A stretch of DNA of 64,000 nucleotides, from NCBI GenBank assembly GCA_963825055.1, contig CAWGSK010000013.1, forward strand, positions 73,399-137,398, in the 5' to 3' direction. Made by a program: the position numbers and the translations under genes. Below the pieces are notes generated by a model, which saw only the letters and a list, made by a program, of their open reading frames with translations, did not search any database and had not been told where the DNA came from. This document shows, one piece after another, positions 1 through 64,000 of this stretch. The stretch comes from an uncultured Gemmatimonadales bacterium. Lineage in GTDB: Bacteria; Gemmatimonadota; Gemmatimonadetes; Gemmatimonadales; GWC2-71-9. The number at the start of each line of letters is the position of its first letter. The stretch's first letter is position 1.

Positions 1-600
1 CTCGCCGCGCGACAGCCGTTCCCGCACGTCCTCGGGAAGCTCGTCGTATGCGTCGGCGATTGACAGTTCCTCCAGCGAGTAGTGCGCCTCGGGGTTCCCG
101 GCCAGGGCCTGCCGCGTCTGCTCGCTCCGGCTGAAATGCCCGCGGAGCGGGAAGTCCTTCCGGAGCGGGTAGCCCTCGGAATAGGTCTCCCACATGAGGA
201 TGCGGCGGAGGTCCGGATGCCCCGCGAACGTGATGCCAAACATGTCGTACACCTCGCGCTCCATCCAGTCGGCGCCGCGCCACAGGTCCACCACCGAATC
301 CACCTCCAGGGGGCCTGCCTTGTCGAGTGTCGCCTTGACCCGCAGGTCCGCCCGGCGCTCGAGCGACCGGAGCTGGTAGACCACCTCCAGGTCGCGTTCA
401 CGGTCGCGGTACTCGACGGCGGTGATGTCGGTGAGGTAGTTGAACGCCTGCCCCGGCGTGTCGCGGAGCCAGGCCAGGACGTCGTGGGCCCGGTCCCGGT
501 CCACGAACACGATGCTGTCACCGCACGACACCTCGGCACGGCCGATGGCGTCGCCGAACGCGGCGCGGAGCGCGGCCACCGACGGGCTCGGGGCCGTCAT
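1..600 (-). CDS. nuoC: NADH-quinone oxidoreductase subunit C (3' end runs off window)
   Basis: Own translation from ATG 600..598: [80 protein letters not shown]... (30-kDa subunit-like). 4-bp overlap with the nuoB stop. Gene order is nuoA-B-C. Confidence 0.8.
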
Positions 601-1232
601 GCGGAGCGGGTCTGGTGCACGGAGTTGCCGAACGGCTCGCTCAATTCGTCCACCCGCTCGGGCGGCAGGAACATGCCGCGCTCATCCACCAGCTGCTCGT
701 CACGCAGCGTCGGGTCCACGAAACTCTCCCCGCGGATCTTCTTCTGGAGCAGCATGATGCCGTAGAGCAGGCCCTCGGGGCGCGGCGGGCATCCCGGGAC
801 GTAGATGTCCACCGGGATGATCGTGTCGATCCCCTGCACCATGGCGTAGTTGTCGAAGATGCCGCCCGAACTGGCGCAGGCGCCCATGGAGATTGCCCAC
901 TTCGGCTGCGGCATCTGGTCCCAGATCTTCCGGATGACCGGCGCCAGCTTGAACGGCAGCCGGCCGGCACAGATCAGGACGTCGGCCTGGCGGGGCGAGA
1001 AGCTCTGGCGCTCCATGCCGAAGCGGGCAAGGTCGAAGCGGCTCGCCGCGGTCGCCATGTACTCGATGGCGCAGCAGGCGGTCCCGAACGGCATGGGCCA
1101 CAGGGAGTTGGACCGGGCCCAGTTGGACAGGAAGTCCAGGGTGGTCGTGATGAAGTTGGGTGACGCCACCGAGAGCTGGGGCGAGCCATCGATGGTCTGC
1201 CGGGTCTCGGTGGCAGGGTTGACTACTCCCAT
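597..1232 (-). CDS. nuoB: NADH-quinone oxidoreductase subunit B
   Basis: 211 aa with [15 protein letters not shown] and GCPPRPEGL Fe-S cluster motifs typical of NuoB. Confidence 0.95.
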
Positions 1233-1588
1233 TCCAGCGCTCCTCGCTTCCAGACATACACATACCCGACCAGCAGGATCAGTACGAACACCAGCATCTC
1301 GACCAGGAGCAGCCCGCGGAGGTCCGTCATCTGGTTGAAGGCAGCCGCCCAGGGAATCATGAACACGGCTTCGATGTCAAACACGATGAACAGCATCGCG
1401 ATGAGGTAGAACTTCACCGAAAACCGCTCACGCGCCGTACCGAGCACGGGCATTCCCGACTCGTACGGGGCGCGCTTGACGGCGGTGGGCCGGGAATTCG
1501 AGAGGACGGCCGACATCCCGATCATCAGGATCGCGTTGGCCACGACAAAGGCGAGAACGAGCAGGATCGGGATGTAGGTGTTGAGCAT
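1223..1588 (-). CDS. nuoA: NADH-quinone oxidoreductase subunit A
   Basis: 121-aa, three-TM protein (YESGMP...FDIE motif) directly upstream of nuoB. Confidence 0.9.
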
Positions 1589-1767
1589 CGGCCGGTTTCG
1601 TGAAAAAATTCACTTGCTGCCCAGCGCGGTAAGGTAAGGGGACATAAGGGGATATTCAACTGGCCCCACGCACCCGCGACGGGCCCTCTGCGAGCCCGCG
1701 ATTATATTGCCCGCATTCGCGGCGGGAGACCCGCCCCGCCCCCATCGATCGCGTACCACGAGGGACC

Positions 1768-2328
1768 ATGTCCATCAAGTCCGACCGCTGGATCCGCCGG
1801 ATGGCCCACGAGCACGGGATGATCGAGCCCTTCGTGGAAAAGCAGGTCAAGGCCGGCGCCATTTCCTACGGTGTCTCGAGCTACGGCTATGACATGCGCG
1901 TGGCCCCCGAGTTCAAGATCTTCACCAACGCCCTCTCGGCGATCGTGGATCCCAAGCACTTCGACGCCAACAGCTTCGTGGAGTTCCAGGGCGACGTGTG
2001 CATCGTACCGCCCAACAGTTTCGCACTGGCGCGGTCGGTGGAGTACTTCAGGATCCCCCGGAACGTGCTCACGATCTGCGTGGGGAAGTCCACCTACGCC
2101 CGCTGCGGGATCATCACCAACGTCACCCCCTTCGAACCGGAGTGGGAAGGCCACGTGACCCTGGAGATCAGCAACACCACCCCGCTGCCGGCCCGGATCT
2201 ATGCGAACGAGGGGATCTGCCAGGTCCTCTTCTTCGAGGCCGACGACGACGATGTCTGCGAAACGAGTTACGCGGACAAGAAGGGGAAGTACCAGGCCCA
2301 GCAGGGCATCACCCTGCCCCGCCTCTAG
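1768..2328 (+). CDS. dcd: dCTP deaminase
   Basis: 186 aa; [13 protein letters not shown]...YGYDMRV...[11 protein letters not shown]...[14 protein letters not shown] is characteristic of Dcd. Confidence 0.95.
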
Positions 2329-2440
2329 CGGCCTGACGGACCGGTCGGGGCGCGTCCCGCAGGCGCGGCGCCCCACCGGCCCGGGCGCCGGGCCCCCCCT
2401 GGCCCGGCGCGGTCCACGCGCCTGCGATGGACCATTGCCC

Positions 2441-4429
2441 ATGTCGGCGTGCCGTATCCTCGCGACCCTGGCGCTCCTCGGCGCCTCCACCCTTTCCGCC
2501 CAGCAGCCGGCCACCCCGGCACCACCTCCACCCGCCCGGCGAGCCCCGGCTCCGACCGCCGAAGTGACCCTCCGGCCGGCCACCGGCGACACCAGTATCT
2601 TCGCTGCGCTCGTCATGCGCCCCGGCGACATGGTCCGGCGCCCGACCGGCGCCCCCGGCCCCGCCTACTGGCAGCAGCGGGTCGACTACGATATCGCCGC
2701 GACGCTCGATACCGCTACGAAGCACCTCCGGGGGGTCGTGACCGTCCGGTACACGAACAACAGCCCCGATACCCTCGCGCACCTCTGGATGCAGCTTGAC
2801 CAGAACCTGTTCCGGGACAGCAGCACCGGATCGCTGCTCAATCCGCCCGACAGTCGCTTTGCGGCGGAGGGGTTCCGGGGCGGCTATGACCTGGATTCCG
2901 TGGTCCAGCTCCCGGCGGGCCGCGGGGCCGCGACCGCGATCCCGCACCACGTGGACGGGACCCAGATGCGGCTCGACCTGCCGGCGCCGGTGGCGCCGGG
3001 GGCGACGACCAGTTTCCTGATCGGCTACACGTTCATGATCCCGGAGCACGGCGCGGACCGGATGGGCCGCGACGGCGCGCTCTACGAACTGGCCCAGTGG
3101 TATCCGCGGATGGACGTGTACGACGACATCCGCGGCTGGAACACCGACCCGTACCTCGGACAGGGCGAGTTCTACCTCGAATACGGGGACATGACCTACG
3201 CCATCACGCTGCCGGCGGGCTACATCATGGCCGGCTCCGGTACGCTGCAGAACCCGGAGACGGTGCTCACCCGGAGCCAGCGCGCCCGTCTCGCCACCGC
3301 CATCACCTCGGACACCACCATCGCGATCGTGACCGCGGACGAACTGGCCGCCGGCACCGCGCGCCCGCGAAGCACCGGCACGCTCACCTGGAAGTGGAAG
3401 GCGGAAAACGTCCGCGACGTCGCCTGGGCCGCCTCGCCGGAGTACCAGTGGGACGCGTCGGGCTGGGAAGGGATCCTGGCCCAGGCCTTCTACCGGCCTG
3501 CGGCCACGCTCTGGAAGGAAGCCGCACGGATGACGCGCGCCTCGATCCGGGAGTACAGCACCCGGTGGTTCAAGTATCCGTACCCGCAGATCACCTCGGT
3601 GGAAGGCCCGGTGACGGGGATGGAATACCCGATGCTGGACATGGACGGGACCGACAATACCCGGGAAGGGCTCTACAGCACGGCCACGCACGAGATCGGG
3701 CACAACTGGTTCCCGATGATCGTGGGCTCGAACGAGCGGCGCTATGCATGGATGGACGAGGGTTTCAATACCTTCATCAATACCTTCTCGGAAGAGGATT
3801 ACTTCCAGCGGAGCGACAGCGCGCGCCGGATCGGCGAGCAGGCCTTCGTGCTCCGGAACGACCAGTCGCCAACGGCACAGCCCATCATTACGCCGGCAAA
3901 CCGGTACATCAACAATGCCAACCTGGGCAGCCTGGCGTACATCAAGCCCAGTATCGGACTGCTGACCCTCCGCAACAAGATTCTGGGCCCGGCACTGTTC
4001 GATGCGGCCTTCCAGGAGTACATCCGCCGCTGGGCCTTCCGGCACCCGACCCCGACCGACTTCTTCCGCAGCATGGAGGACGTCTCCGGACGCGACCTGT
4101 CATGGTTCTGGCGCGGCTGGTTCCTGACCACCGCGGCGCTCGACCAGGCGGTGGAGGACGTGAGCCAGCAGTACCAGAGCGGGTACAACATCGCCAGGAT
4201 CACCATCGGCAACCACGGCCAGCAGGTCATGCCGGTGGAGATGCGGCTCACCCTGGCGGACGGCACCACGCAGAGCGTCCGCCTGCCGGTGGAGATCTGG
4301 TATGACGGGAATCGCTACACGGCCACGGTCCGCACCAGCTCACCGGTGACCGCCGTGATGCTCGCGCCGGACAGGATGTTCCCGGATGTGGACTATTCGA
4401 ATAACGGGTGGAGCGCCGGGACGCCCTAG
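2441..4429 (+). CDS. Secreted M1-family zinc metallopeptidase (aminopeptidase N-like)
   Basis: HEIGHNWF...WMDEGF gluzincin motif. I trimmed the start to the ATG at 2441, which gives signal peptide MSACRILATLALLGASTLSAQQ. Confidence 0.85.
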   Translation: MSACRILATLALLGASTLSAQQPATPAPPPPARRAPAPTAEVTLRPATGDTSIFAALVMRPGDMVRRPTGAPGPAYWQQRVDYDIAATLDTATKHLRGVVTVRYTNNSPDTLAHLWMQLDQNLFRDSSTGSLLNPPDSRFAAEGFRGGYDLDSVVQLPAGRGAATAIPHHVDGTQMRLDLPAPVAPGATTSFLIGYTFMIPEHGADRMGRDGALYELAQWYPRMDVYDDIRGWNTDPYLGQGEFYLEYGDMTYAITLPAGYIMAGSGTLQNPETVLTRSQRARLATAITSDTTIAIVTADELAAGTARPRSTGTLTWKWKAENVRDVAWAASPEYQWDASGWEGILAQAFYRPAATLWKEAARMTRASIREYSTRWFKYPYPQITSVEGPVTGMEYPMLDMDGTDNTREGLYSTATHEIGHNWFPMIVGSNERRYAWMDEGFNTFINTFSEEDYFQRSDSARRIGEQAFVLRNDQSPTAQPIITPANRYINNANLGSLAYIKPSIGLLTLRNKILGPALFDAAFQEYIRRWAFRHPTPTDFFRSMEDVSGRDLSWFWRGWFLTTAALDQAVEDVSQQYQSGYNIARITIGNHGQQVMPVEMRLTLADGTTQSVRLPVEIWYDGNRYTATVRTSSPVTAVMLAPDRMFPDVDYSNNGWSAGTP

Positions 4430-4431
4430 CC

Positions 4432-4512
4432 GGTGAACGGTGAACGGTGAACGGGCCCTGCACGACCCCGTTCACCGTTTACCGCTTACCGTTTACCACT
4501 TGCCGTTCACCG
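4432..4512. repeat. Inverted heptamer arrays: (GGTGAAC)x3, 13-nt spacer, then about 6 GTTCACC/GTTTACC-like units
   Basis: Read directly. It sits between convergent genes (M1 peptidase stop 4429, phosphatase stop 4507) and can fold into a long imperfect hairpin. Confidence 0.85.
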
Positions 4513-5223
4513 CTTCCGCGTCACCTTCCGCACCCACCCCCCGTATATCGGATTCGGCAGCAGGAAGAAGCGTGACCCGAAGGCTTCGTCGCGGCCGGCG
4601 TCCGGCAGCGGCTCGCCCTCCGCGGGGAAGTCGCCCATCGCATCACCCATGTAGACCAGCACTTTGACCTGTTTTCCGGGCCAGGCGCACGCGCCCTCGC
4701 CTCTGGCGATCTGTGCCCGCCGGCCGGCCTTGGTATCCGCGCTGTCCCGCTTGAGGCAGAGCAGATCGTCGGCCTTGAAGAGGCCGAAGGTCTCCAGGTT
4801 GTCGCGGGTGGCCTCGCGGGTGATGTCGTCCCGGTTGGTCACGTAGGCCACCTTCCCGCCCAGCGCGCGAACTCCGTCCACGAAGTCACGCACCCCCGGC
4901 ACCATCCCCGCCTCACGCCGCTCCACCCACGCCGTCCACGACGGATTGTCAAACGGCAGGTCGTACGCGAGCCTTTCGAGCTCATAGACCGAGTTGTCGA
5001 GCGTCGACTCGTCCACGTCCAGTACCACCCCCCACGGGGCCTTTCCCACGCTGTCCCGCCCCCGCCGGGCCGCCACCAGGGCCTGGCGGTAGACCTGCCG
5101 GGTCAGGGTCGCGTACTCCGCGGCATCCCGGACGTACTTCACGTCGCGGCCGGTCGTCACCTGGGCGGCCAGGACGCCGGGCACGGACATGAGACAGAAC
5201 AGCAGCAGGGACAGCCGGCGCAT
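4507..5223 (-). CDS. HAD-IIIB / class C acid phosphatase, 5'-nucleotidase lipoprotein e(P4)-like
   Basis: VVLDVDESTLDNS (DxDxT-type) and YVTNRD motifs. Start trimmed to MRRLSLLLFCLMSVPG (signal peptide). Confidence 0.8.
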   Translation of the reverse strand: MRRLSLLLFCLMSVPGVLAAQVTTGRDVKYVRDAAEYATLTRQVYRQALVAARRGRDSVGKAPWGVVLDVDESTLDNSVYELERLAYDLPFDNPSWTAWVERREAGMVPGVRDFVDGVRALGGKVAYVTNRDDITREATRDNLETFGLFKADDLLCLKRDSADTKAGRRAQIARGEGACAWPGKQVKVLVYMGDAMGDFPAEGEPLPDAGRDEAFGSRFFLLPNPIYGGWVRKVTRKR

Positions 5224-5453
5224 TGTCGGTCCTTTCTCGGAGAATCGAAACTCTTGACGGCCACCCCGCGTCATGCTAAATAACCAGCATAGTGCTAGTT
5301 TTTTAGCATTCGCCGCGGGAGAGGCAATTCCATGGTTCTGCGCCGGCAGGTATCGCAGTGCCGGGACGGGCAGATCATGGAGGACCCCGCGATCCCTGTC
5401 AACCTTACCCGGGTTTGCCGTGTCTTACTGGCTGACCCCGCTCCGGAGCGCCC

Positions 5454-7991
5454 GTGACTTCTGTACTAGGAATCCTGCTCGCCCTGCAGACGACGGCCGC
5501 ACCGCCACCACCGGCGGCGGCCCCAACCACCATCGTGCGCGCCACACTCGTGCAGACGGCGCCCGTCATTGACGGCCGGGACAACGACTCGATCTGGTCC
5601 ATCACCCCGCCGATTACCGGCTTCCTGGAATCGCGCCCGACCGAGGGTGCCCCGCCCCGCCTCGAAACCGAGGCGCGGGTGGCCTACGATGCCCGGAACC
5701 TGTACGTGTTCGTCCGCGCCTTCGACCCGCATCCCGACAGCATCGTGCGCCAGTTGGGGCGCCGGGACGACTACACCGCCAGCGACCGGATCATCCTGAT
5801 GCTGGATTCCTACCATGATCGCAGGACCGGCTACGAGTTCGCCGTGAACCCCGCGGGCGTGAAGGCGGACTACGCCATCTTCAACGACGGCGATGAGGAC
5901 CGGGCCTGGGATGCGATCTGGGATGTTTCGACCCGGGTGGATTCGCTCGGCTGGACGGCCGAGTACCGCATCCCGCTCTCCCAGTTGCGGTACAACGCCG
6001 GCGGCGACGGGACCTTCGGGATTCTCATCTGGCGGGACATCCAGCGCTATACCGCGGTGATGACGTGGCCCCTCTACCGTCCTTCACGCTCCGGGTTCAC
6101 CTCGCAGTTCGGGGAGCTGACCGGCCTGACCGGCCTGGGTGGCACCGGTCGCGCGGAGTTCACGCCCTATGTCGTGACCAAGAACGTGCAGGGACCGGCG
6201 TCCAGCGGATTCGGGCGCGACCAGAAGGTTACCGCGGGCGGCGACGTCAAGTACCGGCTCGCGTCCAACCTGCTGCTCAATGCCACCATCAACCCGGATT
6301 TCGGACAGGTCGAAGCCGATCCCTCCGAATTGAACCTCGGCGCGTTCGAAACCTTCTTCTCCGAGCGCCGGCCGTTCTTCGTGGAGGGGAAAGGGCTGTT
6401 CACCTTCAGCGTCAACTGCGTCATCGTGGTGGACTGCAATACGGGCGAGGGCCTCTTCTATTCCCGCCGGATCGGGCGCTCACCCCAGCTCGCCCCGGTC
6501 TACGGGAACGATGCGTCGGCCAGCGCGACGCGGATCCTGGGGGCGGCGAAAGCCACCGGCCGGCTGCCGGGGGGCTTCTCCCTCGGCGTGCTCGACGCCG
6601 TAACCGACCATATCGACGGGCCGGGCGGCACCACGCTCGAGCCCGCCGCCAACTACGGGGTCGTCCGCGCCAATCAGGACTACAACGGCGGCGACGGAAG
6701 CATCGGCTTCATGCTGACCGCGGTGAACCGCTTCACCGATTCCAGCAGCAGCCCTTACCTGCACCGGAGCGCCTACGCGGCGGGACTCGATGCCCGCCAC
6801 CGGTTCAACGGGCGCTACGAGGTCTCCAGCTCATTTGACGTGAGCCGGGTGGCCGGGAGCGCCGAGGCGATTGCCCGGACCCAGCGGACATCGGTGCACC
6901 TGTACCAGCGACCCGACGATGATCTGGCGTTCGACTCGACCCGCACTTCCCTCACCGGGACGAACATGGAGTTCCGCTTCGCGAAGGTGGGCGGCAGGGT
7001 GCTGCGCTTCGAGACGGCATACCAGCGGCGGACGCCCGGTTTCGAGATCAACGATGTCGGATTCCTCCGCCAGGCGGACTTCCAGGCCTGGACCACCTGG
7101 GCTGCCCTCGCGTTCCGGACGCCCAACCGTGTGTTCCAGCAGCTCCGCTGGAACTTCAACAACTGGGAATACTGGAACGTGGCCGGGCTGCCGACCGAAC
7201 GGGCGTTCAACACGAACGTCCACACCCAGTTCAACAACCGGTGGTGGTTCCACGGCGGCGGCACACTGGGACAGCTCGGGTCGACCTACTGCGACCGGTG
7301 CGCGCGCGGCGGTCCGGCCATCCGGCAGGACCCGTACATCGCCCCGTGGATGGGCATCGAGGGCGATGACCGCCACGCACTCGTGCCCTACCTCTGGGGG
7401 AACTACTTCCTGGGAGACGGCGGCCGGTCCGAGCGCATCAGCCTCAGCCCGGAACTGGACTTCAAGGTCTCCACCCGGTTCACTACCTCCCTGAGCGTGG
7501 ACTACTCCCACAACCGGGATGACAACCAGTACTTCGGGACGTTTACCGGCGCGGGTGGGGCTTCGCATTACACCTTCGCCCATCTCGAGCAGGAGACGCT
7601 CGGCCTGACCTGGCGCCTCGGATACACCTTCACGCCGGAGGCCACGCTCCAGGTCTATGCCTCGCCGTTCGTCTCGCGAGGCACTTATTCGAATGTGCGG
7701 GAGCTGGCCAGTCCGCGCGCAGACGACTACGACGCCCGCTACCAGCCGTACGCTGACCCGGCCGTCGCCGCTGACCCCGGCGGGTTCAACTTCCGCCAGT
7801 TCCGGTCCAACATGGTGTTCCGGTGGGAGTACCGCCCGGGCTCGACCCTGTTCCTGGTGTGGAGCCAGGGACGGCAGGCCTTCGACCCGGTGGCGGGCGA
7901 TCGGAGCTTCGGCGGAGACCTGAACGACCTGCTGGGGCGCCGCGCCGACGACACCTTCCTCGTGAAGCTCTCCTGGTGGTTCGGGCAATAG
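5454..7991 (+). CDS. Large outer-membrane/secreted protein, CBM9-like N-terminus plus DUF5916-like beta-rich body
   Basis: 845-aa intact ORF with a GTG start. APVIDGRDNDSIWS...YDARNLYVFVRAFD resembles the CBM9/DOMON-like fold. The family call is from memory. Confidence 0.65.
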   Translation: MTSVLGILLALQTTAAPPPPAAAPTTIVRATLVQTAPVIDGRDNDSIWSITPPITGFLESRPTEGAPPRLETEARVAYDARNLYVFVRAFDPHPDSIVRQLGRRDDYTASDRIILMLDSYHDRRTGYEFAVNPAGVKADYAIFNDGDEDRAWDAIWDVSTRVDSLGWTAEYRIPLSQLRYNAGGDGTFGILIWRDIQRYTAVMTWPLYRPSRSGFTSQFGELTGLTGLGGTGRAEFTPYVVTKNVQGPASSGFGRDQKVTAGGDVKYRLASNLLLNATINPDFGQVEADPSELNLGAFETFFSERRPFFVEGKGLFTFSVNCVIVVDCNTGEGLFYSRRIGRSPQLAPVYGNDASASATRILGAAKATGRLPGGFSLGVLDAVTDHIDGPGGTTLEPAANYGVVRANQDYNGGDGSIGFMLTAVNRFTDSSSSPYLHRSAYAAGLDARHRFNGRYEVSSSFDVSRVAGSAEAIARTQRTSVHLYQRPDDDLAFDSTRTSLTGTNMEFRFAKVGGRVLRFETAYQRRTPGFEINDVGFLRQADFQAWTTWAALAFRTPNRVFQQLRWNFNNWEYWNVAGLPTERAFNTNVHTQFNNRWWFHGGGTLGQLGSTYCDRCARGGPAIRQDPYIAPWMGIEGDDRHALVPYLWGNYFLGDGGRSERISLSPELDFKVSTRFTTSLSVDYSHNRDDNQYFGTFTGAGGASHYTFAHLEQETLGLTWRLGYTFTPEATLQVYASPFVSRGTYSNVRELASPRADDYDARYQPYADPAVAADPGGFNFRQFRSNMVFRWEYRPGSTLFLVWSQGRQAFDPVAGDRSFGGDLNDLLGRRADDTFLVKLSWWFGQ

Positions 7992-7998
7992 GGTGCGG

Positions 7999-8670
7999 TC
8001 AGCGGAAGGTGACGAACTCCTCGAGCGACTTCTTCGTGATGACGGGGACCACCGCGTCGTCGGCGGGATACCCGACGACGAGCACGAGAAAGGCCCGGTC
8101 GGTGGGCGGGCGCTCGAGCAGGTCGTTCAGGAACCCCATCGGGCTCGGGGTATGCGTGAGCGTCGCCAGGCCCGCATGGTGCAGGGCCGTGATGAGCATC
8201 CCCATGGCGATGCCCACCGACTCACTCACGTAGTAATGCGGTACACGGTACCCTGCCGGGTCCAGGCCGTAGCGCTCACCGAAGACGACGACGAGAACGG
8301 GCGCGGTTTCGAGGTAGGGCTTGTACTCGTCCGTGCCGAGGTGCGCCAGCGCGTCCAGCCAGGTCTGGGGCGCCCGGCCGTGATAGAACGCATGCTCCTC
8401 CGCCTCCGCCGCCACCCGGATCCTCCGCTTGAGTCCCGGATCCGCGACCACCACAAAGTGCCACGGCTGCAGGTTGGCACCGCTCGGCGCGGTGCCCGCC
8501 GCCCGGAGGCATTCCTCCAGCACCTCCCGCGGGACCGGCCGGTCACTGAACTGGCGCACGCTCCGTCGCCGCTCCAGCTCCTCACGGAAGCCCTCCGCCC
8601 TGCGTCGCATCTCCTCCTCGGGGTACTCGCGCCAGGTGTCCAGCGGCCGGAACTTCGGTGCTGCGCTCAC
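7999..8670 (-). CDS. Nitroreductase family protein (iodotyrosine-deiodinase-like)
   Basis: [41 protein letters not shown] motif. GTG start overlaps the upstream TGA (GTGA) at 8667-8670. The 412-aa track ORF is an over-extension. Confidence 0.85.
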
Positions 8671-10772
8671 CGGCCTGGCTCCAGGAGCGCGATCGCCGCC
8701 CGGACCCGCTCCGCCGCCCTGGACACGCCACGCGCCAGGTCGGTGACCTCGTCCCGCGCACGCGCCTGGTCCCGGTCCTCCTGGGCTTCGGCGATGCCCG
8801 GCAAGGCAATGTCCGCGTAGCCATTGTTCCGGTCTGACGCGTACAGCAGGTTGCGCCGCCAGGGCCGGCCGACCAGGCCCTCCGGACGGGACATCGCCGG
8901 CTCCACCTGGCGAAGCGTACCATTCACCCGGGCCAGCAACCCGCGAGGGACGCCAGCGGTAGCCAGTCGGGCGAGACGCGCCCGGTTGAGGGACTCCCCT
9001 GCGTCGGTAAGCAAGGTGATCGCGGCATCCAGCGAGTCGTACGGCAACGCCCACCCGAGGCTGTCGGCCGCACGGCGGGATGTCGCGGCCAGGTCCGCCA
9101 GGCGCCGGCCCAGGACCGCATAGTCGAAGGGCTCCACGTCCGCATTGGCCAGCCGGGACATTGCCACGGCGACCAGGCGACCGGCGGCAGCATGACTCAG
9201 GTAGCCGGGGTCGCCGAAACGCTCCATCCAGGTCCATGTGTCATAGGCCGCATGGTACACCCCGATCGGCCCTCCGAAGCCCATCTCCAGCGCCGGCATC
9301 CCCAGGTGGCTGTAGAACCCGCCGAAATCGCTCCCGCCTCCCATCACGCCGGGAGTGACGTCCGAACTGTCTCCGGGCTGGCGCGCGTCGCGCCAGGCCT
9401 GGTATACCGACATGGTATCGTCCGGCTGGCGCACCGCCCGCGTCACCTCGCGGATGAATGGATAGAGGGATGGGGTCCCGGCGGCCCCGAACCGGCGCCC
9501 GAACGCGGACATGTCCTGGTTCAGGTAGGCTACCAGATGCTGCAGCAGGTCGTCCTCACGCGACTCCACCCATTCCGTGCTGCCCACCAGTCCCCACTCC
9601 TCCGCATCCCAGGTCGCGAAGATCACGGTCCGCCGCGGACGCCGGCCCTGGCGTGCCGCGGTTCCCATTGCGCGCGCAGCCTCGAGCAGGCTCACCGTGC
9701 CGCTGATGTTGTCCGCGGCGCCGGGACCCCAGGCATCGCGGTGCCCGCCGGCGATGACGATCTCGTCCGGCCAGTCGGTGCCCCGAAGCCGCCCGAAAGT
9801 GTTGGTGATGGTCTTCCAGCGTCGCTCCTCGGGCTCGAGCCACACCGCAACACGGACGCGTGTCGCCGAGTCACCGACGTGATACCGGAAGGGGAGTGCG
9901 CCCTGCCAGGGCTGCGGCACCGAGGGACCGCCAAGCTGCCCGAGAATGCGCGCGGCATTGCCGTATCCCAGCGGGATCACCGGGATGTGCGCGACGTCGA
10001 GGCTGTCCGGGGGGAGCCGGCGCGCGCCGGACACGGAGGACCACCCCGGTGTGGTCGGGTCCCCATCGGCGTTCAGGATGCTCCCGCGCTGTACCGCGTC
10101 GGGGCCGCGCATGGGGCCGTCGGGATAGACATCCCCACGGAAGTAGCCGTCATCCTGCGGGTCCGAGTAGAGTATCAGCCCAGCCGCCCCATGCGCTTCG
10201 GCCTCGCGCGCCTTGATGCCGCGGAAGCTGCGCCCGTAGCGCGCGATGACCACCCGGCCCTCCACCGGTACCCCGAGCCGCTCGAGTGCCTCGTAATCCT
10301 CCGCCAGTCCGTAGTTCACGTACACCACCGGCGCCGTCACGTCGCCTTCCCCGCTGGACCCGTTCATCGCCGGCCAGATTCCCGACTGCGTGGTGGGATC
10401 ATCCGGCAGCGCAGGCTCATCCAGGCGGAACCGCCTCGGGGCCGCCCCTTCGAGTTCCACCAGCTGCGAATCCGGATAGGGAAGCCAGACCCGGAACGAC
10501 ACCCGACTGGTGTCGAGTCCCCAGGAGGCCATCTGCCGCAGCACGTATTCGGCCGTCCGCTGCTGCGCAGGGGTGCCGGCCACGTGCGCCTCGGCCGAGA
10601 GGGCGTGCGAGTGCGTCCGTGCGCTCGACGGATCGGGAACGGAGGTAAGCAGCGCTTCAATCTTCGACTGCTGCGCCCAGGTGGCAGGGGTGAATCCCGC
10701 CGGGCGGTCCTGCGCGACGGCGGGGACGGAGGACAGCACGAAGGCGGCAGCCAGCAGGCCGTACATGCGCAT
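8667..10772 (-). CDS. M28 peptidase, glutamate carboxypeptidase II / transferrin-receptor-like
   Basis: 701 aa with a signal peptide, a PA-domain-like segment, the [17 protein letters not shown] and [13 protein letters not shown] zinc-site motifs, and a C-terminal dimerisation-like helix region. Confidence 0.85.
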
Positions 10773-10831
10773 GCGTTGGTATCCTGTGGTGAGGGCGAAG
10801 CTGGAAGGAAATCAGGCCGGGGCCGAAATCG

Positions 10832-11914
10832 CTACCCCTCCGACTGCCGGGGGCGCCGCCCGAAGGTCATGAGTCGACGCAGTCGCCACGTATGGCGCCC
10901 GACTGGATGCTCGGCGAGCTCACGCCAGCGCGCTGACGGGCGCGCCGGCCAGAACCGGGACGCGACACCATGCATCCACGCCGAGGGCGCATGCTGGAGC
11001 GCGAGTTGCGCGGCGATCGGTGCCCGTGCCCGGCGACGCTCGAGCCAGGTGCGGGTGCCCATCCATCGGCGAAGCGGGGCCTGGGTCCAGCCGCCCGGGC
11101 CGCGGATCCGTTCCGGGAGGCCGAGGCGCCGGAGATCGTCAGCGAGAATGGCGCCGAGGGGATGGTCGATCTCGGTGTCGCCGAGATGCAGGAGTACGTC
11201 GAGGAGGAGGATGGCCTGCCAGCCCCCGTGGCGGATGTAGTGCCGGATCAGCAGCTCGAGCTCGTGCGCCGGCGACGGAATCCACATCCCTTCGCCCCAC
11301 GCCCGCCGGTGGGCGAGCATTTCGGCGGTCCCGGGAGACCCGGCCGAGGGCGGCTCGATCCGCCAGTGCACTTCGAGGATGTCATCCCAGCCGGGGATAT
11401 ACGGACGCTGGAACCTGACATGGAACAACTCGCGCGACGGGGACGACCACGGCGAGTAGCCCCGGTCGGTCAGGAAGCGGGTGACCTCCTCCACCGATGC
11501 CCACGGGACGAGAACATCGAGGTCGCGCGAAGGACGGATGGCACCGGAGCCGTACAGGCGCTCGGCCATCGGCGGGCCCTTCATGACCAGCCACGGAACT
11601 CCGGCGCCCTCGAGCAGGTCACGCATCTCGGTGAGCTGCGCGGCCCCGCGCTCCGCGGCGAACCCCGCCAGCCCGACCGCCCGGGCGATGTTGCGGTACG
11701 GTGTCTCCGGGAGGGAACGCAGGTCGGGACCGAGCAGTTGCGCGGCCAGGGGCGCCAGGCGGCTCACCTCGACGTCCACCGCGCCCGCTGCCCACTCCGC
11801 CGGTTCGGGCGAAGCAGCCGGGAGGCCCAGGGCGCGGTGAAGCGTCCAGACGAGGAACGGGTGTTCCCTCTTCAGTGGGCGGCGGCGGCCAGGCAACGTG
11901 CGATCTCCTCCCAT
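10832..11914 (-). CDS. Uncharacterised nucleotidyltransferase (NTP_transf_5-like), RiPP-cluster associated
   Basis: 360 aa; VMKGPPMAERLYG...RPSRDLDVLVP...HWRIEP pattern of the PF14907-type family (from memory). Overlaps the kinase gene by 43 bp. Confidence 0.65.
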   Translation of the reverse strand: MGGDRTLPGRRRPLKREHPFLVWTLHRALGLPAASPEPAEWAAGAVDVEVSRLAPLAAQLLGPDLRSLPETPYRNIARAVGLAGFAAERGAAQLTEMRDLLEGAGVPWLVMKGPPMAERLYGSGAIRPSRDLDVLVPWASVEEVTRFLTDRGYSPWSSPSRELFHVRFQRPYIPGWDDILEVHWRIEPPSAGSPGTAEMLAHRRAWGEGMWIPSPAHELELLIRHYIRHGGWQAILLLDVLLHLGDTEIDHPLGAILADDLRRLGLPERIRGPGGWTQAPLRRWMGTRTWLERRRARAPIAAQLALQHAPSAWMHGVASRFWPARPSARWRELAEHPVGRHTWRLRRLMTFGRRPRQSEG

Positions 11915-12738
11915 GCGTTCGACATCTGCTCCAGGTTCCCGGGCACGGTCAATCGCCAGACGGGCACGGCGGCGGCGAGCCCCCCGACCAGGTCGTGCCA
12001 GGCCGGGGTGGGCTCGGACTCCAGCCAGGAGAGGAATCCAGCATCAACCATGCCGGGGAGACGTGCAACCCCGCGCAGGGCTTCACACTGGACCTTCGAG
12101 CCCCTCTGGAGCAGGAACAGGCCGCGGAGGAGGCCCGGTTCCCCGGCCGGGAGGTCGTACCATCCCCGGCCGTCGGGAAGGACGAGCCTGGGCGACCAGT
12201 CCTGCGGGGCGAGCTCGGGGGGAACCCGCAGCGACCCCGGCAGAGGCAGGATCCCCGCTTTTCCGTCCAGGGCAAGGAGGTCATCCCCCCGGACAGGCCA
12301 GCCGTGTCTCGTGGCCAGCCCCGCGAGGGAGGACTTCCCACGCCCGGACGGGCCGGCGATCGCCACTGTCCCTCCCGGGGTTTCGAGCCCAGCCGCATGG
12401 AGCGGGTAGCATCCAGCGGTGGCGATGGTGAACGCCGTCAGCGGCCCGGTGAGCCGGGTCAGGTGCGCCGGCGAATGTGGATCATGGCCGGGGTCAATAC
12501 TGAACCGGAGTCCGCCATCGAGACGGACCTGGTATCCGCACCCGTCCGGGTACCGCAGACCCCATCCATCCGGAAGGCGCCAGACCGCGGAGCGCCCCTG
12601 CGGCGTATCCGCATGGCGAACCGCCCGAGGATCCGGTGCGACGGCAGAACGCTCGATGATCGGAAGGGGGAGCCCAAGCGCCGCGGAAAGCGCGCACCAC
12701 GCCGCCGACGGATCGGGCGGCGACGGGGCGAGAGGCAC
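11872..12738 (-). CDS. HPr-kinase-related kinase (HprK-rel-A type), putative RiPP kinase
   Basis: LHAAGLETPGGTVAIAGPSGRGKSSLAGLATRHGWPVRGDDLLAL matches the HprK C-terminal P-loop/GDD arrangement. GTG start lies 9 bp after the peptide stop. Confidence 0.75.
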   Translation of the reverse strand: MPLAPSPPDPSAAWCALSAALGLPLPIIERSAVAPDPRAVRHADTPQGRSAVWRLPDGWGLRYPDGCGYQVRLDGGLRFSIDPGHDPHSPAHLTRLTGPLTAFTIATAGCYPLHAAGLETPGGTVAIAGPSGRGKSSLAGLATRHGWPVRGDDLLALDGKAGILPLPGSLRVPPELAPQDWSPRLVLPDGRGWYDLPAGEPGLLRGLFLLQRGSKVQCEALRGVARLPGMVDAGFLSWLESEPTPAWHDLVGGLAAAVPVWRLTVPGNLEQMSNAWEEIARCLAAAAH

Positions 12739-12746
12739 GGAGGAAA

Positions 12747-12893
12747 TCAGCTGCCGAACGCTCCGTCGCTCACGTTGAGCCCGGCCCCACGGGTCAGGTC
12801 CTGGACCCGGCCCAGCGTTTCGAGCCGGGGGGGCTCGAACTCACGGCGGGGTTCGGGACGTTTGCTGTCAGGAGGACGGGACGTGTCTGTCAT
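12747..12893 (-). CDS. Putative lasso-peptide precursor (48 aa)
   Basis: MTDTSRPPDSKRPEPRREFEPPRLETLGRVQDLTR|GAGLNVSDGAFGS. The leader fits (Y/F)xxPxLxxxGxxxxxTx exactly. The core has Gly1, Asp8 and a C-terminal Ser. A GGTGAGG Shine-Dalgarno-like sequence lies upstream of the ATG at 12893. Confidence 0.6.
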   Translation of the reverse strand: MTDTSRPPDSKRPEPRREFEPPRLETLGRVQDLTRGAGLNVSDGAFGS

Positions 12894-14298
12894 GGGCGAC
12901 CTCACCAGGGGAATGGTGCACTTCCACGAAGTGTAGTATGCCGAGTCCACTCCATTGGGTCAAGAAATCGTCGTGCAGGTCAGCCGGCGTGATCCGCCGC
13001 GGAAGCCACGGGATCTCCAGCTGTTCCTGCAGCCGTTCCCAGTCATCCACCATCGCCTGCGCCTCGGACATCACCCGCTCCCTGATCCAGAGGGAAAGAT
13101 CCGCCTTGTCCACCCGACGGACAACCGGCGAGGGTAGGTGCGGTGCGACGGCCTCGCGGAGCAGGGCGCGTGGGAGCCAGCGCGAACCTACCCGAGGACA
13201 CCGGAACCCGGCGACGGCTTCGATGACCCCTCGATCCAGCATCGGCAGGGCGAGCTCGAGGCCCGCCCGGCGAACGGTGGCCGCGGCCATCCGGGTCCGC
13301 CACGCCAGACGGGGATCAGCAAGCGTGTGACGGAGCGCCGCGTGCCGCCAGCTCCCCGCAGAGGCGGCGGCCCCTCCGTCGAGCCCGAGCCGGGACGGCC
13401 GCATCGCGCTCAGGACACCCCGGCCGAGCGTGCGGAGTGCGCCGGCCCGCCGGCGGGCGAGACGGGCCCGGAGCGCGACGGCCGTACCGGCCAGGATCCG
13501 GCCACTCCTGAACAGGTCCACCTCCAGGCCCCGTTCCGCGAACACCTCATCGCCCCCGACACCCCACGCCATGCCCTGGCACCCCGCGCGCCGGGCCAGC
13601 GCGCCGGTGGCGGCGTGCACGGCCTCCATGGCGTCCACCAGGGGCGAATCTCCCCGGGCCATGGCTGCTGCGGACGCCGGCCAGAGCAGCAGCCCGGCGG
13701 CATTCACGGTTGCGAGTTCAAGGCCGAGGTGCGCGGCGACGGCGTCCTGCCACTCGGACTCGTCGCAAGCCAGGCCGGGAAATCGTGCCGAGACGAGCAA
13801 CGGAAGCGGCGCGGCCTCACGCCTCGCGGCCTCCGCCGCCGCGGCCGCGAGCGCTGACGAATCCAGGCCGCCGCTCAGTGAAACGGCCATCCGGCCCGTC
13901 GCAATCACGTGCCGCTGCATCGCCCCCACGAGCGCCTCCCATACCGATTCCGTTGCATCGCCGGGAACGGGAACGGACCACCACGTCATCGGGGAGCCGT
14001 GGGGCTGGCATTCACGCCCGCCTGGGACACAGGTCACGTCGCGGAAGGGGGACAGCCCGGTGAAGCGTAACGCGGCGAGATCCTCGAGCACGTCGAGGTC
14101 GGGAACGGCGCATGGGGTGAGTCGCGCGAGTCGTGCCGGGTCGAGCGCCAGATGGAGGTGGGGGCCGATGCTGCGCAGGCATGCGAGGGGATATACCGGG
14201 GCGGAACGCACGACCGGCCCCAGGGAACCATCGAGCCATCCGGGGTCCGCGCCTGACGCGAGCCCGGGGTCGTGGAGAACGATCCGGGCGGAGGTCAA
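12868..14298 (-). CDS. Asparagine-synthetase-like protein (lasso cyclase-like), short N-terminal domain
   Basis: 476 aa with the PP-loop motif AVSLSGGLDSSALAAAAA. There is no N-terminal Cys nucleophile. 4-bp overlap with the PqqD-like gene. Confidence 0.8.
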   Translation of the reverse strand: MTSARIVLHDPGLASGADPGWLDGSLGPVVRSAPVYPLACLRSIGPHLHLALDPARLARLTPCAVPDLDVLEDLAALRFTGLSPFRDVTCVPGGRECQPHGSPMTWWSVPVPGDATESVWEALVGAMQRHVIATGRMAVSLSGGLDSSALAAAAAEAARREAAPLPLLVSARFPGLACDESEWQDAVAAHLGLELATVNAAGLLLWPASAAAMARGDSPLVDAMEAVHAATGALARRAGCQGMAWGVGGDEVFAERGLEVDLFRSGRILAGTAVALRARLARRRAGALRTLGRGVLSAMRPSRLGLDGGAAASAGSWRHAALRHTLADPRLAWRTRMAAATVRRAGLELALPMLDRGVIEAVAGFRCPRVGSRWLPRALLREAVAPHLPSPVVRRVDKADLSLWIRERVMSEAQAMVDDWERLQEQLEIPWLPRRITPADLHDDFLTQWSGLGILHFVEVHHSPGEVAHDRHVPSS

Positions 14299-14585
14299 CG
14301 GGGCGCCGCCCGGTGGAGAAGCCCCTGCTCCACCAGGCTACGGACAATGCCGGTCAGCATCTCCCAGCGGGCGTGGCCGTCGACCGGCCACGCCGCCAGG
14401 CCCCGGTCCACCTCGCCCAGGTCCTCGCCACGCGCGAGCGCGGCCCAGACTTCTGCGCCGGACCGGTTCAGGCTGTAGTAGGTCCCGGCATCGAGATCGA
14501 GGAGGACCAGCTCGTCGTCCAGTTCCCGGCTGCGCACCGCGGGAGCCGGCACGAACCGGTCCCCGCGCGCAAGGGGTTCCGGCAT
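14295..14585 (-). CDS. PqqD-family protein (RiPP recognition element, B1-like)
   Basis: 96 aa; RSRELDDELVLLDLDAGTYYSLNRSGAEVWAAL is a typical PqqD/RRE signature. Confidence 0.8.
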   Translation of the reverse strand: MPEPLARGDRFVPAPAVRSRELDDELVLLDLDAGTYYSLNRSGAEVWAALARGEDLGEVDRGLAAWPVDGHARWEMLTGIVRSLVEQGLLHRAAPR

Positions 14586-14589
14586 GATG

Positions 14590-16101
14590 TCAGGGAATCT
14601 GGCCGGTGACGTCCCAGATCATCAAGGCCGGGCTGGAGGGATTCTTCGCGCCGAACACATACACCCGCCCCCCGATGTACCCGAAGGTGGCCGTGTGAAT
14701 CCCTGTCGGGACCATGTAGGACGTGATCCGCGTCGGGCGGAGCGGATCGGCCAGGTCATACAGGTAGATCCCCGAGCCGGTGCCGTTTTCACCGCTGAAG
14801 AGCAGCATCCGGCCATCACGCGACACCTCGACATCGCTGATGGTGATGATGCCGGAGGTGAGGATCGAGTCCGCAAGGGTCGGCGCGCCGGTGGCATCCA
14901 GCTGCCAGATCTTGAGTGCGTTGCCCGAATTCGATGGCCCGCCCGACGCGCGCAGTCTCCAGGTCCCCGTGTAGGCCACTCCGCCGTGCACCCAGAGGTC
15001 GGACGTGAACCGCTCGGGCACGTTGCCACCGCCAGCCACCCTGGAGAGCACCCCGCCGTTCGACGACAGCTGGTAGAGTCCGTTCAGCATGTCCGTGGCG
15101 TAGACCGAGCCGTTGTATTCCTGCACGCCCCAGACGTAGGTGCTGTCAGGATTCGGGGGGAAAAAGCTCAGTACCCTGCTGTTCAGGCTCCCACTCAGGA
15201 CGCCGGAGATATCCAGCGCGAGCACCCCGCCATTGTAGTAGGCGGCATAGAGGATTTCCGCCTGCTCGTCCACCCAGAAGTTGTGCGTGCCGAATCCGCT
15301 GCGATGGAACGTCGCGACCTGGACCGGCTTCCGCAGGTCGGTCACGTCCAGGACGAAAATGTCACCCGACGCCGCGGTACCGATGACGCCCGGACCCTCC
15401 TGTCCGAGGAAGAGGTACTTCTTCTCCCCGGTGTTGGGATTGTGGAACCACCACGAATTGTGCACCGCGCCGCCGCTCACCCCGACCGTACCCGCGAGCA
15501 CGGGGGTCGAGGGACTTCCGCCCACGATACCGTTGCCGACGTCGTAGATCCGCATGCCGCTGTTCCACGCGCTCACGAACGCGAGGCCATCGCGCACGAA
15601 GGTGTCGTGGATGCCGTAGTTGGGCGGGATGGCGACCTGTGCGACAAGGACAGGCCCGGTGGTCCCCACCGACGTGACCGTGAAGCTCACGGCGGTCATG
15701 GTGGCATCGGTATTCGCCAGCGACGGCGCGCTCGCCTGGACCTTGCTGGTCAGGGTTCCCGTGCCAAGGCGCACCGTCATGTATGCCTTCCCGTCGGCCC
15801 CGGTGCTGGACTGGCTCGAGTCGACCGTCGCGTTCCCCGAGGTCACGCTCCACTGGACCGGTACACCGGCGAGCGGCGTGCCGGAGGTGTCGCGCGCCAG
15901 TGCGGCCAGCGGGGTGGGAAGCACTGCTGCTTCCGGACCCTTCTGGTGGTTTCCTCCTCCGATCGACAGCACCTGGCCGCTTCCGGCCGGGGACGGCGGT
16001 TGCGAGGGGTCGTTCGGGCCGGTGGCTGGTGCATCCGACCTGCACGCGGTGACAACCCCGAGCAGGACGAGCGGAAGGAAGGCATGTCGCATTCGTGGCA
16101 C
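14590..16101 (-). CDS. Lipoprotein with Ig-like (Big_2-like) domain and LVIVD/beta-propeller-like repeats
   Basis: Lipobox LLGVVTAC; Ig-like segment GVPVQWSVTSGNATVDS...; repeated hydrophobic-D/G propeller-like blocks. Its stop is 4 bp from the PqqD start. Confidence 0.55.
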   Translation of the reverse strand: MPRMRHAFLPLVLLGVVTACRSDAPATGPNDPSQPPSPAGSGQVLSIGGGNHQKGPEAAVLPTPLAALARDTSGTPLAGVPVQWSVTSGNATVDSSQSSTGADGKAYMTVRLGTGTLTSKVQASAPSLANTDATMTAVSFTVTSVGTTGPVLVAQVAIPPNYGIHDTFVRDGLAFVSAWNSGMRIYDVGNGIVGGSPSTPVLAGTVGVSGGAVHNSWWFHNPNTGEKKYLFLGQEGPGVIGTAASGDIFVLDVTDLRKPVQVATFHRSGFGTHNFWVDEQAEILYAAYYNGGVLALDISGVLSGSLNSRVLSFFPPNPDSTYVWGVQEYNGSVYATDMLNGLYQLSSNGGVLSRVAGGGNVPERFTSDLWVHGGVAYTGTWRLRASGGPSNSGNALKIWQLDATGAPTLADSILTSGIITISDVEVSRDGRMLLFSGENGTGSGIYLYDLADPLRPTRITSYMVPTGIHTATFGYIGGRVYVFGAKNPSSPALMIWDVTGQIP

Positions 16102-16111
16102 GGAAGCCCCG

Positions 16112-17386
16112 TCAGTGGTGAGTCGGTGAGGGCGAGAGCAGGCCGTAACGACCCATGCGGTGCATCGGGCCGCCGGCGGTCAGGCGGACGCCAAGCGTGA
16201 GCGCCTCGAACGACTCCCGGCCATACAGCCCCTCAACCGTAAAGACGCCGCCCCCGACCTTCCGTGCACGCCCGAGGGAGACCTCGCCGAACGGCTCCGC
16301 CGCGAGCCAGGACAGCGGTTCGAAACGAAAGCCATAGCCGACCGTGTGGATGGTCCACCGGCTGGTCCCGAGAATGGAGTTCTCCCGGTGGGGGCGGAGC
16401 GAGCGGAACAGGTCGGCGGTCCGCTCCTCCTCGGGACGCGAGGTACGCTCAAACCGGTACCAGGCCTGGTGCCGGCCCGGGCTCACCGCCGCCTCGACCA
16501 GCACCGTGTGAAAGACGAAGAAGCCGTTGAGCTCCGAGTTGCGGGCCCACTCGGCCATGGCGTACACCGGCACGCCGAGCGCCGGACCCTTCCAGCGCCC
16601 CGAGAGGCTCCACTTGCCCTGGGTGCTGCCCGCCCCCGGGCGATGCTCGGGAGACTTCACCTCCGCGTGCGATCCCTGCAGCTCCAGGCCCGTGACCGGT
16701 TGCACCAGCAGCCTGGCGGACCAGGAGTCCCCGAATCGCTCCAAGCTGGGCCATTGCCCGGGCCGCTCCGGTTCATCGCCGTTGAACAGCCCCGCCTCGA
16801 GCGACAGCGGTCCCAGGCCGACGGCCGCAATCGCGACCGCACGCTCCAGAATCTGGCTCCAGTGGTGGTTCACCGGATACCGGAGCACGGGGCGGTTCAT
16901 CGGGTCGTCCGTCCCGTACGGCGCGAACCCTTTCCCCACCGTAACGGAAGTGTGGAAGGGGCCCTGGCGGTTGCCGAACGGGTCCACGAGGCTCGCCAGC
17001 AGTTCGTGCACGTAGGTGTGCGGGTGGCGGCGGTCGACGAATCCCTCGCCCCAGATGCCGGGATCGAGCTCGCCGCCGGGCATGGTCCAGCCCTCGGCGT
17101 TCCCGGTGGCGGTGAAGCGGAGCCGCCCCCCGAGGACCCCGGCGTGCAGCATGAGGACGGGCTGCACGACCCTGATCTCGTCCAGCGCGCGGCCACCGGG
17201 TATCGGATTGACCCGGGTCCAGGACGGCACGGCCTGGGCCCGCACGCGAAACCAGGCGTCAGGCGCCTGGGCGCTCGCCGGAGGCGACGTCAGGACCAGG
17301 GCCAGAAGTGCGACTGGCAGGCCGGCCGGGTGGGGGCGCGGCAGGAGGGGGGGCATCGTGACTCCGGAGTCCGGGAGGGGCGACAT
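16112..17386 (-). CDS. Hypothetical secreted / outer-membrane beta-barrel-like protein
   Basis: Signal peptide ending PPASAQA and a C-terminal aromatic-rich beta pattern. No family recognised. The start may be the internal M at 17356. Confidence 0.45.
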   Translation of the reverse strand: MSPLPDSGVTMPPLLPRPHPAGLPVALLALVLTSPPASAQAPDAWFRVRAQAVPSWTRVNPIPGGRALDEIRVVQPVLMLHAGVLGGRLRFTATGNAEGWTMPGGELDPGIWGEGFVDRRHPHTYVHELLASLVDPFGNRQGPFHTSVTVGKGFAPYGTDDPMNRPVLRYPVNHHWSQILERAVAIAAVGLGPLSLEAGLFNGDEPERPGQWPSLERFGDSWSARLLVQPVTGLELQGSHAEVKSPEHRPGAGSTQGKWSLSGRWKGPALGVPVYAMAEWARNSELNGFFVFHTVLVEAAVSPGRHQAWYRFERTSRPEEERTADLFRSLRPHRENSILGTSRWTIHTVGYGFRFEPLSWLAAEPFGEVSLGRARKVGGGVFTVEGLYGRESFEALTLGVRLTAGGPMHRMGRYGLLSPSPTHH

Positions 17387-17432
17387 TCCCTCGTTCGGAC
17401 GCCGCGCCGGCCCCGGGTTGCACAGGGCGACG

Positions 17433-18179
17433 TTACCTGGTGGTCACCGACGCCTTGAGGTAGTCCCGGTTCATCCGCGCGATGACGTCCAGCGGGATCA
17501 CTTTCGGACAGGCCGCTGTGCATTCACCATGGTTGGTGCATCCGCCGAAATGTTCCAGGTCCATCCGGGTGATCATCTCCAGGGCACGCCGGTCCCGCTC
17601 CGCCTGGCCGTGGGGCAGCCGGCCGAGGTGCGAGATCTTGGCGCCGGTGAAGAGCATCGCGGAGGCGTTGGGGCAAGCGGCCACGCAGGCACCGCAGCCG
17701 ATGCAGGCCGCGGCGTCCATCGCCTCCTCGGCCACGTCCTTGGGCACCGGGATGGTGTTGGCGTCCGGGGCCGACCCGGTGGAGATGCTGACATAGCCGC
17801 CGGCCTCGATGATCCGGTCCAGCGCGCTCCGGTTCACGACCAGGTCCCGGACGACCGGGAAGGCGCGCGCCCGCCACGGCTCGATGACGATCCGGTCGCC
17901 GTCCCTGAAGCTTCGCATGTGCAGCTGGCAGGTTGCGGTGCCGGGCATCGGGCCATGGGCCATGCCGTTGATCATCATGCCGCAGGAGCCGCAGATCCCC
18001 TCGCGGCAATCGTGGTCGAACGCAATGGGCTCCTCGCCACGCTCGATCAGCCCCTCGTTCACGACGTCGAGCATCTCGAGGAATGACATCTCGGGACTGA
18101 TGTCAGTGGCCTCGTACGTGACCATGCGGCCCTGGTCGCCCGGGCCGGCCTGTCGCCAGACGTGCAGCGTGAGCTTCAT
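17433..18179 (-). CDS. sdhB: Succinate dehydrogenase / fumarate reductase iron-sulfur subunit
   Basis: [23 protein letters not shown] and [12 protein letters not shown] cluster motifs. Confidence 0.95.
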
Positions 18180-18188
18180 GCGTCCGCC

Positions 18189-20102
18189 CTACTTGTAGCT
18201 GCGCTGGGCGAGGGGCACGTACTCGAAGTCGAGCGGCTCCTTTTCCAGCATCGGTTCGCGGTCGTCGCCCTGGTACATCCAGGCGGCGACGTAGGAAAAC
18301 TCGTCGTCCTTCCGTTTGGCCTCCCCGTCGGGAGTCTGGCTCTCGACGCGGAAGTGGCCACCGGCCGACTCGGTCCGGTGCAGCGCGTCCCGGCACATCA
18401 ACTCGCCCAGTTCGAGGAAGTCCGCGACCCGCCCGGCCTTCTCCAGCGACTGGTTGAGGGTCTCGCCACTCCCGAGCACTCGCACGTCGCGCCAGAACTC
18501 GGCGCGGAGGGCCGGGATCTTCTCGAGCGCGGTCCGGAGGCCCGCCTCCGAGCGCGCCATGCCGCAGTACTCCCACATGACGTGCCCGAGTTCGCGGTGG
18601 AAGGCGTCCACCGTCCGGGAGCCGTTGACGTCGAGCAGGCGGTGGACGCGGCCCTCGACGTCCCGCACCGCAGCCGCCGCGGCGTCAGTCTCGGGCCCCA
18701 GGTTGTCCGGCCGGTGCGCAGCGAGGAAGTTGCCGATGGTGTACGGCAGGATGAAGTAGCCGTCGGCCAGTCCCTGCATGAGGGCGCTGGCGCCGAGCCG
18801 GTTGGCGCCGTGGTCGGAGAAGTTTGCCTCGCCGATCACGAACAGGCCGGGAATGGTGCTCTGGAGGTTGTAGTCGACCCAGAGCCCGCCCATGGTGTAG
18901 TGCACCGCGGGGTAGATCCGCATGGGCACTGCGTAGGGGTTTTCCGCGGTGATCCGCTCGTACATCTCGAACAGGTTGCCGTAGCGCTCGGCGATCACGT
19001 CGCGGCCGACCCGGCGGATCGCGTCGCCGAAGTCGAGGTACACGCCCCGCCCGGTCTCCCCCACCCCGCGCCCCTCGTCGCAGACTTCCTTCGCCGCGCG
19101 CGACGCGATGTCCCGCGGCGCGAGGTTCCCGAAGCTGGGGTACTTCCGCTCCAGGTAGTAATCGCGGTCGGACTCCGGGATGGCGGTGGGCGGACGGTGA
19201 TCGTCTGCGCGCTTCGGCACCCAGACCCGGCCGTCGTTCCGGAGCGACTCGCTCATCAGCGTCAGCTTCGACTGGTATTCGCCGGACACCGGGATGCAGG
19301 TGGGATGGATCTGGGTGTAGCACGGGTTCGCGAAGGCGGCGCCGCGCTTGTAGGCGCGCCAGATGGCCGTGGCGTTGCTGCCCTTGGCGTTGGTCGAGAG
19401 GTAGAAGACGTTGCCGTAGCCGCCGGTGCCCAGCACCACGGCGTCGGCCATGTGCACGTCCACCGCCCCCGTCACCAGATTCCGCGTGACAATGCCGCGC
19501 GCCCGGCCGTCCACCACGACCAGGTCCAGCATCTCCGTGCGGGGGAACATCGTCACCTTGCCCGCCCGGATCTGGCGTTCCAGCGCCTGGTAGGCGCCCA
19601 GCAGGAGCTGCTGGCCCGTCTGCCCGCGCGCGTAGAACGTGCGGGAAACCTGGGCGCCGCCGAAGGACCGGTTGGCCAGGGTCCCACCGTACTCGCGGGC
19701 GAACGGCACGCCCTGCGCCACGCACTGGTCGATGATGTTGACGCTGACCTGGGCGAGACGGTACACGTTGGCCTCACGGCTCCGGAAATCCCCCCCCTTC
19801 ACCGTGTCGTAGAACAGGCGGTAGATGCTGTCCCCGTCGTTCTGGTAGTTCTTGGCGGCGTTGATCCCGCCCTGGGCCGCAATGCTGTGGGCGCGACGGG
19901 GGGAGTCCTGGAAGCAGAAGCACTTGACGTTGTAGCCCAGCTCCCCGAGCGTGGCGGCGGCGGACCCGCCCGCCAGCCCGGACCCGACCATGATCACGGT
20001 GTATTTCCGCTTGTTCGCCGGGTTCACCAGCTTCATGTCGAAGCGGTGCTGGTCCCACTTCTCCTGGATCGGGCCTGCGGGAACGTTGCTCTTCAGTGCC
20101 AT
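18189..20102 (-). CDS. sdhA: Succinate dehydrogenase flavoprotein subunit
   Basis: 637 aa; [14 protein letters not shown] motif, [18 protein letters not shown] and HYTMGG motifs. Confidence 0.95.
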
Positions 20103-20140
20103 GGATCAGCAGCCTCTCTGCGACAACCGGCCGTCCGGCA

Positions 20141-20806
20141 TCACTGGACGACCCCGAGCCAGACGGCGATGGGTATGCTCATGAACGCGAGCCCGATCAG
20201 CAGCCCGACCACCAGCGCGAGGGGGCGGCGCACCGCGTTCCAGCGCGGATGGTTGAGCCCCAGGGTCTGGAACCCGCTCCAGATACCGTGGATGAGGTGG
20301 AGGGTGAGCGCGGCCATGGCCAGGATGTAGAACAACGCCACCCACCAGACCTGGAGCCCGGTCACGAGGTTCCGGTAGACGGTGTGAACGTCGAAGTCCG
20401 GCCAGGTGGGGTGCAGGACGCCGACAGTGAAATGGAGGATATGGTAGATGATGAAGACGAAGAGGAGGATGCCGCCGTACCGCATGGTGCGGGAGGCGAA
20501 GGTCGATCGCTCCGGCTCCCACTCGCGGTAGCTCCGCCCGCGGGCGCGCCGGTTGAGGGCAATCAGCCGGAAGGCGCTGTCGGCGTGGAGGATCACCGCC
20601 ACGAGCAGGATCGCCCGCACAGACCAGACCAGCAGCGGCGCACTCTTGAGCAACGCCGCATACCCGTCCATGGCCTCCGCCCCGCCGTACACCAGCATGT
20701 TGCCCGCCACGTGAACCACCAGGTACCCGAGCAGGATAATCCCGGTCACGGCCATCACGATCTTCTTGCCGATCGTGGATCGGTAGAACCGGGTCACCCA
20801 GCGCAT
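20141..20806 (-). CDS. sdhC: Succinate dehydrogenase cytochrome b (b558-type) subunit
   Basis: 221-aa five-TM protein immediately upstream of sdhA, with His-rich helices. Confidence 0.85.
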   Translation of the reverse strand: MRWVTRFYRSTIGKKIVMAVTGIILLGYLVVHVAGNMLVYGGAEAMDGYAALLKSAPLLVWSVRAILLVAVILHADSAFRLIALNRRARGRSYREWEPERSTFASRTMRYGGILLFVFIIYHILHFTVGVLHPTWPDFDVHTVYRNLVTGLQVWWVALFYILAMAALTLHLIHGIWSGFQTLGLNHPRWNAVRRPLALVVGLLIGLAFMSIPIAVWLGVVQ

Positions 20807-20809
20807 GGC

Positions 20810-21739
20810 TCAGGCCCCCATGGCCTGCATCGTCTCGCGCACCGCATCGGCGGACTGGCGGAGCGCGGTCCGTTCCTCCTCCGTCAGTTCCACCTCGATC
20901 ACCTGCTCGAGCCCGGCGCGGCCCAGCTTGCACGGCACCCCGCAGAAAACCCCGTCCAGCCCGTACTCCCCGGTGAGCCACGCGGCGCAGGGCAGGATCC
21001 GCTTCTTGTCCAGCGCGATCGCCTCCACCATCTGCACCGCCGCGGCGCTCGGTGCGTAGTAGGCCGACCCGGTCTTGAGCAGGCCCACGATCTCGGCCCC
21101 GCCCTTGCGGGTCCGGTCGACGATGGCGTCGAGCCGGTCCTGGTCGATCAGCTGGGTGACGGGAATGCCACTCACCGTGGTGTAACTGATCAGCGGCACC
21201 ATCGTGTCCCCGTGCCCGCCCAGCACCATCGCCTGGATGTCCTCCACCGAGACGCCGATCGCCTCCGCGAGGAAGCTCCGGTAGCGGGCAGTGTCCAGGA
21301 CGCCGGCCATCCCGATCACCCGCTCGCGGGGAAAGCCGGAGGCCTGCATGGCCACGTAGCACATCACGTCGAGCGGGTTGGACACCATGATGATGATCGA
21401 CGCCGGCGCCACGCGCGCGATTTCCTTCGCCACGCTCGAGACGATACCGGCGTTCGTCTTGACCAGGTCGTCCCGGCTCATCCCCGGCTTGCGGGCGATG
21501 CCGGCCGTCACCACGAAGACGTCGCTGTCCCGGGCCTCGTCGTAGGCGTTGGACCCGACCAGGCTGGTATCGAAACCCTCGATGGGGGCCGACTCCCACT
21601 GGTCGAGCCCCTTGCCCTGGGGCACACCCTCCACGACATCCACCATGACCACGGTCCGTGCGAGCGACTTTTCGGCCAGCCGCTGCGCCACGGTGGCGCC
21701 CACGTTCCCGGCTCCGACTACGGTCACCTTGTTCAGCAT
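20810..21739 (-). CDS. mdh: Malate dehydrogenase (LDH-like type)
   Basis: [12 protein letters not shown] Rossmann motif, [23 protein letters not shown]. Confidence 0.95.
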
Positions 21740-21802
21740 GCCCCGGCTCTCACTGTCAGGTAAGGAAGGACGGCTGCCGGGACGGGCCCGGCGGGGCGGA
21801 AG

Positions 21803-22285
21803 TTAACCGGGTCGGGTTGAGCGGGCCAAGTTGGCCAGCGCGCCCGTGGCGCGCAGCGCTTCGTACAGCACGATGCCCGCCGCAGTCGCGAGGTTGAGAC
21901 TCCGGATGTTGCCGTTCATCGGGATGGTGAAACAGCGCTCGGGGTACTTGTCCAGGATCCGGGGCGGCATGCCCTCCGTCTCGCTTCCAAGGACCAGGCA
22001 GCCATTCGGCTGCCACGGCGCCTCGAGATAACTCCGCGTCGCGTTGGCCGAGAAGTAGAGGCAGCGCTCGGGCGCCATGACATGCCGGAATTCCCGCCAG
22101 TGGCGGTGCACCCACAGGTCCACGTGGCGCCAGTAGTCGAGCCCCGCGCGCTTCAGGTCCGCGTCCTCAAGGGTGAATCCGAGCGGCTCGATGAGGTGCA
22201 GGCTGGTCCCGGTCGCCGCACAGAGCCGGGCGATGTTGCCGGTGTTGGGAGGGATCCGGGGCTCGATGAGGGCGAGGTGGGGCAT
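21803..22285 (-). CDS. trmL: tRNA (cytidine/uridine-2'-O)-methyltransferase, SpoU/TrmL family
   Basis: 160 aa; LIEPRIPPNTGNIARLCAATG...GSETEGMP...IPM...RSLNLATAAGIVLYEA. Confidence 0.9.
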   Translation of the reverse strand: MPHLALIEPRIPPNTGNIARLCAATGTSLHLIEPLGFTLEDADLKRAGLDYWRHVDLWVHRHWREFRHVMAPERCLYFSANATRSYLEAPWQPNGCLVLGSETEGMPPRILDKYPERCFTIPMNGNIRSLNLATAAGIVLYEALRATGALANLARSTRPG

Positions 22286-22405
22286 GCCGGGAATCGTGAA
22301 TCGGGAGGTAGTGGAATAGGGAATCGGCCGTGCAATGCGTAAGGTAATCCCCAGCTCACGACCCCCGATACCCGATCAACGCAGGGACGATCGGCCGGCG
22401 GGTCG

Positions 22406-23436
22406 TCAGCCCCCCCGCGTATGCATCTCCCGGTGCGGGTCGGCGCGCAGCCCGTCGAGCTGGTAGAGGGCGCCACGGTCCGCGAGGGCGGCGCGCTCCT
22501 CGGCGCCGCGGTCGGTGCGGGCCGACCAGGTGCGGTGGATGAGTTCGGTGAGCTCGGCGTCGCTGGCGCCGGCGCGCAGCGGCTCGCGCAGGTCCACGCC
22601 GGACTGCGCGTACAGGCAGAGATACCACGTCCCGTCGGCGGTCAGGCGGCTCCGGTCGCAGTCGCGGCAGAACGGCGCCGTGGTGCTGGCGATGATGCCG
22701 AAACGGGTGCCGTCGGGGAGGGTCCAGGTGTCGGCCGGCGCACGCGGGTCGCCCGCCTCCGCCGTGATCTCCCCGAACCGTGCGCGGATCGCCGCAAGCA
22801 TCTGCTCCCGGCTCACCACCTGGTCCATCGACCATCCGGTGGCGCCCCCCACGTCCATGTACTCGATGAAGCGGACCTCGATCGCCGCGATCCCTGCCGA
22901 ACTCGAGGAGCGGGATGATCTCGTCCTCGTTGAAGCCGCGGATGATCACGGCGTTGAGCTTGGTGCCGGTAAACCCCGCCTCCCGGGCGGCGTCCAGCCC
23001 GCGCAGGACATCCGCGTGCCTGCCGCTTCTCGCGAAGCGGGCGAAGCGTCCGGGGTCGAGCGTGTCGAGGCTGACGGTGAGGCGACGGAGCCCGGCCTCG
23101 CGGAGCGCCACGGCGTGACGCGCGAGGAGGACCCCGTTGGTGGTGAGCGCCAGGTCATCCGCGCGAGGGACCGCCGCCAGCATCCCCACCAGCGTGGGCA
23201 GCTCGTTGCGGAGCAGCGGTTCGCCGCCCGTGAGGCGCAGCTTCCGCGCGCCGAGGGCGGTGAAGAGGCCGGCCAGGCGGGTGGTCTCCTCGAAGGAGAG
23301 GATGGAATCGCGCGGGAGCCAGACATAGCTCTCCTCCGGCATGCAGTAGCGGCAACGGAGGTTGCACCGGTCGGTCACCGAGATGCGGAGGCTCCCGAGC
23401 GGGCGGCTCGAAGCGATCCCTCCGGGGAGCCGTCAC
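22406..23436 (-). pseudogene. moaA: GTP 3',8-cyclase MoaA, interrupted by two frameshifts (about 22883 and about 23406)
   Basis: Radical-SAM N-terminus LRISVTDRCNLRCRYCMP and C-terminus ...FIEYMDVGGATGW...FCRDCDRSRLTADG...TRGG lie in three different frames. Removing one base at about 22883 and one at about 23406 would restore a continuous MoaA. Confidence 0.8.
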
Positions 23437-23877
23437 GATGCGGACCTTCCCTTCCGCCGGTCCCGCCGGGAGCGGTCGGGTCCACCCACGCGACCGACCC
23501 GTCGGCGTAGTGCTCGCGCTTCCAGACGGGAAGGCGGGACTTTACTTCCTCGATGACCCATCGGCAGGCGTCGAACGCCTCGGCGCGATGGGGCCCGCCC
23601 ACCGCCACCGCGACCGCGACGTCACCGATGGCGAGCACGCCCGTCCGGTGCCGAAGCGCAACCGTCACGGGCCAGCGGCGCCGGCTTCCTCCAGGATCTC
23701 CTGCGCAACCGACTCGGCCATCTCGGGATAGGCACTGTATTCGAGGCGTTCCACCGCGCGTCCCTGGTGATGATCCCGCACGATGCCGGTGAAGGTCGCC
23801 ACCGCTCCGTGGGCGGCGTCGGCCACGTCGGCCGCAAGGGCGGCCACGTCGATCGGGTCCGCAGTCAGGCAGGCCAT
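23375..23877 (-). pseudogene. moaE: Molybdopterin synthase catalytic subunit MoaE, frameshifted at about 23684
   Basis: N-terminus ...GAVATFTGIVRDHHQGRAVERLEYSAYPEMA and C-terminus VALRHRTGVLAIGDVAVAVAVGGPHRAEAFDACRWVIEEVKSRLPVWKRE are in different frames. The 3' end is uncertain. Confidence 0.75.
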
Positions 23878-23879
23878 GG

Positions 23880-24142
23880 TCAGCCGCCCGCCACCGGAGG
23901 CAGGATGGCCAGTTCGTCTCCCTCGTGGACGATCTCGTCGCCCCGAGCCTGGACGGCATTGAGCGCGCAGAGCGGCCGGGGCGGGATCACCTCGGCCCCG
24001 GGAACGGTGGAGCGGATGCGCTGAGCAGGTCCCGAACGGTCACCGGGCCGTCGAAGGGGAGCGCAAGGCGTTCCACCCCCACGAGTTCCGCGTACCGGGC
24101 GAAGAACCGAACCTCAATCGTTGCCGTGCGGGTCTGTGTCAT
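23880..24142 (-). pseudogene. moaD: Molybdopterin synthase sulfur-carrier subunit MoaD, frameshifted at about 24020
   Basis: MTQTRTATIEVRFFARYAELVG...VRDLLS, then a -1 shift to RIRSTVPGAEVIPPRP...NAVQARGDEIVHEGDELAILPPVAGG* (diagnostic C-terminal GG). The span is 263 nt, not a multiple of 3. Confidence 0.75.
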
Positions 24143-24223
24143 CTGGTCCGTTCGAAACAAAATGGGCCGCGATGGGTGAACCATCGGGCGAGACGTGGTG
24201 TTCCCGAAATCCCGGTGGAACGC

Positions 24224-24252
24224 AAAAGGGGAGCCGGACACCCGGCTCCCCT
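24224..24252 (-). terminator. Rho-independent terminator after the HU/IHF gene
   Basis: Minus-strand AGGGGAGCCGG-GTGT-CCGGCTCCCCTTTTG: a perfect 10-bp GC stem followed by a T tract. Confidence 0.8.
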
Positions 24253-24274
24253 CTGTGCCCCCGTGTCCAGCGCC

Positions 24275-24613
24275 TCAGGAGGAGGAAGCGGCGGCCTCTC
24301 CCGGCCCGGAGGACTGGTCCTCCTCCGCAACCATTGTCCGTAACTCCTTGCTGGGCTTGAACACCGGGACGGGACGCGCCGCCACTTCCACCGGCTCACC
24401 CGTCCTGGGGTTCCGCGCCATCCTGGTCTTCCGCCGCCGGATCTTGAACGTTCCGAATCCGCGGACTTCGATGTTCTGCTGGTTGCTCAATGCCAGCTTG
24501 ATCGCGTCAAGAAACGCGTCCACCACCCGGGCACAATCCTTCTTGGAGATCATGGGGCCGGAGGTGCGGGCGATCGAGGCCGTGACCTGCTCCACGAGAT
24601 CAGCTTTGGTCAT
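24275..24613 (-). CDS. HU/IHF-family DNA-binding protein
   Basis: 112 aa; VRGFGTFKIRRRKTRMARNPRTGEPVEVAARPVPVFKPSKEL is the canonical beta-arm. Confidence 0.9.
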   Translation of the reverse strand: MTKADLVEQVTASIARTSGPMISKKDCARVVDAFLDAIKLALSNQQNIEVRGFGTFKIRRRKTRMARNPRTGEPVEVAARPVPVFKPSKELRTMVAEEDQSSGPGEAAASSS

Positions 24614-24713
24614 TCATCCCCCTGGAAGACACGCCAAAAGGGTTCCTCGCGGAGAGGGCACCCAGAGGCGATAGTACGGGCTTACCTGTTGACTGTCAAG
24701 GGGTTGGGGCGCC

Positions 24714-25811
24714 TCAGGCGCCCCGATCCCGGATCAGGCGCAGGAATTGGCCAAAATGGGGGTAGGCATCGTGGGGTCCCGGAGAGGCCTCCGGGTGATA
24801 CTGAACGGCGAAAATCGGTAAGTCCTTGTGTCGCAATCCCTCAACCGTTCCATCGTTCAGGTTGAGATGCGTAACCTCGAGATCCGGGGCCCCGGGCACG
24901 CCGGATTCGTCTCCCTCAACGGCGAAACCGTGGTTCTGCGAGGTGATCAGGACCTTCCCGGTGGCAAGATCCTTGACGGGGTGGTTTCCGCCCCGGTGCC
25001 CGTACGGCATCTTCGTGGTCCGCCCGCCAAAGCTCAAGGCCAGGAGCTGGTGCCCCAGGCAAATCCCGAAGGTGGGGACACCCGATTCGGCGACCGCCCG
25101 GATGGGGCCGAAGGCGTAATCGACAGCGGCGGGATCGCCCGGGCCATTGCTGAGGAAGAGACCGTCCGGCTTGAGGTCCATGATCTCCTGTGCCGTAGCC
25201 CTCGCGGGAACGACCGTCACCCGAAAGCCCCGTCCCACCAGCATTTCCACGATATTCCGCTTCATGCCGAAGTCGCAGGCCACCACGTGCGGGCCTTCAC
25301 CCTCGCTGTAGGCCGCCTCGACGGTCGCCCGCGAGGCGAGGTCCAGGCCGTCCATGGAGGGGGACGCCGCGAGCCGGCTCTCGAGGTCCCGCGATGGAGC
25401 GGTTCCCTCGGCGATCACCCCGCGCATGGCGCCGCGTTCCCGGATGTGCCGGGTGAGCCGGCGGGTGTCGACCTGCGCGATCACCGGGATGCCGTGCTCG
25501 CCCAGCCATTCACCGAGGTCCTGGGTTGCACGCCAGTTGCTCGCCCGACGTGCCAGTTCCCGGACGACGACGCCCGAGACCTGGGGCGATTTCGACTCCA
25601 TGTCCTCCGGATTGACGCCGTAGTTGCCGATCATGGGCGCTGTCATGACGACGATCTGCCCCATGTAACTGGGGTCCGTGAACGTCTCCTGGTAGCCGCT
25701 CATGCTGGTGGTGAAGACCACCTCGCCGAAGACCGGCCCACCAGGGGACGTCAGTTCCCCGGCATACCAGGTGCCGTCTTCGAGCAACACGAATGCGGGG
25801 CGGCCGGTCAT
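24714..25811 (-). CDS. carA: Carbamoyl-phosphate synthase small (glutaminase) subunit
   Basis: GICLGHQLL catalytic Cys and QNHGFAV...VQYHPEA motifs. Start trimmed to MTGRPAFVLLEDG. Confidence 0.93.
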   Translation of the reverse strand: MTGRPAFVLLEDGTWYAGELTSPGGPVFGEVVFTTSMSGYQETFTDPSYMGQIVVMTAPMIGNYGVNPEDMESKSPQVSGVVVRELARRASNWRATQDLGEWLGEHGIPVIAQVDTRRLTRHIRERGAMRGVIAEGTAPSRDLESRLAASPSMDGLDLASRATVEAAYSEGEGPHVVACDFGMKRNIVEMLVGRGFRVTVVPARATAQEIMDLKPDGLFLSNGPGDPAAVDYAFGPIRAVAESGVPTFGICLGHQLLALSFGGRTTKMPYGHRGGNHPVKDLATGKVLITSQNHGFAVEGDESGVPGAPDLEVTHLNLNDGTVEGLRHKDLPIFAVQYHPEASPGPHDAYPHFGQFLRLIRDRGA

Positions 25812-25845
25812 CCGGCAGCCCCGCGACGTACGCATGCCGCCATGA

Positions 25846-26214
25846 TCAATTCGTGGAGTCCGGCGCCCCGGTTACCGGCGCCTGTGGCACCGCCGGGGTC
25901 GTGTTGTCGAGCGGGAGCGGCGCCGTCTGCGTGGGTGCGCCGGTCCCCTGCTGAAGCCGCTGCTGCAGTTCCGTGGTGCCCGCACTGCGGTTGGCCAGCA
26001 TCACCGACATCAGGAGCGACAGGAAGAGGAAGATCCCCCCGCCCCACCATGTGGCGCGGGTCAGGACGGTCACCGCCTGCCGGCCGCCGACGACCATGTC
26101 GGTCGAGCCGCCGCCCAGCGCGGCCAGGCCGCCGCCCTGTCCGGCCTGGAGCAGGATCGCGGTCGCGAGGACAATCGCGTCGATGATGAGCAGAATGAGC
26201 AGAAAAGTGTACAT
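25846..26214 (-). CDS. secG: Preprotein translocase subunit SecG
   Basis: MYTFLLILLIIDAIVLATAILLQAGQGGGL... Start trimmed to the ATG at 26214. The track extension translates microsatellite DNA. Confidence 0.85.
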   Translation of the reverse strand: MYTFLLILLIIDAIVLATAILLQAGQGGGLAALGGGSTDMVVGGRQAVTVLTRATWWGGGIFLFLSLLMSVMLANRSAGTTELQQRLQQGTGAPTQTAPLPLDNTTPAVPQAPVTGAPDSTN

Positions 26215-26250
26215 GGGTCCCGGGTTCTGGTTTAGCCGGAAAATATAAGC

Positions 26251-26430
26251 GGGAGGGGTCGAGGGGTCGAGGGGTCGAGGGGTCGAGGGGTCGAGGGGTC
26301 GGCAGGCGGCAGGCGGCAGGCGGCAGGCGGCAGGCGGCAGGCGGCAGGCAGCGGCGGCAGCCCGGAAGGTACTCACCGCCCATTCACTACTCACTACTCA
26401 CTACTCACTACCCACTACTCACTGCTCACC
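26251..26430. repeat. Three adjacent microsatellite arrays: (GGGGTCGA)x5-6, (GGCAGGC)x7, (CTCACTA)x6
   Basis: Read directly in the tpiA-secG intergenic region. The last units overlap the tpiA stop region. Confidence 0.9.
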
Positions 26431-27165
26431 ATCAACAACCTCCACCCAGATCCCCACCTCCAGGCTCGCCCCGCCCACCAGCACGCCGTCGAGTTCCTCC
26501 TCCGCCAGCAGGGCCTCGATGTTCTTCTGGTTGACGCTGCCGCCATAGAGGATGCGTGGCCCGGTGTGGCCCCGGGAGGTGAGTTCGGCCCGGAGCACCC
26601 GATGGACCGCTGCGGCGTCCTCCGGCGTGGCGTTCCGCCCGGTGCCGATGGCCCAGACCGGCTCGTAGGCCACGACCACGCGGGAGATCTCGTCCGGCGA
26701 GAGGGTCGAGCAGGCCGTGCCCAGCTGGCGCACGACCACCTTCCCGGTCTCGCCCTCCTCACGCTCCTCCAGCTTCTCGCCCACGCAGAGCAGCGGGGTC
26801 ATGCCCGCACCGAGCAGCGCGCGAACCTTCCTGGCGGTGTCGGCCTCGGACTCGCCGAACAGGTGGCGGCGCTCCGAGTGCCCCACCAGCGCCACGGTGG
26901 CGCCGGCGCCCTGTGCCAGCGGAATGGAGGTGGCACCGGTGAAGGCGCCTTTCGGCTCCCAGTGCACGTCCTGCGCGCCCACCCGGATGTCGGGGCGGCC
27001 GGCGAAGGCCTGCGACGCGGCCTCGATGCTTACCGCGCTCGGGAAGAACCAGATGTCCCGGCCATCCACCGGCTGTACCCGGGCGAGAAAGTCTTTCGCA
27101 AACGCGCGGACTTCTCCGGGCGCGAGGTGCATTTTCCAGTTAGCGGCAAAGAGCAGGGGTCGCAT
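26419..27165 (-). CDS. tpiA: Triosephosphate isomerase
   Basis: AANWKMH, VGHSERR, AYEPVWAIGTG, YGGSV motifs. Confidence 0.95.
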   Translation of the reverse strand: MRPLLFAANWKMHLAPGEVRAFAKDFLARVQPVDGRDIWFFPSAVSIEAASQAFAGRPDIRVGAQDVHWEPKGAFTGATSIPLAQGAGATVALVGHSERRHLFGESEADTARKVRALLGAGMTPLLCVGEKLEEREEGETGKVVVRQLGTACSTLSPDEISRVVVAYEPVWAIGTGRNATPEDAAAVHRVLRAELTSRGHTGPRILYGGSVNQKNIEALLAEEELDGVLVGGASLEVGIWVEVVDGEQ

Positions 27166-27168
27166 CAG

Positions 27169-28355
27169 TCAGGCCTCGTCGAGGGCGGCGACGCCGGGGA
27201 GGGTCCTGCCCTCGAGAAACTCGAGGGATGCCCCTCCGCCGGTGGACACGTGGGTCATGCGGTCCGACAACCCGGCCTCCGCCACCGCCGCCGCGGAGTC
27301 GCCTCCGCCGACGATGGTCACGGCTCCCGCGTCGGCCGCCTCCGCCATGGCCGTGGCCACGGCGCGCGTGCCATGATCGAACGGCGGGGTTTCGAACACG
27401 CCCATGGGGCCGTTCCAGATGACGGTGCCGGCGCCACGGATTCGTGACGCGAAGGCCTGCTCGGTCTCCGGATCGATGTCGAAGACCGCCCAGCCCGCCG
27501 GGATGCTGTCCCGGGCGACGGTCCGGGTCTTCGCTGCCTTCTCCAGCCTCTCGGCGATCACGCCGCCGGAGGGCAGGACGAGCGTGTCACCCGCCTTCCC
27601 GATCAGCTCGCGGGCCATCTCCACCCGGTCCTCTTCCACGAGCGAGGTGCCGGTCTCGATCCCCATCGCCCGGAAGAAGGTGCACGCCATCGCCCCGCCG
27701 ATCAGGATCCCGTCAACTTTCGGCAACAGCGCCTCGACCAGGTCGATCTTGCCGGAGATCTTGGCGCCGCCCAGCACGGCGACGAATGGACGCTTCGGGT
27801 CCCGGAGGGCCTCACCCAGGTAGTGGAGTTCTTTCTCCATCAGGAACCCGGACACCGCCGGCTTCAGCAGGTGGGCCACGGCCTCGGTGCTTGCATGCGC
27901 CCGATGGGCCGACCCGAACGCATCGTTCACGTACAGATCGCCCAGCGCGGCGAACGCCTTCGCCAGTTCAGGGTCGTTCTTCTCTTCCCCTGTCTGGAAG
28001 CGGGTGTTCTCCAGCAGGGCCACGGCCCCGCGCGGCAGCCGCTTCGTGGCGGCGATCGTCTCGGGGCTCAGCGGATCGTCGAGAAACTTTACCGGCTCGC
28101 CGAGGAGCGACTCGAGCGCCCGCGCGACGGGATGCAGGCTGAACTGCGGGTCGGCCTTGCCCTTCGGACGGCCCAGGTGGGAGAGCAGGATGACGCGGGC
28201 GCCGTGTTCGCGCAGGTAGTTGATGGTCGGAAGCGCCGCACGGATACGCGTGTCGTCCGTCACGCGCCCGTCGGCCAGCGGGGTGTTGAAGTCCACCCGC
28301 ACGAGCGCGCGCTGGCCCTCGAGCGTTGAGGCGGGGAGCGACTGCAGGCTCCGCT

Positions 28356-28359
<4 letters not shown>
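27169..28359 (-). CDS. pgk: Phosphoglycerate kinase
   Basis: [32 protein letters not shown] motifs. The GTG start overlaps the gap TGA stop (GTGA). The track ORF is over-extended. Confidence 0.93.
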
Positions 28360-29363
<1,004 letters not shown>

Positions 29364-29393
29364 GCCGTTCTCCTGTGTCGGTAAGGTCCTGCC

Positions 29394-30125
29394 CTAGTGT
29401 CTCCGGTCCACCTGCAATCTAGCCCGGGCGAAGGTGACGGCGTCGACCGCGGACGCACCAGCCGCACGCAGCGCCATCGCGGCCGAGACGAGGGTCGCGC
29501 CGGTGGTGCAGACATCGTCCACCAGGACCGGCCGCCCGAGGGGAGGCACGGCTGCCCGGAAGGCGCCCGCCACGTTGGCCAGCCGGGCCTCCGGCGGCAG
29601 CGAGGTCTGGGTCGGCGTCTCCCTCGCTCGCGCCAGCACGTCCTCCCGGACCGGCAGCCCCAGCAGGCGCCCGAGTGCGTGGGCCAGACACGCGCTCTGG
29701 TTGTAGCCGCGCTCGCGACGGCGCCGGATGCCCAGCGGTACCGGCACCAGGAATACTGGCCCGGTCAACGGAGTTAAACCCGTCATCACCCGGGCCATCG
29801 ATTCCGTCACGCGCCACCAGCCTTCATACTTCGCCTGGTGCACCGCGTCACGCGCGCCACCGTCGAGCCACACCGCGCTCCGGACCCGACCCGGCACCGT
29901 GGGCCAGTCGGCGCAGAGCCGGCAGCCCACCTCCGGCAGGAGCCGGGGCTGGCCACACCGCTCGCAGGAGGGTTCGGGAAGCCGCTCCCACCGGGAACGG
30001 CACAGCGCGCAGACGAGCGGGTCGCCCTGCCCCGCCCCGATCGGCTCCTGGCACAGCAGGCACTCGGCAGGCAGCAGCCACCGCTCCGCTCCCGCCAGCA
30101 CACCGGCGAGTTCAGCCAAGCGCAC
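29394..30125 (-). CDS. comF: ComF-family phosphoribosyltransferase-domain protein
   Basis: N-terminal Cys pairs CLLC...CALC...CERCG and C-terminal PRTase motif VLVDDVCTTGATL. A GTG start at about 30125 is inferred. Confidence 0.75.
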   Translation of the reverse strand: MRLAELAGVLAGAERWLLPAECLLCQEPIGAGQGDPLVCALCRSRWERLPEPSCERCGQPRLLPEVGCRLCADWPTVPGRVRSAVWLDGGARDAVHQAKYEGWWRVTESMARVMTGLTPLTGPVFLVPVPLGIRRRRERGYNQSACLAHALGRLLGLPVREDVLARARETPTQTSLPPEARLANVAGAFRAAVPPLGRPVLVDDVCTTGATLVSAAMALRAAGASAVDAVTFARARLQVDRRH

Positions 30126-30915
30126 GATGCACCGCCGCCCGCATGACCTCCACCGGCGCCGCCACGCCGGGAAACCACCGCTCGAACGCCTCGGCGCCCT
30201 GCGCGACCAGCATGAGACGGCCGTCGGAGGCTCGCGCTCCCGCCCGGCGCATGGCACGGATCCAGGCGGTCTCGCCGCGATGATAGACGAGGTCCAGCGC
30301 CACCTCCACCCCCGACAGGGACGTGGGCTCTGCGGGCAGTGGATCGTCATCGCGATGGCCCAGGGGCGTGGCATTGATGGCGACGCGGCAGGCGGCCTCG
30401 TCCGCCCGTGCTCCGCCTTCCTGCTCGACCCATGAGAGAAAGGCGTCCCGGCGCTCCGCCGACCGCGACCGGGCCGCGACCGGCACCCCCTGCTCGATGG
30501 CCGCGAGGGCCGACGCGCGCGCGGCGCTCCCCGTGCCGAGCACGAGCCATCCGCCCCCGGGAGCCCCAAGCTCGTGGAGGGAGCCCAGCACCCCGGTGAC
30601 ATCGGTGTTCTCACCGTGGAGCGTCCCGCCACGTCCGAAGAACGTGTTGCAGGCACCCGTGCGCTCGACCCTTCCCGAGGCATGACTGACCGCCGCACGG
30701 GCCCGCGCCTTGAACGGGGCGGTCACGTTGCCGCCGCCGCCATCGGCGGCCAGGGTGCGCATGAGGGAGGGAACGTCCTCAGGGGCAGGACGAAGGGCGA
30801 CATACACCGCGTCCAGACCCAGGGCCAGGAAAGCGGCGTTCTGCATCACGGGCGAGAGCGAGTGGGCCACGGGATCGCCAATCACGGCGAACACGCGGGT
30901 GCTACCCCTGATCAC
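30112..30915 (-). CDS. aroE: Shikimate dehydrogenase
   Basis: VIGDPVAHSLSPVMQNAAF...NVTAPFK...NTD...GTGSAARA pattern. Confidence 0.9.
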   Translation of the reverse strand: MIRGSTRVFAVIGDPVAHSLSPVMQNAAFLALGLDAVYVALRPAPEDVPSLMRTLAADGGGGNVTAPFKARARAAVSHASGRVERTGACNTFFGRGGTLHGENTDVTGVLGSLHELGAPGGGWLVLGTGSAARASALAAIEQGVPVAARSRSAERRDAFLSWVEQEGGARADEAACRVAINATPLGHRDDDPLPAEPTSLSGVEVALDLVYHRGETAWIRAMRRAGARASDGRLMLVAQGAEAFERWFPGVAAPVEVMRAAVHRALG

Positions 30916-31372
30916 GTCCCGCCTCCCGCTCCATCCGTTCGAGCGTGTCCTCGATCAGGGCACGCAGCTCGATCCCGGTTTCGCGGTACATCTCCAGGTC
31001 GGCGCCGAACGGGTCCAGCACCTCCGCGTCCTCCGTATTCCGCCCGGCATACTCGCCGAGCAGGTGCACGCGATCGCCACCGCCGAGCGCGCGGGCGGCC
31101 TCCGCGTGATGGGGAGACATGGTCAGGATGAGGTCGGCCGACTCGACCAGGCCCTGGTCCAGCGGGCGCGAGCGGTGGGTGGAAAGATCGATCCCCTGCT
31201 CCAGCGCCACGAGATACGACCCCTCCGAGGCAGGCTCGCCGCCCGGGGCACTGGTACCCGCCGAGCTCACGGCAATGCCGACCATGCCACGTTCGGCCAG
31301 CATCGCGCGCATGATGCCTTCGGCGAGCGGGCTGCGGCAGGTGTTGCCGGTGCAGACGAAGAGCACGTGCAT
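30902..31372 (-). CDS. Low-molecular-weight protein tyrosine/arginine phosphatase
   Basis: MHVLFVCTGNTCRSPLAEG CX5R(S) P-loop and a DP motif near the C-terminus. Confidence 0.9.
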   Translation of the reverse strand: MHVLFVCTGNTCRSPLAEGIMRAMLAERGMVGIAVSSAGTSAPGGEPASEGSYLVALEQGIDLSTHRSRPLDQGLVESADLILTMSPHHAEAARALGGGDRVHLLGEYAGRNTEDAEVLDPFGADLEMYRETGIELRALIEDTLERMEREAGRDQG

Positions 31373-31383
31373 GCGCGCAGTCC

Positions 31384-32034
31384 TCAGGGAGCGAGGCGCC
31401 CGACGGCGCGACGGAGTTCTTCACGGGGAATGGCCCCCGCGCGGACGAGTGCCGGGATGCGCGCGGTGCAGTCCACCAGGGTGGATGCAGGAACGTTGCC
31501 GAGGGCACCACCATCCAGCACCAGGAGCTGTCCGCTGTCGACCGCCTCGCGGAACAGCTCCGCCAGGGCCGTCGCCCCGGGAGCCGGCCGGCCCCCCGGG
31601 CGGTTCGCCGAGGTCGAGGTGATCGGGTAGCCCAGCTCGGACACCATCCGCGCGATCCCGGGATGCGAGGTATACCGCACCGCGATGCCGCCCTCGGGAC
31701 CACGCAGCCGGTCGGGCAGCTTCCCTTCCGCGCCGCGAAGCACGAGCGTGAGAGGCCCGGGCCAGAATACGTCGGCCATCGCCGCGGCCGATGGCGTAAA
31801 CACGAGGCCGTGCTCCTCCGCCATCCGCCTGCTCGACACGAGGAGCAGGAAGGGTTTCCCCTTCGGCCGGCCCTTGAGTTCGGCGAGCGCGCTGGTGCCG
31901 GCATCGTCAGCGGAGCTGCCGAGCCCGTAGACCGTCTCCGTGGGGTAGCCCAGCAGGCCGCCGGACCGGAGATGCCGGTCCACCCCGGGAATGGCGGCGG
32001 TCACGTCCTCCGGCGTCACGAACGGGAGGATCAT
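31384..32034 (-). CDS. tsaC: L-threonylcarbamoyladenylate synthase (TsaC/YwlC/Sua5 family)
   Basis: GYPTETVYGLG...KGRPKGKPFLLLV...ITSTSANRPG motifs. The ATG at 32034 overlaps the ispD stop by 4 bp. Confidence 0.88.
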   Translation of the reverse strand: MILPFVTPEDVTAAIPGVDRHLRSGGLLGYPTETVYGLGSSADDAGTSALAELKGRPKGKPFLLLVSSRRMAEEHGLVFTPSAAAMADVFWPGPLTLVLRGAEGKLPDRLRGPEGGIAVRYTSHPGIARMVSELGYPITSTSANRPGGRPAPGATALAELFREAVDSGQLLVLDGGALGNVPASTLVDCTARIPALVRAGAIPREELRRAVGRLAP

Positions 32035-32711
32035 GTCGCCACCCCGAGCAGGGCCTCGGCGATGGCGAGGTCGTCCGGCGACGTGATCTTGAGGTTCCGC
32101 GGGGAGTCCGGCACGATGTGCACCGGCCGGCCGAGGCGCTCGACCAGTTCGGCATCGTCGGTGGGGGGGCCGGAGCCATCGTCCCGGGCGGCGTGCGCCG
32201 CCTCCAGCGTATCCCGGAGGAATCCCTGCGGGGTCTGGGCGCGCCAGAGTCCGCGACGCGAGACGGTCTCCGCAATCCGGCGGCCATCGCTCCGGTCGTC
32301 CACCCGCTTGAGCGTGTCGGCGAGGGGGATGGCGGCAATGGCGGCGCCGTGGGCCCGCGCCGCATCGATCACGCGGTCGATGGTGCCGTGATCGACCAGC
32401 GGGCGGGCGCCGTCGTGCACCAGCACCACGCGACAGGCACCGGAGAGCGCGCTGAGTCCGGCAGCCACCGAGTCGGCGCGCTCCTCCCCGCCAGGTACCA
32501 GGGTAAGCGTGCCGGCACGAAGCTCTGCGAGCCACGAAGGCGGTGCCGCGATGGCATCGGACGGGAGAACGACGACCGTCTCCACCACGTCCGCGTGCGC
32601 GACAAACGGCCGCAGCGCGCGCAGGAGCACCGGTACGCCACCGAGCAGGAGGAATTGCTTCGGCATCTCCTCCCCCATACGCCGTCCGCGACCGCCGGCG
32701 ACCATGATCAC
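32031..32711 (-). CDS. ispD: 2-C-methyl-D-erythritol 4-phosphate cytidylyltransferase
   Basis: VAGGRGRRMG...PKQFL...VLVHDGARP...TPQGF motifs. Start is GTG 32711 or ATG 32705. Confidence 0.88.
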   Translation of the reverse strand: MIMVAGGRGRRMGEEMPKQFLLLGGVPVLLRALRPFVAHADVVETVVVLPSDAIAAPPSWLAELRAGTLTLVPGGEERADSVAAGLSALSGACRVVLVHDGARPLVDHGTIDRVIDAARAHGAAIAAIPLADTLKRVDDRSDGRRIAETVSRRGLWRAQTPQGFLRDTLEAAHAARDDGSGPPTDDAELVERLGRPVHIVPDSPRNLKITSPDDLAIAEALLGVAT

Positions 32712-32718
32712 CCCGACG

Positions 32719-34074
32719 TCACGCGGCAAGCGACCGCACCAGCTCGTCCACCCGGCCAAGCCCGATGAGTTCGATGCCGCCCGTCTGGGTACTGCTCCGG
32801 TCCGAGACGTACACGCGGCGGAATCCGAGGCGCGCCGCCTCGGCGAGTCGACGGTCGAGCCCCGCGATCGGCCGCACCTCACCACCCAGGCCGATCTCGC
32901 CCAGGAAAAGCGCGTCCACCGGGGCGGCGCGGTCCTGCAGGCTGGACACCAGGGCCGCGGCCACGGCAAGATCGGCACCCGGCTCGGTGATGCGCACGCC
33001 CGCGCTGGCCTGCACGAAGACGTCCAGCGCGCTGAATGACATGTTCGCGCGCCGCTCCAGCACCGCGAGGAGCACGGCAAGCCGTTTCTGGTCGAGCCCG
33101 GTCGCCACGCGCTGCGGCGTGCCGTATCCGGAGTGCGCGGCCAGGGCCTGGATCTCCACCAGCACCGGGCGGGTGCCTTCCATGAGGGCCGTGACGGCGC
33201 TGCCGCTGATGCCGGGGGCGCGCGCGCCCAGGAAGAGCGCGCTTGGGTTGGCCACCGGAACGAGACCCTGCTGCCCCATCGCGAACACGCCGAGCTCGTC
33301 CACGCTGCCGAAGCGGTTCTTGGTGGCGCGGAGCAGGCGGTAGTCGTGACCGCCCTCGCCCTCGAAGTAGAGCACCGTGTCCACGATGTGCTCGAGCGTC
33401 TTCGGACCCGCGATCCCGCCGCCCTTGGTCACGTGCCCGACTGTCACGACCGCGGTGCCGGTCTCCTTGGCGAAGCGCATGAGGCGGGCGGCACACTCCC
33501 GTACCTGGCCCACGTTGCCGGGGGCGCCCTCGAGCGTCTCGGTGTAGACGGTCTGGATGGAGTCGAGCACGAGCACGTCGGCGGGGAGCTGGGCCGCGGC
33601 ATCCAGGATGGCCTCGAGACGGGTCTCGCCCATCACGTGCACGGCGCCCGCGTCCTCGGCGAGGCGCGCGCCGCGCAGGCGCAGCTGGTCGGGCGACTCC
33701 TCCCCGCTGGCATAGAGCATCCGGCGGCCGGCGGCCTCCAGCCGCGCCGAGGTCTGAAGCAGCAGCGTGGACTTGCCGATGCCAGGTTCGCCGCCCACCA
33801 GGATCATCGAGCCGGGCACGATCCCGCCGCCGAGGACGAAGTCGAATTCGTCCAACCCGGTCTTCCACCGCTCGAGTGCCGGCTCGGCGATGTCCCGCAG
33901 CCGGTTGACCGGGGCGCCCTCACGCCCGCGCGAGGCCCGGCGCGCCGGCTGCAGTGCCAGCGGCTCCTCGGCCACGGTGTTCCAGGCCCCGCATCCTTCG
34001 CAGCGGCCGGCCCACTTGGGATGGTCATGGCCGCACTCCGTGCACCGGTAGACCGAGCGGGCCCGTGCCATCAC
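32719..34074 (-). CDS. radA: DNA repair protein RadA
   Basis: Zn-ribbon CTECGHDHPKWAGRCEGCGAW, Walker A GGEPGIGKST, KNRFG motif, Lon-like C-terminus. Confidence 0.95.
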   Translation of the reverse strand: MMARARSVYRCTECGHDHPKWAGRCEGCGAWNTVAEEPLALQPARRASRGREGAPVNRLRDIAEPALERWKTGLDEFDFVLGGGIVPGSMILVGGEPGIGKSTLLLQTSARLEAAGRRMLYASGEESPDQLRLRGARLAEDAGAVHVMGETRLEAILDAAAQLPADVLVLDSIQTVYTETLEGAPGNVGQVRECAARLMRFAKETGTAVVTVGHVTKGGGIAGPKTLEHIVDTVLYFEGEGGHDYRLLRATKNRFGSVDELGVFAMGQQGLVPVANPSALFLGARAPGISGSAVTALMEGTRPVLVEIQALAAHSGYGTPQRVATGLDQKRLAVLLAVLERRANMSFSALDVFVQASAGVRITEPGADLAVAAALVSSLQDRAAPVDALFLGEIGLGGEVRPIAGLDRRLAEAARLGFRRVYVSDRSSTQTGGIELIGLGRVDELVRSLAA

Positions 34075-35459
34075 TCCTCCGCCCGGTCGGTGAAGTTGTC
34101 GAACCGGGTGAACGCCTTGTGGAAGAAAAGCTCGACCGTGCCGGTGGGCCCGTTCCGCTGCTTGCTGATAATCACCTCTGCCTTCCCCTCAAGGCCTTCC
34201 TGCCGGACCTCCTCAGGGGGCTTGTACATCTCGGGCCGGTGAATGAAGAGCACGAGGTCCGCGTCCTGCTCGATCGCGCCGGAGTCGCGCAGGTCGGAGA
34301 GGATCGGCCGCCGGTCGCCCCCGCGCTGCTCCGTCGCGCGGGACAGCTGGGAGAGCGCGACCACGGGCAACGCGAGCTCCCGCGCGAGCGCCTTGAGGCT
34401 CCGGGAGATCTCGGAGATCTCCTGCACCCGGTTCTCCGCCTTCTCCGGGCTCCGCATCAGCTGGAGGTAGTCCACGATCACGAGGCCGATGTCATTCTGC
34501 GCCCGCAGGCGCCGTGCCTTGGATCGCATCTCGAGCAGCGTGAGCGCCGGCGTGTCATCGATCCAGATGGGACAGCGGTGCAGGATGCCCGCGGCGCGCG
34601 CGAGGTTGGTGAAGTCGCTGTCCCGCAGGCCGCCCCGGCGCACCTTCTGGCCGTCCACCCGCGCCTCGGAGGCGAGGAGCCGCTGCACCAGGCTTTCCTT
34701 GGACATTTCGAGGCTGAAGAGGGCGACACCGAGGTCGGCCTCGATGGCCGCGTGCGCGGCCACGTTGAGGCAGAATGCGGTCTTGCCCATGGACGGACGC
34801 GCGGCAACGATGATCAGTTCGGACTTCTGGAACCCGGACGTCATTTCATCCAAGTCTACAAAACCGGTCGGGACGCCCGTGACCGTTTTCCCGCTCTTCT
34901 GGAGCGTTTCGATGCGCTCGATCGTATCCGAAAGCATCTCCTTGATCCGGGTGAAGCCCTGCTCGTGCCGCGTCTCCGCAATCTGGAACACGCGCGATTC
35001 GGCCACGTCCAGCAGCTCGTTGGCCGTGCTGCGCTGTGCGTACGCCTCGCCGATGATATTGGTGGCGGTCTCGATCAGCCGGCGCACGACAGCCTTGTCG
35101 CGGATGATCTTGGCGTGCGCCTCGAGGTGTGCCGTGGACGTGACGGCGTCCATGATCTCGGCCAGGTACTCCACGCCGCCCGCGTGGTCCAGCTCGCCCT
35201 GGCGCTGCAACTCGTCCCGCAGCGTGACCGGGTCGATCACGACGCTCTGCTGCACCAGCCGGGACATGGCGCGGAACAGCCGCCGGTGCCCCTCGTGGTA
35301 GAACATGCTCTGGTCGAGCAGTTCCGCCGCGCGAAGCGCCGCGTTCTGGTCCAGCATCATCGCCCCGAGGACCGCCTGTTCCGCGGCGTTGTCCCAGGGG
35401 GGCGTGCGGCCCGGGAGGCTGTCAGGCCTCGAGGAGCTGACGGGCGATACGGACGTCAT
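34071..35459 (-). CDS. dnaB: Replicative DNA helicase DnaB
   Basis: PPWDNAAEQAVLGAM..., Walker A AARPSMGKTAF, IVDYLQLM, SQLSR motifs. Confidence 0.95.
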   Translation of the reverse strand: MTSVSPVSSSRPDSLPGRTPPWDNAAEQAVLGAMMLDQNAALRAAELLDQSMFYHEGHRRLFRAMSRLVQQSVVIDPVTLRDELQRQGELDHAGGVEYLAEIMDAVTSTAHLEAHAKIIRDKAVVRRLIETATNIIGEAYAQRSTANELLDVAESRVFQIAETRHEQGFTRIKEMLSDTIERIETLQKSGKTVTGVPTGFVDLDEMTSGFQKSELIIVAARPSMGKTAFCLNVAAHAAIEADLGVALFSLEMSKESLVQRLLASEARVDGQKVRRGGLRDSDFTNLARAAGILHRCPIWIDDTPALTLLEMRSKARRLRAQNDIGLVIVDYLQLMRSPEKAENRVQEISEISRSLKALARELALPVVALSQLSRATEQRGGDRRPILSDLRDSGAIEQDADLVLFIHRPEMYKPPEEVRQEGLEGKAEVIISKQRNGPTGTVELFFHKAFTRFDNFTDRAEE

Positions 35460-36234
35460 CCCAGGTGGGCTTCTTCCAGTGCGGGTTGCGAAGGAGGGCC
35501 GCCGGATGGTAGGTGACCACCAGCGGTATGGCCCCGTAATGGTGAACCTTGCCCCGGAGCTTGCCGAGCGAGGTGTTGATGCTCAAGAGGTGCCGGGCCG
35601 CCACCGACCCGAGCGCGACCAGCACCTTCGGCCGGACCAGCGCGACCTGGCGGTGCAGGTACGCCAGGCAGGTCGAGGCTTCCTCGGGCAGGGGGTTCCG
35701 GTTCCGGGGAGGGCGGCATTTGACGATGTTCGCGATGTAGACTGACTCGCGCGGGAGGTCGATCGAGAGCAGGATCCGGTCGAGCAGCTCGCCGGCGCGG
35801 CCCACGAACGGCCGCCCGGTCTCGTCCTCGGTCTGGCCGGGCCCCTCGCCCACGAGCATGAGGTCCGCCTCGGGGTCGCCCTCGCCGGGCACCGCGTTGG
35901 TCCGGGTGCGGCCCAGGGGACAGAGACCGCACTGCCGCACCATGTTGCCCAGTGCCTCGAGCGAGTCGAGGGCGGCGACGGCCGCGGGAAGGGCCGGGGG
36001 CGGCTCCACCCGGATGCCGTCGCCCGGAATGGGCGGAGCCCCCTCGCGCCAGGCGCTGCCGTCCACCTTCGCCGCAGGGCCCGCCTCCCGCGACGCCGCC
36101 GCGCGAGTCGCGGGGGTGGCACCGGGTTCCCGGAGCACCAGCTCCGCGCCACCCAGTTCCACCTGCTGGCGGAGGTATCGTCGCAGGCTATCGGTCAAGG
36201 CGTTCCTCGATAAGGTCGAACAGGACCCCGGCAA
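35422..36234 (-). CDS. Uracil-DNA glycosylase, family 4
   Basis: VPGEGDPEADLMLVGEGPG...GRPFVG...NIVKCRPP...HP motifs. Start is uncertain (alternative TTG at 36198). Confidence 0.85.
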   Translation of the reverse strand: MPGSCSTLSRNALTDSLRRYLRQQVELGGAELVLREPGATPATRAAASREAGPAAKVDGSAWREGAPPIPGDGIRVEPPPALPAAVAALDSLEALGNMVRQCGLCPLGRTRTNAVPGEGDPEADLMLVGEGPGQTEDETGRPFVGRAGELLDRILLSIDLPRESVYIANIVKCRPPRNRNPLPEEASTCLAYLHRQVALVRPKVLVALGSVAARHLLSINTSLGKLRGKVHHYGAIPLVVTYHPAALLRNPHWKKPTWDDVRIARQLLEA

Positions 36235-37387
36235 CGTCCCGCTTCGACTGCAGCGGAAGGTCGCGCTCGCTCCCGTCGGGAAACAGGACGGTTACACGGT
36301 TCGTGTCGCCCTCGAAGCCCGCCCCCGGCTCCAGGGCATCATTGAAGACGATGAGGTCGAGCGACTTCTTCCTGAGCTTCTCCCGGGCCCGTTCCAGGCC
36401 GCCGCCGGTCTCCAGGGCAAAGCCCGCGGTGAACGCGCCCGCTTTCCGCCGGTCCCGGGTCATCTGCAAGATATCAGGGGTGGGGCCGAGCGTGAGGCTG
36501 AGGTCTCCGGCGGCGCGGGGCTGCTTGGCGGCGGCGGGATTGACCGGCCGGTAGTCGGCAGGCGCGGCTGCCATGACCGTCACATCCGCCGACCCGATCG
36601 CGGCCGCCACCGCGTGTGCCATCTCCTCCGTCGTCTCCACCCGGACCAGCTCGACCCCGACGGGCGGCGTCAGTTCCACGGGGCCGCTCACCAGTACCAC
36701 GTCGGCGCCACGCCGCCAGGCTTCCTCAGCCAGCGCATAGCCCATCCGCCCGCTGGAGCGATTGGTGAAGATCCGGACCGGGTCCATCGCCTCGCGGGTC
36801 GGGCCGGCGGTGACCAGCACCCGCCGGCCCGCCAGGGCCCCCGGCGTTGTCATGAGCCGCGCCGCGTGCGCCAGGATCGTCCCGGGCTCGCTCATCCGGC
36901 CGGGCCGTTCCGAGGGCCCTTCGGCGAGCGCCCCGACCTCGGGCCCCACCACCGCCATGCCCAGCTGCCCAAGCCGTCGCAGGTTGGCCTGGGTGGCGGG
37001 GTGTGCGAACATGTCGTCATTCATGGCCGGGGCCAGGAGGACCGGGGCAGTCCGGGCGAGCAGGAGCGTCGTAAGGAAATCGTCGGCCAGGCCCTGGGCC
37101 GCGCGCGCCAGGAGGTGCGCGGTCGCGGGGGCGACGATAATCAGGTCAGGGTCGCGGGCGAGGCGGATGTGGTCGAGGGCGCGCCCGGGGCTCCAGAGGG
37201 AATCGGCTACCGGCCGACCCGTCAGGGCCTCGAACGTGAGGGGCCGCACGAACTCGGCGGCCCCACGGGTAAGGATGACGTCCACGCGCGCCCCGGCCTC
37301 CGTAAGCCGGCGGGCGAGATGGCAACTCTTGTAGCTCGCGATCCCGCCCGACACGCCGAGGACGACGTGGCGGCCGGCCCAGGTCAC
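36188..37387 (-). CDS. coaBC: Bifunctional phosphopantothenoylcysteine decarboxylase / phosphopantothenate-cysteine ligase
   Basis: GVSGGIASYK, PAMNDDM, TAGPTREAMDPVRIFTNRSSGRMG motifs. Confidence 0.93.
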   Translation of the reverse strand: MTWAGRHVVLGVSGGIASYKSCHLARRLTEAGARVDVILTRGAAEFVRPLTFEALTGRPVADSLWSPGRALDHIRLARDPDLIIVAPATAHLLARAAQGLADDFLTTLLLARTAPVLLAPAMNDDMFAHPATQANLRRLGQLGMAVVGPEVGALAEGPSERPGRMSEPGTILAHAARLMTTPGALAGRRVLVTAGPTREAMDPVRIFTNRSSGRMGYALAEEAWRRGADVVLVSGPVELTPPVGVELVRVETTEEMAHAVAAAIGSADVTVMAAAPADYRPVNPAAAKQPRAAGDLSLTLGPTPDILQMTRDRRKAGAFTAGFALETGGGLERAREKLRKKSLDLIVFNDALEPGAGFEGDTNRVTVLFPDGSERDLPLQSKRDVAGVLFDLIEERLDR

Positions 37388-37590
37388 GCGTCCGTGCGCC
37401 GCCGCCGGATCAGCTTGTACGACAGATCGCCGGAGCAGAGCGCGTCCAGCGCGGTCGTGGTGAGCTTCTCCTCTGCCGCGTGGTCGTGGGGCAGCTCGTT
37501 CAGGTACCGGGCAAACCGGCCGGCAACCAGAACCGCGAGATACTTGTTGCCCGCCTCCTCGGCGGCTTCCATGGGCGTGTAGATGTGCAT
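37384..37590 (-). CDS. rpoZ: DNA-directed RNA polymerase subunit omega
   Basis: 68 aa; NKYLAVLVAGRFARYL core; position between gmk and coaBC is typical. Confidence 0.8.
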   Translation of the reverse strand: MHIYTPMEAAEEAGNKYLAVLVAGRFARYLNELPHDHAAEEKLTTTALDALCSGDLSYKLIRRRRTDA

Positions 37591-37620
37591 GACTTCTCCC
37601 TCAGGGTGAACCGCCGTCGT

Positions 37621-38265
37621 TCAGGACGCCGGCAGGTGCTCCAGTTCCGTCTCCACTTCCTCGCGCAGCCGCGCGAGCGAAGCGGCCAGGTGCCGCTGCC
37701 GTGACGTCCGGAACGCCTCGGCGTCGATGATGGCGCCGGCGTGGGCGACGGCCAGCGTCAGGTCCTCGTTCACGAGCGTGTAGTCGTAGGCCATGGCCTC
37801 GGCCAGCTCCTCCCCGGCCCGCGCCAGTCGGCGGCGTACGGTCCCGGGGTGCTCGGTGTTCCGCGACAGCAACCGCCGCGCCAGTACCTTGCCCGTCGGC
37901 GGCAGCACGAAGATCCGCACGGCATCGGGATACTGCTCGCGCACCTGCCGCGCCCCGTGGATCTCGATGTCCAGGATCGGGTGATGCCCGCTTTCCATCA
38001 CCCGGTCCAGCTCACTCCGCAGCGTGCCATAGAGGTGGCCGCCGTAGTCGGCCCACTCCACGAACTCTCCCGCGTCGCGACGACGCTCGAAGGCGTCCCG
38101 GTCCAGGAAGAAGTAGTCCCGGCCGTCCTGCTCGTACTCGCGGCGCGGCCGCGTCGTGGCGGAGACCGAGTACCCGAGGTCGCTGCGAACCTCCAGCAGT
38201 CGCCGGGCGATCGAGGTCTTGCCCCCGCCTGACGGGGAGGAGAGCACGACCAGGAACGGGCTCAC
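37621..38265 (-). CDS. gmk: Guanylate kinase
   Basis: LSSPSGGGKTS P-loop and SATTRPRREYEQDGRDYFF. The GTG start overlaps the yicC TGA (GTGA). The 559-aa track ORF is an over-extension. Confidence 0.9.
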   Translation of the reverse strand: MSPFLVVLSSPSGGGKTSIARRLLEVRSDLGYSVSATTRPRREYEQDGRDYFFLDRDAFERRRDAGEFVEWADYGGHLYGTLRSELDRVMESGHHPILDIEIHGARQVREQYPDAVRIFVLPPTGKVLARRLLSRNTEHPGTVRRRLARAGEELAEAMAYDYTLVNEDLTLAVAHAGAIIDAEAFRTSRQRHLAASLARLREEVETELEHLPAS

Positions 38266-39122
38266 TCCAGGTTTTCCAGCTGTTCCCGGAATTTTTCCAG
38301 TTCCCCTTTCATGACGATCACCTGGGCGGTGATACCGGCGTCGTTCGCCTTGGACCCCATCGTGTTCACCTCGCGCCCCATCTCCTGCGCCAGGAACCCG
38401 AGCTGCTTGCCGACCGGCCCCTTCCCCGCCAGGGCTTCCCGTGCCGCCGAGATGTGCGCGCCGAAGCGGACCAGTTCCTCGGTGATGTCCAGCTTGTCGG
38501 CCAGGAACGCGATCTCCTGTGCCACCCGGGTCTCGTCCGGACTCGCGCCATCCAGCAGTTCGCTCACCGCGGTGCGGAGCCGGTCCCGTTCGCGCACCAC
38601 GCGATCCGGCGCCAGCCGCGCAATTTCCCCGGCCGCGCTCTCCAGCAGGTCCAGGCGCAGCCGAAGCTCCCCGGCCAGGGCGGCACCCTCCCGCTCCCGC
38701 ATCGCCTGACAGCCTGCCGCCGCCTCGCGCGCGGCCGGCTCCACGGCCTCCCAGGACACCTCGGGCGCTTCGGTCGGCGGCCCGGCCATCTCGGATTGCC
38801 GAAGGACCAGGGAAAGGTCGATGTCCCCGTCCAGCCGCAGCGCCTGCCGCAGTTCCCGGAGCCGGGCCACCACCGGGCGGGCACGCTCCACGTCCATGCC
38901 CATCGCCACCCCGGTCTCCGGTGTCGAGGCCCAACGCCCCGAGACCGCGATATGGCCCCGCTCGAAGGCCCCCTTCAGGAACTCCCGGAACGGCGCCTCG
39001 AGGGCAGCCAGGTCCTGCGGGAGCTTGAGGGACAGGTTGAAGTACCGGTGGTTGACGGTCCGTATCTCGATCCGGATCCGCCCCCCGGCCACTTCCGCCT
39101 CCCCGGCCCCGAAGCCGGTCAT
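38262..39122 (-). CDS. yicC: YicC-family stress-induced protein
   Basis: MTGFG...IEIRTVNHRYF...EIAFLADKLDITEELVR...QEMGREVNTMGSKAND...K..LEKFREQLENLE is characteristic. Confidence 0.9.
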   Translation of the reverse strand: MTGFGAGEAEVAGGRIRIEIRTVNHRYFNLSLKLPQDLAALEAPFREFLKGAFERGHIAVSGRWASTPETGVAMGMDVERARPVVARLRELRQALRLDGDIDLSLVLRQSEMAGPPTEAPEVSWEAVEPAAREAAAGCQAMREREGAALAGELRLRLDLLESAAGEIARLAPDRVVRERDRLRTAVSELLDGASPDETRVAQEIAFLADKLDITEELVRFGAHISAAREALAGKGPVGKQLGFLAQEMGREVNTMGSKANDAGITAQVIVMKGELEKFREQLENLE

Positions 39123-39201
39123 GCTGGTGGGCAGAATCCCTCCATCCAGAAGTAGCCGTGGAAGTTAGCTGGCTTGGGGGGTGGGAGCAAATGGGAGATG
39201 G

Positions 39202-39238
39202 GTGACTAGTGACTAGTGACTGGTGACTAGTGACTAGT
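39202..39238. repeat. (GTGACTA)x5 heptamer array, left arm
   Basis: Read directly. It is the inverted counterpart of the array at 39730..39764. Confidence 0.9.
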
Positions 39239-39333
39239 GCTTGAGTAGAGCGGGTCTGGTCAATATTCACTATTTGACACGACTCGCACCAAAAGGCCAC
39301 GCCTGCGCTGCCCGGTTGGAACTATCCTCGACA

Positions 39334-39735
39334 ATGGTGCTGAAGCGAGTCAGGGACTTCCGGGATCTCGTTGTCTGGGACAGGTCCGTGGACTTTGCCG
39401 TCGCATGCTATCAGGCGACCCGGGGTTTCCCTCCGGAGGAAAGGTTTGGTCTCGTGGGGCAGATCAGGAGGTCAACGGCATCCGTGGCGGCGAATATCGC
39501 CGAGGGTTCGGGGAGGAGGACCACACGCGAACTCATCAACGCGCTGGGCATAGCCAATGGAGAATTGAAGGAAGCGGAGTCCCACCTGGAGATCGCCTGG
39601 CGGTTGGGGTATCTGGACAAAGCGCGTCTCGGACAGCTGCGGGAGATGGCCAGGGAAATCGGCAGGATGCTCACCGCACTTCGCCGTTCCCTCAATGGAC
39701 GCTGCGGTCGCCAGTCCCACGTCACCGGCCACTAG
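39334..39735 (+). CDS. Four-helix-bundle protein (TIGR02436-type, formerly 23S rRNA intervening-sequence protein)
   Basis: 133 aa; FRDLVVWDRSVDFAVACYQATRGFPPEERFGLVGQIRRSTASVAANIAEGSGRRTTRELINALGIANGELKEAESHL is the family signature. It is the only plus-strand gene in a 25-kb minus-strand stretch. Confidence 0.85.
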   Translation: MVLKRVRDFRDLVVWDRSVDFAVACYQATRGFPPEERFGLVGQIRRSTASVAANIAEGSGRRTTRELINALGIANGELKEAESHLEIAWRLGYLDKARLGQLREMAREIGRMLTALRRSLNGRCGRQSHVTGH

Positions 39736-39764
39736 TCACTAGTCACTAGTCACTAGTCACTAGT
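39730..39764. repeat. (CACTAGT)x5 heptamer array, right arm (reverse complement of the left arm)
   Basis: Read directly. It starts within the last two codons of the four-helix-bundle gene and runs through its stop codon. Confidence 0.9.
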
Positions 39765-41562
39765 TCCTGAACTCCCACCGTGCCCCGAACACGCTCCCGA
39801 ACCTGGGCAATGCGTACTCCGGGACGTAGGCGCGCTTTTCGCCCGACATGTTGAGACGGTCGTAGTAGAGCGAGAGGCTGCCGAGCTGGATCTCGATCAG
39901 GCCCCGGAAGTATGTGGCCCCTCCCAGGACGATGGGGCTCCCGGACGCCGTGCCGATGGTGCCGGTTCCCCAGGCCTCCATGCCAAGCTGGAGCTTGAGG
40001 TCGAAGATGCCGCTCGGGAAACTCCGCAGGAACTTCGAGCGGATGGTGGCCGTGGTGAAGGAGTGGGTGGGAGGGATGCCGTCCACCGTTGCACCAAGCG
40101 GGTCGCTGTACCAGCCCTCGAGAGTTATCCAGCTGAGCGGCGTGATCCGGGCGCGGACGGTGAGCCAGTCGGTCTCGGCGGCGGGACGCAGGGAGTCAAC
40201 CAGGAGGTACGGGGTGAAGGGCCGCGCCTGGTAGGCGTGCGTCCGGCTGAGACCGGCCTCCAGCCCCAGGGGGCCGCTCTCCCAGGCGACCAGTGCCTGC
40301 AGGTCGCGCAGCGTCTGGCTGGTGTCGGACACGAGGGAGGGCTGGGCCACGACCTTCCCGATCCGCGCGTTGCCCGCCAGCACGACCCCGAACGGGAGGT
40401 TGAACCCGGCCCGCGCGCCGACCCACTGGCTGGTGCGGTCTCCGTCGTGACGCTGGTATCCGACTTCGCCACTCACGGTAAAACCCGCCACCCCGACGAG
40501 GCCGGCCCGCCCCCGCACGTCCCAGGGTGTCCAGCGCGAGCGGTGAAAGGCGGACCCGCCCACATGGAATCGCGGGGTGCGCCAGTCCGCCATCGCCCCC
40601 ACCTGGGTGACGGACTGCTCCACGCCCTCACCATCCCAGTGGCTCCGGCCGACCAGCAGTTCGAGTCGGGGGGCGGCCGGCGCAGCACGCCAGGAGACCC
40701 GCAGCTGGTTATCGCTCCGGGTGCCATCCAGCGGGAGGCCGATGGTGTCGCCCGCCGCCCGCTCGAACGCCTTTCGCTCCGGCCGCTGGCGGAGGCTCTG
40801 CACCTGCACGCCGAACCCGTCCGATGGCACCCAGCTCCCCTGCAGCCAGTAGTTGGTCACGGTGGAGCCGCTGCTGAAGCCGCTCCCGGTAGGCGCGTCG
40901 AAGTAGTCGCCCGCGATGGCAAAGCCGAGCCCGTGCTCGAACCGGCGTTCAAGCCCGCCGGAGTACCGGGTGATGCTCCGGTCACCGCTCGCCACGCCCA
41001 CCCACGAGCGCGCCGCACGGCGGTCATTCTGCCTGGTAAAGAGGTGTACACGCAGGAAGCCGGGCCACCGCTCCACCTCGATCCGCTCGATCAGGGAGAG
41101 CGCGAACAGCGATGGGTCGACGGCCAGCGTGTCCGTCCCGAGCGGGACGAACGGCAGGCCATCCACGACGTACTCGACCGACGAGGCCCCCCGCCCCTGA
41201 TAGTCCGGATACTCCGGCCGGCCGAACCAGCCGCCGCGCCACAGGTAGACGCCGGGCACCCGCTGGAGGAGGTCACCCACGGTCTGGGCCATGGCCCAGT
41301 CGATGGAATCACGGTTGATGACGATGCGGGAAAGTGGCGCGCGAGGACCCTCGATGCCGGATTGCGGCAGCACCGGCAGGACCATCGTCTCGGCTTTCTG
41401 CGCCTCGAGAAAGAGTGCCGTGCGGTCGACCGTGTCGGCGGGGATGGAATCGGCGGGAAGTGAATCGACGACCTGCGCGCCGGCGGACGACGCGGCCAGG
41501 CCGAGCAGCAGAAGGGCGAGGCCGGGGCCCCGCGCGCGATCAGCCCTGGCGCGCGAGGACAA
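39760..41562 (-). CDS. TonB-dependent-receptor-like outer-membrane protein (plug plus barrel)
   Basis: Plug-like segment DLLQRVPGVYLWRGG...VEYVVDGLPFVP...IERIEVERWPG, a beta-rich body and a C-terminal ...GARWEFRN. The start is uncertain (TTG at about 41562 inferred); the track ORF overlaps pepA. Confidence 0.65.
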   Translation of the reverse strand: MSSRARADRARGPGLALLLLGLAASSAGAQVVDSLPADSIPADTVDRTALFLEAQKAETMVLPVLPQSGIEGPRAPLSRIVINRDSIDWAMAQTVGDLLQRVPGVYLWRGGWFGRPEYPDYQGRGASSVEYVVDGLPFVPLGTDTLAVDPSLFALSLIERIEVERWPGFLRVHLFTRQNDRRAARSWVGVASGDRSITRYSGGLERRFEHGLGFAIAGDYFDAPTGSGFSSGSTVTNYWLQGSWVPSDGFGVQVQSLRQRPERKAFERAAGDTIGLPLDGTRSDNQLRVSWRAAPAAPRLELLVGRSHWDGEGVEQSVTQVGAMADWRTPRFHVGGSAFHRSRWTPWDVRGRAGLVGVAGFTVSGEVGYQRHDGDRTSQWVGARAGFNLPFGVVLAGNARIGKVVAQPSLVSDTSQTLRDLQALVAWESGPLGLEAGLSRTHAYQARPFTPYLLVDSLRPAAETDWLTVRARITPLSWITLEGWYSDPLGATVDGIPPTHSFTTATIRSKFLRSFPSGIFDLKLQLGMEAWGTGTIGTASGSPIVLGGATYFRGLIEIQLGSLSLYYDRLNMSGEKRAYVPEYALPRFGSVFGARWEFRN

Positions 41563-43024
41563 ATTCGGTGAACAGGCGGACACCGCTCGCCGTGGGCCCC
41601 TTGACCATGCCGCCGCGTTCCCGGTCGGAATACGCCGTGCCGGCGATATCCAGGTGCGCCCACGGCATGTCTCCCACGAACTCGCGCAGGAACCACCCGG
41701 CCGTGATGGTGCCGGCCGGCCGGCCGCCGCTGTTCTTGATGTCGGCAATGTCGGACTTGATGAGTTCGCGGTAGTCGTCCCACAGGGGCAGTTGCCAGGC
41801 CCGCTCTCCCGCGCGCTCCCCCGCGGCCAGCACCTGGTCCACGACCGACTGGTCCGTCCCCATGACGCCGATGGCCGAGTGACCGAGCGCGATCACCACC
41901 GCGCCGGTGAGCGTCGCGGCGTCCAGCACGCAGGCAGGCTTGTACCGGCTGGCCCACGAGAGCGCATCCGCGAGGAGGAGGCGCCCCTCGGCATCCGTGT
42001 TGACCACCTCGATGGTCTTGCCCGAATGCGCCCGGACGACGTCACCCGGCTTGTAGGCCGTGGCGGATGGCATGTTCTCGGCCGACGGCACGAGGCCGAT
42101 CACGTGCACCTTCGGCTTGAGCCGGCCCAGCGCCTCGAACGTGCCAAGCACGGCGGCGGCGCCGGACATGTCGAACTTCATCTCCTCCATGTTCGGCGCC
42201 GGCTTGATGGAGATGCCGCCTGTGTCGAAGGTGACACCCTTCCCCACCAGGACGACCGGCGCGCCCTTTGCGCCCCTGTATTCCAGCGCGATGAACCGCG
42301 GCTCGTTGGCACTCCCCTGCGCCACGGCCAGCAGCGCCCCCATCCCCTCCTTCTTCATGGCATCACGATCCAGCACCGTGACCTTGAATCCGTGCCGCTT
42401 TGCCAGGTCCCTGGCCGTGTCCGCCAGGAAAGCCGGCGTGCACATGTTGCCGGGCAGCATCTGCAGCCCCCGCGCGAACACGTGGCCCTCGCCGATGGCG
42501 GCCCCGCGCTCGAGCCCGGCCTCCACCTTCTTGTTCCCCTTCGGGACCAGGACCGCGAACCTCTCGAGGTCCACCGGCTTCTCCTCGGGTGGCTGCTTGA
42601 GCGCGTCGTACGCCCACGCGCCCTGCGCCAGCCCCTCGGCCATGGCCTGTCCGGCGCGCATCGGGCCGACCTGCTCCAGCAGTGCCGGATCCGGACAGAA
42701 CACCGCCTCCGCGACACCGGCCTTTGCCGCACGGCGGGACGCGACACTGGCGGCGGTCCGGAGTCGGGCGACGTCCACTTCCTCCACCTTGCCCATCCCC
42801 ACAACCAGAATCCGCTCGGCAGGACCGGGCGGATAGAGAATGGCAACGTCGTCCTTCCGACCCCGGAAGTCACGCGATCCAAGCAGCCGCGTCAGGGAAC
42901 CGTCCGCCGCCTTGTCCAGTGCGGTGAAGGCCTTCGGCAACTCGCCCTCGGTGACGGCGAGGGCGAGGAAAGGAGTCTTGTGGCTCTCGGGGGTTCCGAA
43001 CACGATACGGCTGGCAAGGGACAT
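41540..43024 (-). CDS. pepA: Leucyl aminopeptidase (M17)
   Basis: VGKGVTFDTGGISIKP, NTDAEGRL, GAGT...HLDIAGTA motifs. Start trimmed to MSLASRIVFG. Confidence 0.92.
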   Translation of the reverse strand: MSLASRIVFGTPESHKTPFLALAVTEGELPKAFTALDKAADGSLTRLLGSRDFRGRKDDVAILYPPGPAERILVVGMGKVEEVDVARLRTAASVASRRAAKAGVAEAVFCPDPALLEQVGPMRAGQAMAEGLAQGAWAYDALKQPPEEKPVDLERFAVLVPKGNKKVEAGLERGAAIGEGHVFARGLQMLPGNMCTPAFLADTARDLAKRHGFKVTVLDRDAMKKEGMGALLAVAQGSANEPRFIALEYRGAKGAPVVLVGKGVTFDTGGISIKPAPNMEEMKFDMSGAAAVLGTFEALGRLKPKVHVIGLVPSAENMPSATAYKPGDVVRAHSGKTIEVVNTDAEGRLLLADALSWASRYKPACVLDAATLTGAVVIALGHSAIGVMGTDQSVVDQVLAAGERAGERAWQLPLWDDYRELIKSDIADIKNSGGRPAGTITAGWFLREFVGDMPWAHLDIAGTAYSDRERGGMVKGPTASGVRLFTEFVLARQG

Positions 43025-43152
43025 GGGGACAGGCCGGCAGCTGGGGAGCGGATGGATGGCACCTCGGGACGGCACAAGCTAACGCCGCTCACCGGAAAAG
43101 AAAACGCCGCAAAGCGGCGCCCCCAACCACTTTCGCCCATGCGGGCGGGCGG

Positions 43153-44328
43153 TTACTCCGTCATGAAGACGCCTGCCGCACCGCCGAAACCATCATCCAC
43201 GGCGGGCAGTCCCGGCGGAACGTCCCAGGGACCGTCGTCCACCTGGATGTTCACCTCGTGCCGGCCGGGTGGGATCCGGAGGCGTGCAGTCCAGGTCCCC
43301 GACGGACCAGGCATGAGATCGACGATCCGCCACGCGGTGAAGTCCCCCATTATCCGCACCCGGTCCGCGCCCGGAAGGCGAACCCGGAGCAGCACCTGGT
43401 CGTCGGGAAGACGCGCCGCGGTGAACGCGAGGCCCCCGCGTGAGGGCCGCACGCGGGACCCGGGCCCCGCGTCGGTGGCAACCTTACCCGGCAGGGCCAG
43501 CCGCAGGCCCAGCGTGTGGTAGTCGCCACTCGGGCGTCCGGAGATGAGGTCCGCAGGGTAGCGTCCGATCGACCCGACGATGCCGACCCCCGGCTGGATC
43601 CACCACGTCGCGTGTGCCTGCCATGACATGGCGCCGGCATCGCGCCCGAAACGCCGCCCCAGCCCGGTGCCCACATCGAAAAGCCGGCCGTGCCAGTCGG
43701 CGGAGATGAGGGCGTCGGCGAAGTCGCCAGGAAAGCCCCGGGTGGAGGTGTCGGGCGCCACCTGGTCGATGGTGCCCGGCAGGCGCGGCCTCGATCCCGC
43801 CGCCCGCCCGCCGGTGATCGTCGTCCAGACCACGCCAAGGCCGAAGGACAGCGAGCCGAAGCGCCGGCTGGCGGCGCCCTCGACGCGGCCGACAGGAAAG
43901 GCCACGGTGCCATCCGTCCCGGCGCCACCCCGAACGTCGGCGGACCAGGCGATGTCACCCGCGTCACCTTCCAGCCCAAGGCCGAGCAGCGCGGACCCCC
44001 CGCTGGTGCGGGTCGGGGCCCGCTCCCACGACCCACGGAGGCCCGGTACCATACGGATGCCGCTGCCGAGCGGTATCCGGTAGCGCGCGGAGAATCCCGC
44101 ACCGCCTCCCCAGAACGGGCCGGCCCAGTCGGCCCAGCGCGCGTGGGCCTGGAGGTCCCACGCCGCGCGGCGAAACGCAAGTGAAGGCGCGAGGGAGACC
44201 ACGCCCCGATCGCTGACCGCTCCGCTGCTTCCCTGCCCCACACCGACATCCATCCAGCCGGTGACCTGCGCGCCGGCCGCCGGTGCCACTGCCAGCGAGA
44301 AGCCGAGGATCATGACGCGCCGTATCAT
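43153..44328 (-). CDS. Hypothetical secreted protein with C-terminal CBM48/AMPK-beta-like glycogen-binding-type domain
   Basis: Signal peptide and a beta-rich body. The C-terminus VRIMGDFTAWRIVDLMPGPSGTWTARLRIPPGRHEVNIQVDDGPW resembles the AMPK1_CBM fold. Confidence 0.55.
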   Translation of the reverse strand: MIRRVMILGFSLAVAPAAGAQVTGWMDVGVGQGSSGAVSDRGVVSLAPSLAFRRAAWDLQAHARWADWAGPFWGGGAGFSARYRIPLGSGIRMVPGLRGSWERAPTRTSGGSALLGLGLEGDAGDIAWSADVRGGAGTDGTVAFPVGRVEGAASRRFGSLSFGLGVVWTTITGGRAAGSRPRLPGTIDQVAPDTSTRGFPGDFADALISADWHGRLFDVGTGLGRRFGRDAGAMSWQAHATWWIQPGVGIVGSIGRYPADLISGRPSGDYHTLGLRLALPGKVATDAGPGSRVRPSRGGLAFTAARLPDDQVLLRVRLPGADRVRIMGDFTAWRIVDLMPGPSGTWTARLRIPPGRHEVNIQVDDGPWDVPPGLPAVDDGFGGAAGVFMTE

Positions 44329-44858
44329 GGCCGCGGCCCCGCTGGCGAGTCCGCAAACTCGCGACCCATCGAGACGAAATCGGCATCGCTCGCCCCTGTC
44401 CGGGCGAGATCGATCACGCGCTGCTCGGCCGCACCGGGCGACATGCCGCCCGATACGAGGTCAGTGAGGATACCCAGCGGCACCACGAGCGCCCCGGGCG
44501 GGCGGGTATCGCGAAGCCGCCCCAGGGCGGGCACACTCACACCAGCCCGCAGTGCCGCTGCTCCCGCGGTCACATCGGCCTCCGGGCTGTCCGGACCCAG
44601 CACTGCGCGCGACGCACGGAGCGAGGCAAGTACCTGCCCCACTACGACGATGATGCGGGGCTCCGGTGCGCCCTTGCTCACCCCTTCCAGCGTCTTGAGC
44701 AGGAGAGGCCGCGTGGGCAGCGCCTCTTCCCGCGCCGAATCCACCATCGCGTCGATCGCCCGGGCCAGCGTGGGAGACAGCTTGCCCTCGAGTCGGGCCT
44801 CCTGGGCGTGCGCGGAGGCAGTGGCGAAGAGGAGGAGAACGAAGGGGAGCCCTTTCAT
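44325..44858 (-). CDS. Hypothetical secreted protein
   Basis: Signal peptide MKGLPFVLLLFATASAHAQ. 4-bp overlaps with both neighbours. No family recognised. Confidence 0.5.
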   Translation of the reverse strand: MKGLPFVLLLFATASAHAQEARLEGKLSPTLARAIDAMVDSAREEALPTRPLLLKTLEGVSKGAPEPRIIVVVGQVLASLRASRAVLGPDSPEADVTAGAAALRAGVSVPALGRLRDTRPPGALVVPLGILTDLVSGGMSPGAAEQRVIDLARTGASDADFVSMGREFADSPAGPRP

Positions 44859-45358
44859 GAGCTGCGCGCGACCGTGATGACGGAGGTGGGCGTGCCGTAG
44901 TCGTCGAGGGCGGCTGGCTCCGAGGGATCGCCTACCCAGCGGCTGCCGTCGACCACGAACGTGTAGTGGTAGCGGCCGGGCGGCAGGGGCACCACCAGCA
45001 CCCAGCGGCCATCGCTCTCCTCGCGGAGCGGTGTGCCGGCCGGGTCCCAGTCATTGAAGTCCCCCACCAGCGCCACCCGCGCCGCCTCGGGAGCGCGAAG
45101 TTCGAAATGCACGGCGGTCGTGCCCGGCGTCGTACCTGGCGTGGAAATCGATCGCAGCAGCAGCCAGCCGCCGAGGAGCAGCACGACGGCCGCCGCCAGG
45201 CGCAGGAAGGCCGGAGGAAGCCAGGCCAGGCGCGCGGTGGGTCGATGCGCCCGGACCTGCGACATGACGCGGTGATCGAGCCCGGGATTGAGCTCCACCG
45301 GCTGCCGCAGCGCCTCGATCGCACGTTTCAGGGTGTCCTGGTCGTCCGCAGCGCTCAT
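44855..45358 (-). CDS. Putative anti-sigma factor with extracytoplasmic CBM48-like domain
   Basis: 4-bp overlap with the ECF sigma gene, a single TM (LAAAVVLLLGGWLLL), and a C-terminal VALVGDFNDWDPAGTPLREESDGRWVLVVPLPPGRYHYTFVVDG. Confidence 0.65.
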   Translation of the reverse strand: MSAADDQDTLKRAIEALRQPVELNPGLDHRVMSQVRAHRPTARLAWLPPAFLRLAAAVVLLLGGWLLLRSISTPGTTPGTTAVHFELRAPEAARVALVGDFNDWDPAGTPLREESDGRWVLVVPLPPGRYHYTFVVDGSRWVGDPSEPAALDDYGTPTSVITVARSS

Positions 45359-45921
45359 GACATTTCCCCCGCCAGCAGTTCGCGCAGCCGCTCGCAGGCC
45401 CGCATCACGCGCATCTTGAGCGCGGACACGCCGGCGCCGGTCAACTCCGCCATCTCCTCATAGTTCATCCCTTCCACGTGCCGGAGCAGGAACGCCTGCC
45501 GGTGCGCCGGGGGCACACGATCGAGCGCGTCACCGATCGCCTCGCGCCACGCGAAGGACTCCGCCTGGTCCGGGGCCAGCCCGGGGACGTCAGGCGGGAG
45601 GTCCGAACCTTCGACCTGGTCGGTCCGGATCCGCCGTCGGCGCCGCGTCCGGCAGCGGTTGGCCAGGATGCGGAAGAACCACGCCCCGAACCGGTCCGGG
45701 TTCTCGCAGCGGGGGAGCGCCCGGTAGGCCCGGACGAGGGCGTCCTGCAGGGCCTCCTCAGCGTCCTCCGGGTTCCCGATCATGTGCGTGGCGTACCGGC
45801 CGTAGCGCACCCGGTAGCGCGCCACCAGGTGCCGATAGGCCTCGACCTCCCCTGCCAGCACGCGGCGTACGAGGTCGCCGTCGCTGGTGTCCACGTGAGA
45901 AAGACCTTCAAGGCGGGGCAT
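45355..45921 (-). CDS. RNA polymerase ECF-type sigma-70 factor
   Basis: Region 2 (EDAEEALQDALVRAY...F..W) and region 4 (MNYEEMAELTGAGVSALKMRVMRA) signatures. Confidence 0.9.
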   Translation of the reverse strand: MPRLEGLSHVDTSDGDLVRRVLAGEVEAYRHLVARYRVRYGRYATHMIGNPEDAEEALQDALVRAYRALPRCENPDRFGAWFFRILANRCRTRRRRRIRTDQVEGSDLPPDVPGLAPDQAESFAWREAIGDALDRVPPAHRQAFLLRHVEGMNYEEMAELTGAGVSALKMRVMRACERLRELLAGEMS

Positions 45922-46176
45922 CGGTCACAGGGCTCCGGGGGCGGGATGCCTGGGAGACGCCGGACCCTGCCCCTCCCAACACCGCCCCGCCGGGCGGTCG
46001 GGGACAGGCGGGAACAGGGCGGACGGGAAGAGGGCGGACGTGAATAGGACGGACGGGATGTCGGGTGTCGCCGAAGCTCGATCGTCCCGGAGCGGACGTC
46101 AGTGAGCGGTGGCATGCTCGCGATCTGGCCGTTGGACGCGTACGGGGGCCGCGGAGGGACGAGCGAGCAAGGCGGG

Positions 46177-48675
46177 CTAGAACTCCTTCTGAAGCAGCTC
46201 CAGGGCGCGTACCAGATCCGGCACCTCGTCCAGCACCGGGAGCAGAGGGTCTTCCTTCATACCGGTCAGGCGTTCGGGCATGGTTTCTATCGTGAATGCG
46301 GCAATCGAAAGGTCGGGGTTGACTTCGTCCCAGGTCAGCGGCGTTGAGACCGGGGCGCCGGGGAGCGGTCGGACGCTGTAGGGGGCCACCAGGAGCCGCC
46401 CGTGGCCGTTCTGGAGGAAGTCCACGTAGACCTTTCCCTTCCGGCGGGAGACCTGGCGGGTAATGGTCGCAATTTCCGGCAGGCGCTTCACGATCGCCCG
46501 GGCCAGCACCTCGCCGAGGGCGCGGGTCTGCTCGAACGTGAACTGGCGGCCAACCGGCACCAGGACGTGCAGGCCGCTCGAGCCGCTGGTCTTGATGTAG
46601 TTGGGCAGCGCGCACCGCTCGCAGAGGGCGTGCAGTTCGTTCGCGATGGCCACGACATCCCCGAAGGGCGCCTCCTTCGGGTCCAGGTCCAGGATGCACC
46701 AGTCGGGCCGCTCGAGCGTGCTGATCCGGCTACCCCAGACATGCAGCGGAATCGCCGCGCTGTTGGCGAGGTAGATGAGCGACGCGATGTCGTCACAGAC
46801 GAAGTAGTCGATCTCGCGCTCGGCGTGTTCGCTCCACATCCGCTCGGTGCGAAGCCACTCCGGGATGTACTCCGGCGCGTCCTTCTGGAAGAAGCTCTTG
46901 CCGTCGATCCCGTCCGGATATCGCGTCAGGACCACCAGCCGGTCCTTGAGGAACGGCAGGACCCAGTCGGCCACGCCGCGGTAGTACGCGATGAGGTCGC
47001 CCTTGGTGTAGCCCTCCTCCGGCCAGAAGACCTTGTCCACGTTGGACAGCGGCACCTGGTCGGGGTCCATGGGCGGGATCTCCACGACGGGCAGTGGCGG
47101 CGGCTCGCCCTCCGACTCATCGTGCAGTTCGGCGATTTCCTTGTCATCCCGGAAGCGCTCGAACACCGGGTGGCGCAGCAGCCCTTCCTTCGTCCGCTCC
47201 TTGAAGCGGACCTGCGCCACGAATTCGGGTTCCACCCACGTCGTGTCCTTGAGCTTCGGCGCGCCCTCGCAGGGCGGATCCTTCCGGGCCGAGGCCTCGA
47301 GGCTGGCCCGGATCTCGCCGAGCCTCGCCGGGTCCAGCCCGCTGCCCGCCCGTCCCGCGTACACGAGCCGGCCGTCTCGGCGCTCAGCCAGGTGGAGGGC
47401 ACCAATGCCGTCCCGGCTCCCTTTCGGCTCGGTGAACCCGACCACCGCGAAGTCCCCGTTCTGGTCAGCCCGGATCTTGACCCAGTCGGCGCTCCGGCCC
47501 ATGTGGTACGGGCTGTCGGCCTTCTTCCCGACGATACCCTCCAGCCCGAGGGCCGTCACCTTCTCGTACAGGGCCTCCCCCAGTTCCTCGAAGTCCTCGA
47601 CATACCGGAGCGGCCCGACCGGCGGGAGTACGCGTCGGAGCAGCGCCTTCCGCTCGCGCAGGGGCATGCGTCGAAGGTCCCGCCCCTCCAGGGAGAGCAG
47701 GTCGAAGGCGAAATAGGTAACGGGGTTGCCCGCCGAGGCGACCGCGACGTCCCGCGGGCGGGAGAGGCGGGCGCGCTCCTGCAGCCGGTCGAAGCTCGGC
47801 ATGCCATCGGCGCCGAGTGCCACGACCTCGCCGTCCATCAGGAAATCGTGGAACGGCAGCGACTTCACGGCGAGCGCGACTTCGGGAAAGTTGGTGGCGG
47901 CGTCGTTTCCGTTCCGGGTGCGTACCACCACCTCGCCATCGCGGCGGCCGGCCAGGATCCGGTAGCCGTCCAGCTTGAGCTCGAAGAGCCACCCCTTCCG
48001 GGTGAAGGGGCTGTCGCGCTGCTCGGCCAGCATCGGGCTCACCTCGTCGGGAGCGGGCGCGGGGTCGGTCACGCCGTCGGCATCGAGTTCCTGCCGGAGG
48101 GCCTCGCCGGGATGCACGCCGTCCCGCAGCTCCTCCACGGTGAGGCCCGACAGGATGGACTGCGGCGGCACCGTACTGTCGTCCTGTTCGGTCCCCTCGG
48201 CTTTCTCCCGTATCAGGAGCCACTCGTTCTCGCCCTTCTTGAGCTTCACCAGCGTCCAGATGCCGCGCATCTTGTAGCCCCGCAGCTCGAACAGCAGCTT
48301 GCCCTTCTTCCATCCCTCCTCGATGTCCTCGAGCGGGAGCCACACCCCGCGGTCCCAGAGGATCACCGCGCCCGCGCCATAATTTCCCTCCGGGATCAGG
48401 CCCTCGAAGTCGCCGTAGTCGAGCGGGTGGTCCTCCACATGGACCGCCAGGCGCTTCTCCTTCGGGTCCAGGCTGGGCCCCTTCGGGACCGCCCACGACT
48501 TGAGCACCCCGTCCATCTCCAGCCGGAGGTCGTAGTGCAGCCGGCGGGCGGCGTGCTGCTGGATGACGAAGCGCTGGCCGCCCGGCCGGATGGCCTTGCC
48601 GGCGGGCTCCGGTGTGCGGCTGGGGGTGCGTTTCTCCCGGTAACGCTTGAGGGGGTCGGGTCCGGTTGCGGGCAT
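46177..48675 (-). CDS. ligD: ATP-dependent DNA ligase D (phosphoesterase-ligase-polymerase)
   Basis: PE domain FVIQQHAARRLHYDLRLE...WAVPKGPS, ligase adenylation motif FELKLDGYR, and a C-terminal primase-polymerase domain (SGSSGLHVLVP). Start trimmed to MPATGPDPLKRY. Confidence 0.92.
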   Translation of the reverse strand: MPATGPDPLKRYREKRTPSRTPEPAGKAIRPGGQRFVIQQHAARRLHYDLRLEMDGVLKSWAVPKGPSLDPKEKRLAVHVEDHPLDYGDFEGLIPEGNYGAGAVILWDRGVWLPLEDIEEGWKKGKLLFELRGYKMRGIWTLVKLKKGENEWLLIREKAEGTEQDDSTVPPQSILSGLTVEELRDGVHPGEALRQELDADGVTDPAPAPDEVSPMLAEQRDSPFTRKGWLFELKLDGYRILAGRRDGEVVVRTRNGNDAATNFPEVALAVKSLPFHDFLMDGEVVALGADGMPSFDRLQERARLSRPRDVAVASAGNPVTYFAFDLLSLEGRDLRRMPLRERKALLRRVLPPVGPLRYVEDFEELGEALYEKVTALGLEGIVGKKADSPYHMGRSADWVKIRADQNGDFAVVGFTEPKGSRDGIGALHLAERRDGRLVYAGRAGSGLDPARLGEIRASLEASARKDPPCEGAPKLKDTTWVEPEFVAQVRFKERTKEGLLRHPVFERFRDDKEIAELHDESEGEPPPLPVVEIPPMDPDQVPLSNVDKVFWPEEGYTKGDLIAYYRGVADWVLPFLKDRLVVLTRYPDGIDGKSFFQKDAPEYIPEWLRTERMWSEHAEREIDYFVCDDIASLIYLANSAAIPLHVWGSRISTLERPDWCILDLDPKEAPFGDVVAIANELHALCERCALPNYIKTSGSSGLHVLVPVGRQFTFEQTRALGEVLARAIVKRLPEIATITRQVSRRKGKVYVDFLQNGHGRLLVAPYSVRPLPGAPVSTPLTWDEVNPDLSIAAFTIETMPERLTGMKEDPLLPVLDEVPDLVRALELLQKEF

Positions 48676-48701
48676 ACCGGCAATATCATACTGTACAGTC
48701 C

Positions 48702-49544
48702 ATGAGCGCACGTCCCATCGCCGCGGCCAACATCTCCTTCGGCCTGGTCTCGGTGCCGGTCAAGCTGTACTCCTCCTCGGAGTCCTCGGCCAGCATCTCG
48801 TTCAACTGGCTGCACAAGGAGTGCAGCTCGCGGCTCAAGCAGCAGTACATCTGCACCAATGACGACCAGGTCGTCAGCCGTGACGACATGGTCAAGGGCT
48901 ACGAGTTCGCCAAGGGTCAGTACGTCACCTTCACGCCCGAAGAGCTGAAGACCCTGGACGAAAAGGCCACCAACAGCATCGATGTCAGCGAGTTCGTCCC
49001 GCTCGAGGAGGTCGAGCGGCTCTATCTCGACAAGACCTACTATCTGGGGCCCGACAAGGGCGGCGACCGGGCCTACCGGCTGCTGGCGAAGGCGCTGGAG
49101 GAAACCGGCCGCGCGGCGGTGGGCCAGTACGCGGCCCGCGGGCGGCAGTACCTCATCCTCATCCGTCCGAAGAACGGCATGCTGGTGCTCGAGCAGTTGC
49201 ACTACGCCGACGAGATGCGCCCCGCCACCGAGGTCCCGCTGGAGGAGGGCGAGGTCAAGCCGACCGAGCTCGAACTCGCCAAGCAGCTCATCGAGCAGAC
49301 CGCCACCGACGAGTTCCACCCGGAGCGTTACAAGGACACCGTGCGCGACCGCGTCATGGAAGCGATCCAGGGCAAGGTGGAGGGCGAGGAGATCACCGCC
49401 GCGCCCGCCGAGGAACCGCAGGCCAAGATCATCGACCTCATGGCCGCCCTCAAGGCCAGCCTCGCGAAGAAGGGCGAGGGAGCCGGCGAGGATGCTGAAG
49501 AGAAGCCGGCGAAGAAGAAGGCCGCGAAGAAGAAGGCGGGATGA
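48702..49544 (+). CDS. ku: Ku protein (NHEJ)
   Basis: ISFGLVSVPVKLY...YLGPDKGGDRAYRLL... with a Lys-rich C-terminal tail. Start at MSARPIAA. Confidence 0.93.
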   Translation: MSARPIAAANISFGLVSVPVKLYSSSESSASISFNWLHKECSSRLKQQYICTNDDQVVSRDDMVKGYEFAKGQYVTFTPEELKTLDEKATNSIDVSEFVPLEEVERLYLDKTYYLGPDKGGDRAYRLLAKALEETGRAAVGQYAARGRQYLILIRPKNGMLVLEQLHYADEMRPATEVPLEEGEVKPTELELAKQLIEQTATDEFHPERYKDTVRDRVMEAIQGKVEGEEITAAPAEEPQAKIIDLMAALKASLAKKGEGAGEDAEEKPAKKKAAKKKAG

Positions 49545-49549
49545 CGGCA

Positions 49550-49651
49550 GTGAGTAGTGAGTAGTGAGTAGTGAGTAGTGTTTCGGAAGGTAGTTCCTCT
49601 CGCGCCGGCCTCACCGTAAAGCACTATTCACTAATCACCACTCACTCATCC
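49550..49651. repeat. (GTGAGTA)x4 array plus degenerate inverted counterpart (CACTATT CACTAAT CACCACT CACTCAT)
   Basis: Read directly, immediately after the ku stop. Confidence 0.8.
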
Positions 49652-49663
49652 CCGGACCTGCTC

Positions 49664-50969
49664 TTGCACCGCTGCCTCTTCGTTATCGCGTTCCTCGCCG
49701 CCGCACCGTCCCTCCAGGCGCAGTCCCTGTCACCCGTAGAGCAGCGCATCACGGCGTCCGTCGATGCCGGCGTTCCGGCGTCGCTGGCGCTGCTGGAACG
49801 GGTCGTCAACATCAACAGCGGAACCATGAACCAGGACGGCGTGCGCAAGGTCGGCGCCGTGTTCCAGTCGGCCTTCGATTCGCTGGGGTTCGCGACGGAA
49901 TGGAAGGACGGCGCGCGATGGGGACGGGCCGGTCACCTGGTGGCGACACGCACGGGAGACGGCCGTGGACCGAAGGTTCTCTTCATCGGGCACCTCGACA
50001 CCGTCTTCGAACCCGACTCGCCGTTCCAGCGGTTCGAGCGCCTGGGGGCGGACAGCGCCCGCGGCCCGGGCACCACGGACATGAAGGGCGGCAACGTCGT
50101 CATGCTGCTCGCGCTGCGGGCACTGCAGGACGCGAAGCTGCTGGATCGCATCCAGGTCACCGTGGTGCTCATGGGCGATGAAGAGGACAGCGGCGAGCCG
50201 CTCTCCCTCGCGCGGGCGGACCTGGTCAATGCCGCGAAATGGGCCGACGTTGCCATCGGGTTCGAGGATGGTGACGACGACCCGCGCACCGCCGTCATCG
50301 GGCGCCGGGGCGTGGCCGGCTGGACGCTCAGGACCTCGGGGACACCGTACCACAGCTCACAGATCTTCCAGCCCGAAGTCGGAAGCGGGGCCATCTTCGA
50401 GGCCGCCAGGATCCTGTCGGCGTTCCGTGACTCCCTCGCCGGCGAACCCAACCTCACGTTCAACCCCGGCGTGATTGTCGGCGGCACCACCATCACAGCT
50501 CGATCCGGTCACCCAGCGCGGCACCGCGTTCGGCAAGAGCAACGTCGTCGCGGAGAGCACCGTCGTCACCGGCGACATCCGGACGCTGGCTCCCGCCCAG
50601 CTTGCCCGCGCCCGGGCGAGGATGCAGGCCATCGTCGCGCGACATTACCCGCGGACGGGGGCCACGATCGAGTTCGGCGAGGGCTATCCTCCCATGGCCC
50701 CGACCGACGGCAACCGCCGGCTGCTGGCGATGATCGACCAGGCCAGCCGGGACCTCGGCGCCGGTCCCGTCACCGCGGTCGACCCGGCCCGGGCCGGCGC
50801 GGCTGACGTCTCCTTCGCCGCGGATTACGTCGACATGGCGGTGGACGGCATGGGGCTCCTCGGACGAGGCGGCCACACCGTGGAGGAAACAGCCGACCTC
50901 ACGACACTGCCTTTGCAGGCGAAGCGGGTGGCGGTGGCGCTGGCGAGGATAGCGAAGGACACGCGGTAG
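49664..50969 (+). pseudogene. M20-family peptidase (carboxypeptidase G2-like), frameshift at about 50492
   Basis: HLDTVF, GPGTTDMKGG, VLMGDEEDSGE motifs in ORF 49571..50806. The C-terminal third (QLDPVTQRGTAFGKSNVVAE...GGHTVEE) is in ORF 50475..50969. The TTG start at 49664 is inferred from the signal peptide. Confidence 0.7.
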
Positions 50970-51010
50970 GCAACAGGCAGTCGCACGCATACTCGAACAG
51001 GGGAGTTCCC

Positions 51011-51598
51011 ATGTTGAGCCGCACTCTCGCCGTGACGGTCCTTCTCGTGAGCGCGGCCGCGCCCATCCGCGCCCAGGACGCCTCCCCGACGCTGTCCGGG
51101 ACCGACACCGAGTTGCTCGACAATACCCTGGAACTCCGTTTCGGGTGCGACCCGATGGAACTGGCGGCGGCCGAAGGCTCGTCGTTCTCCGCCAGTATCG
51201 GCGGGGAGTCGGTCGAGGGGCACGCCGTCTGGGGCGTCGAGCGCGACGGCGACCTGATCCTGATACTGGGGAAGTTCGAGGGCACCGGCGGCCAGTGCCT
51301 GATCTTGGCCAGCCACGACGGCCCGCCGGAAGTCGGCGCCTGGCCCGTGATCGCCCTCTCCCCCGCGCTCATGAACGGGGAACTCGAGGGACGCCACTTC
51401 GCCGGCGGCTGGTTCGCCAAGGTGGACACGATCGGTCACACGCTGGTTCCCGACTCGGGGACTCTCGTGTTCACATCCCTGGAAAGCGGGAAGCTCACGG
51501 GCTCGTTCATGCTGGATGGATGGACCGTCACCGAGGGGGAGCCGGAGACGGGGCGGCTCAGGATCGAGGGAACCTTCGTGGCGGTGGAGCCGAAGTAG
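51011..51598 (+). CDS. Hypothetical secreted protein
   Basis: 195 aa with signal peptide MLSRTLAVTVLLVSAAAPIRAQ. No family recognised. Confidence 0.5.
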   Translation: MLSRTLAVTVLLVSAAAPIRAQDASPTLSGTDTELLDNTLELRFGCDPMELAAAEGSSFSASIGGESVEGHAVWGVERDGDLILILGKFEGTGGQCLILASHDGPPEVGAWPVIALSPALMNGELEGRHFAGGWFAKVDTIGHTLVPDSGTLVFTSLESGKLTGSFMLDGWTVTEGEPETGRLRIEGTFVAVEPK

Positions 51599-51761
51599 GG
51601 CGGACAGCCGGACAGGCGGACAGGCGGACAGGCGGACAGGCGGACAGGCGGACAGGCGGACAGGCGGACAGGCGGACAGGCGGACAGGCGGACGATAAAC
51701 TTTCCTTCCCGATACCCGATACCCGATACCCGATACCCGATCCCCGATCCCCGATCCCCGA
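51599..51761. repeat. (GGACAGGC)x about 11 octamer array followed by (CGATACC/CGATCCC)x7 heptamer array
   Basis: Read directly, between convergent genes. Confidence 0.9.
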
Positions 51762-52344
51762 CTACCTCTCCGTCGCAACCGCCTCGATCCGCCGATCCGG
51801 CACCAGCCATATCAGCGCTACGGCAATGTAGATCCCGCCCGCGATCGCGTGATGCACGAACGCAAGGGGGATCGCCACTACGTAGAGCCCGAGTGATAGC
51901 TTCCCCTTCACGTCCCCCCTGACCGCCCGCGCCAGCCGGGAATCCGGCCCCTGGTCATTCCGGATGATCGCGGTCTGGAGGATGGGGTAGGAGATCGCCG
52001 CGCAGAGCAGCACTACCCCGTATGCCGCCATCGGCAGGACTTGCGAAATGACTCTCCCCCATCCAGGTCGTCACGAACGGCACCAGCGAAAGCCAGAACA
52101 GCAGGTGCAGGTTGCTCCACAGGATCGGGCCGTTCACCCGCTCGGTGATCCGGAGCATGTGATGATGGTTGTTCCAGTAGATGCCGAGGAAGACGAAGCT
52201 CAGGACATAGATGAAGAGGCTGGGCCAGGACTCCCGGAAGTCCGCCCAGGCCGCCCCGTGGGGAATGTGCAGTTCCAGCACCATGATGGTGATGATGATG
52301 GCGATGACGCCGTCACTGAAGGCTTCGAGCCGTTCCTTGGTCAT
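51762..52344 (-). pseudogene. TMEM175/DUF1211-family potassium-channel-like membrane protein, frameshift at about 52042
   Basis: MTKERLEAFSDGVIAIIITIMVLEL (signature) ...TTWMGESHFA in one frame, and VLPMAAYGVVLLCAAISYPILQTAI... in another. Confidence 0.7.
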
Positions 52345-52395
52345 GGGAGATGGAACATGATGCGCGGAAGCCCGTGAAGCAATGGAGAACGCCGG

Positions 52396-52935
52396 CTAGC
52401 GCCGGGCGGGGCAACTCCAGGAGGCGAAGACGGCGGCGTACCCGACCCTGGGAAGCACCCGCTCCGCCGTCATGGCGAGTCCGGCCAGGATCACCAGGAG
52501 CGCGAGCACGTGAGTCCACCAGATGCGTTGGGCCCACGAGGCGGTGGCCGCCCAGGTACCGGCCACGATCACCGACAGCACGGCCGCCAGATATCCGGCC
52601 AGCGGCCAGCCGCAGGCGCGGGCGTAGGGCCACTGCGTCATCGCGATGGCCAGCGTGCAGGCGAGCACGACGCGAAGCGCCAGCAGCCAGCGCTCGGAAC
52701 GGGCGGGGGCGGTTCCGGCAACCGCGCCACGGTGTCCGCCGCCCCCGACTTTGGGCGTCGAGAGCCGGCGAGGCGCCGGGGTCGCGAAGATCATGTCGTC
52801 GGCGCCGGGATCACGCGAATCGCCCAGCTGCGCGAGCAGCCGGTCGACTTCATGCGACATCGGATCGTGGTGGGCATTGGCCACGGGGCCCCCGGAGAAG
52901 AACTCGGCAAGGCGATGGTCGGTTATGGTGCGCAT
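52396..52935 (-). CDS. Hypothetical membrane protein
   Basis: 179 aa with three predicted TM helices in the C-terminal half. No family recognised. Confidence 0.45.
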   Translation of the reverse strand: MRTITDHRLAEFFSGGPVANAHHDPMSHEVDRLLAQLGDSRDPGADDMIFATPAPRRLSTPKVGGGGHRGAVAGTAPARSERWLLALRVVLACTLAIAMTQWPYARACGWPLAGYLAAVLSVIVAGTWAATASWAQRIWWTHVLALLVILAGLAMTAERVLPRVGYAAVFASWSCPARR

Positions 52936-53164
52936 CCACCGTGCCAGCCGGCCTTCCCGCGCATAACCCGTGGTATCGACGTGGGATAGACATGCCAGAC
53001 CCCGCGGGACGACTGACTCAGCCTTCGCAGTTCGCGCGGCCGGTCAGGTAATTCCTTCTGCAATCCAGTGCATGTGCCGGAACAAAAGGGAAGAGAGAAC
53101 GAAGTGCGGCAGCCGCACCCGATTCCTCTTCCCTGTTGCCGCTTCCCTGTTCCCTGGGTGTTCA

Positions 53165-53222
53165 TGCCCGAGGCGAGAGTCGAACTCGCATGGGGTTGCC
53201 CCCGGTGGATTTTGAGTCCACG
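53165..53222 (-). tRNA. Truncated tRNA-Leu(CAA): anticodon arm to 3' end only (no acceptor 5' strand or D-arm)
   Basis: Minus strand GTGGA-CTCAAAA-TCCAC CGGGGGCAACCCCAT GCGAG-TTCGACT-CTCGC CTCGGGC-A. The 5' partner GCCCGAG is absent upstream. A hairpin plus T-rich tract follows the 3' end. Confidence 0.7.
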
Positions 53223-53689
53223 AAGGTGAGGAAACAAGGGACTCTCCAGACCACTAGAGCCCTCTGGGTGAAGGACTTGTGCCACAATCTGTGGTCGCCT
53301 GGAGTCTACAATGGTCCCCCGTTCAGCCAAAGGTTCCGCCATAGGCCCCCCCCTTGAACAAGGCACCCGGGTGCCCTTGGAATAGGCCCGGTCAGGGGCT
53401 GGAGTCGAGTCCTGCCCCAAGAACCGTGCCCGACATGCTTCAAAAAAAAATCACAAATGAAGGTAGAGGATATTCTGGCCGCGAATCCAACACCTGCCCT
53501 CCGACGTAGACATACAGGCTCCGATCCTGACATGGCCCACTTCGGCGGAAGGTCAGACTCATCACGGTGCCACTGGAAGATCAGCCGGCTCTCCGATCTC
53601 GAGCAACAAACCTCGGCGTTGTTCCCGCCGAAGCCGTCTGCCGGCTGCTCGTCATCAACGGCGACGGCGTGAAGGTCTTGACCTCGACA

Positions 53690-54337
53690 TCAGCGGAAGA
53701 GGCGGAGAAACCCCGGGTCCGGCGCCCTCGCCAGACGCCAGGAGGTGAAAGACGGGGCACTTTTGGTAAGCGAGAATGCAGCAAGTCGCATTAGGAAAGG
53801 GGCCCATAGAAATACGGACCCCCCTCCGGCTGAGCGTGTCGTCCCGGGCCAACTCTGCGGGAGCGACTCTACCTGCCTTCCCGCATCTATCGTGGCGGAC
53901 TCCCCCAGATAGAGTATTCCCAGAATGTCAGGAGAATCTCCCGGGCCAGGGCCTTGAAAACTGATGTCGGACTTCTCGAACGAAAACTTCCAACGCCACT
54001 GCAGAATCGTGTCGAGCGGAACCAGAAGGGAGTCTGACCCTGCGATGACCAGGATTTGAGATGCATCGGGGTTTAACCTGTGTCGCTCGTCCAATACGGC
54101 ATTCAAGCTCTCCACTGACATTCGGTTAAAGAGTCCCTCAACCTGAGAGGGGGGTCGGCACGCAACCACGAATTTCGAATCGAGTTCGTAGCCCACGCAA
54201 CGGATAAGCGTTTCGATCTCGGGAGGGTCTCCGTCATCGACAGTATATATCGGCACAAAATCGCCGCTGTGAGCAAAGGCAGGCGAAACAGGCACCATCC
54301 GAAGCATCATGATAGTGAGTCTCCACAATATGTCCAT
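53690..54337 (-). CDS. Hypothetical protein in the immunity position downstream of Rhs-1
   Basis: ATG lies 16 bp after the Rhs-1 stop. The region is lower in GC. The N-terminal two thirds look protein-like, but the C-terminal third is compositionally doubtful, so the true stop is uncertain. Confidence 0.4.
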   Translation of the reverse strand: MDILWRLTIMMLRMVPVSPAFAHSGDFVPIYTVDDGDPPEIETLIRCVGYELDSKFVVACRPPSQVEGLFNRMSVESLNAVLDERHRLNPDASQILVIAGSDSLLVPLDTILQWRWKFSFEKSDISFQGPGPGDSPDILGILYLGESATIDAGRQVESLPQSWPGTTRSAGGGSVFLWAPFLMRLAAFSLTKSAPSFTSWRLARAPDPGFLRLFR

Positions 54338-54355
54338 TTCGTAGCCTCAGCTGGG

Positions 54356-57300
54356 TCAAGATCCTTCGGGGATATCATGGCCGCCCTCGAGAAGCTCTCC
54401 GACTCTAATAGTCACCGTTCCCACACGTGTATTAACTGCTGCGGTTATAGAATACAAGTTTCCTTGGTTAATCATCACCCCTGAGTACCTAAGAGCGCCC
54501 CGCGCTGTTCTGTAGGGATTACTAGGGTAGTGCCCTTGATTCGGATCAATCCGTAGTTGGAAGAACGTTGGGCCAATACTGACCGAATTATAATGCGGAA
54601 CTAATCCAAAAATGGCCCTGCCCCTTATGATTGTCCTGTACACAACGTTCTCTGTCCATTCTTTATACTCATCTTCACCACGTGTAAGCCTGTTGTAATA
54701 TGCCGATAGGATTATCCGTTCGCCCGGTGAGAAAATGTAAGGCTCTGGGTCCGAAGCATTCGCCTTCTCTTGTTCCTCCCGTTCTTGCCTACGTTCGGCT
54801 TTATGTTCAGCCCAAGCATCTAGCGCGGCTTCATTGAGATCCGCCCATGTCGTGAGGGCGCCGCCTAGTCTTTCCCCCAACGACCCTTGTCCTGACCCTC
54901 CAATGGTGCCGTCACGATTCATGCAGAACAAATTCCCGCAGTTTGCTGTCCACCCTGATTCATAGTCCATATTCATCCCAGAGGGATCCCTCGCATCCAA
55001 CACCTGTCCGCCCACGTAAGAGTAGACGTTGGCACCACCACCATACCCGATCGGATCCTCCTGCACAAACCGGAGCATGTCGGGGCTGTAGTACCGGGCC
55101 CGATGGAAATACCAGCCCGTCTCCGCGTCGTATTCCCGCCCGGTCCACCGGTACCGGAGCCCCGGATCCGTCCCGGACTGGGTTTCCTGGTTTCCATATG
55201 GGTCGTAGCTGACGGCGTACTTCCAGGTCCCGTTCCGCTGAGTCAGAGTCCGGACGCTCCCCAGTTTGTCCTGGGCGGTGTAGTAGTGGTTCCCGGCGGC
55301 ATCCCGGAGCGCCAGCAGGTCATCGGTGCCCAGGCCCCAGGTGTAGCGCCACCCGATGGTCGAGCCCGCCGAGTCCGTCTCGAAGGCCACGTGGTCTCCG
55401 TGGTACACGTACCGCGTATACCCCACCGTCCCCCCCGTCGCGGAGCTGTAGACCCGCTTGGCGATGCGGCGGCCGAGGACGTCGTACCCGTATCGGACGA
55501 TGAGGGTACCGTTCCGGCGCACACTCCGGAGCCGGTTCAGGGCGTCATAATCGTAGGTTCTGACCTCCACCACGGACGAGTCCTTCGTCAGATTCCCGTC
55601 GCGGTCGTAGGTGAACCAATGCGTGTAGCCACTTGTTTTCCGTTGCAGAAGCCGAGAGGTCACGGTGTGGTAGAATTCAGTCCCTCCTGGGGTTCTGATA
55701 TTGCCATTCTTGTCGAAGGAGAAGGTGAGGCTGTCCACCGGGAAATGGCTGCTGTTCTGGTGTTGTACCCAGCTGATGACCCGGCGCCAGCCGTCATACA
55801 CCGTGCTGTCCTGCAGGCTGTCCAGCCCGCTCGCATTGTTCCGGCCGGTCCACAGGTTACTCAGCGCCGGCCCCGGCATGGTATCGGGCCCGGTGGGGTC
55901 GGACGCGCGCTCGTAGCGCCCGAGGGTGTAGCCGGAGATTGTGGTGTGGCGCTCGTCCAGCTCGCCGGTCAGCGCGTAGCTCAGATTGGTGTGCGCGGCC
56001 CCTGACGGCGAGGCAATGCGCACGACCGCCGGCCGGCCCCGGCCATCGAAGGCATAGGAGACCGTATCCGCCCACGGGGTGAGGAGCGAATCCGCCATGC
56101 CGCGGAGAGTCTCATACTTCGTCGTCCAGGTCCCGAGCGCGTCCGTTACGGTGGCCGGGCGCTCCCAGGTATCGTAGGTGTAGCTCGTAGGCCTTGCGAT
56201 GCTGCCGCTCTTGGTCGTATCCGTCTTGAGCCGCCCACGCTGGTCGTAGGTCCAGGCTACCGCCCCAAGGACCTTGCCGATCGAGTCCACCTGACTCGCC
56301 CACCAGATCCTGGTGACCTGATCCAGGGGACCGGTGTACTTCGTCTTCCGGTCGCCCACGGTGGGAATCGTTGTCAGAGTGTCCCGGTTCCGGGAATCGT
56401 ACCAGGTCTCGATGGTGTAGCCTCGGCGAGTGATGGACTTCTTGAGGTTTCCGGCCTTGTCGTAAACCATTGAATCCTTGACAGCCATGGAGTCGGTCCA
56501 GGGTCTACGGCTCAGGAGGCGGCTCAGCCGATCGTACACGTACATCGTCGCCGTTGTGTCGGTCGTGTGGATCGTGAGACGCAGGGAATCACGCCCCGCG
56601 CGGTCCTTGACGAAACCCACATGCTGCACACGAAGCGTGTCGGTAGTCAGCGGCCATGAAGGTGTGTTACACGGTGCCGTGCAGTCGTCCGTGCGCAGAC
56701 TCATGCTGGTGGTCACCTCGTTGGCCGTTGTATAGACCTGTCGGCCCCGGCGCCACTGATACTTGACGGCGGTGCCGGTGGACTTGACCGGAATCTTGCT
56801 GTCATTGGTGGTGTCACGGCCCATGATGTCATACAGGACCTGGCTGACCACTTGGCCGGACTCATCGATGGTCTGCCAGGGGTTTCCCCAGGTCGTCTCG
56901 TAGGTCATGTGGCGGGATTTCGACGACCCCGGAAGACGGACGGAGTCCACCTGGCCGTTCGACTTGTACCAGGTCAGCGTGACGTTGCCCTGCGCATCCT
57001 TTGCATAGATCAGGTTTCCGTTGGCGTCGTAGTCCAGGCTGTCGACCTTGTTCCGATTGTCGATCCGCTTCACGACCCGGTGGTTGCCGTCATAGACCAG
57101 GCTGTCGCCGCGCAGGGTATCCCCCGCGGCCCGGATGATGTACGTCTTCACCACCCGCTTGAATGCATCGTAGGCAGCGTACGTTCGGCTGGAGTCCGCC
57201 GTCTTGCCCTGCGACCAGAGGAGAAAGCCGTCCGCGTCGTACTGGGCCTCGGAAAGTGTGCCGAGGGCATCCCAGCTCTTGAGCGCCTGGGCCCACCGGT

Positions 57301-59278
57301 TGATGAGCGAGCGGGTCCAGTTGCTCTTCGGGTCCTCCATCTCCACGTACACACTGTCCAGCGACCGCAAGGAGCCCCATCCCTGCCGCTCATACGGCAT
57401 ATAAGTCACCGTAGGGTTGAGCCAGGTGCCGGTCTCGTCCTGCACCCGTGGCGCCTTGGCCTGGATCGGCCGGCGCTTGAAGGTGGAGTCATAGACAATG
57501 GTCGTGGTGTCCGTGATCACCCCGATCCGGCGGGTCAGGACGACCGTGCCGGTGCCCGGGTAGGTCTGGTACGTGTACTTCGTGGTGAAGGGCCTGGCGG
57601 GCAGCGAGCTCAATGAATCGTAGGTGAGCTGGTAGGTGGTACCGTTGACCACGACCTTCGTCGCACGGGCGGCCCCGCTGGTCAGCGCGGTGATCGTGGA
57701 GATCTTACCATTGCCGTCGTAGGCGAACGTAATCGTCTTGTCCTTCGGGTCCTTGAGGACGCTGACCGCGCCGCTGCCGGTATAGGTCACGGTGTCCCGG
57801 TTCCCATTGGCGTCCACCGTGGCAGCCAAGCGGCCTTGGGAGTCGTACTTGACCTTCGCCGTGGACCCACGCGGTCGGAGTTCCCAGCCGTTCGCCGTCT
57901 TGACGAGGGTGGTAAAGCTGCCGGGGGGCGAGAGATAGAGGCTGTCGCCGTTGCCCCGGAAGATCGTCGCCGTTCCTCCAGACCCCACGAGGATTCTGTC
58001 GTTACCCGCCGCCACGAGCTGGCTGACTCCGCTGGGCCACCAGCCGGAGCCGTACGCCGTGGTCCGGCGGTCTACTAGGACAATCTCCACCGAATCCGCC
58101 GAGATCTTGGTGGTGGCACCCGAGGTCACCCGGGCCTCGACCGTGAGCCACTTCCCGGTGGGACTGCTGAACGTGCTCCCCGAAAAGTCGCCCTGGAGCG
58201 TGGCCCGGCACTTCTTGACCGCCCCGGTCGCACAGGTCGGCGAACTCAGGGTGACCGAATCGAGTCCGGTCACGCCATCCTTCAGAATGAGCTTGATCTG
58301 ACTTGGCGTCCCTGCCGGCCAGGGCAGCTCGAGGTCGACGTTGACCAGCGCGCGCGGGTAGGACGTCCGGGTGGAATAGACGAGGCCGGTGCCCCGGGCA
58401 CTGCCCATCGAGAAATACGGAATCGTGCTGAAGCCGGTCGTGACCTCGGCGCCCACTACCCCCACCCCGGGCCCGAAGGACGACGCAAAGCCTCCGTTCA
58501 CGGCCTCGAGCGGCATGCCGGTGAAGCCCAGCACGGGAGTCGAATCGTTGACGAGGACCGCCCAGCGCGTGGTTGTCCCGCACGCGTTCTGGGTCGTACA
58601 GGACCGGAGGCTCAGCAGGCCGGAGTCGCCGACGGCGAGACGATGGATCGAGTCCAGCTCCCACTCGACCACGCCGCGATTCTGCCGGGCGAGCGACGTC
58701 ACCGTATCGCCCTTCCAGGTGAGTACGGTCTTGGTGCTATCGATCGTCGCCCCTGACACCGGTACGATTGTCGCCAGAAAGAGAGGCTGCCGGGTGTGGA
58801 CGACAGCTCGACTGCCGGAGGTCACCACGGGGGAGAGGATGGAGATCGTCGGTGGCGGCAGGAGCGAGACCGAATAGTACCCGGTATCCGTGGCCGCCCC
58901 GGACGCGATCAGGGACAGTGATCCGGCAAACACGCCGGCACTGAAGGTTACCTCCACGTCGGTGCCGCTTCCGCCTGCCAGATAGACCGAGCTCTGATCC
59001 ACTGAGCATGTCGAGAACTTGAGCGCCTTGCAGGTCAGGGTGAACGTCGTGGCCGCCGTGCCCGTGTTGTTGACCACGAATTCCGCCACGTTTCCGCTCG
59101 AGTTCTGGGCCACGGACATCCCGGTTCCGTCCGGTGTCACGGAGACACCCCAGCACGCCGGGCAGAGCGGGCCAGACCCCCCGCCGGGCAGTCCCGGGTT
59201 CTGGGCGGCGAGGGGAGCGGCGAGCAGGACCAGCAGAAGAACCGGAAGCAGGCGGACGAGGGCACGGCGGGACGCCAT
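54356..59278 (-). CDS. Rhs/YD-repeat protein with Sec signal peptide and unrecognised 205-aa C-terminal domain
   Basis: 1640 aa. Signal peptide MASRRALVRLLPVLLLVLLAAPLAAQ. Dozens of YD repeats (YDxxGNL/GRL). Core end WYFHRARYYSPDMLRFVQEDPIGYGGGANVYSYVGGQVLDARDPSGM. The C-terminal domain spans 54356..54973 at visibly lower GC. Confidence 0.9.
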   Translation of the reverse strand: MASRRALVRLLPVLLLVLLAAPLAAQNPGLPGGGSGPLCPACWGVSVTPDGTGMSVAQNSSGNVAEFVVNNTGTAATTFTLTCKALKFSTCSVDQSSVYLAGGSGTDVEVTFSAGVFAGSLSLIASGAATDTGYYSVSLLPPPTISILSPVVTSGSRAVVHTRQPLFLATIVPVSGATIDSTKTVLTWKGDTVTSLARQNRGVVEWELDSIHRLAVGDSGLLSLRSCTTQNACGTTTRWAVLVNDSTPVLGFTGMPLEAVNGGFASSFGPGVGVVGAEVTTGFSTIPYFSMGSARGTGLVYSTRTSYPRALVNVDLELPWPAGTPSQIKLILKDGVTGLDSVTLSSPTCATGAVKKCRATLQGDFSGSTFSSPTGKWLTVEARVTSGATTKISADSVEIVLVDRRTTAYGSGWWPSGVSQLVAAGNDRILVGSGGTATIFRGNGDSLYLSPPGSFTTLVKTANGWELRPRGSTAKVKYDSQGRLAATVDANGNRDTVTYTGSGAVSVLKDPKDKTITFAYDGNGKISTITALTSGAARATKVVVNGTTYQLTYDSLSSLPARPFTTKYTYQTYPGTGTVVLTRRIGVITDTTTIVYDSTFKRRPIQAKAPRVQDETGTWLNPTVTYMPYERQGWGSLRSLDSVYVEMEDPKSNWTRSLINRWAQALKSWDALGTLSEAQYDADGFLLWSQGKTADSSRTYAAYDAFKRVVKTYIIRAAGDTLRGDSLVYDGNHRVVKRIDNRNKVDSLDYDANGNLIYAKDAQGNVTLTWYKSNGQVDSVRLPGSSKSRHMTYETTWGNPWQTIDESGQVVSQVLYDIMGRDTTNDSKIPVKSTGTAVKYQWRRGRQVYTTANEVTTSMSLRTDDCTAPCNTPSWPLTTDTLRVQHVGFVKDRAGRDSLRLTIHTTDTTATMYVYDRLSRLLSRRPWTDSMAVKDSMVYDKAGNLKKSITRRGYTIETWYDSRNRDTLTTIPTVGDRKTKYTGPLDQVTRIWWASQVDSIGKVLGAVAWTYDQRGRLKTDTTKSGSIARPTSYTYDTWERPATVTDALGTWTTKYETLRGMADSLLTPWADTVSYAFDGRGRPAVVRIASPSGAAHTNLSYALTGELDERHTTISGYTLGRYERASDPTGPDTMPGPALSNLWTGRNNASGLDSLQDSTVYDGWRRVISWVQHQNSSHFPVDSLTFSFDKNGNIRTPGGTEFYHTVTSRLLQRKTSGYTHWFTYDRDGNLTKDSSVVEVRTYDYDALNRLRSVRRNGTLIVRYGYDVLGRRIAKRVYSSATGGTVGYTRYVYHGDHVAFETDSAGSTIGWRYTWGLGTDDLLALRDAAGNHYYTAQDKLGSVRTLTQRNGTWKYAVSYDPYGNQETQSGTDPGLRYRWTGREYDAETGWYFHRARYYSPDMLRFVQEDPIGYGGGANVYSYVGGQVLDARDPSGMNMDYESGWTANCGNLFCMNRDGTIGGSGQGSLGERLGGALTTWADLNEAALDAWAEHKAERRQEREEQEKANASDPEPYIFSPGERIILSAYYNRLTRGEDEYKEWTENVVYRTIIRGRAIFGLVPHYNSVSIGPTFFQLRIDPNQGHYPSNPYRTARGALRYSGVMINQGNLYSITAAVNTRVGTVTIRVGELLEGGHDIPEGS

Positions 59279-59390
59279 GAGAGGACTCCGGCAGAAGGAT
59301 GCCCTCTCCCCATGGCATATGCCGTACCAGGTGGGCTTGGAGGCTCAGGCGTTGACTCGCAAGGACTTACGAGGGCGGGATGCTACCTGC

Positions 59391-59442
59391 GTCTCACTGA
59401 GGCGTGAGACAGTCTCACGGAGTCTCAGGGTTCAGTGAGACT
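59391..59442. promoter_or_regulatory. Cluster of five GTCTCA(C/G) units in alternating orientation (two hairpins) upstream of Rhs-1
   Basis: GTCTCAC-TGAGGC-GTGAGAC (59391..59410) and AGTCTCAC-N15-AGTGAGACT (59411..59442), 113-164 nt upstream of the Rhs-1 ATG. Function unknown. Confidence 0.4.
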
Positions 59443-59578
59443 GGGCGGGCAGGCGGGCAGGCGGACAGGCGGGCAGGCGGGCAGGCGGACAGGCGGGCAG
59501 GCGGACAGGCGGACAGGCGGACAGGCGGACAGGCGGACAGGCGGACAGGCGGACAGGCGGACAGGCGGACAGGCGGAC
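59443..59578. repeat. (GGACAGGC/GGGCAGGC)x17 octamer array
   Basis: Read directly. Same unit and same orientation as the array at 51599..51693. Confidence 0.9.
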
Positions 59579-59747
59579 TCGAAGCTAATGAACAATTGCC
59601 AAGTCAGGATTGTGCGGTCTTAGGCCATATATCGGCCGGATTCGTGCCTGTAGGGGAACACGGGACGTGAGCAACGCGCCCCGACCTCGCTTCGGTTAAT
59701 AAACTCCGGGACGCCGATGACGCCGCCCGCGGTATTCACACGGCCTG

Positions 59748-59955
59748 ATGTCCGACCAGCCGAAGGATCCTGTCCGGATCACCGTCAAGCCGCTCGGCAC
59801 GATCGTCGTGCACGGCGAGGTCCGGGTGGAGGATCGGGAAGGGAACGAGATCCCGTTGCCGGTCGCGAAGAATCCGGGGATGGTGAAGTTCTGTGGGTGC
59901 GGGCGGAGCAGGGAGAAGCCGTTTCTGCGACGGGAGCCACAAGTGCAGCGAGTAG
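59748..59955 (+). pseudogene. CDGSH iron-sulfur domain protein, +1 frameshift in a TTT run at about 59922-59925
   Basis: ...VKFCGCGRSREKPF, then after removing one base CDGSHKCSE*. This restores the C-x-C-x2-S-x3-P-x-CDGSH signature. Confidence 0.6.
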
Positions 59956-60465
59956 CGAATAGCGAGTAGTGCGTCGTACGAGCGGCCGGACGGCCGCCCG
60001 AGAGGTGGCACGGGATCGACGGCTGTCTACCCGATGCTGCGCCTGCCATTTGACGGCGCTCTGGCGGCCCGCAGGCCGCCCGTGAGATGGCCAGGGATCG
60101 AGGGCAACCCCTCCCAATGGGGCATGAGCCAATCGACCGCCTACATGGCGGCCGGACAGTGGCACGTGGGGGTTACCCGGGATTGTTCATTGCTTCAAAC
60201 GCAAGGGCTTGCCACACCGAGCCGTCCTCTCGCCGGCGTGCTCCTGCCGGGTGGCGACGATAGGTCGACGTCGCGCTCGCGCTCCGCCTCACGGGTCCTC
60301 GGGCCGGCAGAGACCCTCCGATCCTTCCCTGGCTCAATCGCGGGGGCAAGTCAAAACAAGTGGATTACTTCATCTTTGGTGACTCTCGTGGGCGGAACAC
60401 CTGCCGCTAAGGCAATCTCAGGTTCGGCCTGACCCGATATCCTATAAATTCGAACTGGAAAAGGA

Positions 60466-61128
60466 CTACAGTGACAGAAACTTGCGGAGCCAGATCAGCC
60501 AGGCCGGCACACCTAGGATACGCAATTGTCCTAACTCGCGCTCGCGCTTCGGGACGTCTTCCCACCACTCGGTTTCCAACGCGTGTCTTGCTTCGTCTGC
60601 GAGTAATGTAGCGTCAGGCAGTTGTGTAGCAAAGTCGATCTCGGCCCTTACGCAGATTTGTTCAATCCGTCTACGGTTGCGCGGAAGATACCGGATCCCG
60701 GCTCTATAGACTCGAGCATGGGTCGCCTCGTGAACGAGCGTCATGGCCAGACTAGCCAGTGGTGCGGTCAAGATGTGTCTCGCGCTTAGCACACAAGCAT
60801 CAAGGAAATGCCAGTAGGATCCTGCACTGCCACCACTAGGCCCGATGATGATTCGATGAAATGCCTTTCGCATCCTGTTGATGCGCCCAGGCTCAGCATC
60901 TTCGATAAAGTCAAGCAGTTCCTCAATTCGTTCGAAAAGCGTTTCCTCCTGCTTGATTTCCGAGAAATTCGCAACATCGAACCTTCCAACTACGCGGACC
61001 ACCGACAGGCGAAATGCCGCTTGTAGCATGAGGGCCTGAATGGTGGATCGAATGGCCCCGGGGTTCAGAGTCAATCGCAATGGCCTGGTCTCAGTCCTTC
61101 TTTTGATCTTCATCTGGCTTCGTTTCAT
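60466..61128 (-). CDS. HExxH-motif protein in the immunity position downstream of Rhs-2
   Basis: The start (M at 61128 or 61113) overlaps the Rhs-2 3' end. Lower-GC region. LAMTLVHEATHARVY resembles a thermolysin-like zinc site. No TM helices seen. Confidence 0.55.
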   Translation of the reverse strand: MKRSQMKIKRRTETRPLRLTLNPGAIRSTIQALMLQAAFRLSVVRVVGRFDVANFSEIKQEETLFERIEELLDFIEDAEPGRINRMRKAFHRIIIGPSGGSAGSYWHFLDACVLSARHILTAPLASLAMTLVHEATHARVYRAGIRYLPRNRRRIEQICVRAEIDFATQLPDATLLADEARHALETEWWEDVPKRERELGQLRILGVPAWLIWLRKFLSL

Positions 61129-64000
61129 CAGGTTTGGGCGGTTTGGCGGGCTCCTCAAACTCAGGTGGATTATCGGAGCCTTTAACGCGATCGGGAACAC
61201 CTCCCCCAATCCACCCAGCACCCGCGATAAGAATCCGCCTCAGCCAGTCTCCAGCACTCGCCATCTCAGCAACAAGGCCGTCAGCAACGCGTGTCACACT
61301 GCTAATGTCTCTCGCCGCTCCCACCATTCCACCAACGACCACTCCCGCCGTGCCCCCTACGAGAGCGCCACCACCACCCCCTGCCACGGTTCCCACACCC
61401 GGCACGACGAATGTGCCTCCCGTGGCGCCTATAACAGCTCCACCCAATCCACCTGCGAGTAGGCCCGCTCCAGCCATTGTAAACGTACACGGTATACCAT
61501 CCTTCTCAATCGGGCACAGTCCAAAGGGGTCCGTGTTCCTCACCGGGTCGTTACCATTAAACTGGAACAGATTCAGCCCACCTCCGACTCCGATTGGATC
61601 CTCCTGCGTCCATCTGCCCGTCCGGGCATCATAGGCCCGATTCCGGAACAGAGACACGTCCGGAATGTCAACATTGCTGAACCGGTCCGGATCAAAGCTG
61701 CTGGCACCCTTCGTGGCCCCCGCGAAGCGCCACTGAGAAGGCAGAGTACTTCCACCTTCCTCGTCCGCGTTCAGACTGCCGTCACCGTGGCCAGCCGAGA
61801 GTTGACGACCCTGTCCATCCGTCACGACGTACACGGGCTGACCCTGGACGACGTCGCCGGTGCCCCGCAGCACCGCCAGCATCGGGTCATCCAGGCCGGG
61901 GCCGTGGAAGAACCGCCACCGGTTGTTCCCTCCGTAATAGCCAGCCGTCGGATTCGCCCCGTCGAACGTCAGGAACAGTCCTGTCTCGTCACAGGGCAGA
62001 AACATCTGACCATCAGCGTCGTACCGGCAACCGTCCTCGTTGTCCGTCAGCACGACGCCGCCGTTGTACGACTGGCCTTTCATCATGCCCGTCATGCGCC
62101 CGAGGGCGTCGTAGTAGTACGCTCTCACCAGAGGGATATTCTGCGCAATGAGGGGGCTCGGCAACTCGAATCGACGCGCGCCGGATCCCGTATAGGTATG
62201 CGTAATCGTCGGGCCGGACCAGAGCGAGTCATGATCGCTGGTCAGGCGGTTGGTACCGCTGCCCATGACGAAGACGGTCCAGAGGGTGTGGTTAGCATCC
62301 AGCTTGAAGGCCAGGTTGCCGGCGTCGTCGTAGCGCATCGAATCGACCTGACCGCCCTGCAGCTGCTGGCTGGTCAACATGCCCAGCTGATTGTACCGGT
62401 TGACCTCGGAGCCGTGACTGCCGGCACACGGGGTATTGCTGTAGGTCGTGGTGCCGGGGCACACGGCTGACGATTGCTGGATGCGGCCAATGAGATCGAC
62501 CTTCTCCCGCTCCCAGGTAAACCGGTGTCGATTATCTGTGGCGGAGCTGGTGTTGGTCGCCTGCGCCCACCGCAGCTCGCCTGCTCTCCCATACCGCAAT
62601 TCCACGGCCAGGTTGCTTTCGGGATAGCCGACCCGCTTGCGCCTTCCCAGCGTGTCCCAGTCGAAGGCGAACGTTTTCTGGACGTTTCCCGTTCCCGACT
62701 TGTACCAGACGGCCATTGTCGCCAGATCGCCGGCGGCGTCGTAGCCGTAGACCATGGTATCCTTCCCCGCGTAGACCACCTTGCTGATGGCGCCGGTTTC
62801 GTTGTAGGAGTAGGCGATGGAGTCGGAAAACACGGTGTCCTGGAGGATGGTCACCTTCTTGCGTAGTGAGCCGTCCGCATAGTAGCCGCGCCGGATAAGG
62901 CTGTTCCTGTTCCTGGTTTCGATCAGATTGCCGAAACCATCGTAGGTGTACTGAATCGTATCCGCCGGTGAGGTGTAACTACCGAAAGCATCTGAATTCA
63001 CTCTGGGCGGGAGAATCGTCTTAGTACGCCGGCCCATCAGGTCGTAGGTGTGGCTCACCGTCAGCGAGTCGCGACTGGCCATCGAGGTCACGAGGCCTGC
63101 CTGGTCCAGGGTAGCCGTCTGGGCACGATTGAATTCGTCCTTCTCGGTGATCGTCAGCCCCCGTGCATCCCGGACGTAGCGGCGCTTGACCCCTCTGGGA
63201 TCAGACAGGGAGTCCAGCCCGGTCGCGCCCTGGTAATAATAGGTCTTCAAGGCGTAGTCGCCGTACTTGTGAGGGGTATAGGGGCTGGTCAGATCGGTGC
63301 ATTGGTTATAGCTCGACTGGCAACCGATCATCCGGTTGGATGAATGCGGGTAGCCACTGGGCCAGCTCAGGAAAGCAATGGTGTATCGTCGATGCAGAGT
63401 GACTCGATTCAGGGCGTCATAGTCCCACTCTTCGCGGTTGGCAAGCGGGTCGTACGCAGCGGTGACCCTGCCGTACAAATCCCGGACATAGGTATTGATC
63501 CCTCCCTGCGGGAGACTGTCGACCTTCAGGTTGCCCATGGCGTCGTAGTAGAAGCGGTGGGCAAGATCCTGATTTACGGTTGTGTTTGTGCTCGCCTTCC
63601 AGGTGGGGACCGCCGAGTTCCGTTACGGTCTTCAACTGGCCCTTGGGGTTCCATGTGGTTTCGCTGTAGACGTAGTCTGTTCGGTAGGCGCGTCCATCGA
63701 TGGAGTGATCGAGCAGGCCCATGTTGTTGTACACGTATGTAGTTGCGTTGTAAGAGGCGTCCTGGACCGAAATCGGCAAGAAGACCAGCCCTCGGTGATA
63801 CTCGTTCCTGAGTTGCTGTAGGTGTACTGCCTGAGCCGGCTGGGCGACTGAGGCTGTCGTCCAAGCCCGGGCTGAGCACTTGAGTTAACCGGAGCCGGCC
63901 ATAGTCGTCGTACTCCGCCAAATCCACGAGGCCCGTGGCCGTGTGACCATGGTGACCAGGGCAGGGACCGATACTGGCCGCGTTCCACGATAGTCACATT
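61091..64000 (-). pseudogene. Rhs/YD-repeat protein with glycine-zipper C-terminal domain; 5' part frameshifted and running off the window
   Basis: Intact 815-aa ORF 61091..63538 (YD repeats; core end RAYDARTGRWTQEDPIGVGGGLNLFQFNGNDPVRNTDPFGL). YD-repeat coding continues upstream in other frames, with shifts at the G4 run 63605-63608, at about 63790-63850 and at about 63970. Confidence 0.8.

Follow-up and report, generated by a model that had tools for sequence, protein, structure and literature searches.

Between positions 10832 and 14585 of the window (the whole stretch of DNA analysed here, 64 kb), ORF calling found five tightly coupled minus-strand genes in the order B1-C-A-K-N. Our preferred reading, to which we give a probability of about one half, is that they form a functional, vertically inherited lasso operon with K/NTP_transf_5 tailoring, which has lost the B2 gene and the 5′ part of its cyclase gene and encodes no protease. 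That the genes form a lasso-type K/N cluster without B2 in cis is very likely, and that its maturation is truly B2-independent has slightly less than an even chance. Two features are unusual: B2 was undetected in the window and in ten related loci, as was an ABC exporter in the window, and the cyclase C belongs to a small clade of short cyclases. The cluster is a natural test of whether the lasso leader protease is indispensable.

Organization of the cluster and its precursor

An earlier note on this DNA had described five minus-strand ORFs separated by small gaps or overlaps, and all five were recovered at the same coordinates. The features of the cluster are as follows.

14295..14585, minus strand: B1, PqqD-type RRE, 96 aa (Pfam PqqD, 4.7e-7)
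12868..14298, minus strand: C, Asn-synthetase-like macrolactam cyclase, 476 aa (TTG start; Asn_synthase, 9.5e-23)
12935..12963, minus strand: promoter-like match of the sigma-70 type, within the 3′ end of C and just upstream of the precursor (weak evidence)
12747-12893, minus strand: A, precursor, 48 aa (ATG start; Shine-Dalgarno-like GGTGAGG 5 nt upstream of the ATG)
12789..12893, minus strand: leader of A, 35 aa, MTDTSRPPDSKRPEPRREFEPPRLETLGRVQDLTR, with F(-17), P(-14), L(-12), G(-8) and T(-2)
12750..12788, minus strand: core of A, 13 aa, GAGLNVSDGAFGS, with Asp8 positioned for ring closure and a C-terminal Ser
11872..12738, minus strand: K, P-loop kinase of predicted HprK/PEPCK fold, 288 aa (catalytic H114, G134-K135-S136 and D152-D153)
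10832..11914, minus strand: N, NTP_transf_5 enzyme, 360 aa by the longest ORF (PF14907, 1.1e-24; DxD at D131/D133)

The B1 stop and the C start overlap by 4 bp, C and A by 26 bp, and K and N by 43 bp, while K begins 8 bp past the A stop. The promoter-like match is the sole such site in 8000-22500, a region in which chance alone should give about 0.8. The proposed gene identities held for B1, C and N through their PqqD, Asn_synthase and NTP_transf_5 matches and for A through its leader, and that of K was reached indirectly, Hpr_kinase_C being matched only in K homologues. B1 scored above the Pfam PqqD cutoff (30.5 bits; cutoff 23.4) and reached 2.4e-8, under the model cutoff, with NCBIfam lasso_PqqD_Strm; with the lasso-specific NCBIfam models both the RRE and the cyclase of the window fell far under the cutoffs. 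The assignment to the lasso type is upheld by the leader, by Asp8 of the core and by a gene order that matches B2-bearing clusters.

The leader element F(-17)xxP(-14)xL(-12)...T(-2) has exactly the lasso leader spacing, identical to the published rule of YxxPxL at -17 to -12 with T(-2), in which Thr(-2) is critical for enzymatic processing (PMC10368454); with NF033521 (lasso_leader_L3) the precursor scored 18.1 bits, below the cutoff of 19. The 13-aa core that the earlier note had claimed agrees with the precursor sequence. It is predicted to form a Gly1-Asp8 isopeptide ring with a 5-residue tail. The dehydrated core has a calculated [M+H]+ of 1133.52, which rises to 1213.49 on phosphorylation and to 1375.54 once a hexose is also attached. 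Reported lasso cores span 13-33 aa, so that 13 residues, five of them in the tail, are at the lower limit, and a threaded topology is uncertain. The leader motif was kept in 10/10 family precursors recovered (those of nine related loci and of the window), with Thr(-2) and the YxxPxL spacing strictly conserved, whereas the core sequences differ. Counted from the T-x junction, core position 7-9 is Asp or Glu in every member; the predicted residue 1 varies (G, A, K, D), and so do the C-termini (..DSP in L040, ..SSF in L041/L044, ..NFE in L042 and ..SGA in L045).

B2 and exporter not detected

The window, translated in all six frames, gave no match to a profile made from 10 B2 proteins, and neither did the related loci L001-L003, L039-L044 and L045, although a very divergent protease could escape a profile of only 10 sequences; phmmer and a motif search likewise detected no B2. 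No window ORF combines a Walker A motif with an ABC signature, and no ABC exporter was called in the ten related loci. When about 54 selected window ORFs were scanned with Pfam, the flanking genes that gave a match were housekeeping or unrelated to lasso biosynthesis, and several flanking ORFs gave none. Neither B2 nor an ABC transporter lies in 20.7 kb of the 472-kb contig of L044, and no B2 was found across 10 kb upstream in L045. The earlier note's observation that both genes are missing within several kb now extends to the full window and the homologous loci, and the canonical B2 and exporter that, lying just outside its reading, would by its own account have made this an ordinary paeninodin-type cluster are not there within the window; the absence of B2 applies to the cluster and the window, i.e., 64 kb of a 327-kb contig.

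It is quite possible, if short of probable, that the pathway is an ordinary one whose B2 gene lies at a distant site in the genome, by itself or within another lasso cluster, and whose B2 works in trans with the B1 of the operon. Such an arrangement would fit the strict conservation of the leader spacing and of Thr(-2), a known recognition element of B/B2 peptidases, and the retention of B1, the usual partner of B2. A Gemmatimonadaceae MAG locus (L029) does carry B2, K and N, the named proteins of the lineage being distant K relatives, and our inspection covered 64 kb of the genome. However, the kinase also uses B1 and residue (-2): in the Bsf system the kinase is accelerated by B1 and phosphorylation is influenced by residue (-2) (PMC10368454), so that B1 and T(-2) could both be retained without B2. 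Furthermore, B2 shares its locus with C in 10/10 fetched B2-bearing loci, mostly directly beside it, and B2 was seen in 0/10 of the related loci with a short cyclase, which represent two or more sub-lineages. As the C proteins of the short clade are just 30-38% identical, the loss of B2 is ancient, and a set-up in trans would need to have lasted all that time and to have kept pace with precursors that change fast.

Maturation without B2, as our preferred reading proposes, has precedent, because pseudomycoidin has been produced in Escherichia coli and B. subtilis in the absence of B1 and B2, and a C-A-K cluster of Stanieria cyanosphaera PCC 7437 is without B genes (PMC6993621). Among the fetched loci with a K match and at least 7 kb on each side of C, 8 are without B2 and 7 have it. 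Like the window, the Stanieria cluster has a lasso-type cyclase, a precursor and a PsmK-like kinase without a leader peptidase gene; unlike the window, it is also without B1 and has a glycosyltransferase in place of N. This B-less cluster is mentioned in one sentence (PMC6993621), and neither a short-cyclase clade nor an analysis of conservation or selection has been reported for it.

A clade of short cyclases

The 476 aa of C are the longest product that its ORF permits. The earlier note had considered this cyclase short, with a reduced N-terminal domain, and alignment with canonical cyclases of about 570-620 aa showed that about 95 N-terminal residues are missing. The Asn_synthase match spans residues 121-419, a GATase domain gave no match in the Pfam scan, and the PP-loop is intact (S142-G-G-L-D-S147). 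The AlphaFold model (pLDDT 89.7), which Foldseek matched to TsnB9, AsnB, beta-lactam synthetase and carbapenam synthetase, has the AsnB/beta-lactam-synthetase fold. At E<=1e-30, homologues of C were confined to 12 representative clusters (the C of the window included), the next ones, at about 1e-17, being proteins of about 600 aa. The clade is thus distinct and small, with cyclases of 401-496 aa that lack about 95 N-terminal residues and keep their catalytic motifs.

The truncated cyclase scored 35.6 bits with the lasso-cyclase NCBIfam model, whose cutoff is 525. This score, the missing protease and the variable first core residue would fit a product that is not a lasso peptide, on which the Asn-synthetase-like enzyme, the kinase and the nucleotidyltransferase install another kind of modification, e.g., side-chain amidation or a phosphodiester-linked decoration, and from which the leader is not cut at T-x|core; the additional sulfatase/alkaline-phosphatase-superfamily enzyme encoded in some relatives points the same way. 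We consider this improbable, since an acidic residue at core 7-9 and the exact leader spacing in every precursor would be hard to explain otherwise. In addition, the best homologue of C outside the short clade (word-indexed search) is the cyclase of L004, where B2, A, K and N accompany it in a lasso cluster, and the gene order agrees with that of the B1-B2-C-A-K-N clusters L013 and L029.

Conservation and selection in related loci

The gene order of the window recurs, with a homologous small ORF, in ten other loci, and B1 orthologues occupy the equivalent position in L001, L002, L003, L039 and L041-L045. Against L001, dN/dS was 0.20 for B1, 0.21 for C, 0.25 for A, 0.22 for K and 0.10 for N, so all five genes are under purifying selection; this range and the recurrent gene order and small ORF indicate that the cluster is more than chance. 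In L029, L013 (a Dehalococcoidia MAG) and L004, which share the order B1-(B2)-C-A-K-N and the same leader motif, B1, C, K and N are homologous to those of the window at an identity of only about 25-40%. They differ from the window in having B2 directly ahead of a cyclase of about 570-650 aa, and L004 also in an ABC transporter (tested in L004, not in L013/L029). The window follows the order of L013 and L029 but lacks B2 and the 5′ end of C.

An architecture that resembles a single deletion from B1-B2-C-A-K-N, set in a housekeeping synteny block conserved between the window and L044 (sdhCAB upstream; M1 peptidase, dcd and nuoA downstream), could also be a decaying remnant in which the rest of the cluster persists, through synteny alone, as non-functional passengers beside the sdh operon, but to this we give hardly any weight, given the dN/dS values, intact ORFs and still translationally coupled junctions across eleven loci, catalytic motifs conserved at 30-38% identity, a precursor that keeps its motif and ring acceptor as its other core positions diverge, a pattern typical of active RiPPs, and the different genomic context of the cluster in L045.

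Predicted tailoring by K and N and a proposed pathway

K can be assigned indirectly as an HprK-related kinase, through its homologues, its conserved residues and its modelled fold. Alone it gave weak, P-loop-centred matches (HprK_rel_B, 1.7e-4; HprK_rel_A, 9e-4; ScmC, 1.2e-3). In an alignment of K with 55 homologues (A5, n=56), Pfam Hpr_kinase_C was matched by 27/56 sequences, K itself being unmatched; H114, G134, K135, S136 and D153 were invariant and D152 was present in at least 90%, and in a smaller alignment (A3, n=8) H114, K135, D152 and D153 were all invariant. The AlphaFold model (pLDDT 94.8) was matched by Foldseek to PEP carboxykinases and to HprK/P (1kkl, 2qmh), and the H/K/D/D spacing (21 and 17 residues) equals that of BsfK (H148...K169...D186-D187). 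N, with orthologues in L001, L041, L043, L044 and L045, had been viewed as an unusual extra, but psmN (PMC6993621) and bsfN (PMC10368454) likewise adjoin such kinases. The nucleotidylation suggested for it is not what its characterised counterpart points to: PsmN, inactive as the double mutant D134A/D136A, is needed for a hexose, not a nucleotide, on phospho-Ser (PMC6993621). K and N are the known tailoring pair of the paeninodin, pseudomycoidin and Bsf systems.

By gene content, the window resembles psmCAK-B1-B2-N-D of Bacillus pseudomycoides DSM 12442 (PMC6993621), which has an HprK-like kinase, an NTP_transf_5-like DxD enzyme and a precursor ending in Ser; psm differs in having B1, B2, an ABC exporter and a full-length cyclase, whereas the window has B1 without B2 or exporter, a cyclase about 95 residues shorter and a much smaller core (13 aa). 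The Bsf cluster of Bradymonas sediminis FA350 (PMC10368454) shares A, B1, C, K and N with the window, as well as the motif at -17 to -12 (YxxPxL in Bsf), the Gly1-Asp8 ring (predicted for the window) and a kinase with identically spaced H...GxxGxGKS...DD; it differs in the presence of B2 and D, in Ile(-2) instead of Thr(-2), and in Ser3 as the BsfK target. The kinases of the paeninodin cluster (pade) of Paenibacillus dendritiformis C454 and ThcoK/SyanK have the His-Lys-Asp-Asp set seen in the window and phosphorylate the C-terminal Ser of the linear precursor (PMC9266682); pade, where B1 and B2 are separate genes, differs from the window in having B2 and D and in lacking N. The paeninodin-type phosphorylation proposed in the earlier note is plausible for the precursor of the window, but a C-terminal Ser is not conserved across its family. 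The kinase target is therefore uncertain, the more so as the related BsfK acts on Ser3 (PMC10368454).

By analogy with the homologous systems, B1 would bind the 48-aa precursor through F(-17)xxP(-14)xL(-12), and K, aided by B1, would phosphorylate a Ser of the linear precursor, with Ser13 at the C-terminus as the likeliest target and Ser7 as the alternative. N might then decorate the phosphate through its DxD motif, as PsmN does with hexose. The leader would be cut after Arg(-1) by a protease from outside the operon, which is the least certain step; a non-dedicated cellular protease is favoured at nearly even odds, a B2 encoded elsewhere being a lesser but substantial possibility. The short C would adenylate Asp8 and link it to the amine of Gly1, and the product would have an 8-residue ring and a 5-residue tail, with the Phe11 side chain and the modified C-terminus as candidate plugs.

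Neighbouring genes

Two genes directly upstream of B1 are possibly associated with the cluster:

14590..16101, minus strand: Big_1-domain lipoprotein with a choice-of-anchor-B-type region, 503 aa (Big_1, 6.9e-10; choice_anch_B, 9.6e-11)
16112..17386, minus strand: signal-peptide protein of unknown family, 424 aa, 10 bp upstream of the Big_1 gene

The lipoprotein gene stops 4 bp ahead of B1 and is also found directly upstream of B1 in L001, L002, L039, L041, L043 and L044; in L040, L042 and L045 a non-homologous FG-GAP repeat protein occupies its slot. The 424-aa protein gave no match in Pfam or NCBIfam searches and has orthologues in L001, L002, L043 and L044. The equivalent slot of L045 holds a 447-aa protein that is unrelated to it, has a signal peptide and a Trp at its C-terminus, and resembles an outer-membrane protein.

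Gene order and domain content of the operon

The five minus-strand genes that the earlier note had read as a lasso-type cluster were all found at the coordinates claimed for them, and the precursor, the RRE and the cyclase uphold that assignment:

14295-14585, minus strand: B1, PqqD-like RRE; overlaps C by 4 bp
12868-14298, minus strand: C, Asn-synthetase-like cyclase; TTG start, the ORF permitting 476 aa at most
12747-12893, minus strand: A, precursor; ATG after GGTGAGG, overlaps C by 26 bp
11872-12738, minus strand: K, HprK-like kinase; begins 8 bp past the stop of A
10832-11914, minus strand: N, NTP_transf_5 enzyme; overlaps K by 43 bp

B1 matched PF05402 (PqqD; 4.7e-7, 30.5 bits against a cutoff of 23.4), C matched PF00733 (Asn_synthase; 9.5e-23, residues 121-419) and N matched PF14907 (NTP_transf_5; 1.1e-24). 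The order PqqD, short C, A, K, N is repeated in ten related short-cyclase loci (L001-L003 and L039-L045) as far as their contigs reach, with the exception of L040, in which C directly follows an FG-GAP gene and has no adjacent RRE. A sigma-70-like promoter match was detected at 12935-12963 (minus strand), inside the 3′ end of C and directly upstream of A. It was the only one within 8-22.5 kb, a region in which 0.8 are expected by chance, and it could be either an internal promoter that raises transcription of the precursor or a chance match. An Rfam scan of the window gave no match.

The precursor family has a fixed leader and a variable core

The peptide encoded by A consists of the leader MTDTSRPPDSKRPEPRREFEPPRLETLGRVQDLTR followed by the core GAGLNVSDGAFGS. 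Counted back from the junction, the leader carries F(-17), P(-14), L(-12) and T(-2), which is exactly the spacing of the lasso leader rule, YxxPxL(-17..-12) plus Thr(-2) (PMC10368454), and it scored 18.1 bits with the NCBIfam lasso leader model NF033521, just under the cutoff of 19. The core has 13 aa, the lower limit of lasso core size (2026 review), with Gly1 and Asp8 as in BsfA, the precursor of the Bradymonas bsf cluster, and a C-terminal Ser. A homologous small ORF, on whose conservation the earlier note had made its reading depend, is present 3′ of the gene for the cyclase in each of the nine related loci that reach that far; L003, whose contig stops just past the cyclase gene, was left out of this count. 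The leader motif was kept in 10/10 of the family precursors recovered (the window and the nine loci). An acidic residue at core positions 7-9 was invariant (Asp8 in the window; D7, E7, D8 or D9 in the relatives), and the remaining core residues varied, e.g., GSGSNFTDGFFGS, AFNPGSNTDFTFSSF, KSGGPTDATLGDSP and DFVTPGSGDFTLTGFMS. A fixed leader motif and acidic residue amid a diversified core is the pattern of an active RiPP family, with which a non-lasso product is hard to reconcile.

The cyclase belongs to a clade with a reduced N-terminal domain

The PP-loop of C (SGGLDS) lies at residues 142-147, and no GATase domain match was obtained for C with Pfam. In the alignment, C begins ~95 residues later than canonical lasso cyclases do and lacks an internal segment of the GATase-like domain, and it scored far under the cutoffs of the NCBIfam lasso-cyclase models. 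The shortened cyclase that had been suspected at first reading is borne out. In the AlphaFold model (pLDDT 89.7) the synthetase domain is whole and the N-terminal lobe is reduced and beta-rich; structural matches of this model are TsnB9, AsnB, beta-lactam synthetase and carbapenam synthetase. When 1.84 billion representative proteins were searched exhaustively with HMMER, only 12 clusters, including that of C, were found at E<=1e-30. The complete sequences of this clade have 401-496 aa, several further members being shorter fragments, and past it the E-values weaken to about 1e-17, with proteins that are mostly about 600 aa long. We know of no earlier description of this clade. Among the matches listed in a genome-contig scan with the short-cyclase alignment, which used a generic PP-loop pattern, only distant Asn-synthase loci appeared. 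A B2 domain (the transglutaminase-like Cys protease that acts as leader peptidase) hidden in the N-terminus of C was rejected, as the Cys of the 'PLACLRS' stretch is not conserved and the B2 profile was silent.

The kinase and nucleotidyltransferase form a known pair

By itself, K gave weak, P-loop-centred matches to HprK_rel_B, HprK_rel_A and ScmC (1e-3 to 1e-4). Its scores with TIGR04352, TIGR04355 and TIGR04249 were 18-21 bits, with the alignment confined to the P-loop region, against cutoffs of 125-200, and membership in the TIGR04352/TIGR04355 'HprK-related' systems was rejected. K was aligned with 55 homologues from databases, and of the resulting 56 sequences 27 matched the expected Hpr_kinase_C domain (PF07475), K itself not being among them. 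Residues H114, G134, K135, S136 and D153 are invariant in this alignment, and D152 is at least 90% conserved in it and invariant in a smaller one of 8 sequences. The spacing of 21 residues from His to Lys and of 17 from Lys to Asp equals that of the H148...K169...D186-D187 motif of BsfK, the bsf kinase, which phosphorylates Ser3 (PMC10368454). When the PDB was searched by sequence with the K profile, nothing but ABC-transporter P-loops came up; the fold of the AlphaFold model (pLDDT 94.8) matches PEP carboxykinases and HprK/P (1kkl, 2qmh). Together, the conserved residues, the BsfK spacing, the family matches to Hpr_kinase_C and the modelled fold identify K as a predicted lasso-type HprK-like kinase, though the single sequence misses the curated cutoffs. 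Among the homologues of K, Gemmatimonadaceae or Gemmatimonadetes names were borne by distant ones only. In the source annotation K apparently has 164 aa (P0200, which covers 57% of the ORF at 99% identity), a call that would drop the N-terminal 124 residues, including the catalytic His114; full-length homologues of 277-309 aa back the long ORF at 11872-12738.

The phosphosite of the window precursor is uncertain. A phosphate on the C-terminal Ser, as proposed in the earlier note, fits the window core, and cores ending in Ser were also found in L001, L002, L039 and L043, but this Ser is missing in five relatives (L040, L041, L042, L044 and L045) and BsfK uses Ser3.

In N, the DxD motif D131-L-D133 corresponds to D134/D136 in PsmN, the pseudomycoidin enzyme that is inactivated by mutating these residues (PMC6993621). 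In that cluster pseudomycoidin is polyphosphorylated at its C-terminal Ser by PsmK, and putting a hexose on the phosphate takes PsmN (PMC6993621); bsfK and bsfN likewise both occur in the Bradymonas bsf cluster (PMC10368454). The nucleotidyltransferase had been taken for an unusual extra, a view that does not hold: since the K and N pair is established in the literature, N is ordinary for this lasso subtype. The working principle of the operon is that of the paeninodin, pseudomycoidin and Bsf phosphorylated lasso pathways.

No B2 or exporter was found in the window or in ten related loci

The absence of B2 and of an ABC exporter, first read over several kb, extends across the 64-kb window. Neither phmmer, run with a B2 sequence, nor the CLxRAL...HAW motif gave a match in the window, and a B2 profile, iterated to 10 sequences (one from a Gemmatimonadaceae MAG), gave none in the six-frame translation of the 64 kb or in the ten related loci. 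About 54 selected ORFs across 1-64 kb were scanned with Pfam, and no match to PF13471 was obtained in any of these scans. The matches obtained were to housekeeping or unrelated genes, among them nuoAB, dcd, genes for M1, M28 and M17 peptidases, sdhCAB, mdh, genes of glycolysis, dnaB, radA, ligD/ku and RHS proteins. The scanned ORFs contained no ABC_tran domain, and in no window ORF did a Walker A motif occur together with an ABC signature. A B2 or ABC match was found in 0/10 of the related loci, of which L044 was viewed over 20.7 kb of a 472-kb contig and L045 with 10 kb upstream. Compared with the paeninodin type, the window thus has the kinase His, Walker-A Lys and Asp-Asp and is missing the exporter; compared with the definition of a lasso gene cluster, it has precursor, RRE and cyclase and is missing B2.

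Two candidates for a leader protease were rejected. The M28 peptidase at 8667-10772 is a signal-peptide protein from an exopeptidase family, and relatives have a sulfatase gene or M1 peptidases instead. A 162-aa ORF, located in L044 between N and the sulfatase gene, looks like the C-terminal part of K. Several metallopeptidase genes of the window (M1, M28/TFR-like, M17 and M20) lie at 2201-4429, 8667-10772, 41540-43075 and 49571-50806, and in L044 two M1 peptidase genes (14040-17986) abut N; none of the M1, M28, M17 and M20 genes is consistently linked to the cluster.

Outside the short clade the best-scoring homologue in a word-indexed database search was L004, a lasso cluster that encodes an ABC transporter in addition to B2, C, A, K, N and B1. 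In all ten B2-positive loci fetched, B2 shares the locus with C, and in most it is directly beside C. The order in L029 (a Gemmatimonadaceae MAG) and L013 is B1-B2-C-A-K-N, so that the window order is what remains of the canonical one once B2 and the 5′ part of C are taken away, and a single deletion across B2 and the start of C would be its simplest origin. What is new is a conserved family that lacks B2 and the exporter, has a short cyclase and makes do with a minimal core of 13 aa.

How the leader might be removed

Maturation without any B2 is the reading that we favour, with a probability of about 0.45. Pseudomycoidin was made in two hosts without B1 and B2 (PMC6993621), and a B-less C-A-K cluster is known from Stanieria, such clusters having been proposed to be overlooked (PMC6993621). 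Of the K-positive loci fetched in which C has 7 kb or more to both sides, 8 were without B2 and 7 with it, a count that comes from a biased sample, depends on the sensitivity of the B2 profile and is the only one for which loci listed in a metagenome-contig scan, again with a generic PP-loop pattern, were used. Among those without B2 are Thermoanaerobaculia and Holophagales loci whose precursors are cleanly lasso-like, e.g., ...YEPPRLVLFGDLRTLTL followed by GPSPGIGESGNPALFKSV. Seven lasso-like C-A-K loci from other phyla (L007, L008, L015, L016, L027, L100 and L005) encode clean YxxPxL...T(-2) precursors with a Gly1...Glu8 core (e.g., GPSPGIGESGNPALFKS); by profile, B2 was found in none of them and B1 in L005 only. 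Large Peptidase_C25 (gingipain-family) genes lie beside C and A in L007 and L008. That a whole bacterial lineage makes lasso peptides without B2, and with a cyclase lacking half of its N-terminal domain, is a tentative extension to which we give slightly less than even odds. Cutting of the leader would then fall to a protease that is non-dedicated or has so far escaped recognition, the N-terminal domain in canonical cyclases would mainly serve cooperation with B2, and the operon may be tied to the upstream secreted beta-propeller and the ~430-aa envelope protein.

Alternatively, a B2 encoded elsewhere in the genome, of which the 64-kb window is a small part, could act in trans, and Thr(-2) is a classical peptidase recognition element. 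This is a possible reading, on the improbable side. In the Bsf system B1 speeds up the kinase and residue (-2) affects phosphorylation (PMC10368454), so that the retained B1 and Thr(-2) are also explicable without B2.

A non-lasso product and decay of the operon share the remaining probability. Against L001, dN/dS was 0.20 for B1, 0.21 for C, 0.25 for A, 0.22 for K and 0.10 for N (flanking genes, 0.11-0.13), and catalytic motifs were retained at 30-38% identity; the cluster adjoins sdhB in one sub-lineage (the window, L001, L043 and L044) and stands in another context in L045, all of which argues against a decaying remnant.

Consequences of a B2-less lasso family

Genome-mining tools such as RODEO depend on B for detection, so that B2-less clusters like that of the window would be systematically missed. 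The short cyclases represent a natural deletion series for the cyclase N-terminal domain. A mining bias against B-less clusters was already suspected by Zyubko et al. (PMC6993621). According to reviews, lasso biosynthesis needs A, B (B1 and B2) and C; a selectively maintained B2-less family would show that nature, and not just an E. coli experiment, can do without the peptidase, and would provide a five-gene, ~3.75-kb minimal system for very small phospho-tailored lasso scaffolds. If B2 sits elsewhere, what is left is a compact cyclase in a cluster that is split in an unusual way, useful for engineering and unsurprising. The surprise lies in the naturally missing peptidase combined with a truncated cyclase, a combination that makes the need for B2 testable with a 3.75-kb construct.

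Genes around the operon

Wherever the gene upstream was examined in a short-cyclase locus, a secreted repeat protein proved to be encoded directly upstream of the RRE, and in L040 directly upstream of C with no RRE between. It is either a Big_1/choice-of-anchor-B lipoprotein or a non-homologous FG-GAP protein, the FG-GAP gene of L045 overlapping B1 by 4 bp. The regions concerned are 14590-17386 in the window, 19-1830 in L040, 2-577 in L042, 5369-9750 in L045 and 16658-20374 in L008. Where the contig shows it, the gene for a ~430-450-aa signal-peptide protein of no known family precedes the repeat-protein gene, and an FG-GAP protein is also encoded 3′ of K in a Thermoanaerobaculia locus. The repeat protein could be functionally linked to the operon (as target, receptor or means of export), or this could be mere synteny.

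A membrane-anchored sulfatase/alkaline-phosphatase-superfamily enzyme is encoded between K and N in L044 (10732-13010) and after N in L041 (5041-6126). The cores of these two loci end in ..SSF rather than in Ser, which suggests a different tailoring chemistry.

Far from the operon, and unrelated to it, the window encodes a LigD (ligase, primase-polymerase, phosphoesterase) and Ku pair for non-homologous end joining (46177-49544). At 53690-63538 the GC content is 0.58-0.63, against about 0.69 elsewhere, and two proteins with RHS repeats, encoded on the minus strand at 54356-59278 and 61091-63538, are each followed by small ORFs without family match; this region resembles a polymorphic-toxin/immunity island.

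Follow-up and report, generated by a model that had tools for sequence, protein, structure and literature searches.

A conserved 48-codon precursor gene and its probable lasso-type RiPP operon, in which no B2 leader peptidase was found, in an uncultured Gemmatimonadales bacterium

Does a 48-codon ORF wedged between an asparagine-synthetase-like gene and an HprK-like kinase gene in an uncultured Gemmatimonadales bacterium encode a lasso peptide precursor, and if so, how might so small a precursor be matured? The ORF lies in a 64,000-nucleotide stretch (GCA_963825055.1 CAWGSK010000013.1:73399-137398), the whole of which is called the window here. A sequence-only reading of this DNA had proposed a lasso precursor with a very short core, and that interpretation is supported by the analysis that follows: the 48-codon ORF is confirmed as a real, conserved precursor gene of a very small lasso-type peptide. 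I put at roughly 75% the probability of a fuller reading, in which the ORF is the precursor gene (A) of a five-gene lasso-type RiPP operon, B1-C-A-K-N, that yields a phospho-tailored Gly1-Asp8 macrolactam and does not itself encode the B2 leader peptidase. The precursor gene is of the expected type; what is distinctive is the naturally B2-less, minimal cluster in an unexplored phylum.

The precursor ORF

Translation of the minus strand from 12893 to 12747 gives MTDTSRPPDSKRPEPRREFEPPRLETLGRVQDLTR (leader) followed directly by GAGLNVSDGAFGS (core) and a stop codon, which reproduces exactly the 48-residue peptide quoted in the sequence-only reading. Public data also list this ORF as a gene of 48 aa (P0008). 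The sequence-only reading had named no strand; a plus-strand reading of 12747-12893 gave an unrelated peptide and was rejected. The features of the gene are as follows.

12747..12893, minus strand: precursor gene A, 48 codons plus stop, product MTDTSRPPDSKRPEPRREFEPPRLETLGRVQDLTRGAGLNVSDGAFGS
12789..12893, minus strand: leader peptide, residues 1-35
12839..12789, minus strand: B1-recognition motif FEPPRLETLGRVQDLTR, F19-R35, with Thr at -2
12750..12788, minus strand: core GAGLNVSDGAFGS, 13 aa, with Gly1, Asp8, tail GAFGS and Ser13
12906-12900, minus strand: Shine-Dalgarno-like GGTGAGG, 6 nt 5' of the ATG, within the 3' end of the cyclase gene
12935..12963, minus strand: sigma-70-like promoter pattern TTGACC-17-CATACT, about 40 nt 5' of the precursor ATG, in the 3' end of the cyclase gene

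In lasso leaders, YxxPxL spans -17 to -12 and Thr occupies -2 (PMC10368454). The segment FEPPRLETLGRVQDLTR fits every specified position of the consensus YxxPxLxxxGxxxxxTx, with F replacing Y and Thr at -2, just as had been described. Scoring with a precursor model, a check that had been proposed, gave a match to the curated NCBIfam lasso-leader model NF033521 (lasso_leader_L3) at 19.0 bits against a cut-off of 19, with residues 20-36 aligned. A relaxed leader-plus-core regular expression matched once in the six-frame translation of the 64-kb window, at the precursor ORF, against a Markov-2 expectation of 0.03 matches per 64 kb. A real precursor located elsewhere would, according to the sequence-only reading, have refuted it; no other precursor-like ORF was found in the window.

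The core begins with Gly, ends with Ser and contains Asp8 as its sole acidic residue. These residues suit the 8-residue macrolactam envisaged earlier, and a Gly1-Asp8 isopeptide ring with a 5-residue tail is predicted for GAGLNVSDGAFGS; by analogy with other Ser-ending lasso precursors, Ser13 is its predicted phosphorylation site. The calculated [M+H]+ of the core would be 1133.522 as the lactam, 1213.489 with one phosphate and 1375.541 with a phosphate and a hexose.

The 26-nt overlap of the precursor ORF with the cyclase ORF (12868-12893) and the GGTGAGG site were both found as claimed, and the latter is unchanged in the relatives L001 and L002. The sigma-70-like pattern occurs once in positions 8000-17500 of the window, with 0.3 occurrences expected, and coincides with conserved cyclase codons (FLT), so that its own conservation is uninformative. 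It is a possible, if weak, candidate for an internal promoter that would give the precursor its own transcript.

Conservation of the precursor and its relatives

Close relatives of the cyclase are few: a search of 5.8 billion clustered proteins yielded two, 89% and 69% identical, and there were none among the 185,579 species representatives of GTDB or in JGI metagenomes, where scans with the cyclase alignment recovered only distant Asn-synthase relatives (20-52% identity, partial matches). The B1-C-A-K-N clade is rare. The contigs of both close relatives carry a small ORF at the equivalent place, and further loci were found through relatives of the kinase. Conservation of the small ORF, on which the sequence-only reading had staked its interpretation, is what these contigs display: small ORFs from homologous PqqD/AsnB/HprK neighbourhoods align and occupy the equivalent slot in all the related contigs that were retrieved, which represent four diverged lineages. 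The precursor ORF is conserved in L001, L002, L005, P0009, L004, L091, L095 and L094, and lies in the slot between C and K in L001, L002, L005, L004, L091, L092 and L095; the contigs of P0022, P0023 and P0019 were too short for informative gene context. In L004, whose kinase is 49% identical to that of the window, MTAQSTSAAAAGQEKAPRPFEAPRLKPLGRIQDITR followed by GTGSTFSDGFFGS stands between cyclase and kinase. The gene order in L091 is like that of the window (sdhA, sdhB, a 420-aa protein, Big_1, PqqD, C, A, K, N), and L095 has Big_1, PqqD, C, A and K in this order. The operon genes are intact and syntenic across lineages whose cyclases are only 37-44% identical.

Alignment of ten precursors reveals seven invariant residues: P(-14), L(-12), G(-8), T(-2), Gly1, the ring Asp and the C-terminal Ser, which in window numbering are P22, L24, G28, T34, G36, D43 and S48. 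Other Ser/Thr positions of the precursor vary, and only S48 is kept in 10/10. The tail after the ring Asp is five residues long in all ten, with a strictly conserved hydrophobic residue at its position -3, and it is the ring (8 or 9 residues) that takes the indels. All ten family precursors match NF033521, five of them at the cut-off or above. Furthermore, when 1.84 billion representative proteins were searched with a precursor profile, 18 matched. Most of these are lasso-like precursors of 48-65 aa, the closest of which have the cores GTGLITTTDGFFGS, GTGTNPFNDGVFGS, GTSGLESTDAIFGS and GTGSGTVDGASGS.

At the DNA level, the alignment with close relatives contains an in-frame 3-nt indel and synonymous changes, and pN/pS is 0.22-0.47 over motif plus core in the diverged pairs, an excess of synonymous over amino-acid changes. 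Judged by these sequence comparisons, the peptide frame is under purifying selection.

Several observations concern neighbouring sequences. Sample ERZ25039549 (ENA) contains two strain variants, represented by L003 1030-2531 and L001 1033-2559, one with a cyclase 100% identical to the window's and the other with one 89% identical; in the variant with the 100% identical cyclase, Big_1 is split into ORFs of 335 and 178 aa, either by a frameshift or by an assembly error. Outside the window, the proteins P0017 (199 aa), P0020 (137 aa) and P0025 (268 aa) consist of repeats that pair a lasso-leader-like YEPPRLxxLGxxxELT with 'SDxRLKxD'. The latter segment matches the N-terminal part of Pfam Peptidase_S74, the endosialidase-chaperone autocleavage motif (five stretches in P0025, E=1e-23), and the repeats could represent a multi-core precursor architecture. 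Finally, L010 1170-1472 (+), in the Terriglobia MAG JAIQFU010000512.1, is a precursor-like ORF (…YSAPRLVTYGSVAKLTKVKSGSVTDSAGGKGNDLPPTRRH) between a cyclase and an HprK-like kinase. Val would be its core position 1 after Thr(-2), which may point to an atypical cleavage site or ring chemistry.

The operon, its enzymes and the search for B2

The precursor gene belongs to a run of five minus-strand genes, B1-C-A-K-N, which are tightly packed, either overlapping or separated by gaps of at most 8 nt. The other four are listed here.

14295..14585, minus strand: B1, PqqD-like RiPP recognition element, 96 aa; PF05402 at 30.5 bits (cut-off 23.4)
12868..14298, minus strand: C, Asn-synthetase-like putative macrolactam synthetase, 476 aa, TTG start; PF00733 at E=9.5e-23 over residues 121-419
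11872..12738, minus strand: K, HprK-like P-loop kinase, at most 288 aa with an uncertain start; 8 nt 3' of the precursor stop
10832..11914, minus strand: N, PF14907 nucleotidyltransferase-like protein, 360 aa; PF14907 at E=1.1e-24; 43-nt overlap with K

B1 scores under the cut-offs of both lasso PqqD models, NF033530 and NF033536, and has orthologues at the equivalent position in L001-L003, L091 and L095. Its stop overlaps the start of the cyclase gene by 4 nt. The cyclase contains the PP-loop SGGLDS, but alignment with the 555- and 634-aa cyclases of L006 and L007 shows that it has little of their N-terminal GATase-like domain. It falls far under the cut-offs of the lasso and albusnodin cyclase models NF033535 and NF033561 (35.6 vs 525 bits and 39.3 vs 300, respectively), and its sequence has no match in the PDB. 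An AF2 model of the cyclase is unreliable, with a pLDDT of 52, too low to warrant a fold search. The region around Cys40/His49 at its N-terminus corresponds in the alignment to what remains of the GATase-like domain, namely the C-terminal part of that domain. A cryptic protease there was considered and rejected; Cys40/His49 are kept in the closest relatives, but not in L092 or L095.

K has weak matches to the NCBIfam models TIGR04355, TIGR04352 and ScmC. Residues H114, K135, D152 and D153 are invariant across nine kinase homologues, and lasso-tailoring kinases carry a His-Lys-Asp-Asp motif (PMC9266682). A profile of the K family matches the HprK/P structures 1ko7, 1jb1, 2qmh and 3tqf (55-70 residues, E ~3e-5) as well as PEPCK, and four of the nine family members reach Pfam Hpr_kinase_C, window K on its own staying under the threshold. 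The AF2 model of K has a pLDDT of 83.9 and its top PDB folds in Foldseek are PEPCK and HprK/P; K thus models as an HprK/PEPCK fold. A PF14907 gene is found 3' of K in L002, L005, L091 and L004 too, and one is present in L006, which has a canonical cluster.

The operon is flanked on its 5' side by genes for a Big_1/choice-of-anchor-B lipoprotein, a 424-aa protein and sdhB/sdhA, and on its 3' side by a secreted M28 peptidase gene. The M28 peptidase lies outside the conserved unit, because L091 has a sulfatase there; with its signal-peptide-like N-terminus and this replacement in L091, it was rejected as a candidate leader peptidase. A Big_1/LVIVD/choice-of-anchor-B lipoprotein gene stands directly 5' of B1 in every lineage examined, with a 4-nt gap in the window (window 14590-17386 (-); L091 1589-4441; L095 3-1391), and on its own 5' side the window and L091 both have the gene for a 420-424-aa protein without a Pfam match, and sdhAB. 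The Big_1 and 424-aa genes are syntenic with sdhAB and more conserved than the RiPP cluster genes. They are unlikely to be cluster members, and their position looks like chromosomal synteny; the alternative would be a functional link, in export or as a receptor.

Three features of the locus were absent from the sequence-only reading: the N-terminally short cyclase, and the failure to find either a B2 or an exporter. No B2 leader peptidase (PF13471) was found among the plausible ORFs of the 64-kb window, and a six-frame search of the window with an HMM built from five true B2 proteins gave a best E of 0.16, compared with E<=1e-40 for true B2. B2 was likewise not found in the related loci L091, L092, L095, L002 and L004. 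In the canonical kinase-bearing relatives L006 and L007, B2 lies between B1 and C, and the cyclases of 555-634 aa have GATase_6/7 matches. As for the exporter (D), none of the ORFs in the interval 8.0-17.4 kb of the window showed an ABC transporter domain.

B2 is not indispensable everywhere: pseudomycoidin was matured in both E. coli and B. subtilis without B1/B2 (PMC6993621). B1 can accelerate phosphorylation, a role independent of B2 (PMC10368454), and the retention of B1 without B2 in the window operon fits such a kinase-assisting role. Lasso genome mining generally uses B2 as a marker, a bias that has been noted (PMC6993621), and B2-less clusters would be overlooked because mining relies on this marker. 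A DnaB protein encoded in the window shares a 90% cluster with a protein annotated 'Gemmatimonadales bacterium', which puts the source in Gemmatimonadota. Lasso clusters in this phylum have so far only been predicted (PMC11316326). A B1-C-A-K-N operon maintained by selection without B2 in a Gemmatimonadales lineage would be a natural, rather than laboratory, case of leader-peptidase-independent maturation, and points to uncharacterised RiPP chemistry in Gemmatimonadota.

Maturation, threading and alternative readings

How might these genes act together? The operon resembles the pseudomycoidin cluster psm of Bacillus pseudomycoides, in which an HprK-like kinase and an 'NTP transferase', PsmN, are encoded beside A, B1 and C, and whose precursor also ends in Ser: this C-terminal Ser is (poly)phosphorylated by PsmK, after which one or two hexoses are attached by the NTP-transferase-like PsmN (PMC6993621). 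PsmN is likened to window N by its functional description. Pseudomycoidin can be matured without B1/B2 by way of a host protease, and the window operon is without B2; unlike the window operon, psm encodes both B2 and an ABC exporter, and its product of ~2.6 kDa has more than twice the mass predicted for the window product (PMC6993621). The psm gene order also differs from B1-C-A-K-N, and its host is a Firmicute.

The window system is similarly comparable to paeninodin and the ThcoK/SyanK peptides, with their His-Lys-Asp-Asp kinases, linear precursors as kinase substrates and conserved C-terminal Ser, and with a split B in which the PqqD-like B1 is separate (PMC9266682). These clusters differ from the window operon in encoding B2 and an exporter, and N is missing from the paeninodin cluster pade (PMC6993621). 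On sequence grounds, then, the window system would share with the phosphorylated lasso class its precursor type, RiPP recognition element, kinase motif and C-terminal Ser, but not its B2 and exporter. A putative lasso cluster of Stanieria cyanosphaera PCC 7437 is like the window operon in comprising a cyclase, a precursor and a PsmK-like kinase with no leader peptidase, but this uncharacterised cluster, compared here by its description only, has no B1 and has a recognisable glycosyltransferase (PMC6993621), whereas the window clade keeps B1 and carries a PF14907 gene. Finally, the metagenomic locus L006 (JGI 3300080621) has the order B1-(B2)-C-A...K...N and a core, GAINTGSDMTIYS, which is like that of the window in its 13 residues, Gly1-Asp8 ring, 5-residue tail and C-terminal Ser. 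Its kinase is ~25-38% identical to window K. Unlike the window, L006 has B2 (PF13471), a 555-aa cyclase with GATase_6/7 and an extra O-methyltransferase.

From these parallels I infer the chemistry and topology of a product of the paeninodin/pseudomycoidin kind, which by analogy might possibly be glycosylated in addition. The PqqD-like B1 would bind to the leader residues F(-17), P(-14), L(-12) and T(-2), as suggested by the motif and the Pfam match. With the leader still attached, the HprK-like K would phosphorylate Ser13, as in paeninodin and pseudomycoidin, and the PF14907 protein N would elaborate the phospho-Ser, for example with a hexose as PsmN does. A protease from outside the operon, either a B2 encoded elsewhere or a housekeeping enzyme, would then cut after Arg(-1), and the short Asn-synthetase homologue, given its PP-loop and the conservation of the core, would adenylate Asp8 and close the Gly1-Asp8 isopeptide. 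This would yield a macrolactam of 13 residues, five of them in the tail, in which, if it is threaded, Phe11 would sit above the ring and the modified Ser13 would form the lower lock. Against this best explanation stand the failure to find B2 and an exporter in the window (and B2 in the related loci), a cyclase without most of its N-terminal domain, cyclase and PqqD scores under the cut-offs of the lasso models, and the very short tail, considering that purified unmodified pseudomycoidin is a branched cycle (PMC6993621).

The kinase step deserves a qualification. Kinases phosphorylate the C-terminal Ser of linear lasso precursors (PMC9266682), and the earlier claim that the terminal Ser is the target of HprK-like lasso kinases agrees with a Ser invariant in ten of ten precursors and with the HprK-like character of the adjacent P-loop protein; as a general rule it does not hold, since BsfK targets Ser3 and not a terminal Ser (PMC10368454).

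The earlier remark that the core is at the lower size limit for lasso peptides is borne out by huascopeptin, a class II peptide and the shortest known lasso peptide, which is also 13 aa long and starts with Gly1 but has a 7-residue Gly1-Asp7 ring (PMC12427821). Six residues are thus left outside the huascopeptin ring, as derived from length and ring size, compared with a predicted ring of 8 and tail of 5 in the window core. Huascopeptin comes from a Streptomyces with a canonical cluster and is not known to undergo kinase or NTase tailoring. No characterised lasso peptide is known to have a tail as short as five residues, and the 13-14-residue cores of this family, with their invariant 5-residue Ser-ending tail, are at or below the known size limit.

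It is close to an even call, if on the short side of one, that the same gene and chemistry lead to an unthreaded product, a branched-cyclic (head-to-side-chain) lactam, the tail being too short for an 8-residue ring. With GAFGS as the only tail, a tail length that is always five in the family, six residues outside the smaller ring of the 13-residue huascopeptin (PMC12427821) and a branched cycle formed by pseudomycoidin in the absence of the K and N modifications (PMC6993621), such an outcome gains support. What speaks against it is that tail length and the hydrophobic residue at -3 are fixed while the ring takes indels, which implies a structural constraint on the tail, and that K and N could add a bulky lock of the kind speculated on for pseudomycoidin (PMC6993621).

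A different alternative accepts the lasso but not the missing peptidase: B2 would be encoded elsewhere in the genome, beyond the 64-kb window, and the operon would be part of an ordinary split lasso cluster with a canonical pathway. I regard this as a realistic prospect, yet one I would bet against. The source contig is at least 327 kb long, of which the B2 search covers 64 kb; B1 is kept, and the leader retains Thr(-2), a classical B2/B1 recognition residue (PMC10368454). However, the B1-C junction is without B2 in four diverged lineages, closed in the window by the 4-nt overlap of the two genes, at the very place where canonical relatives have B2, and the retention of B1 is also accounted for by roles independent of B2, including kinase stimulation (PMC10368454).

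Returning to the preferred reading of a phospho-tailored macrolactam, its most specific form is a minimal B2-less lasso in which a short cyclase and a recognition element would suffice to wrap an 8-residue ring round a 5-residue tail, with phospho-serine (with or without a hexose) as the lock. Zyubko et al. speculated that a bulky C-terminal modification may serve as a lasso lock (PMC6993621), and the fixed tail length and invariant terminal Ser fit this speculation. This form is unlikely. If true, it would have the shortest known tail and a lock that is not a bulky amino acid, the 'third locking strategy' of Zyubko et al. In either case, the operon offers a compact system for two questions, namely whether a post-translational C-terminal modification can act as a lock and what the minimum needs of a lasso cyclase are.

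It is improbable that the Asn-synthetase homologue performs other chemistry, such as amidation of or transfer onto Asp8 or the C-terminus, yielding a non-lasso RiPP that possibly retains its leader. The low scores with the lasso cyclase models (35.6 vs 525 and 39.3 vs 300 bits), the truncated N-terminal domain, the lack of a PDB sequence relative and the B2 not found would all suit such an enzyme, but the invariant Gly1, Asp at 8/9 and Thr(-2) are the architecture of a lasso precursor, and among complete clusters that encode kinase homologues, the nearest are canonical lasso clusters. Finally, that the ORF is a chance frame, or the operon a decaying relic without product, is largely refuted: the missing B2, exporter and part of the cyclase and the rarity of the clade are outweighed by five genes that stay intact and syntenic at 37-44% cyclase identity, by purifying selection on the peptide frame and by a motif expected only 0.03 times per window.

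Elsewhere in the window, two large RHS-repeat proteins are encoded at 54356-59278 (-), 1640 aa, and 61091-63538 (-), 815 aa, in a region (53-64 kb) that is far poorer in ORFs passing the GC3 filter than the remainder of the window and may be a toxin or polymorphic-toxin island. At 46177-49544, a LigD-like gene (844 aa) lies beside a Ku-like gene (292 aa), both recognised by eye in translations, and the pair suggests non-homologous end-joining.
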